Positions 1-64,000 of a DNA stretch of 64,000 nt are shown here, piece after piece; the stretch's first letter is position 1; every line of letters starts with the position of its first letter. Below the pieces are notes generated by a model. It had not been told where the DNA came from and did no database searches. It worked only from the letters and a program-made list of their open reading frames with translations. The translations under genes were made by a program, and so were the position numbers. Source of the DNA: Minutocellus sp. GHC0000111 (lineage: Eukaryota); assembly GCA_977018835.1 (NCBI GenBank), contig OZ361259.1:1054001-1118000 (forward strand), read 5' to 3'.

Positions 1-679
1 GTCGACAGAATCATAAGGAGTGGGTGTGTCAATGTCAACTTCTTCAAGGAAATTTGTGTACATTCGAAGCTTTTTTCCCGGGATTGGGGCAACATTGAGA
101 TGGATGTGTTTTGCCGTTGCGTTATCGTACATTTTGAAAACAGTTCCTTCAGTGTAATCTACTTTCCTCCACCAGGCTAGGTTCTTGTCTTTAGTACGAC
201 GCAGGAAAGTTGGTTTGTCTGCATTTTCTGGCATCTTGCAATATTCTTCAACATGAGAAATTTCGCCGTTGTCACTTCTCATAAATCTTCTTAGATCTCG
301 TTGGCAATCGTAGAAAGAACTGGTTTTAATTCCACCAAAGAGCGGGTTTGCTCCGTCATTAGAAGTTAGCCAAGTCCGCACACTTGGAGCAGCTTCTTGA
401 ATGGTTTTCCAAGTGCTGCCTGTACCATTGTGGACCCAGAAATTTGTATTGTTCCTTCAACCAACGCATGACTCTTTCACTTGCCCTGATTCGTATTCTT
501 TCAGGATGAACAGATAAATACCTCAACAGATACAAATTGATTTCTCTTTCTGAAATTTCACTAATGTTTGCTTCGTTTGGCGAAATTTCACCGAGGTTTG
601 CTTCATCCTCATTTGACGTTTCGTTATCAATGTGAGGGTCGTTGGAAAAATTTCTCGTTTCAAAGTCGTTCATGGCCAA
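1..679 (-). CDS. Hypothetical protein, frameshifted near 360, running off the left edge
   Basis: ORF 359..679, then an open frame (SNDGANPLFGGIKTSSFYDCQRDLRRF...PYDSVD) continuing to base 1. No recognisable motif. Confidence 0.4.
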
Positions 680-835
680 ATTTCCGTTGAATGATTTGCT
701 ACTTCAAACTTCTAAGTCGTGCTTCTTTATTTCCAATGACGGTGTAATATAAATGCATGCATGTGTAGAGCATGTAGTGTACCAATTAGTAACGGGTGTG
801 TAAAGAAATTTTTTATGTACCTGTTAGTACCTGTA

Positions 836-2685
836 CGAAGTCTCGCGAAATCGAGCACAGGGTCGGGACCAAAACAGCGACTTTTTGGGCCCGCAACCGC
901 CTGAATCTTAGATCTACCGGCATTGAACACATGTGCAATGCAAAGTACATGCATTGCAGCAGCTAGCATCCAGATCTACAATCCAATCTAGTATTATTTA
1001 ACACAAAATAACTTAAATGCACCGCAGGACTAATTATCCATGGTTGGATCAGCAGGAGGAGGAGCGATAATTTTCCCATCTGTCCGAACCATTCCATTTT
1101 CAGTCGGCCTGAAATCCTTTCGCACCCCAACATGAATGCCTTCACCGTTTCCAAGAAAATCATTGTTGCCTTTTGCAACGATTACCTTCTTTGCAATTCT
1201 ATGAGCCTGGATGTATGCCGATGCGATCTTCCAGTTTTCCAGCCCCATCCAAACTTCCTCCGCTGCATCCCAAGTCTGATCCTCTGTCAAAACCTTCAGC
1301 CCCTCCCGATCGCGGCACAACATTGTGTGCTGCTTTGACATGCAAGGGAAACAGACAGATCAAGAACATTCATATGGGGCATTTGCGGGGCCTGAGGTTC
1401 CCAACGCCATCCCTTGTCCCGACAGTATCCTTCCACATATTCCACAAATTCAGTCTCGGCATGGGGCCCAGTGTTGTCGCCCTGGAAAACAGGGACACAG
1501 CCTTCAAACTTTCCGCCAGGTCCGACCAAAGCCTCAACATCCGGAAATATCTTGTTCTCAAACAAAGCTTTCAGTGGGAACTTGGGATTATCAAGGGTGC
1601 CATGGCTGCATCCAGTCACCGCGCAATCCACAAGGTGTAGATCGTCTTTCTTCCGAACCACCGGGCCGCAATGTTTGATTCCACCATCTGCCTGCCGCAC
1701 CGCCTCCCTTGCCATCTGCCTCGCAATTTCATGCGCCTGAGCCCGAAAAAGTCCAAGCTTGAACGCAATGCCGCCATTCTCAATGCTGTCAATAAAAGCC
1801 AAGGCAGTGACAGCCACCACCATGCACTTGTTGATGTGATTTCGGTGACATGCCGAGAAGGACCGAGGATCAACACCCAATTCTGCAACTTGCTTGGCAT
1901 GCGATCGAAGAACCAAGCCCCAAAACCACTTCTCATCGAACATAACAAGGAGAAACTTGCCACCGCCGAGCCCCCAATTGTTTCGGAATTTCCGCGCAAA
2001 TGCCAAATGTTTCTCCATCTGATGTGTAGCAAGGAGAGGGATGATCCTTTCGGCACAGTGCCGGAACCCTTCCCGCGACATTGTCCACCGCCGTGTTGCC
2101 GAGTGGGAACACCAAAAGTTGACATCCACCTCCAGCTCCCGCCAAGATTCCCGAGGATTTCGCATCAGAGCATCAACAACAACATCTCGAATGCATGGCT
2201 GCATGGCCAGATGAGATCTCCTCTTCATCTCCCACATCGCCTTCTCAGATGCAGGCAGAGCACCACACGCCTTCATCCATCCCGAAAATCGTGCACCATG
2301 CTCTGTGCGCTGGACAGCACCGAATGGTCCACCTTTGCCTGCTCCCTGCACTTGGCAATTGCAAAGAGACATGGTGCAGCATGCCGCCGGGTCGCCGTTG
2401 CAAGATCGTCGATGACAGAACGGAAGGCGGCCGAATCAGATGAATCATCGGCACTCGTTGGGAAGCAGTGCACCGGTCCAAGTGGGACGAACGCGTCCAT
2501 TTGATTAGAGCCGCTGAAATCTAAAGTCTTATCCGAATTATTGTTTCACATGAAAATAAATCAAAATTAGAGTAAAAATAGCCATTTTCTTAAATATTTC
2601 AGCATGACTATTCTTCGAGGCGCTTTTCAATCCCCTCGAAAGCAGTCAAAAACCGGGCGCTCGATTTCTCGCCAATCTGACCTTG
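836..2685 (-). mobile_element. Tc1/mariner DNA transposon, copy 1 (internally deleted)
   Basis: TA at 834-835 and 2686-2687. Imperfect TIRs (CGAAGTC..CGCGAAATCGAGC / GCGCTCGATTTCTCGCCAATCTGACCTTG). Near-identical to 6653-16001 but lacks copy-2 ~14099-15800; the junction at ~2480 has the filler AGTGGG. Confidence 0.9.
1030..2480 (-). pseudogene. Mariner-type DDD transposase, 5'-truncated and frameshifted
   Basis: Motifs FDEKWF, QGDN(T/A)GPH and QAPQMPHMNVLDL resemble plant-type (DD39D-like) mariner; I count 38 residues between D2 and D3. The C-terminus is in ORF 1030..1341. Confidence 0.85.
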
Positions 2686-2739
2686 TACCCGATACGTGGC
2701 ATTTACTTAGGTGTGTACGGGCGGTAGCATGACCAGAAT

Positions 2740-2910
2740 TTTTTATTTTTATCGTAGGAGGCTATGTACACGCACCGCTTTTTTTGTCGTAGGAATTAAG
2801 GAATTGTCGCTATCCGTTGTGCGCACCGCAATTTTTTTTTCAATTTTTTTTTATCGTAGGAATTGTCACTGTCCATTGTGCGCACCGCAAGTTTTATTTT
2901 TATCGTGGCG
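2740..2910. repeat. Degenerate tandem repeat (3-4 units)
   Basis: Recurring TTTT(A/G)TCGT(A/G)G ... CGCACCGC units. Confidence 0.6.
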
Positions 2911-3217
2911 ATTGTTGGTTTTGCCTGACTAACTAAACGAGTAGAGGTGCGCTAAATGAATCAAAACTGTACTTTGGAAACCGAGTTTTATTGCATTTCC
3001 GTGAGAAGTGTGCTTGCTTTTGTCCATAAAAAATTGAACAAAACCCGGATCGTTTGAAACTTCTTACTGGAACCGTATATGTGCAAAATCTGTAACTAAG
3101 CGAACACTAGGGCTTGGTTTTTCAACAGGAGGTTCTGCACAATAGCTCTCGGTAGGACCGAGGATGAGGATTGACTTCAATTATTCCTAGTTTTTGAAGA
3201 AAATGTTACAATCCATT

Positions 3218-4256
3218 CTAGTCTCCATCTTTTTCAGTAGCGGTTCCCATTCCTCATGGTCGATTTTGTACATTTGGACCCCATGAAACACCTGTGGCTC
3301 TGTATCCTTCAAAATTCTCTCTCCAAGGGTCACAGGGCAGGTCGCTGCGTGATCTTTTTCTCTCGTAGAAGGATGTATGAGAGCTTAAATAGACTCGATA
3401 ATCCTGTACTGAAGCTAATTGATGCCCTTTCCCAGCGAATTGGACCGACTTCTGCCAGTAAGCCTTTCAGATTTGAATGTTGGAACAAGAAATTGTGAGC
3501 TCCTTTCAAAACAGCGATCTCAAAGCCCTCTACATCTAATTTTATAAAATCGACTTTGCTAAAATCCAAGCTATGGTGCAGGTGAAAAGCAAGGCAATCC
3601 AGAGAGACACCTAGAATCGATCCTTTTTCACTTTTGCGGAGGAAACCTTCATAGTTACTACCCCTGATATCGAACCGTTCGTTCTTCTCGCCCAATCCCA
3701 ATGGATATAAGTAAACCCGATTTGCTACTTCTCTCGGATTGAATTCTTTTCCGTGTTGAAGAGCCCTGAAATTGTTCTCGTTGATTTCAAATGAATGAAC
3801 GTCCATGCCCAAAGAAGCAAGATAGTATGTGTAGAAACCCTGATTCGCGCCGATGTCAAATGCCACTCCCCGCTCATTTCCTTTCAACAATTTTTTTATG
3901 AGGTAAAAGTTGGCAATGTCTGCCATCATGTGCCATGATACTTTGTTCTTGTCTTTGAATACAGTTCCAACATGAAAAGAGGGGGTAACTACGTCAGGGC
4001 TAGATCCCATTTGAATGCTGTTATCCAAAAAGAATGATCCTGCCGGAAGGATAATTGGCAGTTTCTTACATGAGTCGTCGACTTCAAAGAAATTCTTCTC
4101 GGACAAAGATAGGTCAAAAGTAAGGTTTTTGTGGACGTTTCTGCGCTGCATTTCATTATTCAAAGTGCAGTGCCCAACAAAAGAATACAGCATGCACCAC
4201 GCGCAGACTGATTGCAGGACGCAGTGCACACGCTTATGCTTACGTTGTTTTCCCAT
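3218..4256 (-). CDS. FkbM-family SAM-dependent methyltransferase with N-terminal anchor; C-terminal frameshift
   Basis: FDIGANQGFYT and FIKLDVEGFEIAVLKG. After an A-run at ~3357 another frame continues (KDHAATCPVTLGERILKD...). Confidence 0.85.
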
Positions 4257-4289
4257 TTCATCTTACTCGCAATGCTGCCCAAGAGCACC

Positions 4290-6420
4290 CTGATCCGCGC
4301 GTTGTCGCACCTCACCATGTTCGGCAATATTTTCCGGGTCATTGGTAATTTTGGCTCCTATCCTCCGCCGGGTGTGCCCTAGATCTACAGGCGCAACAAA
4401 AACTTTTCAACATCCCTACTGGTGTGCTTCCCTCCTTCTTTTTGGTCATTTGCACCGACCGTGATTAAAAGTGGCCCCATCTTGCTGTTGGCTTTGGCAT
4501 GAGATGAGGTGAATGGCAGGCATGGTGAAGTGTGCACAGTTGGTGGCAGGTGGTGAAGTTTAGCGCCAGCAATTTTGGTGGTGGTGTCGTCCCGCTAAAC
4601 ACAGCTTAAATCTGTCCATCATGGTGAAAAGTTAGAACCAAATCCAATTGGATAGGTAGCCTCATTTGCATCAGTAAGAACAAACATCAACAACATAAAC
4701 ACAAGATCGCAATTGCAAACTGTGTAGGGTAAGATTGAGTGAGGGTGAGGCAGGGGATCAGCACTTGTAGACCTACTCGAGGTCACGGTCTCTCCAAGCG
4801 TTGGGATCGTTGGCCGGTGCTAAGCCTTCGAAGGTAGCTGCCAGATTAAGTCTGGCTGATTGGCTCCTGGTGGTTCTTCTTGGTGCAGGTACTTCTGTGT
4901 CATCTTCGACCGTTGCTGTTACCGATGCTACTGCAGCATTAGCAAGAGCATTGACCACAGGGGACATGGCAGCACGCTCGACACTCTGAGTCCAACGGGG
5001 AGACAATGACGGCTACTTCTGCATCATCAGCAGCAAACGGCTCTGCGATGATGGCGTCGTCGTTGGTGGTGACAAGGGAGCACTGGGCACATGTTGGACC
5101 ATGGCGAAATTCACAGCTGTTGCAAAGGGGAGGTTGGCTGAGAGGTGAGAGGCACGGCGGGCCGAGGCAATCGACGCATCGACAGTTCCCACAAACAGCA
5201 GGGCCTCTCTGTCGTTGCTCGGTGTCGATGGTTCGGTGACGACGGTGGTTCTGGATCTTCTCGGCGGTGTCAGCCCCGGCGCTACTGGTTTGCAGGCAGC
5301 ATGAGAGCCAGGCTCGAGTCCCAAACACTTCTCCACTGTTGATGGCCAGGCTTCCGATTGCACTAGTTGGAACAGCGGGTAGACTCGGGGGGTGACGGTG
5401 ATGGTGCCAGCTCGTTTGATGCACGGAGCCTTTGCTGCTACTCCTCTTTCGAGGAACGAGGCTTCTCCGATGCGTCTCAAGCTGTCGGTGTTTTGAAATG
5501 CCATTCTTTGGGGACAAAGCATTGGCATGAGAGCGATGGTTGCGACCAAGCATTTCATTGCCCCATTGCCACCACGCCTCTGGAGGGAAGAGCATGGTGG
5601 CTGTGGATTTGGCATGACCATGTGGCTGTCATCCTGGTTCGCTCCCTTGCTCGCTTCTTGCCAGCATCTTGGCCCCGCCTGGGAGCAACGCACAGCATGC
5701 GCGTGCGCATGTCGACAAATCGCAATCATCACGAATGAGTGACCCGGAAAGTGAATCGCCAAACAAGCCCACGAGCAAGGCCCACGAGCAAGACCGAAGC
5801 AAAACGATGCCACTGGTACGCCAAGCCAACGTGTGCCTATTCAAACGCCCCCCAAGACCCCAACACCCAGAATTATCGCCAATGAGTCCCCCGGGGCTCA
5901 TCGGCGAATCGTCACGACTTGAGCGCAGATGCATCGCACCCCAAGCAAAAAGCATGCGATGTGGATGATGCCACAATCCAAAGATGCCAGATCACAAATA
6001 TTTGTGCAGATGCACCGGCATGATGTCGGTGGTGATTTTTACGTGCAATGTGCGTGTGACTTGCGCATCAATTTTGCGTAAAATTTACGACTCGGCGTCA
6101 AATTGATGTTTCCTTGACGCACAATTTAGTAAATTTTACGCAAAATTGGCGTCTCTTTTACGTCAAGGCGAAACATGTCTGCGAGGTCGAAAATCACAAA
6201 ATGTTTCGTGGGACTCCCAAAACACACCTTTTCGCCAAATTCCCGCAAGCTCCAGGATTTTTGTGTGTTTTTTTGTGTGTTAACATTTGCACAGCGCAGC
6301 TCTCGTGCACGCCTTGCAACAGCTCTTGCACGCGCTGCAGTCATTTTTTCCACAGCAGTTTGTTCTCTTGACCCCTGGATTTGCGACGACAGCAAGAATG
6401 CGTGGGCGAGCAACAGTTAA
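4290..6420. mobile_element. Unclassified degenerate repeat/TE relic
   Basis: Strong TpA depletion, overlapping stop-free frames rich in Cys/His, and a palindromic tract at 6032-6187. No diagnostic motif. Confidence 0.45.
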
Positions 6421-6475
6421 TTGTCACCACTTGCTTCATTTTCTTTGCACGTCAAATTTCATAGAGAAAACCGGA

Positions 6476-6652
6476 ATGAGACAGTCTCAATCTATTTTGA
6501 GATTGTGGATCTCTACCAGTCACTCAACAAAAATTTTTTCAATGAGTTTTGTTGCATTGGCAGCTCTCCTGTTTAATTCTTCTTTAGTCAATTTCGGTCT
6601 AATCCACTTGACAACAACATCACCCGACCCGGATCGATCTGTAGCACCCTTA
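6476..6652 (+). pseudogene. 5' part (membrane anchor) of a sulfotransferase gene split by the mariner insertion
   Basis: MRQSQ...FVALAALLFNSSLVNFGLIHL...SVAPL joins in frame, across the TA target site, to VIPNLLLAGAQKSGTT at 16004. Confidence 0.8.
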
Positions 6653-7020
6653 CGAAGTCCGTTTCGCGAGAAATCGAGCGCAGGGCCGGGACCAAAAAAT
6701 GTCGATTTTTGGGCCCGCAACCCGGACACGGACACATGCATGTGAAGCCGGAACCATCAAAACTGACAAGAGAGCACTGCACGTGCATGTGCGGCATGTG
6801 TGTGTGCAGCAGCACAAAAACATAGCTCGAATCTAAACAATCTAGCACTATCTTAAACATGACACAACTTAAAAGCACCGCAGGACTAGTTGTCCATGGT
6901 TGGAACTAACTTAACTTAACTTAAAAGCACCGCAGGACTAGTTGTCCATGGTTGGTTGGATCAGCAGGAGGAGGAGGAGCGACAATTTTCCCATCTGTCC
7001 GAACCATGCCATTTTCATAC

Positions 7021-7198
7021 CGTACGTACGCATGCATACGTACGGTACGTACGGTGATCAGACCACTGACTCAGTGCCCTCTCCTGACCGTTGATCCATG
7101 GGCCAACGACATCTCCGATGGCCCATTTTTCATCTACGTAGGTCCCATTAACCTCTACTAGCTATATCTATCTAGCTTAGCTTTAGGACCTCTTAGCA
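7021..7198 (+). repeat. 5' LTR (first 18 bp missing)
   Basis: Matches 12665-12842 with 3 substitutions; ends in CA. Confidence 0.95.
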
Positions 7199-7212
7199 GA
7201 CCTACGTGATGC

Positions 7213-8421
7213 ATGAATGAACCAGGACAACCTCCCCAACGCGAGCGTGTTGCCAAAGCGCTCGAGGAACTTCAACAAGCGGCGGCCAGCATTCCAGCAG
7301 GGTGCAATGACCACAACCTCGGCCATTTGGGCCTCGTCGTCAGCGATGCCGAACACACCACCAAAAGTAACGGCCGACCACATGTGCCTCCGGCAAATCC
7401 TGGCCCCAGCCCCACCATTCCCGCCGTGGCCAATCTAGACCAACGCGATCGTGCAATCCGGGGACATTGCATCGAAAAGGGCCACTGCAACTTGCACGAG
7501 CAAGTCAACACGGCGCTCAAGAATCTCCTCCTCGACTCGATCGACGCCGTCTACATCAATCATCTCGAAGATAACATGCTCGGTTTCCAGCCAGTCACCA
7601 TCCGCCAAATCATCGACAGCATTGCCGATCGCTACTTGAAATTCAACGAGACTCAGAAGGAGGAATTAGAGAAGCAGCTCGAGAAGCAGCACGACGGGGG
7701 ACCCATCGACACCCACATCGCCATGTTCAACAAAGTCTTCAAGGCGTTTGAAACGGCCGGCGAACCCTTCACCAACAAGCAAAAGGTCTCCAAGTTCTAC
7801 CGCTCCGTGCGCAGGTTCTCATTGGCAAAGAAGGCATGCGAGGACTGGGACGACAGACCGGAGGCCGAACGCACGTGGGCCAACATGCAGTCGGACTTCC
7901 GCGATTGGCATGATAAGAAGATGGCCAACACCACCACCGAAGCGGCAGGACATCATGGCGCGAATTTGGCCTCATCGGCCTCGGACGATCCATTTCTTTC
8001 TCGAGCCGATCTCCTTTTGGCTGATGCCACCGAAGCCCTCAAGACCAACCAAGCCATGATGGCGAACCTCGCCAAAAAGAGCAACGAGAAGGATGATGCC
8101 ATTGCCAAACTTCGCCAAGAAATAGCTTCACTCAAGGCCGAGAACCGCGTTCTGCGTGAGGGACGCAACCATGCTGGTGGCAGTGGAGGCTACCGCGGCG
8201 GTGGCCAGCAGAACGGCGCCGGCCACTTCCCAGGCCAAGGTCCTAACCTCAACCGCCAGGAGAAGCGGGAACTGCAGTCGATCCTCCCCAGAGGCGACCA
8301 TTGCCACACGTGCGGCTGTTCGTCCAACCACCCCAGCTTTGAATGCACTTGCAAAGGGCCCAACCACGTTGACAACGCCACCAAGTGCAATCCTTGCGGT
8401 GGTAGCTCGCGTCGTAACTGA
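7213..8421 (+). CDS. gag: Copia Gag
   Basis: AASIP...GHLGLV N-terminal motif and C-terminal CHTCG..H.S..C....H...AT..N..GGS knuckle typical of diatom copia Gag. Confidence 0.88.
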   Translation: MNEPGQPPQRERVAKALEELQQAAASIPAGCNDHNLGHLGLVVSDAEHTTKSNGRPHVPPANPGPSPTIPAVANLDQRDRAIRGHCIEKGHCNLHEQVNTALKNLLLDSIDAVYINHLEDNMLGFQPVTIRQIIDSIADRYLKFNETQKEELEKQLEKQHDGGPIDTHIAMFNKVFKAFETAGEPFTNKQKVSKFYRSVRRFSLAKKACEDWDDRPEAERTWANMQSDFRDWHDKKMANTTTEAAGHHGANLASSASDDPFLSRADLLLADATEALKTNQAMMANLAKKSNEKDDAIAKLRQEIASLKAENRVLREGRNHAGGSGGYRGGGQQNGAGHFPGQGPNLNRQEKRELQSILPRGDHCHTCGCSSNHPSFECTCKGPNHVDNATKCNPCGGSSRRN

Positions 8422-11400
8422 GCGGGAGGGACGGTGGATATTAATCAGCATAAAATAGAGGATGGTGTGTCTGAATCCACCTCCTCCCCGCCTTCGTTAG
8501 CTTTTCTTACGTCAAAAAGCAAACCTCCAACTCAAGAGCCAATCGTCCTCGCAGCAGATGCTGGAACGACGGGACATTTTGTCCAGAAGCCCCAACACCT
8601 GTCGCACGATGGCCCTATTTTCAACGTCCAACAGACAGCAATTCCTATCAGCGTCACCCTTCCGGACAATGGCACAATGACGAACACCCACGAGGCCACG
8701 CTTCGCCTCCCTGGGGTTTCCCCATCGGCTAGCAAGGCCTGTGTTTTCAATAACATGGCATCATCGCTCCTATCGATTGGGCAGCTGTGTGACGATGGAT
8801 GTGTTGCCACTTTCGATAAGGATTCGGTAGTCATCGCCAAGGACAACACCGTCATTTTGCAAGGTAAACGAGACCCCTCAACGAAATTGTGGATGGTAGA
8901 TCTTAATTGCTCGCCCACCATGTCGCCGCTCCCCGGCCCCAACGTCATCCAACATGCTGCCAACGCCGCAATTGCCCAGGAGACGGTTCCGGAACGTGTA
9001 GCCTTTTTACATTGGTGCGCTGGCAGTCCTCAGCTATCTGCCTGGTGCAAAGCAATCGATGCGGGATTTATAGATCTTGGCCAGGCCTCACATCAAAGCT
9101 TGTACGTAAGCACATGCCACAGTCGATGCCGATGATTAAAGGTCACTTAGACCAGCAGCGCAAGAACATCAGGTCGACCAAGCCCAAACGGTCGATGGCT
9201 ACGCCAAAATCTCTCCCTGGGGTGGACGAAACCGAGCAGGATCTCCACCCGGCACAACACCAACAGCGCACCAACTATGTCTTTGCTGATTGTCATGACA
9301 TAACGGGCCAGATCTTCTCAGATCAGCCCGGCCGTTTCTTGGCATCGTCTATTTCTGGCCACCAGCACATAATGGTCGTCTATGACTATGACTCCAACAG
9401 CATCTTGGCCGAACCAATGAAAAGCCGATCGGGAACGGAAATGCGCCGAGCGTGCCAAACTATTTTCGAATACCTCTCCAAGCGAGGATTTCGCCCAAAA
9501 TTGCAACGATTGGATGATGAAGTGAGTCGAGAGCTGAAGGAGTTCATGGAAGAAAAGGATGTAGATTTTCAATTGACCCCAACGCACTCCCACCGCCGAA
9601 ATGCGGCCGAACGAGCCATTCGAACCTTTAAGAATCATCTCATTGCGATTCTCTGTGGTGCCGATCCCGACTTTCCCCTCATCTTGTGGGATAAATTGCT
9701 GGAGCAGGCGGTAATGACCCTCAATTTCCTGAGAGCATCCCGAGTCAACCCTCGACTATCAGCGTACGAGCAACTCAATGGCGGCTTTGATTTCAATCGC
9801 ACGCCTCTCGGCCCCCTCGGATGCAAGGTCATCTTTCACGAGATGCCCTCGGCACGCGGCTCTTGGTCCCCGCATGGCGTTGATGGGTGCTGTGTCGGTC
9901 CAGCCATGGAACACTACCGGTGTTGCAAGGTTTGGATTGAGGAAACTCGGGCGGAACGCACTGGTAACACACTCGTCTGGCTCCCCAAAATGATTCCGGC
10001 ACCCAAAACGTCGTCGGCCGATGCAGCAATGGTCGCAGCTCATGAACTCCTGCACGCTCTACAGAATCCACATCCAGCGGCACCCCTTGCTCCCCTTCGA
10101 GACGAGCATCGTCAAGCTTTAGAAAAGCTCTCCGAGATTTTCAACAGCGTGACCCCAGCAGAATCTGCCACCTCCGCCTCTGATGAGACGATGCAGACAA
10201 CCGCAGCTCCGAGGGTGCTGGAGAACGATGATGACTCCCAACGATTCCGCCTCGGTACCATCGTCGCCAAAGTGTTTGGAGATCGAAGGGTAGAGTCGTT
10301 GCATTTGACAAGAAGTATAAGTACTACAAAATCAAATACGAGGACGACGATGTAGAAGAGATGAACGAGACTGAAGCAGGCCGTCACCTTGTCTCCAACC
10401 CCAACGCTCCGTTACCTCAGCCCCAGCAACCTCCGAGGGTGGCAAAATCCTCCACATGTGATGCAGCCACCACTAAAAGCCGTCGATCACGTCGATCCAA
10501 CGCGCCACCTCGCTCGTCAGTTTCTTCCAACTACTACAATCCTTTGGCTGCAGTAGACGAGCCCAACGGCGACGATGATGACAATCATGACGACGATGCA
10601 ACCGTCGTAACATCCAATCAAAGTTCCAATGCCCCCACCTCCCGTCGGCAACGTAAACGCAAGTCTCCAACGATCGATGCCACTCCAACATTACCAGCTC
10701 CAGCAAAATCGACAAGCAAGTCCAAACCATCGACCGCCAAACCACCTCGACGACGATCATGCCGTCAGCGAGGGCACATTCCACATCGGAACCCTCCCCC
10801 ACGGCCATCATCTCGTCGCAGCACCCACCACGTGGCCAACATGGCAGCTTTCTCGCCTTTACCAAACCTCCAACACTTTGCTAACGCCGTCGTCCATCCC
10901 GATGCTGGTGCAATGCTTGAACACCGCGACCTCCTCAAAACGAACATGAGGGACCAATTCATTCAAGCAAACATCGATGAAATTGGACGGCTAACGGACG
11001 GCCGAGTTGGAAACAGTGCTAGCATTCCCTCCAATACAATGGCTTTCGTCCACTGGTCCGAACTGCCTCGGGGGAAAAAAGCCACATGCCTCCGCATTGT
11101 CGCCGACTATCGCTCCCATAAACCAAATCCCAATCGAGTTCGATGGACTGCAGGAGGCGACAAAATTCATTACCCTGGCACAGTCTCGACCCCGACCGCT
11201 GAAATGTTGACTGCAAAGTTACTTTTCAACAGCGTCATCTCTACAGACAACGCTCGTTTCATGGGAATTGATATCAGTGACTTCTATCTCAATAGCACCA
11301 TGCCAGAGCCAGAATGGATGTGGGCGCCAGTAGCTCTCATCCCCGACGAAGTCATGGAAGCCTACGACCTCCACGACAAAGTAAAGAATGGTCGAGCATT

Positions 11401-12598
11401 GGTCAGAATCGATGGCGGAATGTATGGATTACCCCAGGCAGGGCGCCTAGCCTACGATCAACTTGTCAAGCATCTCAAACCCCATGGCTATTTCCCTTGC
11501 AAGCGTACTGCCGGCCTTTGGAGGCACAAAACCCGCCCAATTACCTTTTGCCTAACCGTTGACGATTTTGGAGTAAAGTATGTCGGGAAAGAGCATGCAG
11601 ACCATCTCATTCAGGCCCTCAACTCCAAGTATAAGATCACTACCGATTGGGAAGGCCGACTTTATTGTGGCATTCAACTCGAGTGGAACTACGAGGCCAA
11701 ATGGGTGGATCTATCTATGCCTAACTACGTCAAGGAGATGCGCCACAAGTTCCAACACGACCGCCCCTCACGGCCCGAGCATGCGCCATGTCGATGGAAT
11801 CGTCCGACGCATGGCCCGGGACCCCAGCTGCCAGAACCGGAAGACGACTCACCACCACTCGACGCCAAAGGCATCAACGAAATTCAACAGGTGGTGGGCA
11901 GCTCCTTGTGCTGTGGTCGAGCAATTGGTTCAACAATTTTACCGGCGCTCAATGGCATCTCAGCGGAACAATCCAAAGCTACCGAGCGCACTCGACAAGA
12001 TGCCAAGAAGCTTCTAGATTGCCTTGCAACCCATCCCGACGCAGTCATTCGATGCGTCAAGTCAGACATGATCCTGCATGCACATGGCGACGCCTCCTGC
12101 TCATCAGCAGCCCCGAAATCAAGAAGCAAGCTCGGAGGGTGCTTCTGCCTAAGCTCCCGACCTAAGGACCCGCACCGCCAGCCTGACTCAAGTGATCCCA
12201 TGCCACCAATGAATGGAGCCATCCTCATCAATGCCAATGTCATCAAGCATGTGATGTCCTCAGCCGCTGAAGCCGAATTGGGAGGACTGTTTTCCAACAT
12301 GAAAGATGCAGTGCCAATCCGGGCAGCACTAGAAGAAATGGGTCACCCGCAGCCCCCTACTGCTATCGTCGTTGACAACTCTACAGCATCTGGAATTGCC
12401 AATAAAACCGTCAAGCAAAGACGGTCTAAGGCTGTGGACATGAGATTCTACTGGGTCCAAGATCGCACAGAGCAACGACAACTCCAGGTGTGCTGGCGGA
12501 AAGGAGCGCAAAATTTGGCCGATTATTTTACAAAGCACCATCCCGCCCGCTACCATGTCGACATGCGACCAGTCTACTTACATGTAGATTCCAATTAG
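8422..12598 (+). pseudogene. pol: Copia Pol (protease, integrase, Tudor-like domain, RT, RNase H), frameshifts at ~9070 and ~10285
   Basis: ADAGTTGHF (PR); SDQPGRF, RLDDE and RRNAAERAIRTFKNH (IN); GIDISDFYL, MYGLPQAG and LTVDDFGVKY (RT); SAAEAELG, DNSTA and NLADYFTKHHP (RH). Confidence 0.93.
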
Positions 12599-12646
12599 GA
12601 CTCTACATGTAGATTCAATGTCACTAGTCATTGATCTGCGAGGGTG

Positions 12647-12842
12647 TGTTGATGCCGTGGGACACGTACGTACGTATACATACGTACAGTACGTACGGTG
12701 ATCAGACCACTGACTCAGTGCCCTCTCCTGACCGTTGATCCATGGGCCAACGACATCTCCGATGGCCCATTTTTCATCTACGTAGGTCCCATTAACCTCT
12801 ACTAGCTATATCTATCTAGCTTAGCTTTAGGACCTCTTAGCA
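12647..12842 (+). repeat. 3' LTR (196 bp, TG...CA)
   Basis: Starts TGTTGATG after the PPT, ends TTAGCA; direct repeat of 7021-7198. Confidence 0.95.
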
Positions 12843-14943
12843 CGATCTTCCAGTTTTCCAGCCCCATCCAAACTTCCTCCGCTGCATCCCAAGTCTGATC
12901 TTCTGTCAAAGCCTTCAGCCCCTCCCGATCGCGGCTCAACATTGCATGCCGCTTTGACATGCAAGGGAAAACAGACAGATCAAGAACATTCATATGGGGC
13001 ATTTGCGGGGCCTGAGGTTCCCAACGCCATCCCTTGTCCCGACAGTGTCCTTCCACATGTTCCACAAATTCAGTCTCGGCATGGGGCCCAGCATTGTCGC
13101 CCTGAAAAATAGGGACACAGCCTTCAAACTTTCCACCAGGTCCGACCAAAGCCTCAACATCCGGAAACATCTTGTTCTCAAATAAAGCTTTCAGTGGGAA
13201 CTTGGGATTATCAAGGGTGCCATGGCTGCATCCAGTCACCGCGCAATCCACAAGGTGTAGATCGTCTTTCTTCCGAACCACCGGGCCGCAATGTTTGATT
13301 CTGCCATCTGCCTGCCGCACCGCCTCCCTTGCCATCTGCCTCGCAATTTCATGCGCCTGAGCCCGAAAAAGTCCAAGCTTGAACGCAATGCCGCCATTCT
13401 CAATGCTGTCAATAAAAGCCAAGGCAGTGACAGCCACCACCATGCACTTGTTGATGTGACTTCGGTGACATGCCGAGAAGGACCGAGGATCAACACCCAA
13501 TTCTGCAACTTGCTTGGCATGCGATCGAAGAACCAAGCCCCAAAACCACTTCTCATCGAACATAATAAGGAGAAACTTGCCACCGCCGAGCCCCCAATTG
13601 TTTCGGAATTTCCGCGCAAACACCAAATGTTTCTCCATCTGATGGGTGGCAAGGAGAGGGATGATCCTTTCGGCACAGCACCGGAGCCCTTCCCGCGACA
13701 TTGTCCACCGCCGTGTTGCCGAGCAGCAACACCAAAAGTTGACATCAACCTCCAGCTCCCGCCAAGATTCCCGAGGATTTCGCATCAGAGCATCAACAAT
13801 AACATCTCGAATGTATGGCTGCACAGCCAGATGAGATCTCCTCTTCATCTCCCACATCGCCTTCTCGGATGCAGGCAGAGCACCACGCGCCTTCATCCAT
13901 CCCGAAAATCGTGCACCATGTTCTGCGCTGGACAGCACCGAATGGTCCACCTTTGCCTGCTCCCTGCACTTGGCAATTGCAAAGAGACATGGTGCAGCAT
14001 GCCGCCGGGTCGCCGTTGCAAGATCGTCGATGACAGAACGGAAGGCGGCCGAATCAGATTAATCATCGGCACTCGTTGGGAAGCAGCATGCCGGTCCACC
14101 GCCGCTCCTTTTCTTCGCCACCTTCTCCAGATTCGATAGATGTGAGTTGCTCTTCCCCCATCCAACTTGAACAAGGTGCCGGATGGACTCTGGATCATGC
14201 TTTGACTGTCGCTTCAGCATCCTTCCGTCGGAGCCTTGCCGAAAGTGATGCCGGTCGGGCTTGCTGTCAAGGTGCTGCCGAAGATGCATCACCTCTGCCC
14301 CTTCTCGGCATCGGTCATCTGCTTGGATCCGGGCTTGCCAAGACCGAGCTCTGCTCGATGAAACCCCTTGGGCTTCCCCGAAGAATATCCATCATTCAAT
14401 CTTTCCAGCAAATCATAAATGGGATGCCGCCGGTCAGATCCAGAGTCCACCGCCGGTTCATCCACCACCGGTGTCGCCCTCTTTGCCCTCCCAGCAGCAA
14501 GATTTGGTTGGAGAAATTCCTGACCAAATAGTATGACAGTGATGTCGTCGTGCGGTACGTCATGGTGGAGCAACCCACACCATGAGCTGCATCTTGCTTG
14601 ACCGACACAACCGTTTCTGCACCGGCACCGGCAACCAATTGGACGTAGCCATTTCCTGCAGGGCGGTTGTAGCCAGGAGAGGCATTGGCCTTTACCTGCA
14701 CGCGCTCTCCAACTCTCACATGGGCAAGGTGGTTGGTGGTGACAAATGGCTTGGTGCGGGGCGCAACAACGGGAGGAGCGGACGTTCTGGTGGCTTTCAG
14801 ATGCTCCGCGTTGGCCTTGAGCACCCGAGCCACTTCAGCCTCGCGCTGACGCTCCTTCTTCAGGAGCTTCGCCGCAAGCTCGGCATCGCCGAGGACCTTC
14901 TTTGTTCTCTTCCTGGGGGTCTTTGCCTTATTCTTTGGGGCAT
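12843..14943 (-). pseudogene. Mariner transposase of copy 2 with long N-terminal extension; extreme C-terminus displaced to ~6938-7017
   Basis: Same DEKWF / GDNAGPH / NVLDL motifs. ORFs 14396..15133, 14289..14573, 14059..14292 and 12802..13950 chain through frameshifts from a likely ATG at 14943. Confidence 0.8.
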
Positions 14944-15220
14944 TCTTGGCTCTATTTTGTGCCACAATGGTTGAATTTTGTGTTGAATTTTGTGTTGGTG
15001 AAAAATTATGAGTGGGGAGTCGAAAGTGAAAGTTCCAAAATGACACGATCGAACGGAAAAGACCACCATGGCGGGAACCACCAAACAAAAGAGTGCACAG
15101 GCCGAAAACTGCATGCGACCCACGCATGTCCAAATCCCATCAAAGCACATTGCATTCCACATGACATCTCACAAATCAAACAATTCAACAATATCAAACA
15201 TAAAACAAAATCAAATCATC

Positions 15221-15838
15221 ATGGTGCTCCGCTTCATCCTCATCAACAAATCCCAGCTCTCCAAGTCCTGGGTGATCCCCGCCGGTGCAAATGTCGTCCT
15301 GGACGACGAGAGAACCTCGGGCCAGCATGAGATCCTTGCCATCCCCAAGCATGCCGATCGCGTCATCGAAATGCTCAGCTTCGACTTCCGCCCGAGACAC
15401 AAATGGATTGAACACATGCTCACCGCCGCTGTCTTGGCCATCATCATTGACCAGGAGAAAACTCTCAAGATTGACGGGCCCGAGGATTTTGAGAAGCACA
15501 TGCTCCTCAATGTCGTCAGCCGACTCGTCTGCCGGGCGATCAGGGCCGAGAACATGCCCCTCGACATGGATGACGTCGTGGCAACAACTGAATCGGTGTG
15601 CGACAAGGCCGCGGAGACGCTCCACTCCTCAGTTGCCTTAATCTGCAAGTTCAACGGCGTGAAGCGAGAGCTAAAGAAGCTCAAGCTCATCCCGGATTCG
15701 CTGTGGTGCGAGATCCGGGACGAGTGCATCGCACTGCCGATCCGAGGCGAGTGTCATGCCATCGTTCAAGATGAAGACGAGATGGAGGCCGAACCGTCGA
15801 ACGAACGCGTCCATCTGATTAGAGCCGCTGAAATCTAG
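15221..15838 (+). CDS. Passenger ORF (205 aa, unknown function) inside the mariner TIRs
   Basis: ATG after an A/C-rich leader, strong GC3 codon bias, uninterrupted frame, divergent from the transposase. Confidence 0.7.
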   Translation: MVLRFILINKSQLSKSWVIPAGANVVLDDERTSGQHEILAIPKHADRVIEMLSFDFRPRHKWIEHMLTAAVLAIIIDQEKTLKIDGPEDFEKHMLLNVVSRLVCRAIRAENMPLDMDDVVATTESVCDKAAETLHSSVALICKFNGVKRELKKLKLIPDSLWCEIRDECIALPIRGECHAIVQDEDEMEAEPSNERVHLIRAAEI

Positions 15839-16003
15839 AGTCTTATCCGAATTATTGTTTCATATTAGGATAAATCAATATTAGATAAAAAAATATCCAT
15901 TTTGTTATGTATTTCAGTATGACTATTCTTCGAGGCGCTTTTCAATTCCCCTCGAAAGCAGTCGAAAACCGGGCGCTCGATTTCTCGCGAATCTGACCTC
16001 ATA

Positions 16004-16922
16004 GTAATTCCGAATCTTTTGCTAGCAGGAGCTCAGAAAAGTGGAACGACTGCCTTACACGCGGCTCTTGAATTGATATCCCAAAAGGCAAGCACAATCT
16101 GCTTTCCTAAAAAGTTGACAACGGAAGAAAAGTATTATGCAAAAGAGCTTCATTTTTTTGACAGGGAAAATCGGTGGGAAGAAGGACCTGTTTTCTTTCA
16201 TGAACGTTTTCGTCACTGTTTGACTAATCATAGATCATAGTCATCAAGAAAAGGGACAAAGACAATGGAGACTAGATGCCTACATGCTGTTCCCAGAAAA
16301 AAATAGTGTCTTTCTATGAAAATTATGCCGCAATAGATGGGTTGCGAATAATATTCTGTCTTCGCGAGCCTGTTTCAAGAGAAATTAGCTTTTATAAGAA
16401 CCAAAAGAGGGATTACATTCAGCAAGGAACTCCACTCTCAGAGGGGGGGGGCTCACAAGTCTCCGTGAATTTTGGATGAAGAAAAATTTTAGTGAGTTGC
16501 TTGCCAAGAATGGTGATAATGCTAGAAATCTTGCTAGTCCTTCATCACATAATAATGGGCTGTATGGACCGTTACTGAGACGTTGGATTGCAGCTATGCC
16601 CGGCCGTCGCTCGCAGATCTTAGTCCTGTCGTACGATGAGCTCTTGGAAGACCAGGCTTCTGTCTTACGACGCATTAATGGTTTTCTGGGGCTAACAGAC
16701 CAAAATGACGCTTCTCACGAATTGGTCAATGAAATACCAATTCGAAACAAATTTTCTACTCTTCTGTACAATTCTACTGAAACTTCATGTTCCTATCAAG
16801 ATGATCTTGCTGCGCTTTTCGAAGAATCTAACCAACAATTGTACCAGTTACTTCGTCAAAATCCGGGGCCATCAACCGAGGAAAGGCCATTTCGAAGATT
16901 CCAGTATAGATGTGATCACTGA
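16004..16922 (+). pseudogene. PAPS-dependent sulfotransferase catalytic domain (disrupted)
   Basis: AGAQKSGTTAL (5'PSB), KELHFFD, LREPVSREISFY (3'PB), GLYGPLLRRW...ILVLSYDEL, spread over three ORFs. Confidence 0.88.
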
Positions 16923-17559
16923 GGCTCATTGGGAACGTATCGCATTTGAATGCTTGGTACAAATTGGTTGATTGTTTGTGGATCTATCCGTAGAATCTAC
17001 GTACCCTGCATGTCATTGTCCTTGTATTTGATTCAATTTGGGAATGTGCCCAGTGAGGGCTTGGAGTGCTGCACTGATACTACGCAGCATGCAGCTGCAG
17101 CTCAAAACTTTTGTGTGTAGAGTCGAGTCTAGTCTGTAGAGGGTTTTCATGAGAGAGCCGACACCCCCTCCGCGATGTTTCGGAAACATTGTACCAAACT
17201 AACTCGACTGCATATTACTACTTAGATAGGTGTTGTAGACCATAATCAATGGTCAAGTTAGTTTGGTACAGATCTCGGGGTCCTTTTAGCATATCTTATA
17301 GATACGGTATAAGAGTGTCTTGGTACTATTTGTTCAAAACTTTTGATTTTGTGGGTAAATATACATGTAGTTGTGCTGCTTCAGAGAAAGAAAATTTTGC
17401 ATTGAACTTCATCATAAAACAAAACCCATTTGGTCCAACAAAAGGTGCCACAAGATGTGTTGCCGCTGTGCCTCCCATTGACAACAATCAAGACTATGGG
17501 GCACCATACCTTCGTGATAGCCTTTTACACATGTGATGCAGTAGGGTAGTTGCGGTTAC

Positions 17560-19050
17560 CTTTTTGAGGCTTGAAAAAGTCATTCGCGTTAGACCCAATT
17601 TTTTTGACAGTTTCCGACGTAGTAGTGGAGATGATGAAGGCAATGATAACTCTAGCAACGATGACCATTACATGGCGGCTTATAATGTAGCAATATATAG
17701 GAAAAGAAAAAGAGCCAAACCACCAACGCAACGAATTGGTTTCCACGCTCATGACATGAGAGCTTGGCTCCCAGACTCTGGGGCCACCGATCACTTTATG
17801 ATGACACACTCCGGGGAGTGCGGACTCCAGCGGGACCGAGGTTGATTGTTGGGTAGACCCCGCCATAAGGCGGCATCGCAACTACTCGATTGTCCATGAA
17901 GTGAACAATCTCTCACTCTGCTTTTACTGCGAGTTCAGGGCCTTGTACTTTAACTCTAGATTCCACAAAGCACACCAACCAGCACAGACACAAATGGTTG
18001 TCACTCCTCTCCCTGAACTACTCAGCAAAAGCTCTGCTGCAAGGGAGGAAGAAAGGCGGACTCTCTTGGCTCTCTAAGAAAATCACTTGCTGTAGCTCTC
18101 TCGTTCAAGGACAGTGTCAATGCATGACTCCTTCTGATCGATGAATCAATCGATCTTGACACCAACCCGCAAGCTCAGAAAGAGTACAAAAGACCTAAAG
18201 TTAAATTGACTTTGAAAAGTCAAAGCAGCAAAGCCAGCAAGCAGACCGACATCGACTCCGGATCCTTGCGCCAGGGCGATGATCGTGCCTGTTCCACAGC
18301 ATCGTGCGCGCCAAGTGGCGATAGCTGCGCGGAATCTCAAGGTTCGCAACCTGCTTCTCACGATGAGGAGCATTGCCGTCCAACCACACCAGTGCAAACT
18401 CTGAATGTGTCCCAACAAATCTTTCTTGAGTGGCATGAGCGACTCGGTCACACATGCCGACATGTTCACGAAATTATTGCCTGAGCCATTATTCAAAGCA
18501 TTGCGAAAAGGCATCATGGGATGGTAAACATTGTCATCGAATCAGAGCTGATCAAGCTACCAAAAGTAGAAAGCAACTTCCGACATCGATCGTCAGTGGA
18601 AACACACTAACCCGAAAACAACAACATGCAAGAGGACTTGATCTTTTTGTCGACGTCAAAGTTAACTCTGGTTTGTGTACTTTATCTTGGAACTACCCGG
18701 AGAAACAATTTAAAATTAGGTTTCTCGTACTTTATCAAGCATCGCGGAGAGACAAATCTTCTCGTCTTCATTCATCATTCGAAATCGAATCAACGAATGG
18801 ACCAATCGATCACAACACAACAAAGTACCTCGTCACGAGGGAGTGTTGAGCAAGAACGATCGAAGCTTCTTTCTAATACGTAGGTATGACGAAGGAACTC
18901 CGTTGGTAGTGCGAACCACGCGGCCCAAAGACACTGCCAGGGCCAGACAGGCAGAAGAGCGAGAGCCTCTGCTGCATGTCAAGCAAGGCCATCCGTGGTA
19001 ACCACGCGATAAGCAGTGTAGTATGCGAGGTAGAAGGTAAACTCTCACAA
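17560..19050 (+). mobile_element. Deleted Ty1/copia relic of a second family
   Basis: WLPDSGATDHF (protease, ~17770), FLEWHERLGH (GAG-pre-integrase, ~18430), PPT-like GAGGGAG followed by TGTTGAG at 18844 (probable 3' LTR start). The LTR end is uncertain. Confidence 0.7.
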
Positions 19051-19093
19051 TTCATAAACACAGATCATTCCAAACCCAATTTACTAGTAGTAG

Positions 19094-20230
19094 TTAGTCA
19101 TTCCTAATCCAACACGTGGCAAACTCAACGAGGTGCTTCATTTCTTTCACGGAATATACACTGCCACCTGGAACAGAAGGTACTGCTAGTTCAGGATAGG
19201 AATCAAACTTCAACATGAATGATTGATCATCAGTCAACCTGAGATGTAGCAGATTGAAACCAAGCTTCGCAATGAAGTCAACAACATCCTTCAAGTCTGA
19301 AATGGAAAAATACACACGAGCAGCATCCACAAGTACCCCAGCATATCGAACACGTCGATTATGATGCATTGGCTCCTTCATGTTGCCGATATTGGAGTAA
19401 CTGTCTCCCTTGCTACTATTATTCATTTTGACATCAGAACGATCGCATGGGTAGATATCAGAGTCGGGACATGCATCAAAGCCAAAATAGTCCCAACCAT
19501 ACTAGTCTTCTCTTTTGCGATCTATTCCAAGCTTCTCTTCATTCATCCACATTCCGCGGTGCGGCTTCAAACATCTTGGCAGGCGCTTGCTGGACTGGGA
19601 TGGTTTCCTGACAGTAAGACCTTGCCCTCCGATTGGTTGCATAAGTGTGTGTGCCACAAGATATTGTCTGGTGACAGCCCAGCCTTTCTCATTTGATTTG
19701 TCCTCCATTAGTAGTTTTGATGCAACAACATCAGGACGATCATCATCATCAACGCCACTTTCATATCTTGCCATGAAGTCCAACAGGAATGGTCTAGTCA
19801 TTATCCAACCAGAGGCACCAATACCAGTCCCAACAAAGTACCGCGATTGTGTTTTAGCGATTCTCTCCAACTCGGAGAGTGGAACACAGTGTATTATCAG
19901 ATTCCATGTAGAACAAATATTGCGATTGAGTATTATTGGCAACATAATGAAAGATCTGCAGCATTTTGGCCTTGTAGCATCTTATCGAGTAATTCTTCAC
20001 ACGGAGCAACTCCAATCTTGCGCCCATTGAGGTGGAGCTGCTCTGATTGCTACTTGCAGGAATGGTCTTACCATCCACATTGATGTAATTGAAAATGTAC
20101 ATGCCAAATGGAGGATCAATTGCAACCATCCGATTTGCATCACGCATCATGAATGCAAAGAGATTATTATCTTGCAAGACGTTTTGTTTGCGATGTTCAT
20201 ATGTTCTTGTTTCATTTTGAGGAAACCAGA
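19094..20230 (-). pseudogene. Glycosyltransferase-like domain followed by a truncated GH20 beta-hexosaminidase domain
   Basis: YLFYMESDNTLC...GIGASGWIM...RPDVV (GT-A-like, tentative), then RYAGVLVDAARVYF...FNLLHLRLTDDQSF...YSVKEMKHLVEFA (GH20 catalytic N-half). Three frames. Confidence 0.7.
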
Positions 20231-20718
20231 AAGAAGCTGTTACAGAAGCGAGCTTGTTGCTGCTACTGTTGAGAAGATACTACTGTTGAAACAGTATGAC
20301 GCTACCACAACACCACCCCAAGTAGTAAAGGCTGCCACAATGATGATGTCATTTATTTTTGTGCAAGTTACTTACATTTGCATCTCTCTCTGCAAGAAGC
20401 TGTTACAGAAGCGAGCTTGTTGCTGCTACTGTTGAGAAGATACTACTGTTGAAACAGTATGACGCTACCACAACACCACCCCAAGTAGTAAAGGCTGCCA
20501 CAATGATGATGTCATTTATTTTTGTGCAAGTTACTTACATTTGCATCTCTCTCTGCAAGAAGCTGTTACAGAAGCGAGCTTGTTGCTGCTACTGTTGAGA
20601 AGATACTACTGTTGAAACAGTATGACGCTACCACAACACCACCCCAAGTAGTAAAGGCTGCCATAATGATGATGTCATTTATTTTTGTGCAAGTTAATTA
20701 CATTTGCATCTCTCTGCA
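20231..20718. repeat. Tandem triplication, 163-bp unit
   Basis: Units start at 20231, 20394 and 20557. Units 1 and 2 look identical; unit 3 has two substitutions and a 2-bp shorter CT run. Confidence 0.97.
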
Positions 20719-21199
20719 TTTCATGCATCTTCCGAATTTTCGTGCTCTTTTCCCCGCAGCTACTAGAGTAATGCGGTGAGTTGAGCGGCCGTGAAAAAAA
20801 TTGTGTTTAAATAATGTGTTGAGGCCGATGCTGCAACGAGAACGAAACGCATTCTGGTCCCGCCGGAATATAGGGGATTTGACCCCTCCCGGATTTGATT
20901 TTTTCCCCATAAGTTACGGGGGATCCCTCTATGCCAAAAATTCCAGCACATGACGTGCGTCGAAATGATACCTAGGCCTAGGTAGGGATTCTTCTCGCTT
21001 CTCCTTGTGACCCTTGTTCCGGGTGTCCTTTTTGATCAGTCATTGTCCTTCCGTCACTCCACAGCATTTTCCTTAGCATTCGGAACAGAGCCTCATTGCA
21101 TCAATCTCTCTTAGAACAATCTCTGTCTTAAGACATAACCATGGAAGCACCTGTGTTAGGGTTAGATAACAGAAATAGAAAGAATAGAAGTAAAAAGGG

Positions 21200-23330
21200 C
21201 TACAGCGAAGCTGCTAGCCTGGTGAGGTGCATGTGAGTCGGACCTAAGGGTCCTGTGAAATCACGTGCGCCTTCAAATGCATGTGCCGGGTCAGACACTG
21301 GCAGATCTCTGTCTAGATCTGCTCATCATGTGTGGAGACCGGGGCAAGCCATTGCAGTCATGGTAACAACATCAATGATGACTAGTCAAGGTTCGCACGT
21401 CTGCGAGCTGATTGCTCTCGGCAAGAGTGCTGGGCTTCTAGCTTGCCTGCTCCGTCATGAGCATGTAGGTGCGGGCTAACAAGCCCTACAGATGCCACCT
21501 CAAACACCAATCTGTTGCAGAAAACTTCATTGAGATGGTCCCATCTCAGACTTGCTCTGTCAGTTGATGGCACACAGTCCCAAGGTGTCACTCCATCTGG
21601 CTGATGACCAACACCACAAGCATGAGCCCAGTCTTTTATTTTTAGAAATGCTGTAGCAAGGGCACAATTTTTGTAATGACTCCTTCTCCCTCAATGGCAT
21701 TCAAGAGGAACTCATCACCTTTCTTGGATCTGAGCTGAGATGAGAAAGATTTGCGATTGAAAGACGAGATGTTGCAACCAGCCTCAGGTGCAGGTCGTTC
21801 CTCAATTTCTTGCATGGTGGCACCAAGAATTGTCAATCGAGGCACTCTGCTGCTGAGGAAAACTCTCATGCCAGGAGCAAGCCGTTCATCTTTGGCATCT
21901 CTGGCCATCAGTTGCCTCTTCAGCTGCTGCATTTCACAAGCCGCAAGCCCCTTGATGCACTCATTGAGGCTGAAATCACACACACATCATTGTCATGAAA
22001 AAAGATTCGAAAGTTTCCAGGTGACTTGCTCTGATCTTTTGTGGGCCACAAAATGACAAATCGTCTTTCCGTCAGTGCGTCAATTTCTGTGTTGCTAATT
22101 TTAATTTTCTCATTCAAACCCATTTTCGGCTTGGGAGTGTGATGCCCGGACCCCTCCACCATGGTGGACCATCATCCCCGCTGCTACACGGCGTTGACAC
22201 AAGATGTGCGCATTCAGAAGGCCGGCCGACACCATTTCGCTTCACATGCGAAAGTTTCACCTGACTCCGACAGGCACAGCACGAGACAACATCATGCACA
22301 ACAATCAACCATGTGAAATCACACACAAAACGACCGCGGATGTCATGTGTTGCTGTGAGAGCCACAGCAGCCCAATCCCTCCAGCATTCCAAAGAGATGC
22401 GCCCGAGACATGCGTTCAATTGTTTTTGTGGTTGATTGTTGTGTTTTGTTTTTGTGTCCCCACCCCGGCCGGCCGATGATGAGAGCAAAATTTGCCCCGT
22501 CGGCCCGTCACGTGTTTTTGATTTTTTTTGATCGAGCACAACATGTGCTACGAATGGAATTTTGACCCCGCTCCTTCGCGAGATGAACGAGAGGGGGCAG
22601 CGGCAGCAGTCCGGAGGCGTCGGGCGTGACTCCGGAGGATCTGTAACATGTTCTCTTCATTTTTCGGCTCAAGGAGTGGAGGGCCGTACGACGTCATTTT
22701 TTGCGTGAAACTTCCCCCACCACAGCGAAAGCACGCGAAGGAATTTCGAGACCGGACTTTCGGGTCCACCTTCCTCATGTTATGTAAAAGGTGGACATTC
22801 ATCAAAAAGCCCGAATTGAACCTTTGTGGCTTCGTCAATGAGGGGGAAAAATCCTGCATTTCAGCAGTGAAAACGACTGCGTTCGGCGCTAACAAAATTT
22901 CACCGACGGACGACGGAAAGACGATTTGTCACAGCTCTTGTTCGGAGTGGCCCACAAAAGATCAGAGCAAGTCAGGTAGGAGTGGATGGTCAGTCATGAA
23001 TGGTGATGCCCTTGCAGCTTCTTGAGCTGTCACACCAGCAGCAAACACAGGAGTGCCATCCAGAAAGCAATGGATGCCGTTGCACACACCAGTGCATGTA
23101 GCGCTGCTTTCTTTCCCCAAATTTGCTGCTGCTACGGCACCTGCGCAGTGTTTTGTCCCAAACTTTGCCAGCAGGTGCTTCCCCAGAGCCTCTGTTTCAT
23201 AAAATGCAGCAACAGCGGAGTTAGCTGAAGCAGAAAAATGTTTGTTAGCACCTTCTTCATCTGGTGGAAGAGATTCTAGTGAATTTGGTGTTTCTCTGAT
23301 CATCTTTCTTTTGGCTGGCTGAAAATGAGA
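21200..23330 (-). mobile_element. Degenerate TE-like coding relic, interrupted by the 22023-22973 MITE
   Basis: TpA-depleted. The frame TDHPLLP|GNFRIFFHDNDV is restored when the MITE and one TSD are removed. Family not identified. Confidence 0.5.
22023..22973. mobile_element. Non-autonomous TIR element (MITE A), 4-bp TSD
   Basis: Perfect 27-bp TIR GACTTGCTCTGATCTTTTGTGGGCCAC (22023-49 / 22947-73). Second 20-bp IR at 22054-73 / 22912-31. AGGT on both flanks. Confidence 0.92.
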
Positions 23331-23384
23331 AAATGAAAAAAAATCGTTTGAAATAAATCATGCCACACACTGCGTGCTTGCTAA

Positions 23385-24040
23385 GAGTGGGTCCAAATGA
23401 AAAAAATTGTCTTGCGTCAAAATCGGCTGAGTCAAAATCCGATTTTGGTGTGGTGCTTGCGCGGAGGAAAATCGAGCGCGCATGCACGCAAATCTGATCT
23501 GCTTCGAAATCGACATTTTGCGCACGTGATGTGCTGACAAATGAGGGTGGTGCGGGAGCCGCTCTCGAATGCAACAACTCTAGCGAATCCAAATGCAAAA
23601 ATTTGCACAACTGTCGACAAGATACTGATGTTCCAGAACATGGCTCGGAAATGTCACATAAAAAGCGATTGTGTGGAATTTGACACATCATGTGAGCCCC
23701 CAAAATCGAAGACACGGGCCCATTTTTTGTCATTTTTGGGCCCAAAAACACGGAATTCACAATGACCGACGCAATGACGACCACACGAAACGTGCACTGG
23801 GCAACACATGCAATCCTCATACTTTTGCGTTCCGTTCTTCCGCTCAAAATAGAGCTGCATGTTGGCATCTGCCGCATCCGAGGTCGATGGTGACGGACAG
23901 ACCCAGATTTTGACGCAGCCGATTTCCGCACAAATGAGAAAAATCATCTGGAACATGAACCGGCTTGCTTGTTTTTCTGCTTCGGATTCCGGTGCAGTCG
24001 ATTTCGACACAAGTCGACTTTTTTTCATTTGGACCGCCTC
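23385..24040. mobile_element. PIF/Harbinger-like MITE
   Basis: Imperfect ~55-bp TIR GAG(TG/GC)GGTCCAAATGAAAAAAA..., with TAA immediately outside both ends. Confidence 0.85.
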
Positions 24041-25569
24041 TAATACGTAGTGAGTAGGGCCTAGTCTAGCTAGAGGTACATTCTGATCCAAAACGAAATG
24101 TTAGCAAATGATTATCGCATTTATCATGCGTCATTGAGCACTAATGGTTTGCCATTTTCGACCAAGTTTCCGAGCAGACTTGAAAACGAAAGAGGGAGCA
24201 GCGCTTGTTTTGCGTTGCGTCGCACCAAATAATTTGCACCGACAAAGACATATTTTTCAAATCAATGCCCGGGTCTTGCCTCTTGGATTTGTGCTGGGTT
24301 GATTTTCCTTTTGAGTGTGATTGTTAGGAAACAAAGACAGCTCCAAAATCGGCTTGCTCGAAATTGTCTTTGTATTGTTAGAAGGACCACTTGATCTTGA
24401 CGCATTCCGGTAACATGATGCAAATTTGAAAATTCCTCAAATTTGCAGACCAAAAAGACAAAAAATAGGCAAGGTAATTTGGTGGTTGGGCTCTAACAGG
24501 CTCTAACATAATCGATCGATTTTGATGTCGCCCCGCAACGGGGTTACAATTGGGCTTCAGTTGGCCAGAAGGTGGAGTGGAACAAAACTGCAGAGATTCC
24601 TGGGTAGAGCCATCGAGGGGGTTTGTAGTCCAGACGATGCGTTGTGTAGCTAGGATAACGCTATCGTTTGACTTCAGCTGTCTTGTGGGATGAGCGGCGC
24701 AGCTGAAATATTCAGGTCGCATGCGTCTCAGCGCCAAATCAAATTATCTCAAAATTGAAACTCCTTCTTGGGTCTGAATCAAGGCCAATCGGGTCTCAAC
24801 ATGTGTCCAAGTGGAATTTTTGACATTTGAGACAAGAAATGAGAGGCATTTGTGAAAAGGCTGGGGGGGCTTCGCAGCTAGGTGTCGCCAAGTTAGCTCC
24901 TCTGAAGACTTTCCCATGGAAACTGAACCAAAGCCCCGCATGCAGTGTGTGGTGTCGACACACATGCAGTTGCAAATGCTGAGTATTGTATGTGTCAAAG
25001 TGATTACTGGTGAAGGCAAGGCACTCATTGCCATTAAGGCTCAAGACTACCAGCCGTCTGTACAAAAGAGCTAATCATGTCAAAAGTGTGCAATCTAATA
25101 ACATCCTAAATCGTCCTGCATAGTGCTGAGATCTTTCAGCATCAATCAGTTTTCTCTTACGATTGTCTTCTGCATGTTGCTCCTCGTTTTTATTTTTGTG
25201 AGTTCTGCGAAGCGAAAAAATCAAATGCATGTGATGCTGTGTCATTTATTTGGCTCCATCGTAGTAAGGATGTGTTTCACTTTATTTCACAGAGGAGATC
25301 TTGCCAGAGTCTGGGATTCTGTGTTTCGCTAGTAGGGACCGAGATGATGCGACGACACAATAAGTAAATTAGTGAGGCATTTAGTCTGTTTGCTCGCGCT
25401 ATGACGGCCCTGTGGAAGAGATCCCAGAGTCTCAGTCCCTAAGGAAAGATTTTGAACTATATTAAGCAAAAAGCTGAAGCATCTTTTAACACAAAATTAT
25501 GCTCAATTTTTCAAGATCTAGCTACGTAGTACAGTATGATTTGCTGGTACTGTAGTCTGGGAGGAAGTT

Positions 25570-26840
25570 CTATGTTTTTGATTCATTACCATCACATTTT
25601 CCCTGCAAAATGTCATGGTATCGATATATCATTTCTACAATGTCACTTTCTGAATATTGTGTACAACTTTTCCCTTGTAGATTGTAATTGACATGGATTG
25701 ATGCTGTGCTTCCAGAAACTTTGTTTATTCCTGATAAAGTTGTATTTCCTTCGTAGGCATGGTGTTCGACAAAAGTTGGTGGGTTCAGATGCATGTATGT
25801 CAGTAGACCATTTTCATCTATTGCAGCTGTCAGCTCAACACCCACAGCTCCCAATAAACTTGACACAAAGACATCTTCGCGGGAATCTTCATTATCTGTT
25901 AAGAAAAAATCCAAAGCTTCTTCAAACAAAGTTTTAACAGCCGCTCGATTCAGAGTATATCCCGACCCTCCAGCTGCATAGTGGGATCCCTTGTGACGCA
26001 TTGGTGTCCCAAGAAACATCGGCTTCGAAGTGTCTTGGTGCAGATTCGACGACAAGTGTCGTCGCATGTTCTCCATGATAACATAGGTGTCATCTCCACA
26101 AATGTGAAAGAAATCGTATTCTTGCAAATAATGCAAATATACGTAAAGCCCACATTGAACGCACTTTTTGCCACATGTTACGGTAAGTTTCAGGACCATT
26201 GTGAATCAAGTCAGCCGCCCCGAGGCATATTTCTGTGAAATTAGAGGCAGCCAAAAATCCATCGCAATCCCTTGCCCACGTGTTAACAATTGCGTTAAGT
26301 TTGGAGGAGTGAGATGACTGTGATGTGTAGAGAATGCACATCACTTTAGGTGACCCACCATGGGTGCCTTTTAGTTTTTCACGTCCCCCTGAAGCTAATT
26401 CCGAGCGGATTAATTTTAGGACTCTCAAAGTGGTATCGTCCGTGGGAAAGTCGTCAGAACAAGCAACATCTCTTTTAATATGCTTGCCGCGCAGTTTCGA
26501 TATTGATACAGACGCAACATATCCATATCTTGTTAGAAAAGCGCGCCCCCATATATGCTCCAGGTTTTGCTATTAGGAGGGTACTCTCATGCCCCTTTCC
26601 TTCATTCTCATGGCCAAGTCTTTTCATGTTCATTGTATCCTCTTTGTAGCTGAGATTTCTCTCAATGCTGTGGATTCCAAACATAATTTGGCCAGTGATC
26701 AAACAGCAGCTAAGAAAAAGAATTGTTTTGAAACTATTTTTCTCGGCCTTTCGACGTGTTTTGTGGGATAGAAAGAATATTGGTATGGTGCATATTGGTT
26801 TAGACCTGGTAAGAATTAACGCAAACGATAATTGCATAAT
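25570..26840 (-). CDS. C1GALT1/Fringe-like beta-1,3-galactosyltransferase (GT31), frameshifted
   Basis: N-terminal TM; NTWARDCDGFLAAS, MWQKVRSMW, YDFFHICGDDTYVIMEN, GGSGYTLNRAA and EDV. Confidence 0.88.
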
Positions 26841-27288
26841 GAAATAGTGCCAGGAGAATGAAAGATTTCTGCTTTAAGGAGCATTGGGTCCCCCAGCAAA
26901 TCCCCTTATTTACATGAGTAAATTTCTCTCGTTCTCTCTCTCTCAACACAACACACTTCAGGTGTGGCCGAGTCTGTGCGTCGTAGGTCACCTTCTAGGC
27001 CTACTACACGTACCTAGGTAAATGAGGATAGTGTGCACTTTTAGAGCCTTTCTCGGCCAACAGTGTGCATTTAATGTGCACTGTTGTGTCCTCTCCTACC
27101 TGGGAGAAAGTCGTTTTGGAATAAGAAAAGTAGGGTGCTACCTTGCATTGTTACCCCCGTACATCAAATCTGAACATGCTAGCCGAAAGCACTGATCAAA
27201 GTGAAGGCAGTGGTAGTCCGGTCTCCTGGGGGCTGACAGTTCTTGAGTTGCGTGCGTGTGAAGGACACAGAAACCAGCAGGCCAACTC

Positions 27289-28040
27289 ATGAAGATGCCG
27301 GTGAAGACTAAGGAGGGTGAGAGATTTTCTTTTTTCAAGTCCTACTACGTTGACAATGCCGCATTTATGTTGTTGAACCGTGAAGATGCCATCAGAGCCA
27401 CAAAACTTGTTGTCTCCCATTTCAAGCGATTCGGCCTGACAGCACACACCGGCAGTAGCAGATCCCTCGGAGAAGGCTCCAAGACAGAAGCCCTGCACAT
27501 CCCGCCACCTAGGAAGGAACCGTACACCGAGGAGGAGCCACTGGCAGCAACTGCTGACATTGTTGTCGACGACCGATGCATGTCACACACCGATGAATTC
27601 AAGTGCCTCGGCAGCCTGCTTGAGAAGCAACTGAATGACGTAGTCGACATAGATGCCAGAATCAAACAAGCCAAAGGCCAATTCCAAGCGATGAGAAACA
27701 ACATCTTCACCAACAAGGACGCACCACTACCCGAGCGACTACGATGCTACAATGCCCTCACCGTCAACACAGTGCTATGGGGATTCAAAAGCTGGGCGCT
27801 CAAAACCATCACTGATCAAAAAGCTAGAGTCTGTGCACCATAACTGCCTCCATCAAATCGTCAGGCATGGCTTCTACCGGGACGGTAAAGTCACAAATGA
27901 AGACATTAGAGCTGAAGCTCTTAGTGCCTACAGGTACACGATGGAAACCAATCTAGAATTAAGGAGATGCAGATGGCTAGAGAAGGTTGCAAGCAAACGA
28001 CCTCAGTGAATGGATGCCAGCTGCCAGAGACCCAGTTCTA
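27289..28040 (+). mobile_element. 5'-truncated non-LTR retrotransposon (RTE-like RT C-terminal part)
   Basis: YYVDNAAF (YxDD variant), FGLT...SKTEAL, FKCLGS (FKYLGS), DIDARIKQAK, VLWG..SWAL, KLES.HH.CL..I, VTNEDIR, RCRWL. Confidence 0.85.
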
Positions 28041-28584
28041 TGGGCTGAAATAGTGGAATACCGACTAGGATTAATACCCGGCACGCATACAAAGTACAAA
28101 TTCTGTCAAACGACGATTTCTGATTCTATTTTCGGTTGATTTATTTGCGGATTTTACATTTAGAGATTAGGGAACTCAAGCCCGATAAACTAGGCGAGTA
28201 CTCATAAAAAAATCATCAGTAGTCTAGGCCCTAAATCTCTCCTTTCCTTTGCAATAGATCAAAGCTGCTTCAGTAAGAATTCATAGATCATCATTCATTT
28301 CGATGTGTCAATCGGGAAATTAAAGGTCCTACTTGAGCAGGGGCATTACACAGACGGCTTGTCTGCAATCGAAGCTTGGCTCCTGAGTAGCACGCACTGT
28401 GGCAATTCTAGTTTTAGCATAAGGATAAGGATGTGCATTGCATGCTCAGGCCAGTCCTAGGTTAGTTAATGCTTCTTTCTTTCACATTGCCAGATCAGGA
28501 CCAAGTTGAGGTGCTGTGGCTAGATCTATCAAATCTGATTGATTCCTCCCAGTCACTTTATAGTTGCTCCCGTGCCATTATTGT

Positions 28585-29760
28585 TTATCTCGTGCTCAGC
28601 AAGTGTCGAATTTTATGTTTAAGAGTTCCCTTACCAACATTTTCCGAGAAGCTGAAGTACTTCTTCAGAGTGTTTTCTCCGTTAGCAAGAATTGGTGCAC
28701 TCTTCATTGCCATATAAAGACCAGGATCAGCTTCCAATTCCTGCACCTTGAAGTGAGCGGAATGAGGATCCGATAAATTGTAATAGACAAAAACATCTTC
28801 GTTAAAAATGTCAAATATCAAAGGAGGGCCGTGGTAAACAGGTATACAGCCACCTATGAATGCTAACAGAACTTTCTCTGTAATATAGGCGCTGTGGTCT
28901 TTTTCGTGCTCCATGACAAGGCAGAACCTGTACCTACGGTATAGCTTCGTGTTGTCTCTCCAGTTTCCAAGTGTAATTCCTGTTTTGATGCGTTGCAGAT
29001 TTGTTCTATTTCCATCAAGCGCAAGCCCCCCGCACCGTCCCCCAAGGTGAACAACGCCGTACTGGGAAAATTCCCATGCTGCAATATCTCGAAACTCGAC
29101 GCAATTTCCTTGCGCATAAATCATGAAGAAGGAATTCGAAAGTTGTTGGTTTGATTGATTTTGACCATAGATCAGTGTAGAGACGGGAAGTTCTTTTTGA
29201 AAATTTGACCACCATACAGTCTGTAAGTATGTCAACAGAACATCATTTTCTGTCTTGGCAGACTCCTTTACTGGCCCAAAATAATGTATATTATTAAGCA
29301 TTCGATTCAAATCAGGGTGTGTGTGAGGACTTTCAGGTGAATGAATAACAATTGATCCCCTAAAACCTAGATATAACCATTGAGAAATTGGCTCACCACA
29401 ACCAATTGGGTGAAAAAGCCCAAGGAAGATGTCATTTGTTTTAGTGTGTATCATGTTCATATCCTCGTACAATAAACGCCCTGAGATGTAGTCCGAGAGA
29501 TCAACAATCGAAGATTCAGGAAAGATAGAAGAAAAAACTGCTTTCAACTCTCCCATGCCGTTTCCGAACCCACTGTAACAATGGTATATTGTTGATGGGT
29601 GTGTTAAATTTACAGTCGTCCTTAATGAGTTTGACTTCTTGGCCTCAATGGTGTTTGTTGTAGATGTACAGAGATGTTCGTTACCCATTGAAATCGCACA
29701 TAATAGCAAAACTAACCGAAAAAAACAGATATCAACATGTTTATATTTTTGCTGCGTCAT
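28585..29760 (-). CDS. Alpha-1,3/4-fucosyltransferase-like protein (GT10)
   Basis: Intact 391-aa ORF, N-terminal anchor, YRFCLVMEH...YITEKVLLAFIGGCIPVYHG. Confidence 0.9.
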   Translation of the reverse strand: MTQQKYKHVDICFFRLVLLLCAISMGNEHLCTSTTNTIEAKKSNSLRTTVNLTHPSTIYHCYSGFGNGMGELKAVFSSIFPESSIVDLSDYISGRLLYEDMNMIHTKTNDIFLGLFHPIGCGEPISQWLYLGFRGSIVIHSPESPHTHPDLNRMLNNIHYFGPVKESAKTENDVLLTYLQTVWWSNFQKELPVSTLIYGQNQSNQQLSNSFFMIYAQGNCVEFRDIAAWEFSQYGVVHLGGRCGGLALDGNRTNLQRIKTGITLGNWRDNTKLYRRYRFCLVMEHEKDHSAYITEKVLLAFIGGCIPVYHGPPLIFDIFNEDVFVYYNLSDPHSAHFKVQELEADPGLYMAMKSAPILANGENTLKKYFSFSENVGKGTLKHKIRHLLSTR

Positions 29761-29959
29761 TCGATTAGTCTCTCATTGGGAGGAAAGAGCAGTAGAAGCT
29801 TAGATAAAATGTAATTACTCGACTCTCTCCAGTAGGCTCACAGTCAAATCATACATTCTAAAACTCAAGAGGTACATGAGCCAGATCAATGCTGGAAAAA
29901 AGACGAGTAAATCCTGTCGACGTGTCTGTGTACGTAGTAGGCCTAGTCAATAGTGCATA

Positions 29960-32130
29960 GTAGAGTGTCCTCAGGGTGCCGTGTGTCAGCGGAGGCTTTG
30001 TCCATGGATGGCAAAAGCACGATTCTTTGTGCCTTGTGCCATGGAAGAGCCACAGGGCAAGGAAATGGCAAAAGCATGATTCTTTATGCCTTATGCTCTT
30101 CTGGGATGCATTTGCCGCTCTGCGGGCTACCGCTACAATTGTAGCAACCGCAATCCACTTTCGGCGCACTAACAACTCGTCCGGAAGTCCCCAAGCCCAG
30201 TCCAATGACTGAACGAAAGTCTAACCAAACCCCATTTGTGGTGTGCGCTGTGTGTTTGTGGTGTTTGTGTTTGTGTTTGCGTGTGCAAGAGATGCTCCTG
30301 CATTCTCAAACTGCAACGATGGAAAAGCAGAATCGACTTTTCCATCTTGGCGCATCACGGCGAGCTTGTGCCGCAAGGAATTTGTTCACACGGATGAGGG
30401 AACCACCGCAACGTTCTGCTCAATGTTCCACTCGTGGCATGGAACTACACCCACCCACCAAAGAGGAGAGCGAGATTTCATCAGCAACGAGTTGAGCATC
30501 GGAGGACAAGCAGTGGCTCGTTCAATGTCGACCATCGTTGGAGGACGGCAGGACTTGCTGCTAACAGCCACCTTCTCGTGTTTGGTCTAGGAACTCGGCT
30601 TGCCATGGTGGAGAGTTGTGGCGGCATCTTGCAATCGCCTTGCTTTCACGTGGCATGGAATTTTCACCGACTTCCACACTTTCCTGCCTTCAGCAGATGA
30701 TCGGGCTTGGTGGCAGCCGCGACACGACGTGCCGCCGCGCCGGAAGCCATCGATGTGTTCACCATCGTCAAGCATGAGGGCATCCGTGCAAAATGCACGT
30801 GAAAGTCACGTGATGTGCTTTTGTCAAGTTGGGCGATGCCATGCGCGCGCCGGCCGGCGCGAATTTGCGGCGGGACCAGCGTCGTGTCTGAGTGACGCAT
30901 CATCAACGTTGGTTCAGCTGGACCAGCTTGGTTCAGGCCAGTTCAGCGCTGGCCTCACACGGCGAAAGGTGCTAACAAAATTGACCCGATTTTTTATCGT
31001 TCGCTTCCCCCCAACAACGAACGGCGTTTCTTGGGGAGTCGGACATGCAGGCGGCAAATGAACCGGCCTACGAACGGATCAAAAGGACTTGATGGCCAGC
31101 CAAGAATGATGGTCGCGTCGGCCCAGTCGGCCAGCCACACCCTCATCATGCATGCGCCGCAAGAGATGATCGGCACATGCACAACCTGGACGGCATGCAG
31201 CACATGCACCGGTGTCGGCGAACAGACTAGATCTACCGCACACGCACATGTGGTCAAAATGCATGCTCAACAAAAAAAGAACATGTTTACTTTTAGAATT
31301 ACAGCATGGGTACAATGAGCAAGTTAAATGTCGTGCATCGCTGTTTCAGCAAAAAGAAAAGGAATGTGGGCGTGACAAGGAAAACCTCCACCGCCGTCCT
31401 GAAACTGCCATCTACAGAAGCAGTTTTCAACCTCCGAACTCGATGTCACCGCCTTCTTCCTGACTTCCATCCCCTTAATCAAAAATTTCAACGTCATCTT
31501 CATCTCCACCATTGGAACATTGAACCACCAGAATGTCTTGTGATGCGTTTTCAGTCCCTCCTGAATCCTCCCCATTGACCACGAAAGCAGAAGTGTGTCC
31601 AGACACGTTCCAGTCAAGCGCATGATTGTGAAAAGTCGAACGAGCAAGAGCATCGCCTTGCCGCAAATCGCTTTTTTTCTTTCCAGAAAAAATCCTCTCG
31701 ATCGACAGCAACCTCCAACTTGACTACTAGCATTGGTCTTCAAATGGCTTTCATGAAGGGAAAGAAGGGAAGACAAGGAAAGGAAAAGCGCAGCGTCCTG
31801 AGCTTGACGAAGAAAGAGAAACAACATAGAAGCAGCAAACAGGGCGCCACGTTCAAAGTCCGCCAAACAGACACTCTTCCGTCCGCGTCGTCCACTTCGG
31901 CGGCCATGGCCGCTTCTGCTGCCGCAGCAGCATCGGCTGCATGCCCAGAAGTTGTTGACACGAATGTGCAACCGTTTCGTTCATTGACTTTGGAAGAGTT
32001 GGATCAGATGGAGATCTCCTTTTCTCAAAAGGAAAACCAGGCATGTTGTGGAGTCGCACGTTTCGCTGCTCCGGAGAAGACCTTAAGCCAGCAGATTGGA
32101 GCAACGTGCACATGGCTGTGACCGCTGTAT
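29960..32130. mobile_element. Cluster of unclassified TE relics
   Basis: TpA-depleted; ~33-bp direct repeat at ~30008 and ~30065; shared terminal-like motif CGGCGGGACCAG at ~30868. Confidence 0.45.
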
Positions 32131-33194
32131 TTTGTTTGAGCATGCCCTCCGAGATCTCCGCTGAATTCCTGTCGTAGCAGAATCGCGAGAGCTATTTCTC
32201 TCACAGATCGTCAGTCTCCTTCCGCACGAAAAATTTCCACGATTCTTCCAACCTTTTGCATGGGTTGTCTTGACAACCAGAGCTCGGATCGCTAGGCCCG
32301 GCACACCGTCGTGACTGACATCATCAAAACATGCAGAGAGTATCTTGGAACTGCTTAATTCCATCGTCAGCTTGAATGGCAGCACATTCTCTTCCAAATC
32401 AATATGTGGTTCCACGAAAATCTGAAGTACTGCTGACAGAGACCAAACACCCTGCCCTCCATCTCAGCTGAGCCCCTATATTTATCATGTGTCAAATTTG
32501 GGCAGTAGAAGCGAAATGTGCAAATTGCATCGGCCGTATCTTTTGGCATGCATATTTTGAGGAATTCGGTCCATGCTGCACTCAATTACTCCCCACCTTT
32601 GACAGCAAAGAAGACCACCGAGCAAAAGTCCATTGACACTGCCACCACATCCGTTGCGCTCGATATTATTTGAACTTACATGTGCATATTTTTCTTTATT
32701 ATCGGGCACTTCTGGAAGATGTTGTACGCATTATTCCTTGACCTCAATAATTTCCCAGACCCAATTTGCGTCATCATCCCAACCTCAAGACATTTTGACA
32801 GTCCGGGGACACCTACCGGTAACAATAGAGCATGATATTCAACAACACCAATATAGCTGAATCCAATTACACTATAGATGTACCTCTACTCTTGTATCTT
32901 TGTGCTGCTATATTAATAGAAATTTCTACAATGCATGTGGATGTCCTTCTGCTCTGTTTTCAGATTTTGATAAAAATTTGAAATGTTTGCCATTTTAGGA
33001 CAACTATCAAGAGCGATCCCAAAGCAGCCTATATTGCAAGCTACACATCTCTTATATATATAGTATTAGTGGGAGGTCGCAATGGCTGGGAGCAGGTTGT
33101 TGGCATCAAGATGTGTTTACATTTGGTGCCGAAGATGGGTGGTGGGACTTGCTATTTCAGCCCAAAATGAGGGCATTGGTTTTCAAAACTTAAA

Positions 33195-35200
33195 TTATCC
33201 TCCTCCATTACAGCCTGTTGCATTCAAAATTTGCAAGGAGATCGGAATTCGCTGCATTTCCATGTCAAATGTAAGGAGATGCCACCCATGCATTTTGTAG
33301 GCAATCCTTGACACATTATGATACGGAAAGCCATTGCAAAAATGATGATAATAATCCCGTTTGGCACCAATTACGCAGTATCTGAATGTGAGCGGAATGC
33401 CTGTGCTTAAATCAGGATCTTCTCTCAAAAATCCCGGTGTCTCTGAAAACGAACCCGATGTCACCATTACATCTGCTTTTAAAAAATGGACCCAATCACG
33501 AAGATTCAATTCCCAGTCCATCTTGTGGCCGCTCATGTTGCTGTTCATTTGAGGCGCCAAGTGCCAGAAATCTACTACATTTTTGTACCCTGTCCAATTT
33601 GTTGTGCCGTACTTTTCAGAGAAGAGATGGACCAATGGATGTTTTCCTTTCTCTTCAATTATCTTCCTTATTTTGGAAATAGCTTCAATGACAATCATGT
33701 CCGGAATGAAGATGTCACGTCGATGGGTATTAGTAATGTCACCCCTTCGCACATGAACAGCAATAATTATAGTGTTAGTATCCTTTTCTGGAAAAAGATC
33801 TTCATTTGCAAACTGAGAGTTCTTGAATGAGCCTCGTTTCGGTGCTGCAAGGATTCGCTCCCTCCAATATCGACGAAAAGCATCATTGTATAGACATTTT
33901 TCAGCACCAGAAAACTTCAACAGGCGATTGTCGAAAAACTTCCAGTCCCGCCAAAATTCGTAGACGCCTGGCCCAGCAATCGGATCTTTTCCTAATTGAT
34001 ATATTGTATTGTGCCTTCAGAAGGGAAATCAGGCGGACATATAGGAATAGAAAACTCAAAGGCATATTTTTGCCCTGAACTGTATCCCAAACAAAAGTTG
34101 TAACCATGACAATCAGCAAAAGCTGAGAGCAAGATAAATGCCCTTGTTTGTTCTCCCATTCTATCCACGCGCGCCCGCTTCATGACAATAGTCACATTGG
34201 AGTTGCTGTGCAGCCATTGAGGCATTGTCAGGGTGAAATTCTGCTCGTGCTCAATTGGTTGGTGTTGACTGGTTCCAATCTCATTATAGAAAGGTGGGAG
34301 AAAATCCTGTTTGTTAGTGCTCTTGCATTCCTGCACTGTGGTAGCCGTTCGAATCTTCTCAATGTCTTGTTGAATTGGTGTATCATCATCATTGAATACC
34401 TGACCGACGAATTGATGGTTTGAATCTCGTGGGGTTGGGAAGCCAAAGGAATTTGTGCGTCTTGTGCAAAAAAAGCTATTGTGCCCAATCTGATCCATTT
34501 CGATTAGAGGCCATATGACACTATTCAAAAAAGTTTGATCACAGCCCCATCCATTGTCACTTTTGCATTTTTCCTCTGACAACAAAAACTTCTCGATGAG
34601 ACCAATCATTGTTGTATTACTTTTCTTTGAAAATCTGTTGTCACAACCCCACATCCCACCCTGAATTGGCAAAAAATGATTGGGATGGTCCCTCAAACAG
34701 TGACACGCCCTCACACTGCCAATCCATTCTTCCACAGCGAAGCGATCTCTAGCATTTAGTCTCGAATCGCAATCTCGAGAAATGAAGCGTTGAACCTTTT
34801 TGTCGTCTGAAGGTAAAAAACGCCAAAACATGCCAAACTTGTTGTTCGTCAAGCTACAGGCGGATGCTTTATCTTGGCACCAAGGTCTTTAAGCTTCTGG
34901 ACAACATCTGCGGGGATTGAATTCGAAACATAAAATCTCAACACCCAGCCCGGGAAGTATGTATCTTTCAGCCTCGCATTAGATATGGCCCCTTGAATGT
35001 ACTTGGGGTTGTTTCCATATAATGACATTGAGATCACAGAGTTTCCCTCTCGAATTGGAAGTTGTTCGATTTTTTTTAATGTATGCTCTCTCTCTGACGC
35101 TGTCGTGTCTCATGTACGGCAAAAGAGTAGGCAAGTGAGCCTTGTTGTTGCTCCGGCCATGACTCTCAATGATTTTGAAGAGTGAAGGTTGTTGAATCTT
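33195..35200 (-). CDS. Two-domain glycosyltransferase-like protein (SLYG...RDxDSR...RDHP family plus GT11/alpha-1,2-fucosyltransferase-like), frameshifted
   Basis: SMSLYGNNPKY..GAI.NA, YFPGW..RFY, MFWRFL, SRDCDSRL, RDHPNH..PI.GGMWG; then DRMGEQ, IAVHVRRGD and ADVMVTSGSFS. The start is uncertain. Confidence 0.75.
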
Positions 35201-35294
35201 TTCTTTTTCAGGTCAGAGATCATTGGTTCATTTCAGGTCGGTGAACTGAATGAAACCTAAGTGAAAGTAAGAATAAGGCGACTCAAAGAATGAA

Positions 35295-37269
35295 GAGGAT
35301 CCTGGTCCCGCCGTCCGATTTCCACGGCCTGTTTACCGAGTCAAACGAATCTACCCGTGCGCGCTCCCGTGTTTGCAACATGACGTGTCGCCTCTGTGCC
35401 AAAATCCGCGGATTTTTCACTCCCCACGTTGAAAAGTAAAATAAAGCAGCAGGCACATCATGCTGGGAGTGGAATCTCGCTTTCACTTTGCCTGCTCTTC
35501 TGTTCATCTTCTGCCGGCATCTTGCCATGATGGCGCTAGGGCTAGCGGCGTCGGCTACGGCGGCAAAGCAGCGGCGGCGCCAGCTTAGTGGCCGACTGTG
35601 CGGTGGGAGCGCGGGCATGCATTGCATCCTCGTGTGATCGCGACGTCTTCAACACGTCGTGATCGTCATTGTTGTCCGACCGTTCTCTGAGTTGGTCCCA
35701 TTTTAGGTGAGGCACTTCAGGACATTGGAGATTTTGCTAACTTCGCTCGCGTTGTCGGATGACGGAAAGACCGACGTCCGTCCATTTTTTCTCCCGAACG
35801 AAGCTCATCATGGTGACCCCCGCTCCTGGCCGCTGCACACTTGCAAGGCAAGACATGGGCGTTCCCGAGGCTGGCCGACACCATTGCGCTACGCATGCGA
35901 AAGTTTCAGCTTGATTGGCATGCCATTGCATGAGAAAACATAAATCAAAACAATCAACCTGTGTTCGAGTGCGCGAAAAAGGGCCGCGGATGAGAAGTGA
36001 CACCGTGAGAGCCACAGCCGCCCAATCCACCCAGAAATGCAGAGACACACGCCCAAGACATGTGTGAAAATGTTTGCATGGTTGATTGTTGTGGTTTTTG
36101 TTCGCATCCGCCCCCGAGTCGGCCGCCAATGAGAGCAAACTTTCGTGCGTCGTCATCGTTTTTTGTGCGTGATTTTTCCCCCTCGACAGCTCAGCCTGTG
36201 TGCGGAATTTTCGAGCCGGACCTTCGACTCCAACCTTGAATGTGTCTAGAGTGGGGACGCACCTAGGTAAGCGAGGCAGGCCGGCTCGATCAAGTCTTTT
36301 TGCCATGTTTCAGGGGGAAAAGTTGGTCCGGCAGGAAGTTGCGACTTTTCCCGTGCTTCGCCGCGTTGGAAACACGGACAACGGAAAGACGAATGTCCAG
36401 TTTTTGGGTCGAGCGGCTCACCTAAAGCTGGACCAACTCCTCTCTGAAAAATCAATCCGTCGTGCACCTCTCGGCCGACTTCTCTTATGAATGCATCAAC
36501 CCACATTCGCGACACATGTCTCAAGGACTCATGAGAGACAGCGATGCAATGACTAGTCACCAATGCTTCACAGTGCCCCGGCGGGCAATTGCAGCACTTG
36601 ACTTGCAGCATGTCGCTCTGGCATCGCATCTTGCCCTTTGCCGCAACCCTCCTCCTCCTCATGGCCAGTGCTTCTTCCTCGGCATGAAGCTTGGCAGCAC
36701 TGCGTGCCGTGACAACACCGTCCACGGCAAAAGTCACCAGGCCCGACCCGCGGTCCTTGTGAAGCTCTGCACCTGCGGGATCGGAGTGCCATCTTTGGTC
36801 TGCTTTCGCAGCTTGACAAGTTTTTTGAATGGGACGGTAATGCTGCCGTCAATGTCGATCGTGAGGGCCCCATGGGCACCACCGCTGTCGTGGTTTCCGC
36901 GGCCAAAGTGTTAAGCTGCTTAGACACAATCAACGCCTCTCTCAGTGCATCTTGCCGTTGCATCGGCACCTGCTCCAAGCTTTCGGCTCAACTGGGCGTT
37001 CCACGAGAGGCCCTCGACTTGGTCACTCTTCGCCCTACGACCTGCAGAACCAATGGCTGTGAACATCCCGCCGCCCGATGGCATGGTGGCACGATCGATC
37101 GTGGTGAAATCGAGAGGCGACGAGATGGCAACGCTCAAATCGGTTTGAGCCACATCTCCGGGTGTTTTGAGACCAAAAACGCTTGTGAAAGCTGGTCAAT
37201 TTCCCGCAAGCTCCTGGGCACTGAGCGGCACTTACATTCTACATTGGCTCTGGCACGAACCAGGATCAC
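35295..37269. mobile_element. Probable TIR-element relic containing MITE B
   Basis: Ends GATCCTGGT / ACCAGGATC, TpA-depleted interior, sharp transition to AT-rich genes on both sides. TSD not clean. Confidence 0.55.
35689..36439. mobile_element. Non-autonomous TIR element (MITE B), 4-bp TSD
   Basis: 23-bp TIR GAGTTGGTCC(CAT/AGC)TTTAGGTGAG, CTCT on both flanks; interior homologous to MITE A. Confidence 0.9.
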
Positions 37270-37314
37270 GAATAAATGTAAAAGTTCCTTATTTCCCCTG
37301 CTTCATACTTATGA

Positions 37315-38331
37315 ATGAGGAATCGAGTCAGGAAGTTGCATTTCATGGTCTTCAAGCTTTTTTCTTTGTTAGCTTTGCGGAATGTGACATTTATCATAAG
37401 CTCCAAAGGTACCGGTAAGCTGCAGAAAGTGAAGGATTCTACGAACAAAAAGACGGCCATAGTTTTAATAGGGATTTTCACCCAAGAGCAAAATGAAGAG
37501 AAACACTATCGACGCCAATTCCGTGATGTTTTCAGATATCATCCGTACACCTGCACGCTCCATGAACTGAAGGCACATCGGAAAGCACCTCGAATTGAGA
37601 ATGAATGCAGGCTTGTTTACGCTTTCGTTTTCGGCTCAAAAAGAACCAGATGCTCCTACTGAGATAATTGGTGGAGGAACACAGATCGAAATCACTGAGC
37701 CGCCAGCAAATCTTCTTGATGAAAGCAAGGAAGGCGATTTGGTCTTGCTGAACATTCGTGAAAATATGAATCAAGGAAAAAGTTTTACATGGCTCTACTA
37801 CGCATCAAACTATCTCTCTGGACATCTTGGCATTGATTACATAGGAAAAATGGATACAGACACACTAATTTCAATGAAATCTTATTTTCAATTCCATGAA
37901 AAATTTCTTTTTCCGACCCCCATGAACGCCAACACTCTAGTGGGTCACTTCTTGGATAAAAAAATAATTTGGCGTGTGAATAAGTTGGAGAGAGAGAAGG
38001 AGACGTACTTTAGGACAAGATGGGAAAGTATCCACGTCTCTATTGTGCTGGTGAAGTTTATATTATGTCAGTGGATCTCGCAAATACCACTACCGCCTCG
38101 GCTTGGCTTCATCCCGATCTTCGTCGTTTGCACTCAGAGATGGTCGAAGATCATGACGTTTCAACAATGGCTTTCCTGTCCACCGAAGATTAAAATAATC
38201 CGATGAATCTAATCATGATTGCAAAAGATAAGAAATGGTGGACTCATCCTTTGAAACGGCACAGAAATACTGAGATGTGGTCAAGGCTTTGGAAAGAGGA
38301 AAAGGAGGAAGTTTTTGCATCATTTTTATAA
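37315..38331 (+). CDS. GT31-like galactosyltransferase, frameshifted
   Basis: N-terminal TM; DLVLLNIRENMNQGKSFTW, DYIGKMDTDTL (DxD); later frames give YCAGEVYIMS and EDHDVS. Confidence 0.8.
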
Positions 38332-38989
38332 CGTATCAGAAGATGTCAACATCCAATGGCAGTGGCTAGTTAGTCCTGGGGATGGATCCCTGGTCCCGTA
38401 TCCTCTCTCTCGGTGATGGCCACTTCTTTCTCAGTAGCGAGGAAATCCTGTCGACGTATGTGTGTACGTAGCAGTCTGTAGTACGTAGTAGGTAGTCCTT
38501 GGGGTAGTAAGTTATAATTCTTATGTTTCAAGTCTTTCCAACTGGTCTTACCGGTAGATCTAGTTGTCATCGAGTACGAAGGTCAATTCCCCTAAACGAT
38601 GGTATTTGTTTAGTGATTAGATTTCCACTTTTTTCAAAAGTCGTTTCGCTGCGTTTTTCCCCGAGTTGTTCGTGCCTCCGGGTCCTAGTCAATTTGAGGC
38701 TGATTTAGGTCTGCAGCCAGATCCCAACAAAACACTAGCGTCTTTTGAATCATTTCTCCACGCTTCCTGTAATGACAATCTCTCTGTTGTGCTAAGTAAC
38801 GAAGAATTTGATAGGCCGGAAGTAGATCGAGAACGATTGCTACATTTTTTCCGAGAGAGATGGGATTCGCTCGTAATTGTTGTGACTTAGTGCCTTAAAG
38901 TAGAGGAGGAATTATCATCATCAGCCACACGAGCTAGGCCTACTACACCAGAGCAAACTGCCCGCCGCTTCCAAACTGCAGGTAGAAGA

Positions 38990-40003
38990 ATGAAAGTTCC
39001 CTGGAGTGACCGAAATCAAAGTTTCATTGTGCAAAAGAAAAGAAAGAGGATTAGGAGGGCAACATTTGCTGTTCTTCAGTGTAGGCATATCTTTCTAATA
39101 ATTATTGCCATGACAGTGTCCTTTGGTCCATTGTTCAGTACGTACTTTTATACGAAGCAAAATGCCCATGGTGCAAAACAAGCGTCCATCAGAGTGTTGC
39201 CGTCGTCCAAATTACATGTTTCCAAAGCTACGCAGGATGGCAAAGCTACACATGATAGAAAGATTCACCACGCAGCAATCATAGCAGTCAATCCAGATAG
39301 CAAAGAGAGATTCCTTGCCTTGTGGAGTCAGTTGGAATGTTTTTTCGGTAACAACGACAAGTTTGGCGAAGTGATGATTTCAGCACCGTCGTGGGCAAAG
39401 AGGGAAGGATTAATTGAGCCATTCCTCAAAAATGCCAAGGAAACCCTGCCGCACTTCAAGGATGGGTCCATTTCTTTATCATTGCAGTATTACACGAATG
39501 ATCGCTATGATGTCGGGCTGTGGTGTGATGCTTTGTTGAACGAAGGTGATGAGAACTTGGACGGCATTAAATCGCAGTCCATCTTAGATCGAACTTCAGG
39601 CTCTTTTATTATCATTAATGACTCTATCATGGCAGTAGAAAGAGATTGGACTCAAGTATTGGATGTACTGAATGAAAAACAGTTGAACATGACTTCACTG
39701 AATTATTCTCTTCAGGGAGGTTATTGGTTGGAAAGTGTTTTCCGTGGTTTCAGCAAAAAAGGAATGATGAAATTTACAGAATATGCTTGCAAAGAAAAAA
39801 ACATTTCAGAAAGGTGTCCCATGGCAGGGACAAATATTCATGAATACAAGAGATGTGTTGTGGAGAAGTATGAAATATACATTGGGCAGGAGCTCTTTCA
39901 AAGGCATGAAGTTTGGGGCATTTATCCGTCAGATTCGCCACGAGGAATTTTGGCGAAAGCCAAAAACCTCGACACAAACGCTATTGGAAGATCTACTTGG
40001 TGA
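38990..40003 (+). CDS. Type II membrane protein, possible glycosyltransferase (RgpF/rhamnan-synthesis-like); probably continues after an intron
   Basis: 337-aa ORF with TM; NDRYDVGLW and IIINDSI resemble the N.GYD.G.W / NDS motifs. GTGAGT donor at 40000. Confidence 0.6.
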   Translation: MKVPWSDRNQSFIVQKKRKRIRRATFAVLQCRHIFLIIIAMTVSFGPLFSTYFYTKQNAHGAKQASIRVLPSSKLHVSKATQDGKATHDRKIHHAAIIAVNPDSKERFLALWSQLECFFGNNDKFGEVMISAPSWAKREGLIEPFLKNAKETLPHFKDGSISLSLQYYTNDRYDVGLWCDALLNEGDENLDGIKSQSILDRTSGSFIIINDSIMAVERDWTQVLDVLNEKQLNMTSLNYSLQGGYWLESVFRGFSKKGMMKFTEYACKEKNISERCPMAGTNIHEYKRCVVEKYEIYIGQELFQRHEVWGIYPSDSPRGILAKAKNLDTNAIGRSTW

Positions 40004-41779
40004 GTGATTGTATTCACGAAGGCGGAACAGTTGGAAGTATTTGTCGATGAAAATCTGACCTTGTGTTTGCTTCTACATCCAATTGCTTTTTTGTCCGTTG
40101 TCAAGGGTAATGAATCCAGCATATTACAAATACTTGCGCGAGAAGCTAAAATTTCCTGTCCTGAAAGTAAGTTAATGAAATAAATTGACTTCTTCACCCA
40201 TTTTACCAGCAAACTTTGTTCATACTTAACGATAATGTGTCTGACTTTCAATCTATTTTCTCTGACCAATGAACTACACACCTACATGAAAACAAACAAA
40301 AGGTATCGAATCCATCTTATTTCTTTCCTAAATTTTACTACAACAAAAAATGGAAAGGCATTCTGGGAACATGCACGACACTACTTGATAAAAAACTGCT
40401 GAATCCGATGGGTGAACGAATACACAAGAGCGGTAAGCGAAGTCCAAAATATGAGAAATGGAAGTATTTAGATTTTTTCCAAGAAGAAGATTTCAAGAAT
40501 AGAGATCTCAAGAAGAAATGGAAGAATTGAACGAAGTCTTGCATGTTATAGCGGGTGATCATCCGCATCCACCGGACATGCCCAAAATATCATAGGAGAT
40601 GCTGTTAGCCGGCCAAAGTACTATTGTATCTCATAATGAACATCAAATATGCCCCCACGGAAGCGATCCGTGGAATAGGTTGACGGACATTCGAAGGCAT
40701 CACGAGCAGATTGGAATTCCTCTCAATGAGGTAACCCACATTGCATGACAGCTGACTGTATTGGAATTGCTATGATTTGATGCTACGTGTGCCGCCAATG
40801 TCATAATTAAAAGTCAGCAATAAATAAGTAGGAATCAATGCTTTTTACTGTGGCACCAGTAAATTAAATCAATTAAATAAAATAGTTGAAGGTGCATCTA
40901 TAGATGGCCATTTGTTTCAGTAGCATGGCATGGCATGACACAGCTGATGCATGCTGGTCATCTATTTGTACATGTACTTGAAGCTGCATATTCTTGCCGC
41001 CACTCTCGTCCCCTCGGGCATCGTCTGTGCGTCGTTTATGCTCGCCTCGGGCCCGCGCGCTCTTTCTTCGGCACATGTATGTTTTCGAGGGTGATTTTTG
41101 CTGCTGTTTTGTTGGTGGTGGTTGTCTGTCTTGCTTGGTTATCTTTGCTTTTTTGCTTGTTGGCTTCTGACCGGTACCGGCACATGTAGAGGTCTAGATG
41201 AACATGATCGCGGTGCGTTGGAGAAAGGCGGATGGGCGGAGTTGGGTAAGCAGTGTCTTATTTTAGCACATCATGTTTCCCCAGGTCATTGTCTGTTGGT
41301 CGTGCCGGTGGTTTTGTACCATGCTTCTACGATGGCCCAGCCGATCGATCGACCGCCGCTACCACTGCCGTGGGAGCAGCACCCCCCGAAGCTCTGCCCA
41401 GCCGCGACTTCCTCCCCGCCAGGACGAGGAGGCCGACCCGGTCCTGCCTGTGTCGGCCAAAATGGCCAGCCAAAATGGCGCCCCGAGTCCTTTTTTCTTT
41501 TTTTGAGGTGCGAGGTTGAAATCCCTTGACGATGCGAGGTTGAAATTCCTCCGCGAAACGCAGGTTATGGCTCCGCCCCAACTACGAGGAGATCCCTGCG
41601 TAGCTAACCTTCCGGGCTTTGCACTACGGGCCTCGTCTTCCACGGGCTCTTGTGGATCTTCATGGTCAAATGGAACTGTGGCATCCGACATTCCAGTCGC
41701 AGCATCTTGTTGAGATGATCTAACTCAGCTTTGGCTAGTCCTTCTTTTCTTGCTCGGAATACCAATGACTCTACTTGGT

Positions 41780-42240
41780 ATCAGACCTTCTGTAGATGGT
41801 CGCATGCCTGTTGCTCGGTAAGGCGACGGTGTGTGTTCTCATCTTCGAGATGATCCTTGAGAGCACGATGCATGTGCGTGCTTCTCTCAATAATTGCGGG
41901 ACCGAGATTCTTATCGGTCTCACAGACAATCAGGTTGTCATCCTGGCAGGTTCTTATTTGTCCTCAGCAATCACCGTGACACACCATGTGCCCACACATG
42001 CACTAAATTGGCCCCAGTGCGCAGTGTGTGTGCTGCTTGATGACAACCATGGCAGAGGATCTGTTGATGACATCCTCAACACTATGCATGGCACCAGTGC
42101 AGGGGGGGAATAAAGATGATCTTTTCTCTCCGAACCCTGACCAAGCACTGGGCAGGCAGGGCAATGGTGATGGAAATCTGATCTACTGCCATGATGATAT
42201 CTTGGATCATCGGCGGCACGCAGCATTCTGAATTTCAGTG
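41780..42240 (-). mobile_element. Penelope-like retroelement RT fragment
   Basis: The minus strand reads DDNLIVCETDKNLGPAIIERSTHMHRALKDHLEDENTHRRL, matching the PLE xDKNxG...Y...HLxDxxTY motif with Tyr changed to His. Confidence 0.7.
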
Positions 42241-42339
42241 TAGCAGATAGTGACATTTCTCTCTGTTAGCTTTACCTTGTCATTCCTAGCGCTTGTCCCT
42301 ACTCTCTTGCACTTGGGAAACACCTCTAGATCTACAAAA

Positions 42340-43605
42340 CTAAGCAGTGCTATTCTGCACAAGACTGCTGAACATGCGTGGTTTAACACCTGAATGAAAT
42401 GTGAAGGTTTTGTTGCTTTTGAATGATTTTTGAGACCCTGACAATGCTCCAATGCCTGAATGTGTCCCAACAATCCTGTTTTGTCCGCTCCACCTATATG
42501 CCCTAAGCATGTCTTCAAGAATTTTCATTTTCTCGACAACTCCATCTGTGCTTTCAATCATTTTCCAGCTGAAATTCCTCCCACCTTCACAATTATTGAT
42601 TGATGCTATTGTCTTTCCTCCATTGATGACAATTACGAAGAGAAGAGGACACAATGCAGTTGAGATTTTTCTAGCCTCATCCACACACCTCAAATACATG
42701 CCTTGTCCCGAATTAGCAACCCTATCAACTGCTGTGCACAAGTCAACCGGAGATGGATGGGCACCAAAAGACTGCACTTGGAGACCTGTGGTGTTTCCTG
42801 AATTTGAGGAGAACATCGACACATGAATCCATGATTTGTCTCCGATTGTTTTCTCGACAAACTCAGCAGTGACACTTTTGGAATCAATTTCACCGTTTGC
42901 CACAGCTAACACAACGCCACCAACTACGAGCGGCTTGAATACGATATTTCTGGGGCATGCAAATGGTGTGAATGTAAATTCAGAAAAGAAAATGCCACCA
43001 TCTCCCGCATAAAGATCGATTCGACACCAACCTGAAATGTGAGCTGCCAAATCTCTTACCACCTGCACCTGCTTTTTCCAATAGTTGGGTTCTGTCAATT
43101 CCTGTCGACAATTTGGCCGATTGACTATCATGGGAAGCTTATTGAAGTTCGTTGAAACCCACGCTCGTTCTGCAGTCTCGTAAGGCACTCCACTCTTTGC
43201 TCCAGCATATTGATGACTAGCAAAAAGAGGCACGCCCCCTGCAACATACCAGTGAGTGACGTCACTTCTCATCTGCTCATTGAAAATATCCTTTTCAATT
43301 ATTATCCTTGGCTCGATGAAGCCATACTGAGTTTCGTTATTGCAAAATAGTGAAAAATTCTTCTTCAAATCAGAACGCATCTGTTTTTTGGCAACAGTAA
43401 AGGCTTCTTCCCCGAGAGGCAAAGTCCTTGTGTCATTGCAAACCTTGAAACACGTATATGTGTTGTTTCTCACCCTGGCGACCCCCCCGCAGATGTGCAC
43501 GCCCTTGATAATAAATGGTTGAGGAAAGGATCTCATGAGAGAAAGCGAAAAGTTCGAAATGTTGCTGTGATCATACGTGGCCAAAGTAGGAATAGTGGCA
43601 AGCAT
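42340..43605 (-). CDS. TupA-like ATP-grasp protein (polysaccharide/teichuronopeptide-type ligase)
   Basis: FIIKGVH..G, ETQYGFIEPRIIIE, RIDLY, FFSEFTFTP. The N-terminus may be truncated by the adjacent repeat. Confidence 0.75.
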   Translation of the reverse strand: MLATIPTLATYDHSNISNFSLSLMRSFPQPFIIKGVHICGGVARVRNNTYTCFKVCNDTRTLPLGEEAFTVAKKQMRSDLKKNFSLFCNNETQYGFIEPRIIIEKDIFNEQMRSDVTHWYVAGGVPLFASHQYAGAKSGVPYETAERAWVSTNFNKLPMIVNRPNCRQELTEPNYWKKQVQVVRDLAAHISGWCRIDLYAGDGGIFFSEFTFTPFACPRNIVFKPLVVGGVVLAVANGEIDSKSVTAEFVEKTIGDKSWIHVSMFSSNSGNTTGLQVQSFGAHPSPVDLCTAVDRVANSGQGMYLRCVDEARKISTALCPLLFVIVINGGKTIASINNCEGGRNFSWKMIESTDGVVEKMKILEDMLRAYRWSGQNRIVGTHSGIGALSGSQKSFKSNKTFTFHSGVKPRMFSSLVQNSTA

Positions 43606-44288
43606 CGATGGCGCAGTGTGCTTCTTATTTAGGATTGAGTGGGGCGGGAGGTGAGCGACGAACAGACTGGCAGCCTGAAGATGCTTCTGGGGGTGTCCAT
43701 GTACCTAGGTACTTAGGCTGGGACTTTGTTCGACGGCGAACGAGACGGGACTAGAGGGAGTACTCCTATGATAAAGTAGTGGTTCACAGCAAAATTTCGT
43801 GCGTGCGATTCTCGACTTTGTTCCGAATCGCTCTCAGCTCATGCAAAGCCACCGATTTGACGAAGTCGAGCCGGCCACGCATCTCCGCGGCTGGCTTTGC
43901 TCCCCGCCCCCGCCACGTGCAATGTCTTCGGCATCTTGGATGCCAATGCCTTCGGGAGGCATTGCTGGCACGTGCCTGCAGGATGGCGCAGCAGGCCAGC
44001 AACTGTCGTCTTCGTCGTGACGATCAACAAGACGGACGAATCCGTCATGGAAGCACATCATGCGCTTGCTGTCACAAAGGTCGCAGAGATCTGTCCTTCG
44101 TCAGTTTTAGATTGCATGCACCATTTTAAAAAATGAGAACTGATGTCACTTTCAAGAGACAGATCACAACATGCAAACACAACAAAACCCGTGATGAGCA
44201 CTCACACTTGCATTTTCTAGACGGGAAAATCCATGCAACTAGACAGTTAAAAACTGGTAACACTTTTTTGGGCAGACTCTTTTCAAAC

Positions 44289-44833
44289 ATGTTGAAGCTT
44301 GTCTTGTTGTTTTTGTTCATTGCTGCTGCTTGCGCATCACACACTGAAAATGCCAACTTGGCAATCCCTGAGACAGTGACGTCAATGGGACTGCATCTGC
44401 CATCTCAGCAGGTGAAAGTTTTACCGTGGGCGATGTCAATGTTGCACTGGACATTGAGCACAATTTTGTAGGAGACTTGGTGATTGCCCTTACCCATGCC
44501 GGCGTCACGGTGGTGGTGCTGAAAGAATTCAGCAGCTGCATGGCATTTTGCTTGGACGCAGTTTTTGATGACTCCGCCGCAATGGCTCTGCCTTGCTTTC
44601 CTGACATAAGTGGTGTTTTCCTACCAGCTAACCCCCTTGTTTCATTTTCCGGCGCTGACTCTGTCGGAGATTGGACTCTGAAGGTTTCTGACGACGAGGA
44701 AATCGGGGTCACCGGAACTCTTGTTCAGTGGCAACTCATTCTCTCTGCACAGACACCTGCACATTTGCACAACGCTGATGGCAGTTGCTCCTCTAATTTA
44801 AGAGTTGAGGCTACCCTGCTCGCATGGCGGTAG
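44289..44833 (+). pseudogene. Secreted protein with a proprotein-convertase P-domain, frameshifted
   Basis: Signal peptide MLKLVLLFLFIAAACA; DVNVALDIEHNFVGDLVIAL...FSG....GDWTLKVSD....TGTLVQWQL. Confidence 0.75.
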
Positions 44834-45942
44834 AACGGGGTGATGCTGTAGAGGCGCTGTGGCAGGGTGGGGGGGGGGCGATTTTTGGTGTTGACTAACA
44901 TCTGGTCATTTTCAAAAAACAGCTTCTAGATGTAGAGTTAGGGCTGAAGCACATGCACCATCACGAGTGCATTGGCAGGGACATCGGACACGGATCATGT
45001 GAGGAGGATGGGATGCTTTGGAGCGGGTTCGGAGGTCATTTACGGTCGTTTACGTGTAGATCTAGGCGCTGTTACGGTTTGTAGAGGAACAAGAAATTTC
45101 TTGAATCTCAACGATCGCGGGTCACGATGCCAATGGCGAGCCCAGGATGGCTGCGCTGGAACGAGAATGAAACTGACGAGGTGGGACACCCTCTCTTTGC
45201 CCCCCAAATGGTTAGAGATGCGGCACAACTCGAACAGAGTTGCCCCAGGTAAATTCATGCGCTCTTTCGATTGGTCGTTGCGACAAAGTCTGGAAACGGC
45301 CGGAAAGCGGTCTTTTTGGGGGGGGGGGGGTGTTTTTGCGAAATCGGCAAAGAGTCAATTTTTTTGGGTTGCACCGACAACAGGACTGTTCCTCAAGAAA
45401 ACAATTCATAGTAAAGTTTTTCCAGAATCGCTCTGTCTGCCTTGGTTGCTGGGGCAATTTGCTTTTTCTGTTTTACTAGGCGGTTGTTAGCATCTTTTTT
45501 TCTCGCCGATTTTCTGAAACACAAAGTTTTCTCCAACCTAATATATTTTATGTTCGCTTTCTCCGTGACGTGGCCATTTTTCACGCAGGCGAAGTTAGCG
45601 AAAAAGGGTCATGTTCAAGGCAACTAGTTGCTATCACCAACTCAATTCCATTGGCTCAAAATATATCAGGAGAACCCTCTTAGAGTGCTCTATTGGTTGG
45701 TATGTCGGTGGTTTTCTGAGGTTGAGTGTACGTGATTTTATTCTTAGCACAAGACAGTGAGTTTTATTCTGTTTCCAGCGTAGCCTTTGAAACTAGAGCA
45801 TGTGCAGAATATTTTGGCACTTCATGTAATTGCTTGTGATCTACCCAATGGTACTGTAAAAACCTTGCTTTTCATGGTGTTTTTGAACGAATGACACTTG
45901 TGGAATATTTGGCAGTCTCAAGCTACATTAGCGATAGCCAGG

Positions 45943-46947
45943 ATGGTCAAATCAGAGAAGAAATCCGAGAATCACTATTGCAGTGGTAAAGTTTCGCCTC
46001 TGATCAAATTTCTGTTGCTGGGTTTGTTAGTAGTGAAGCAAACATCTATCGTAATAATTGCTCGTTATTGTCGCACTCGTGCTCCAAATCAAGAGCTCCA
46101 CGACAATGCGAATCTCATACTCCTAACTGAGGCAGCAAAATTTCTAGTTAATGTAATTCTTGAACTATGTGTTGATGGCGGGATGAAGACTTTCTCAAAT
46201 GCATTAAATGATCCTCTTGACACATTAAAAGTTGCCATCCCAGCTGTTTTGTACTTTATACAGAACTTTCTTACTTATGTTGCTTTAGAAAACTTGATAG
46301 CCCCGATCTTCCAGGTGACATATCAAGGTAAACTCCTTTTCGCCGCCATTTTGAGTGTCAACGTCTTGAGACACTACTACACAACCCAGCAGTGGTGCTG
46401 CTTATTTTTCATGTCCATTGGCATTGCTATTGTCTTATTAGGGGAGCATAGCCATGATGATGATGTTAATCAGAACACTGTCTTGGGCCTCACCAGTGTT
46501 GCTATAGCTGGCCTTTGTAGTGCTTCCGCAAGTATTTACTTCGAGATTGTTGTCAAAGAAGAAAATTCGAAAGCAACTCTATTCATGCGCAATATTCAAC
46601 TTTCCTTCTTCTCTTTGATCATTGCGACATCTAGCTGTTTCATCAGACGAAAGAATGCAGAGAAAACATTCTTTCATGGATTTTCTACTTGGGCATGGAT
46701 CTTAGTATTACTCCAAGCATCAGGCGGACTAGCAGTATCACTTGTGCTTAAGTACTTCGACAACGTTGTGAGAGGATTAGCGACAGGCTCTTCGGTGATC
46801 TTATCAGCTTTTTTTAGCATGATATTTTTTGGAACAAGATTCAATTCTTCATTTTGTGTTGGGTCGGTTCTTATTCTTGGTAGTACCTTCTACTTCAGTA
46901 ACCCTTTACCTAGTATTTGTGGTCACCGAAAGGCACATCAATTTTAA
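45943..46947 (+). CDS. Nucleotide-sugar transporter (SLC35A, CMP-Sia/UDP-Gal type)
   Basis: TEAAKF, KVAIPAVLYFIQN.L.YVAL, FQVTYQGKLL, QW, YFE, RNIQL, FFHGF, GGLAVSLVLKYFDNV. Confidence 0.93.
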   Translation: MVKSEKKSENHYCSGKVSPLIKFLLLGLLVVKQTSIVIIARYCRTRAPNQELHDNANLILLTEAAKFLVNVILELCVDGGMKTFSNALNDPLDTLKVAIPAVLYFIQNFLTYVALENLIAPIFQVTYQGKLLFAAILSVNVLRHYYTTQQWCCLFFMSIGIAIVLLGEHSHDDDVNQNTVLGLTSVAIAGLCSASASIYFEIVVKEENSKATLFMRNIQLSFFSLIIATSSCFIRRKNAEKTFFHGFSTWAWILVLLQASGGLAVSLVLKYFDNVVRGLATGSSVILSAFFSMIFFGTRFNSSFCVGSVLILGSTFYFSNPLPSICGHRKAHQF

Positions 46948-47608
46948 TGCTTACATTAGCATTTCTTGCATTTACTTTTTGGTCCCTCTCGATGCATATA
47001 GCAGCAAAAGTAAAGGTGGAAAAACACAAAAATGTGCTGTTATATTTGATGCCGAGACTATTCGAAAGTACAGAGATGAAGCTGTCATTGAATCGTTTGA
47101 AAATTTTAGCGACATGGCTATTACTGACGAATACGTCGGAAACAAGAAAAACATAAGATTTGTCCATTTCAGCAAAAGAATTTCTCCAGATAAGCGATTT
47201 GAAGCACTTAACGAGTCAAAAGTGTGGGGAATTGCTTTGGAGAAATCTGACCATGAACGTGCTACAGGGAGTGGGGAGCGGAATTTGAGAAATAAAACTC
47301 AAGCAGAAGTAACAATGACAGGAAAGCATCTGGAGAATGAATGTAAAAGGGCCGTAGGCTACAAAGGCGGTCCTGGTGCCTTAATTCTTCTTTGGTCATT
47401 AAATCACTGCAGAAACATGACAATTTTTGGTTTGGATGAGGATTCTTGCATTCCTGATACAAAGAGAGTATTTTTCTCTCAAAATTGTTCAAGAGAAATT
47501 GATAATCATGATTGGCCCGGCCCTCATAATTTATTGATGGAGGCTTTTTTTTTTGTCGAAGGACGTGTTAACCAAGGAAACTTGACAATTCATCGTTTGA
47601 CTCTATGA
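46920..47608 (+). CDS. GT29 sialyltransferase-like domain, possibly fused to the transporter
   Basis: KCAVIF...YVGNKK.IRF (sialylmotif L-like), GALILLWSLNHCRNMTIFGL (S-like), HNLLME (VS-like HxxxxE). Confidence 0.65.
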
Positions 47609-47639
47609 TATGGCCAGTGCTTGTCACAAAGACTGAGAT

Positions 47640-50400
47640 TGTGTAACCCAGCATCTCGGGTTTTCTATTTGCTTTGCATTGCATGATGAAAAGATGGTCA
47701 TGCAGCTTTTGCATTGACAAGATGAATCCTTAACTCACCTGTCATCTTCGAGCTGTGTTCCTCTGAGTCTCGCGTTCAATCCACGTAGGATGTCATGAGG
47801 GTAGGACTCAAGTGGCGGTTGTGCTGGAAAGAGCATCATGGACATCGTGGAAAAGCAATGACTACACGTATGTACTGGTACACAATCCCATTTCTGTATG
47901 GGGGAAATCTGATGGTGCCAGGCAACGACACAAAATGATGGGCAAAAGACACTACCGGTAGCAGTAATAGCTACCTAACTCCTACAATCTAGTAGTGGAT
48001 ACCGCTCTTAGCTCCTGAGGAATGCTATCATGGGAAACAGATAGATCCAGTACATCTAGAAGAAAAATGAGGGCGGGTCTGCCAACGGATTGATCCCAGT
48101 GAGCTGACGAAAATCCAATGCTCTGAAAGACAAAGGGGCGGACTGTCCGTGACGACCCTCAAAAGACATAGTTGCTGTTTTTGGTTGGATGGTTGGTGGT
48201 TGCAATTTCCCAATTCTAAGCAGAGCTTGAATATGGAAGTTTTGGTAATTCCTTTCTTCTGTTATTTAGTGCATGCTTAGGCTTGTGTCCTCCGCACATG
48301 TTGGAGAAGTAAGTGCAAGGATTCATTGGATTAGTCAACTGCTGCTCTGAAATGTCTTGTCACTGGGCAATGTGAGGTCTTTGGACGTCAAGTCTTTGAC
48401 AAAGGGAAGACCAACATGCTGAAGATGAGCATTCAATCAGTGTCTTCTTACATGTAGGATGGTGCTGCTGTCTTTCGAAACGGCGGCCCGAAATGTGCGA
48501 AAGCAAGGGTTACGCCGGGCACTGCCACTCCGGCGATGGCGCCCCACCGACGCCCGTGCGTGGCCACGAGGTCACTTCAAAAAACAGGGCGTTGGAGAAA
48601 GGCGGATGGGCGAAGTTGGGTAAGTAGCACCCTGGGTCCTACCGAGAGCTACACCAGAAAGTGCACCCTACGTGCTACGGCCCACAAACCTGCACCACAG
48701 TTGAAATGTACGTGCTTTTTTGTAGGCTTTTGTAATTTCACATTCCCAGAATAAATTGTTCCAGCATTGACTTTCAAACATTGAGGGGTTTTGGCAATTT
48801 GTCCATCAACAATGTCAAGCAGTTGATGAACGGATTTATAATAAATTTCCCCCTTTTTGTGTGTCTAGGAAAATCAAGTTTTTTTCAAAATTTTGATCAA
48901 ACCACTTTTATTTCAAGACGTCGCTTTCACTAACACACGATGAATTGAGTGCTATTAGTCCTGAATAAAACCAATCGCTGAGGAAATCAATTGATGGCTG
49001 AAGTTTTTGACTCTCTCGACAACAAACTCCCTCATGCTGTGTAGCAGGACTGCTACTTCTTGCTATGTGCACTACACAGCTAGCTCCGTAGCTAGCGAGC
49101 TACTACGTAGTGCATGGCAGGCATGTCTTGTGTCTTAAGGCGATTGTACGCAAGAAACACACATGATGTGGTGTTTACGCATGTGTACTAGCAGTGCATA
49201 TACCTAAACATGTTACATTAGTTGGATTGTCTAGCCGTAGCTCTCGCATTAGGCGCATCTTGCACTGCTGTGCCAACATTTTGTGCATCTTGCACTACGC
49301 AGTAGATCTACCTGCCTGTGTCTCTACTAACAGCACGTGGGAACACTGCACACAAGTACGCAGTGTATCTTGCACTGCACCAACACAGGACATGTCACTT
49401 TACGCACATGCATCTTGCAGATTCACAGCACTTTCACAGTGCACACTTGCACAAAGTTGCACAAAACCCACAACACATCAGTTGCAGAAGACCCACCACC
49501 ATAATGCTTCAGCAGTGCTTGAGACATGCATGTGGTCAACCACTTGGAGTTATCAACCACTTGGAGTTACGTGACATCTTGCACATGCAAGGGTTCTGAC
49601 TTGGTTGAAACGGCATCCTCAGAAAGAAGCGTGAAAACGCTTTTCTTGATTTCTTTGGAATAGCAGACGTTTTAAGGCACAGCAGATAATTAGGACTCTC
49701 TCTCTCTCTGCAAAAAATCATGATGAGTGGGACAGATAGAAGAATCGAACCTCCCTGTTCGGCATGTGCAACTCAGTTTCTGCGTGAAGTTTGTGTCACT
49801 AGCACGACTGGCTGACTTATCTCCTCAATCGACACTGTGAAGAATGCTTTCGATAAAATTCTACGAGATCAAACTTTTGTGGGGATTTTAATTTCGCACC
49901 AATCATGAACCAACACGAATTCATTCATTTTCATGTGGAATCTGAACACATCCTGTTTTTCCAGCTTTGGAGGAAGAAAAGGACAAAACGACACAATTGC
50001 TTTGTTGGGATTGGTGATGGCGCCACGTTTGGATGGAAAATTGTACATACACGCTGCTTGCACCTAAGCTCGAGCCAATAGCAAACCCTTGTGCCTAATT
50101 TGCATGCCGGTTAAAAAATTGCAGTGCTTGTGGACATGCATGTGTGGTGTTCATCACTTCAAGACACTTGACAGCTTTCACATGCAAAGGTTCTGACTTA
50201 GTAGACAGGACGTCCTCAGGAAGAAGCCATAGAAAGAAGTGATAAATACTATCAAAAAGGCCCTTGAACAAGAAAGGCGCTTAAAAGAACTTTCCGGTGT
50301 TGAAGCGTTTTGCTGAGCACCTAGGTGCGCACGCATTCTTCTACACGGCATTTCAATCTGGTCCAAGATCAAGAATAGCGCAAGAATAGAAAGAAAGCGC
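47640..50400. mobile_element. Unclassified repeat relics
   Basis: TpA-depleted tracts; ~110-bp diverged direct repeat at ~49512 and ~50121; 39-bp motif shared with 41215. Confidence 0.45.
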
Positions 50401-50672
50401 ACTAGCTACGTAGTTGGAAGAACGGAGTGACTGTTTTTGAAAGAAAAGCATTTTCTGATGGCATGGAGAAAATGCTCCGCCTGAGAGTCCCTTACCTAGG
50501 CATTCTTTATTGAACAGCCATCAGACCAAAGGGTTACTCGCCGCAGAAATGAGAAAAAAACGGGATCAGAATTTGCCAATTTGGTTGTGACACGAAATCG
50601 AAAGAAGCCAGCATTCTTCGATGTGCTTGAGTTGACATCAAAATATCCTTGGCTGCAATTCCCCTGCATGCT

Positions 50673-51391
50673 ATGAGACCAACGCCGCTTCTCCTCACAG
50701 CAGCCTGCCTGTCAGGTTCCTCTGCCTTTTCGGCACAGTCAGTGAGAAGTGCGCGAAAGACTCGCCCGAGCCGGCCCCTGAGGCTTTGCGCACACAAAGA
50801 CGATGAACTTGATGTCGGGCCGCATCAAGATATGCTCGCAGACAACCTCAACCGAGAAAGATACTTGAGGGCGGTGGAATGCTCCAAGACGGATGGACTT
50901 TGCGACGTGGAGGAGATGAATATGCTAACCAGTGGTGAGTGAATGATGGGAGACGTCACTGTTGCGCCTGGCTGGAAAAGCAAGACATGTGGATTCTTTC
51001 TCACGACCTATTCTTATGAAATTGCAATCCGACGCCATCAAATTTAATTTTCATGCAGAGTTTGAGCAAGTGTTTGACGACGGAATTGCCTGCAGCCAAG
51101 AATTTGAACAACACGCGAATAATTTCGTACCAGACATGTACTCGGATCTGAAGCAAAGGTGAGGATCAAAGCAAGTGTCTGGAGTTGAAAAGTCATTTTT
51201 CATGCGGACCCTTTTGTGCGGCGTTGATCTTACGACCACGTCTTTCTCTTCCATTCTGCAATCGGATCGATAGGATGAAAGAATTGAATATCAAGATGAA
51301 CAAAATCACCTCCGACTATAGACAGGCAAACAAAGACGATTGGGAGCAATATCTCGGCGGCATTTATGGAACCTCAGGGCTGAGCTCTTGA
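50673..51391 (+). CDS. Small plastid-targeted hypothetical protein, 3 exons (introns 50935-51058, 51159-51273)
   Basis: Signal peptide ending SSA-FS; GT-AG introns keep the frame. Confidence 0.8.
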
Positions 51392-51592
51392 CACGCGATA
51401 GAGGGCAATACTATGAAGCACACGTGCGCGTGGTGCAACTGGCGTGGTGGCCAGACAACTTGGCAGTCACTCCCACAACAAATGCGGCACCAAGCAAAGC
51501 TTAATGCTTGGTCCCCTAGTAGCTAGAACGAAGCAACGATACAGCTAATTCATATAATTTATGTATTTTATGTACCTTTTCTCTCGTACGTT

Positions 51593-52652
51593 TTACTTAT
51601 TCGGCATCTTATCGATATCGCTGTGCAAGAGCTCGGATTTGTCTTTACTCATGGCATAGAACATTCCGCTTTCAGAGCCCTTGCCGGCTTTGCCATCAAA
51701 TAACAATCGCATCGCCGCCTCGACTCCTTCGTGTGGGGTCTGGGCTCCGTTTGTCTCCTCCCGAGACATGCCCTCGTATCGTGGCATCTTGAGTATCAAG
51801 TCGGTGTAAACAAGCCCTGGATCGCAACAGTTGATTCGCAGCTTGGGATGAGACCGAGCCAGTGTCTTCATGTACACATCGGCAAACATTTTGGATAGGC
51901 CATACATGTGGAAATCAGGTGCCGATTCGGCAAAGGGACCACCAGGAAAACCCAATGCCTCAAATGCCTTGGGCCGATCTTCTTCCGACGAGGACGTATA
52001 CGTATTCAAGCATTCATCAATCATTGGCTGAATCGTCTCATCCCACGTACAGGATGGGTCCATCATGGCACTTTGCCTTTCCTCGCTGGAATATCCATGC
52101 ATCAGTGGTCCGAGCCCACTGGAAATGACGATGAGCCGTCCGTCATCTTTCTGCAACATTGGCAGAAAGGCATCGCACACCCTCCGAACACCGGTTGCAC
52201 ACACGTCCATCAGTTCCGATAATGGATATCCCCACAATATGCCGGCGTTGCTCACCACACCATACAACGTTTGGCTGTTGTTTGGTGACGATTGGAGGAT
52301 ATCTTGAACGCACTTGGTCGCCGTTGCAACGGATGCGTCGGATGTCACGTCCAGTGGAATGACCTCGACCCGATCCACATTGTCGTCGATGCACGTCGCT
52401 ATACCCCTTTGCGCTAATTCTCAGTTTATCGGCGGCAAAATTTCCCCGTTCCTCATCTCGGCTGCACAGCAAGACGCGCGCGTCGTCGTGCTCGGATAGT
52501 ATCCGATCACAAAGGGCATAGCCCTGGCCTTTGTTGGCACCGGTGACGAGTATCGTCTTGATTGGTTGGATTGGCGGCGAGTTGGCCGCAAAGGCCGAGG
52601 CGGTGGATGCTACCAGAAGGAGCAGGGAAGGGAAGCAGAGAAGGTTCATCAT
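51593..52652 (-). CDS. Short-chain dehydrogenase/carbonyl reductase-like protein, plastid-targeted; one frameshift near 52420
   Basis: ASAFAA presequence, VTGANKGQG, LDVTS, SNAGI, YGLSK, DPGLVYTDL. Confidence 0.9.
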
Positions 52653-52910
52653 TGTTTGTTATGCCGGCCCGAGATGCGCTGCCGAGATGCCGAGAGATAC
52701 CGAGAGAGGCGCGAGCATGAGCAATCATCTTTGGAGTGTCCCCCCGAAAATTTTATTAGCGGTTGTCCAGCGTTGTGCTGGTGTAGAGGGGCGCCAATCA
52801 TCTTCTCAACCATCACCAGCTCAACCGGCCAACAGCTTATCCAACACATCTCGTGCCTGCTTCATCTGCTTCATAACGTTGCACAGTCCGGCATAAGCCA
52901 GCCAAGCACC

Positions 52911-54692
52911 ATGATCGCTCATCGGCGAAGGCAACGCAGTAGTCTGACTGCTAGACCATTCATGCCAGTCTTTCTTTCCATTGCTCTAATAACCGCATGC
53001 TCATCATCCGTAACAGTGGCCAATGCCCTCTCCCTCTCCGCCGCTGCGCCCAAGCCCAAGGCCATCGTCGTCGGTGCCGGACCGGTGGGAGTCGCCACGG
53101 CCCTCACCCTGTCCTCGGCCCCGCACAACTACGACGTGACGCTGTTGGAATCGGCACCCGAAATCTCCTCCCAGTACGACCCCTCCAAGGCATTCCTGTA
53201 CAATGTCAATTTACGAGGGCAGGCATTGACGTCGAAGTTTCCAGGCATGCAGGCCAAGCTAGCGGAGAGGGGCGTGCCCAGTGCCGGATTTGGTGGGGTG
53301 GCTCTGACGATTGTTCCGGCAGATCCCAACAAGCCGCTGCCGAAAAAGAAGGACAAGGTGGCAGGTGGTGTGGATAACAAAGAGGAAGTGCCATCATCGG
53401 ATGATGACAATGAGGAGGAGGAGAGCGAAAAGCCCTCGCCTAAGCCGAGCTACTGGATCCCCCGTCATGCCATGGTCCAGCTCATGCTGGAATGCGTCCA
53501 GGAGCACAATGCCGAATGCATGAGCAATGCGAAATTGGGACGGATCGATTACTGCCCCGGTACAGAATGTCAATCGATCCGTCCCTTGTCGGACGATTCC
53601 TGCGTCGTCGTTACCACCGTGGACAAGTCGACGGGACAAACCATCAAACGTCATGCCACGCTGCTGGTCGGTGCCGATGGTATGAACAGCCGAGTGCGCG
53701 AGTGTTTGGCGTCCGATGACGCCACCGAATTCACCAGCTGGTCCAATTACAATCCCGACAAGTTTCAGCTGCGAAAATGGACGTCCCCGTCGTCGCATCA
53801 GCGGATCAAGGTGCTGCAATTGCCGCCTCGCTTTCAGATACCCAATGGGGAGGGCGGGGCACTCACAACCAAGAGCGATAGCATCTATGCCATCCGATCG
53901 ATCTACACCGGACCGCGCAACTATCTGAGTTTGGGACTCCTCCCAATGAAGGATAACAATGCCGTCCGATCAACCAACATCGTTACGAGGCCGGATCATG
54001 AGATATGGAAGATCAAGGATGGGGAGGGGGCGAGGCAGTGGTTCGAGAAGGCATATCCACGAATGCCCTTTGGGAAGGATGGTGGGATGATACCCGATGA
54101 GGAGTGGGATCGCTTCGCCAAGGCCGAGGGGACGAGGTTCCCGCACTGCCAATACTCGCCAGGAATGGGCATCAGCAATGACAAAGGCACGTGCGGCATT
54201 GCTCTCGTTGGTGATGCCATCCATGCATTCCCTCCGGATATTGGGCAGGGAGTCAACGCTGGCCTTGCGGACGTTGTGGCGCTGGACATGGCTTTGCAGG
54301 GCAAGGATACTGGAACGGGCTAGGATGCAGCTGACGAAGACGAAAGTTTGACCTTGAAATCCAACATTGACCGCTATCAAAATCAGCACGAAGCCGAAAT
54401 AGCGTCGCTGATACGCCTGGCACGATTTGGTGCTCCGTACCAGTACAAACAACCCCATCGGATCGACGTGATCCGTCGGAAGATCTGGACGGCAAATGTC
54501 ATCCTACGATTATTATTAAATAAGCTCACCTTGGGGTTGGTGCCGGCGCAGTGCATCATGCTTAGTCAGGACCCAAAGCTAACGTTCCGTCAGGTAATGA
54601 GACGAGCAGATCTCACTGCCTTGTCGTTCAAAGCGATTGCATTAGCAGTAATGGGAACTTTGCTGAGGAAAAGGTTTGGTTTGCCCGCATAA
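52911..54692 (+). CDS. FAD-dependent monooxygenase (kynurenine-3-monooxygenase-like); in-frame TAG at 54321
   Basis: IVVGAGPVG, LLVGADG, LVGDAIHAFPPDIGQGVNAG; the same frame resumes after the TAG to 54692. Confidence 0.9.
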
Positions 54693-54756
54693 GCATTTCA
54701 TTATAGAGATTTAAACATACACTTAATATGAAATAGAGCTACAGTGCCACTTTAGT

Positions 54757-56444
54757 TCAAGGCCACGATGGCGTTGAGTAACTGGGCTCCTTGTCCTCGA
54801 TTTTGGCCTCATACTCGATCCGGACGCCTCCCTCTTCGCCCGCACATTCCTCATCGCCCTCCTCCTCTGACGCACCAAACGGAAGAAATCCACATAACTC
54901 TTCCTCCTTGGACTGCCTTGACGCTTCGTCTTCTTCGGCCGACTTTGCCGAATGTGTGCTAGAGATTGAGTTTCGAACGAATTTACCAACGATACCAAGT
55001 GGGTTAGGTTTTACTTGTGAGGCTGCCTTCTCTGTCTTCTCCAGCATCTCTTGCTGATATTCAAGAGCTTCGTTCATCAGTAGGCCGACAATCTCATCGA
55101 GGGGCAGCATGGATATTTCGGAAAATTTCAGCAGGAAGCAGCTGAATTCCCTGATATCAAGTTCTTGATTGCCATCGTCGACCTCGGCGAAAATATCCAT
55201 AATCTCTCCCTGAGTCACTGTGAGACTCTCCACAAGAATTAGTCGATGCATGACGTGCATCAATTCGCTCTTGTCCAGAGCGCCACTGCCATCTGCGTCA
55301 AATGTGGAGAAAAGCTCAGGTAGATGCTTGAACGCAACGTTGCACTCTTCGGTGTCTGCGCCAGCTTGGTGCCGCTGCACTTGGACGTTGTTTTCGTGCG
55401 CCTCGGCCACTTTCTCCGCGAGGTTGAGGAGGAACCCCGTTAGCTCATCCAGAGGTACGCCCGTTACCAGCGAAAACCGTGACATGAATACGGCGAATTC
55501 GTTTCTGTCAAGTGAATCATCGTCTTCTGGACAAATGTCATCCAGTAGTTCCAGGCACTCGGCCAATGAAACTTTCACATCCACAACCTTGCGACGGAAT
55601 GCCTTGACGCAGGCAGCGATCTCGTTGCGGTCAAGGCATCCTGAGTTGTCAAGATCCAATAAATCAAAAAGGTTGTGCATTTGGTCCAATCCCCGGATCT
55701 GGGATGACATGTTGAAATGTGAGCTCTTTGTTCCGGGAATGCTCACAGATTCCTCGTGAAGAACGAACGATTCTCCACCACTCAATTCCTGCGAAGATCG
55801 ATCGGTTATACTTTGAGTGCAGGCGGATGCCATTTCTTCAAGTGCAGTGCCAGCTGCCTTGCACAGACGCAGAAAGAAATATCCAAATTCTTTTCGATCG
55901 AGCTGTGTTTAAACGAAATGCAGGATGTAAGATCCAGAAAAATGTTTAGTGACTTTGTTGTAGTCTCACATGAAACATGGCAAAAAAGTGACAGACTTAC
56001 CTGGGGAGAACAACTCGTCGCGACACGGACAGCATCAACGACACGACCCAGATCCTTGAACGAAAGTTTACAAATGTTCTTGTCGATGTGTCGCTTCACA
56101 CCATTCTCCAGCTCGGTGGCCTCGATGGTCCCATTGCCATCGACGTCCCACAGGTCGAACAAACCACAGGTCGAATCCCAGTCGTTTTGGGTCGAAATGG
56201 ACAAGACGCTGGATCGGCGCCTCTCGATGCCTCTGCCCTTTGGACGGCTCAGCACGCCCGGCACGACTTCCTCCGTTTCGATGTTGGTCGATGACGAAGA
56301 CGAATCATCGTTGGGGTTGCTGTGACTTCGTCGAAAGCTGCTTCGAACTGAGGCCGAACCTGGCCTGCTCCTCTCTTGACTTGAGGAGTTGGCGATCTCC
56401 ATCGCCGTCAAGTTGCTCATCCTCTGCTCTAATGGTGTTGGCAT
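54757..56444 (-). CDS. Multi-EF-hand calcium-binding protein (intron 55903-56000)
   Basis: DVDGNGTIEATE, DLDNSGCLDRNE, DADGSGALDKSE; a GTAAGT...CAG intron joins the two ORFs in frame. Confidence 0.88.
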
Positions 56445-56832
56445 GTCAGTCGATGCAATGTGACCTGTTCGGCATAAATTCTTGCACCTCTGGGCTCCTC
56501 TGATCTATCTCGGCCTGCGACTTCGCGTTTTGCAGTTTTGCAGTTGGCAGGACACAACAGGGGAAAACATTTTTGGGCGTGCACAAATAATGATGGTGCG
56601 ACAACCACCCTTGGGTGCGAACCCTTCGCTTCTGTGTCGATTGAGTCGACAACGTGGCCGGCTGGCATGGCTGGAGCATCGCTCCCGCCAATGGTCTTGG
56701 ATCACCCCTTCTCATCATGTGTTGGTGGATCTTGACATGGTAATGAATGCCTAATGGTTACGGTGGCGAGTTACTACGCACTTGCGCTCTTTCTTAACCA
56801 ACGCGACCAGAAAATTAATTCAGCTACCGAGC

Positions 56833-58866
56833 ATGTTCTCATCCGCTACTTCGAAGGCTACTTTGGCCCTTCTGGCACTTCTGATCTTCTTCCTGACACT
56901 TATTGCATCCATGTGGCATGTGGCGCCTCTGGTTCACAATCTTCCGCCATCCTTTGATCTGTATTCTACTGAATATGACGCTGCTGATATCCGAGCGCCG
57001 ACTGCTGTCGGTTGGAGACTCCGTCTAATAACCAGAATCATCGTCTCCAGTCCCCTCGGCGACTTCTTTGCTCGGGCACTGTTGGTAAAGAATGGCGTGC
57101 CACAGCTCGTGGACTTTGCAGAGGAAATATCAAAGGATCTAGAAAACGACCACCCCAACGGAAAGGAATACATCATTGGCGAGCCACCCCTAATCCGACT
57201 GTCACCTGCCGACTATGCATGGCACGACGACGCAGCAAGGGCAGAGCCAAAAGAGGCAGCAAAGCGGTTGGAGGCCCACAGTATCCAAAACAACGAGACG
57301 TGTGACTCCAATACCAAAAAGAAGTACAATTCCATTTACGACTATCATCGAGCATATGCAGGAAACATCACAACTCCGTCGAAAGTGATTGCCAAACTGT
57401 TGGCTTTTATCAACAAGACGGATTCAATATTGAGATGTGTTGAGAGCACGGACGTTGATGGTGCGACATTGGCCGCAGAGGCATCCTTAAAGAGATGGAG
57501 AGATGGAGAACAACGGGGCATTTGGGACGGAGTACCTGTTATGGTGAAGCCTGAAGTAATGGTTCAAGCTTTGCCGTATACATCGGGGAAACAATTCCGG
57601 GACGACAACTCGGACGTTGCGGCATATGATGATATAATTTTCAAACGGTTAAAGGACGCAGGTGCAATTGTTGTCGCTTACACGACGATGCACGAGCTTG
57701 GAGTTCAACCCACGGGCTACAGCCCATGGCATGGAGGTCCTAACAACCCACATGCTCGAAATCACTTTTCTGGTGGGTCTTCGAGTGGCTCGGCGGTGGC
57801 AGTGGCGACTGGCATGGTCCCCATAGCCCTGGGTCAGGATGGCGGTGGCAGTATTCGGATACCAGCAGCTTGGTCTGGCACAGTCGGTCTAGCCGCTGGG
57901 TATGGTCGCATACCGTTTCGCAAGGGCAAGGAAAATATATTCACAGTCGCCAAGGCAGGTGTTCTGACTGCTACTGTCGATGACTCGCTGGAAGCTCTGC
58001 TTCTTATTGGACAGGATGTATCGGAGGAAGAAGGTGCTGACAACCATCCCATCCATGTCTCATACGGAGGCAACGGTATACCGCCTCCCCATTCTCGACC
58101 TCGATGGTCGAATGCACTTATGGATCGTCCGATTCGGATTGGAATATACTGGGACTGGGTAAGACACCGCCCTTCCGTGGCGTATGCTGGGACTACAGGC
58201 AGAGACGACGCGGTTTATAAATCGTTCGTTGAAATGATCGACACACTAAAGGAAAACGGTGCTGGCAACGGTAGGAAGTTTGAGGTAGTTAAGATCACTC
58301 TTCACCACCTGAGCACACAGGCCTTGGTCCACGGTATACTCATTACAAGCATGTTTAGTTTCGCTCAAGTCAATGAGCTCTATCGAGGCAAGAACAGAAG
58401 GCAAAGTGCTCGATTGGACGACGACTTGCAACCTGCGACGGAAGTTCAGATCAAACTTGGTAGTCAGATCACAGCCCTGGAGATTATGGCCAGTTATCGG
58501 ATTAGAAATTGGGCGTTGGCTCAATGGAGGGCTGTTCTACAAGACGTGGACGTGATACTGGCGCCTACAACGCCGATGACGGCACTGGTTCGACCACCCA
58601 GTAGCGATGTGATCGGATTGTCTGATACCGGCCTTTTTGTCCAAATGATGAGATTTATATGGCCAGGGAATCTTGTTGGATTGCCTGGTCTCGCAGTTCC
58701 CATCGGCACAGATTCCGATGGCCTCCCTCTTTCAATACAGGTGCTTTGTAATCACTGGCATGAAGCAGAGTGCATATCGGTAGGTGGCGTTATCGAGAGC
58801 TTGAGTGCTGTATCCAAGCCGATGCCTCCCGATGAATTATTTGTTGACTTGCTCGGAAATAATTGA
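56833..58866 (+). CDS. Amidase-signature enzyme (fatty acid amide hydrolase-like)
   Basis: GVPVMVK, GGSSSGSAVAVA, GQDGGGSIRIPA; N-terminal TM. Confidence 0.93.
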   Translation: MFSSATSKATLALLALLIFFLTLIASMWHVAPLVHNLPPSFDLYSTEYDAADIRAPTAVGWRLRLITRIIVSSPLGDFFARALLVKNGVPQLVDFAEEISKDLENDHPNGKEYIIGEPPLIRLSPADYAWHDDAARAEPKEAAKRLEAHSIQNNETCDSNTKKKYNSIYDYHRAYAGNITTPSKVIAKLLAFINKTDSILRCVESTDVDGATLAAEASLKRWRDGEQRGIWDGVPVMVKPEVMVQALPYTSGKQFRDDNSDVAAYDDIIFKRLKDAGAIVVAYTTMHELGVQPTGYSPWHGGPNNPHARNHFSGGSSSGSAVAVATGMVPIALGQDGGGSIRIPAAWSGTVGLAAGYGRIPFRKGKENIFTVAKAGVLTATVDDSLEALLLIGQDVSEEEGADNHPIHVSYGGNGIPPPHSRPRWSNALMDRPIRIGIYWDWVRHRPSVAYAGTTGRDDAVYKSFVEMIDTLKENGAGNGRKFEVVKITLHHLSTQALVHGILITSMFSFAQVNELYRGKNRRQSARLDDDLQPATEVQIKLGSQITALEIMASYRIRNWALAQWRAVLQDVDVILAPTTPMTALVRPPSSDVIGLSDTGLFVQMMRFIWPGNLVGLPGLAVPIGTDSDGLPLSIQVLCNHWHEAECISVGGVIESLSAVSKPMPPDELFVDLLGNN

Positions 58867-59214
58867 GCCCAATGCATATCGATAAGTAGATATGTCTATA
58901 AATGTTATCATTTCAACAAAATGCCATACATGTAAGATAATTGATAAGTTGTACGGCTGAAAAAAAAAACATCAGGGCGATTCATGCCTCAAAACTTTTT
59001 TGTCACTACGATCTCATCCACCCAACGAATGACTTCTTGAATGGAGGCCACAATGTTCTCACAAAGTCACTACATTGCCACTATAGTCTTTGTGGCTCGG
59101 GCTGGTCGATCTTTGCGCCAATCATCGCCAGTCATCAGAATGCCTCAGCGTCAATTCCAACCTACAAAACTTTTCCGATCATGTTTTATCCAACGTACAT
59201 ACACCTCACTCCTT

Positions 59215-60482
59215 TTACTCATACTTGAAGGATTCCTCCTCACCGGCAATGTATCGGTTGGCAACAATGTTGCACAGCTCGGCCATGCGCTTGGAATATC
59301 CAGCCTCATTGTCATACCAGGCATAGATCTTCACCAGCGTACCGTCAATGACCTGCGTACTGAGCGCATCGATGATGGAACTGCGGGTGTCGTTGGTGTA
59401 GTCCGTCGACACGAGGGGCTTCTCCTCGTAGCCCAGAATGCCCTTGAGCGGACCGGACTCACTGGCCGCCTTGAGGGCGGCATTGACCTCCTCCTTGGTG
59501 GTGGGCTTCTCGACCTCAAAGACGCAGTCGGTCAGACTGGCGTTGAGGAGGGGGACACGGATGGCCAAGCCGTTGAGCTTGCCCTTGAGCTCGGGATAGA
59601 TCTCGACGATGGCAGTGGCAGAGCCGGTGGAGGTCGGGCAGAGGTTGATCATGCCGGAACGAGCACGACGGAGGTCGGACTTTTTGGTGTTGGGCATGTC
59701 GACCAGCTGTGTGAAGAAGCGGAGGAACATGAATTGATGCGGTGCAATTGCATGATATGCAGAAAAAGAACACACATGATGTGCCGGAAATGAAGTGAGA
59801 TTGTGACGATGAAAGATACGACCAAAATCATATCGGATGCGCCTTGTATATGCCACAAGAAAGCAGTGCGCTAAAGTAAACATCGCGCATATATACAAAT
59901 AAGTTCAGCTAAACTCACCGTCTGCGTACCGGTAACGTCATGGACGGTGGTAATGCACCCGTGCTTGATGCCAAAGTTCTCCTTGACGACCTTGACGACG
60001 GGAGCGAGGCAGTTGGTGGTGCAACTGGCATTGGTCACGAGCTTCTGCTCCTCCTTGAGCAGACCGTGGTTGCACCCCAGCACGACGTTGAGGGCCTCGG
60101 GTTCCTTGACGGGGGCCGAAACGACGACTCGCTTCACGCCGCATTCGGTGAAGTACGGCTCGAGGGTCTTGACCTTGAGGAACTTGCCGGTGCATTCCAT
60201 CACCATGTCGACGCCCATGGCGGCCCAGTCGACCTTGGTGAAGTCCTTCTCCTGGGAGAAGGTGACGGTCTTGTCATCGACGGTGAAGGAGTTGTCGTCG
60301 ACCTGGTCGACCTTGTGATTCCACGTGCCATGAACAGAGTCGTACTGGACGAAATACGAGGCCGACTCGCAGGAGCAGAGGTCGTTGACGTGGACGATTT
60401 CCAGGGAGGGGTCGTCCCATGCGTAACGGAACACGAGACGGCCGATGCGGCCGAAGCCATTGACTGCACACTTGATGGGCAT
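59215..60482 (-). CDS. gapdh: ArsJ-associated glyceraldehyde-3-phosphate dehydrogenase (intron 59707-59918)
   Basis: NGFGRIGR and [16 protein letters not shown]...[21 protein letters not shown]...[15 protein letters not shown] is the signature of the ArsJ-linked GAPDH type. Confidence 0.95.
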
Positions 60483-60979
60483 GGTTGGAGCAGGAGAGGG
60501 AGGCCGAGGGGTGGTAAAGTGAAAGTAGAAAGTGACGAATGAGGAATGATCGATTTAGCGGCTGCGGCGAATCTCGGCACTCGGGACGAATCTCCAAATT
60601 TACAGATTATACATTTGTAACAAGACCTTGTAGTTTTATTAAAATACCGATCTTTCAACCAAAAATAGGGTATGTTACCTGATATTGATTGTAATTCATC
60701 CCGTCCACGAGTTCGGCTGAAGCCGGCACCAGGCGCATCTGGATGGCAGCCGCAGCTCAGCAGCAGTCAGTTGGACACAAGTCACATTGAGTTGACTATT
60801 GTTCGAGACGCACGCTGATTTGCAATCACCTCTCAGCAACTTCAATCAGTGCGTGTCTTTTCTCTGGCACATCAGTCGCCTATCAAGGCAGCACATATTC
60901 TCTACTGATTTTTGATCACGAACGATCATACAAAGGCAGTCCGGCAAAAAAGGAGGAGTCAAGCGAGTAAGCAACAAGC
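60483..60979. promoter_or_regulatory. Putative bidirectional promoter
   Basis: 497-bp gap between the divergent GAPDH and arsJ start codons. No specific site identified. Confidence 0.55.
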
Positions 60980-62900
60980 ATGACCAAGGCATCGTATGAA
61001 AAGTTTGAAGACGGTGGCGACAATGAAGACAAATTCGCGGACGAGGTCGTTGCCGCTAATATTGAGGATCAGCAGCAGCAAGATGAAGAGTCTCCCGAAC
61101 AAGCGGCAGCTCCTCAATTCGAACCAGCCGCCGAGCAGGCTGTGACCGCTTCGTCGACCACAAAGAAGAAGGGGGGAGACACCAACACGGGCAACATATC
61201 CTTCAAGGATTTGACGTCGGACCATCTCCGTCCGTTCGCCATCATCTCCACGTCGTATCTGCTTTTTACGGTGACCGACGGTGCCATCCGCATGATTGTC
61301 CTGCTGCATGCGTACAATCTCAACTTTTCCGCGTTGGAGGTGGCCATCATGTTTACCTTGTATGAGCTGGCGGGTGCCGTGACCAACCTGTTGGCGGGTG
61401 TCATGGGTGCCAAGTGGGGTATCAAGCTGACTCTTATTACCGGTCTGACACTGCAGCTGGCCGCCTACGGCATGCTGTTTGGCTGGAATCCAGACTGGTC
61501 CAAAAGCCAGGCCACGCTGTTTGTTACCTTTGCCCAAATGTTGGCGGGCATTGCAAAGGATCTTACCAAATTGGGTGGCAAGAAGGTAACCAAGCTGGTG
61601 ACACCGGAAGAACAAAACACCCGACTGTTCAAGCTCGTCAGTCTCATTACCGGTTGGAAGAACAGCCTCAAGGGCGTAGGATACTTCCTGGGCAGTGCAC
61701 TCATCGGCGTATCGTACGAGTTAGCCTTGGGGTTCATGATGGGTCTCATCGTTTTGGCCATGCCGTGGGCAATTCTCGGGTTGGACAACATGCTGGGTAC
61801 GGCCAAGAAGAAGAATTCGACGCTGAAGGAAATCTTCGTCATGGACAATCAGCAGCTCAATGTGCTGAGTTTGGCACGGCTGTTTCTGTTCGCGTCGCGT
61901 GATTTTTGGTTCGAGGTACCGTTGCCGTTCTATCTGCGAAGTCCAGGATGCGAAGGCCTGGGCACCGACCCCTGTATGGAGAACTCGGATTGTACTCGAG
62001 GTGCCGTCTGTGGTATGGAGAGTGGAGTCTGCGAGAACTTCAATGGCGGCGGCGGTTGTGGCGGACTAGGTGTTCAGAGTGTTGTAGGTGAGTATTGCAC
62101 GTGGCGAATGAATACCAAGCACAACTATCCCCCTAGATACTGTTTATTTTCTTCTCGGCATTCGTCTCATAAGCTCGTTATATTTTTCATCTCTTACATC
62201 AGTCGGTGCCTTCCTCGGAGGCTACATCATCCTCTACGGTCAGGTGCAGAGCTGGACTCCACAGCTGGTCACTGGACCACTGGGCCAAACACCGCCGAAC
62301 AAGCTCACGGAGGTTCTTTGGGGGATCATCAACTGCATCCCAACTCTTGTAATGGGATTGGTGATGTCATTTTCGCCCGTATTCTTGGAACACAACGTCA
62401 GTGGAATGATCGGGTGGCTAATCTCGTCCATCGTTGCGTTTGCCATCGTTTTCGCCATCAATTCCAGCATCCATTCCTATCTCGTTGTGAAGTATGCCAA
62501 ATCTGACAAAGTGGCGGTCAGTGTTGGCTTTTACTATATGAGTAACGCCCTTGGCCGATTGATGGGTACCATTGGATCTGGTCTGATCTTTACTTATGTT
62601 GGCGAATATTTTGGCGAATTCGTCGGTCATGATGGTACTGCGGGATTGGCTGCGTGCTACTTGGCTGGAACCCTTTCGAGTGCAGCGGCTGCATTCATAA
62701 CCACCTTCATTGATGACGATGAGGGTGGCTTGAAATGTGGAAATATGACTTGTGTTCATGCTGAGATAGAAGATAACGAAGATGCTGAGAACGAATCAAG
62801 CGGCGATGGCAAAGCAAACGGAACGGAGGAGACCGAGGTGAAAAAGATGTCGCAAGCGCAGGAGTCTACCCTAAGTGCCTCTGCCGTATCATCAGCATGA
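60980..62900 (+). CDS. arsJ: ArsJ organoarsenical (1-arseno-3-phosphoglycerate) efflux MFS transporter (intron 62088-62202)
   Basis: TDGAIRMIVLLH, LYELAGAVTNL, GIAKDLTK, LTG.KN.LKG.G-like ITGWKNSLKGVG, ARLFLFASRDFWF, YGQVQ, FAINSSIHSYL, VGFYYMSNA.GRL.GT. Confidence 0.92.
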
Positions 62901-62954
62901 CACGCGTAGTAACCGTAAATTATAGTTGTTCATTGTTCAATATTTTCTACGCTG

Positions 62955-64000
62955 CTACGCTGCAATAGATGATCTTGCCCTTCGGCGAACATGGCGTTTC
63001 TTGAGAGGAATGTGCAAATCTCCGGGAACTCGGCCGTGGCAAAATGGAGCCTGACTCTTCATACAGACGCGGTGTTTGGCCCGAGCAAAGGCCCGTGCTG
63101 ATCGGCCGGTTGTGCTGATGGCATGCCGAAGAGGCTTGGGGATGGACCCATTGTTCGCAAGCAATATAGTTTGTATGTCGAGATACCGGTTGAGAGAGTA
63201 GGGGTTACGCTGCTGCAATGCCATGGTTTTCTTTTGTGGGAGGATCGACTGCGATGAAAAGTAGATCATTTGCTCATACTCGAACTCATCCTCTTTCCAT
63301 GGCTCGTCCAGCAAAGCTAAGGCAATCGCCTCGATGTAATTGCCAAGAATATCGAGATTATAACCTCCTTCCAGAGCCACAACGATGGGGGTGTTTCGGC
63401 CAGCGGCGTCCGACAGAGAATTTGTAATAGCATAATACGCGTCCGGCGTCAATTTGCAGTCTCCAAGCAAATCGCCCTCGGCTGCATCAAGACCTGCTGA
63501 CACGAGTATCAAGTCGGGCTGGAAGGCTCTTATAGCTGGCCCGACCACCTGCGTCATGGCCACTGCATACTCCGAGTTGCCCATGCCGCTCTGTTCCCAC
63601 ACGATATTTTGATTGGTTCCCATCGCATCTCCCTTGCCAACATCGTTCACGGATCCTGTACCGGGATAGAACCAGGAGAACCGCTCAGCATCGTCGGGGT
63701 GGGCCGAGTTACTTGCCCGGTGTATTGAAAGATAGAAATGTTTGGGTCGTCGTAGGTCAACTCCTGCGTGCCGTTCCCGTGATGGATATCTAAACCAAAT
63801 ATAAACACCCGCGAGGCTCTTTTGGTTGCAATTGCATGCTTTGCGGCGATTGCTACATTGCCAAAGTAGCAGAATCCTATGTATTGGCATAGAATTGGTG
63901 GTGAGAGGATGGATGTGAATTAGGGTTCTCATTGGTGACATTTCACATTTTTGGCATTCGTGCGGATCGACTCGACTTACCCATAGGCTTGTCGCGCAAG
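62955..64000 (-). CDS. Class II-like histone deacetylase domain protein, partial (intron 63877-63980; frameshift ~63738)
   Basis: MGFCYFGNVAIAA, DIHHGNGTQ, FYPGTG, PDLILVSAGLDA..GD.LG, LEGGYNL. Confidence 0.92.
   Translation of the reverse strand, partial: CATSLWVSRVDPHECQKCEMSPMRTLIHIHPLTTNSMPIHRILLLWQCSNRRKACNCNQKSLAGVYIWFRYPSRERHAGVDLRRPKHFYLSIHRASNSAHPDDAERFSWFYPGTGSVNDVGKGDAMGTNQNIVWEQSGMGNSEYAVAMTQVVGPAIRAFQPDLILVSAGLDAAEGDLLGDCKLTPDAYYAITNSLSDAAGRNTPIVVALEGGYNLDILGNYIEAIALALLDEPWKEDEFEYEQMIYFSSQSILPQKKTMALQQRNPYSLNRYLDIQTILLANNGSIPKPLRHAISTTGRSARAFARAKHRVCMKSQAPFCHGRVPGDLHIPLKKRHVRRRARSSIAA

Follow-up and report, generated by a model that had tools for sequence, protein, structure and literature searches.

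Analysis of a 64,000-nucleotide stretch of contig OZ361259.1 from the diatom Minutocellus sp. GHC0000111 (hereafter the window) has revealed that TA dinucleotides were converted to TG or CA in the interiors of transposons, on both DNA strands, with a clear direction and a clear specificity for TpA. The explanation favored here, with a probability of about 0.55, is a targeted process like that of the rhizarian Bigelowiella natans, in which an ADAT2/TadA-type enzyme would deaminate adenines at TpA sites of silenced DNA.

Two copies of a Mariner/Tc1-type DNA transposon carry most of the evidence. Copy 1 (828..2687, minus strand), delimited by self-BLAST and by alignment with an 80%-identical relative, L001, has an internal deletion, with ~1.7 kb of copy 2 absent between 2480 and 2487. 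Its interior is strongly TA-poor (rhoTA 0.15 at 1082-2492), its ends are mostly spared, and its transposase frame (1296..2435, minus strand) encodes 379 aa with 2 Tyr, 20 Cys and 16 His, including a match to HTH_Tnp_Tc3_2 that falls below the Pfam cut-off (E 2.7e-5). Copy 2 (6651..16003, minus strand) is bounded by 31-nt inverted repeats (6651-6681 and 15973-16003), is 77% identical to L001 over 12845-16004 and contains a transposase frame of 405 aa with a single Tyr (12844..14058, minus strand). Two further TA-poor frames within it (14396-15139, minus strand; 15044-15838, plus strand) align to L001 and gave no Pfam match. A copia element on the plus strand lies inside copy 2, composed of a 5′ LTR (7021..7198; 18 TA left, its 5′ end ~18 nt shorter than that of the 3′ LTR), gag-, protease-, integrase- and RT/RNaseH-like frames (7210..12598) with an RVT_2 match, interrupted by a stop and frameshifts, and a 3′ LTR (12647..12842; 20 TA left, 9 of them RTAY). 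Between the mariner copies lie a host FkbM-type methyltransferase gene (3330..4262, minus strand), which serves as an internal control by composition alone (a normal 45 TA per kb), and a TA-poor relic (4950..6640, rhoTA 0.24) whose Penelope-like label comes from the original prediction, Pfam and PDB searches having given no match. The LINE-like element of that prediction, at 27262, lies beyond 836..16001, and its frame was likewise without a Pfam or PDB match. TA-poor islands also occur elsewhere in the window, at 19-39 kb; Pfam searches of 62 island frames returned nothing meaningful.

When the two mariner copies are aligned (1224-2480 against 12843-14098), 45 of 1,258 columns differ, comprising 7 gap, 5 transversion and 33 transition columns. 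The strings from which hypermutation had been proposed are all present at 1421-40, 13041-60, 2191-2210 and 13811-30, and TA-derived differences are real, but they account for about half of the differences rather than most, at 16 of 31 substituted sites (9 single and 7 TG<->CA double sites). The idea that each copy lost different TA sites holds in part: among 21 TA sites hit in both, 6 differ, but 15 share the same state. Direction is given by L001, whose 44 TA are kept at only 5 sites in copy 1 and 4 in copy 2 and read TG or CA at 28 in each; its other 15 dinucleotides are kept at 35-82%. At the protein level, 12 of 14 family Tyr were changed in copy 1, and in copy 2 13 of 14 became His, Cys or Arg. 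The TG and CA counts are 13/12 and 12/11 in the two copies, which places the changes on both strands, and strand-coordinated runs were not detected in the mariner copies (p 0.50 and 0.20), so that nothing points to processive action along one strand. CpG ancestry applies to a minority of TG/CA sites: TA is the origin of 5 double sites out of 7, and CpG likely that of the other 2 (13092/3 and 13621/2, where the family majority residue is Ala and a CpG origin is simpler).

The specificity emerges from the wider mariner family, studied at the protein level, the window copies serving to deduce the codons, in 46 listed copies out of at least 204 clustered proteins; clustering at 90% likely under-samples heavily hit copies. 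In these 46 rows, A>G after T occurred at 103 of 1,344 cells and A>G after any other base at 14 of 8,882 (49-fold; p 4e-76), an enrichment of adenine transitions after T. Tyr>Cys changes (25) and Tyr>His changes (30) again indicate both strands. The load is uneven, with four copies heavily and 42 lightly hit at equal age: T[A>G] reached 62/127 in the heavy and 41/1,217 in the light copies. Greater age of the heavy copies was ruled out, as transversions are not raised in them (1/3,696 heavy, 25/35,974 light). Light copies are enriched as well when each site-change is counted once (18/47 vs 5/319). Three further mariner families show the signature, at 21/138, 22/63 and 23/96 Tyr-type cells. Heavy depletion was not seen in 33 metagenome mariner loci (27 matches measured, rhoTA 0.39-0.71; 1 of 200 windows under rhoTA 0.3), nor any change at 24 Tyr of three Cylindrotheca copies; as short-read contigs collapse copies, these results are no evidence of absence.

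The spectrum bears on whether deamination is involved at all. Error-prone synthesis of the Pol eta/iota type, with G inserted opposite T while silenced copies are repaired or replicated late, would account for both strands, for the absence of strand runs and for the additional non-TA A>G in the heavy copies (6/821, against 8/8,061 in the light), an excess that also fits deamination, as a leaky enzyme would produce. The signature of Pol eta is WA>WG, whereas A[A>G] was found at only 4 of 2,686 cells, against 103 of 1,344 for T[A>G], a context much narrower than WA, and transversions did not rise with load; this origin is thus considered unlikely.

The copia element extends the pattern to a retrotransposon. 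The altered motifs LCC (11906), DASCSS (12089) and GGCFCL (12134) stand where the original prediction had placed them. Across 21 conserved Tyr columns of the RT, the window copy has 13 Y, 5 C, 2 H and 1 W, so that Cys or His occupies 7 of 21 columns, compared with 12 of 2,499 cells in 119 outgroups (Y 2,343, H 9, C 3, R 0). The use of these motifs as evidence of direction stands for the loss of conserved Tyr, but TVGGD>TAGGD is weak, Ala being present in 20 outgroups, and at the two GGYFYL columns no more than 45 and 47 outgroups, out of 119, carry Tyr. TA>TG/CA changes fall at conserved Tyr and Leu codons and are densest at 11789-12146. A runs test for patchiness in the RT gave p ~0.001 in the window copy and no such signal in 6 other copies; as the test was post hoc and slow Y-TAY contexts account for part of the pattern, this is a weak hint. 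Two of the three differences between the LTRs are TA>CA and TA>TG, which indicates change after insertion. Hit variants recur in several copies and one of them, at 12790, is present in both LTRs; elements that had been hit were therefore still able to transpose, and the changes do not disable in every case.

Ordinary causes, namely CpG decay misread in direction, GC-biased gene conversion (gBGC), editing of an RNA that is then reverse-transcribed, or a fault of the assembly, are very improbable and already largely refuted. Low-level CpG decay does exist (C[G>A] 10/2,331 in the mariner rows, besides the two double sites), but both the family and the outgroups have Tyr as their state, and no outgroup carries Arg. 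The 49-fold context specificity excludes gBGC, while RNA editing is excluded by the DNA transposon, by changes on both strands and by LTR divergence. An artefact would be consistent with the window's letter being missing from the compared contigs at many places, but the derived states at 11913 (41-56% of depth) and 12099 (~90%) recur in contigs of two other studies, so that the changes do not vanish in independent data. Taking the majority state of the family from two DNA and two RNA runs gives TpA back at 25 of the 33 places listed as G>A/C>T; some places carry both states. Low TA is by itself undiagnostic, GAPDH having rhoTA 0.17-0.18 and other GC3-rich genes being as low, and low rhoTA was rejected as a sufficient marker. 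A host amidase compared with a 79% relative has 0 of 18 Tyr changed to Cys or His, against 12 of 14 for the mariner compared with an 82% relative; this control, one gene under selection and the only one compared with an orthologue, is clean, which speaks, as far as one gene can, against a rate shared with single-copy genes. Most host frames in the TE-rich zone keep 42-62 TA per kb; partial hits are possible in a host-like gene (33995-34888) and in a P-domain frame (44372-44830).

The two window copies were likely hit independently, after insertion. Shared ancestry of their hits (15/21 in the same state, p 0.08) is disfavored, since five sub-lineage markers differ: copy 2 has five variants in common with light copies such as P0265 and copy 1 has none, so that the two belong to different sub-lineages. 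The original prediction had further described the process as repeat-targeted. True inverse RIP, in which repeat homology recognised by pairing triggers mutation, perhaps at a sexual stage, would fit the facts that all well-tested targets are repeats, that light copies are enriched too, and that the two heavy window copies lie within 11.6 kb of each other, RIP favoring linked repeats. With 42 of the 46 listed copies only lightly hit and the 178-bp LTR pair nearly untouched, the term is not supported in the RIP sense; the main Bigelowiella target is, in addition, single-copy and the lines clonal (Mettrop et al., bioRxiv 2026, 10.64898/2026.01.13.699255). Inverse RIP is accordingly quite improbable.

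Within elements, ends and LTRs mostly escape, and RTAY is the preferred target: TA survives in islands at 22 of 788 RTAY and 61 of 716 YTAR sites, compared with 441/1,836 and 309/1,749 outside them. Oxidised thymine mispairs with G, and CpG decay is itself a by-product of 5mC. A mispairing base modification at the palindromic TpA, for example TET/JBP-oxidised thymine or a modified adenine, could in the same way leave mutations as a by-product of a silencing mark; the strict dinucleotide context and symmetric RTAY preference agree with it, as does the silencing of dinoflagellate transposons by TET/JBP-made 5hmU (PMC11572971). The available text of that study names neither a TpA context nor a diatom, and the 1000-fold, line-dependent rate in Bigelowiella fits an active mutator better (10.64898/2026.01.13.699255), making this a rather improbable source.

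Under the deamination explanation, an ADAT2/TadA-type enzyme would convert the adenine of TpA in silenced transposon DNA to hypoxanthine, to be read as G at replication. Conversion would occur after insertion, one copy at a time, with repeated rounds approaching saturation, and what makes a copy a target would be its own chromatin or transcription state, not how many copies there are. Transposase, RT and integrase would be disabled by missense change. We infer both the enzyme and a defensive function from this pattern; an A:T>G:C change looks the same whether the lesion lay on A or on T, and no ADAT2/3 or TadA-type gene was seen in the window. In tRNA, A34 follows U33, a TA context. Amphioxus has a natural ADAT2 (BjADAT2) with adenine-deaminating activity on DNA, although it targets GAA and TCG sites, not TA (PMC10354150).

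A literature search, reaching few subscription journals, found no report of TpA hypermutation in diatoms, in agreement with the original prediction, but the signature itself has been described in Bigelowiella natans. The only prior report found is thus one rhizarian preprint without an enzyme, to which the present case adds a second group, in which genetic tools exist and TEs are known to be methylated, as by DNMT5a in Phaeodactylum (PMC9998398). The RTAY preference, copy specificity and spared ends provide a fingerprint for matching candidate enzymes. Should the changes be due to a deaminase, this enzyme would be a natural editor of adenine in chromosomal DNA, with relevance to base editing. 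Since A>G and T>C cannot make a stop codon, frames stay open and relics resemble Cys/His-rich genes, so that annotation takes dead elements for long Cys/His-rich proteins; TE ages estimated from divergence are inflated. The signature is also opposite to the genome-wide GC>AT bias of Phaeodactylum (2.21-fold, PMC6604790).

Several known systems can be compared with this process. As proposed for the present case, ADAT2/3 and TadA-derived deaminases perform A>I in DNA, yielding A:T>G:C, but BjADAT2 prefers GAA/TCG and hairpin loops, and the available text shows no anti-transposon role for it (PMC10354150). The atypical spectrum of Prasinoderma was rejected as a parallel, the accessible text giving no TpA link (PMC11884799). 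Fungal RIP shares dinucleotide-specific transitions on both strands and the degradation of transposons; here the changes are A>G, TpA is destroyed, not made, stops are impossible and most repeats escape heavy damage. RIP itself is premeiotic and works by C>T changes that give rise to TpA and to stop codons; it needs paired repeats and the RID methyltransferase. Adenine base editors give A:T>G:C through A>I in DNA. 5mCpG decay would require an ancestral CpG, at odds with the TA origin of most double sites. APOBEC and ADAR edit a single strand, that of a cDNA or RNA intermediate, before integration; here a DNA transposon was hit on both strands, after insertion, and the LTRs differ. Deaminase-type hypermutation of mobile elements would be common to APOBEC retroelement editing (PMC4866542), ADAR and the present process.

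The closest parallel is Bigelowiella natans, where TpA>TpG/CpA hypermutation of integrated viral DNA was shown experimentally, with a de novo rate raised ~1000-fold, activity in some lines only and ADAT2 proposed as an unproven candidate; the word diatom was not found in the available text (Mettrop et al., bioRxiv 2026, 10.64898/2026.01.13.699255). In both cases the transitions are A>G where T precedes and T>C where A follows, in genomic DNA, on both strands and with uneven occurrence; the TA-poor coding sequences of Bigelowiella are enriched for DDE and RT domains. They differ in that Bigelowiella is a rhizarian with a measured de novo rate, in two viral regions of 25-186 kb, one of them single-copy, whereas here a historical footprint in a diatom is seen in multi-copy mariner and copia, bounded by elements (1-3 kb), with RTAY preference and near saturation in a few copies. 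Hypermutation there is confined to foreign DNA; here transposons are hit and the amidase is clean, with the two host-like frames as possible exceptions. Line-dependence there and uneven load among copies here are related by analogy only. It may tentatively be proposed, at less than even odds, that diatoms and chlorarachniophytes share an ancient SAR-wide pathway, with a natural RTAY-preferring adenine base editor switched on at individual silenced copies in diatoms and disabling them through missense change that leaves their frames open, as a third mutational defence beside RIP and APOBEC. The process in Minutocellus and the TpA hypermutation of Bigelowiella natans are likely one and the same.

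The TA-poor repeats lie in a transposon region that holds two mariner copies, a TA-poor relic and a host gene, the FkbM methyltransferase. Mariner copy 1 (about 828-2687) is internally deleted, and copy 2 (6651-16003), bounded by inverted repeats, is split by a copia element whose LTRs occupy 7021-7198 and 12647-12842. Within the relic, at 6069-6148, two perfectly matching 20-nt inverted arms flank a spacer of 40 nt. Named relatives of the transposase come from Cylindrotheca closterium and Bacillariaceae sp., which indicates that the host is likely a diatom; sponge and marine metagenomes are among the sequencing runs in which the stretch occurs.

TpA to TpG/CpA hypermutation of these repeats had been claimed in the original prediction, whose quoted strings and motifs were all found in place, and the signature is real and well polarised. 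Between the mariner copies 45 of 1,258 columns differ (7 gaps, 5 transversions and 33 transitions), with TA/TG/CA differences at 16 of 31 substituted sites, 7 of them TG versus CA. As this pattern alone fits either a TA or a CG origin, direction was tested in three ways. Of 44 TA sites in L001, an 80%-identical DNA relative, 5 remain TA in copy 1 and 4 in copy 2, and 28 read TG/CA in each copy, as against 35-82% retention of the other dinucleotides; over a 3.2-kb L001 alignment, 62/102 TA have become TG, CA or CG, with 9 changes in the opposite direction. Five of the TG/CA double sites derive from TA, and two (13092/3, 13621/2) more simply from CpG. The window's copia RT retains Tyr at 13 of 21 conserved Tyr columns and has Cys at 5, His at 2 and Trp at 1, as compared with Y 2,343, H 9, C 3 and R 0 in 2,499 cells of 119 outgroup proteins, and the Cys/His set differs copy by copy in 6 same-family copies. 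Contigs from two DNA and two RNA runs were also aligned to window 7000-14150. In run X1, the family has A/T where the window has G/C at 95 places and the reverse at 41. Across the four runs, the family letter restores TpA in 25 of 33 G>A/C>T rows among the 40 rows listed of 185. Both states coexist in two studies at 11913 and 12099, so other assemblies have the derived states too; contigs lack the window's letter at many further places, which is expected of single-copy variants dropped from contigs, though it is no proof.

Mariner transposase proteins form clusters of 146, 12 and 46 members on Mb-scale contigs, tied to this assembly since copy 2 is itself in a cluster. The spectrum was counted over 46 rows (45 listed proteins minus the window duplicate plus both window copies) from at least 204 members, a sample in which 90% clustering may under-represent heavy (strongly hit) copies, and was confined to amino-acid changes that just one single-base substitution can explain. 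T[A>G] occurred at 103/1,344 versus 14/8,882 for other A>G (18/47 versus 5/319 in light copies with each site-change counted once), C[G>A] at 10/2,331 and transversions at 26/39,670; the T[G>A] count (23/2,545) probably represents sites where the majority was already hit. The two strands were hit about equally (Tyr>Cys 25, Tyr>His 30). Three further mariner families, on contigs matching in length, have Cys/His in 21/138, 22/63 and 23/96 Tyr-type cells; change elsewhere in them is about 1-2%. A DNA-level, two-strand, TpA-specific and copy-specific A:T>G:C process has been at work. In short ENA/Logan contigs, copy-specific Tyr>Cys/His was also seen in a second copia family (P0012, P0519-P0522) and one mariner copy (P0348), placing the signature in other assemblies.

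The load is two-tiered, with 62/127 in four copies (both window copies, P0227 and P0205) and 41/1,217 in the other 42 (heterogeneity p 6e-52). Transversions are not raised in the heavy copies, which are therefore not older. Load is set by the individual copy, not by age or by repetition, and this family-level evidence is the window's new contribution; inverse RIP triggered by pairing, akin to the genome defence originally proposed, is quite improbable. Copy 2 has five markers in common with light copies such as P0265, and copy 1 has none in common with them, so each was likely hit separately after insertion. Damage is bounded by the elements, as flanks have a rhoTA of about 0.6, L001 TA is retained at 8/80 interior versus 18/37 terminal sites, and the copia LTRs are largely spared (7 and 9 RTAY sites left, 2 post-insertion hits). 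At 12790 and the matching 5' LTR place, both LTRs have CA where the family has TA, a hit that the parent element already carried. Hit variants common to several copies indicate that hit elements continued to move. One contig of RNA library X10 spans the transposase (12843-14098) and retains TA at every listed place; it may be that expression is confined to copies that escaped, though such a library can contain DNA.

TA survival within TA-poor islands is 22/788 at RTAY-type, 108/1,516 at mixed and 61/716 at YTAR-type sites, and outside them 441/1,836, 904/3,700 and 309/1,749, respectively. Copia Tyr codons were hit in 41/54 cases after a purine versus 17/76 after a pyrimidine, and where a site is asymmetric, the strand whose 3' neighbour is a pyrimidine prevails 10 to 3. 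No strand-coordinated runs were detected in the mariner copies. Neither A>G nor T>C can make a stop codon out of a sense codon, which accounts for the long open frames.

In the host control, an amidase, Tyr changed to Cys/His at 0/18 positions, compared with a 79% relative (one gene, under selection), versus 12/14 in mariner against an 82% relative. In a host-like gene at 33995-34888 (minus), none of four Tyr-majority columns keeps Tyr (W, F, R, H), and 2-3 fit TA hits. This gene adjoins an island and has 32 TA per kb. Logan contigs carry it almost unchanged, so whatever hits it has are fixed; spill-over into a host gene is possible. A proprotein-convertase P-domain frame (44372-44830, plus) inside an island has no Tyr and is a possible non-TE target. 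Both count against clean TE-only targeting. Further islands between host genes (21295-24020, 30169-32350, 35206-37222, 43796-44785; rhoTA 0.19-0.24) had no Pfam match, and 22200-22493 and 35849-36143 are 73% alike. GAPDH itself has a rhoTA of 0.17-0.18, so a low TA content does not suffice to identify the signature. GAPDH adjoins an MFS transporter at 59871-62900, a pair we take to be reminiscent of the bacterial gapdh-arsJ arsenate pair. Window 1-51000 is AT-richer and TE-rich, with many glycosyl-, sulfo- and methyltransferase-like genes (rhoCG about 0.7), and 51100-64000 is GC-richer with core genes (rhoCG about 0.96); 20231-20715 holds about three near-identical (99%) 163 bp tandem copies.

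The reading favoured here, at a probability of roughly 0.55, is that an ADAT2/TadA-type enzyme would be recruited to silenced transposon copies and deaminate the adenine of TpA, the change being fixed at replication across many rounds. The A:T>G:C readout is identical whether the lesion lies on A or on T, and no responsible enzyme was seen in the window. Error-prone synthesis and a mutagenic modification carried by the TpA palindrome are unlikely alternatives, and ordinary causes are very improbable. An amphioxus ADAT2 acts on DNA (PMC10354150), DNMT5a silences TEs in Phaeodactylum (PMC9998398), dinoflagellates silence TEs with 5hmU (PMC11572971), the atypical spectrum of Prasinoderma shows no link to TpA (PMC11884799), and Phaeodactylum has a GC>AT bias of 2.21 (PMC6604790). 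No report of TpA hypermutation in diatoms was found in a literature that mostly excluded subscription journals, and the available main text of Mettrop et al. (bioRxiv 10.64898/2026.01.13.699255) does not mention diatoms. That study placed 231 of 302 de novo mutations of Bigelowiella natans within two viral regions, nearly all TpA>TpG/CpA and in some lines only, and put forward ADAT2 as the enzyme, with TEs as suggested additional targets. The TpA process is already known, though barely, and what is new here is the lineage.
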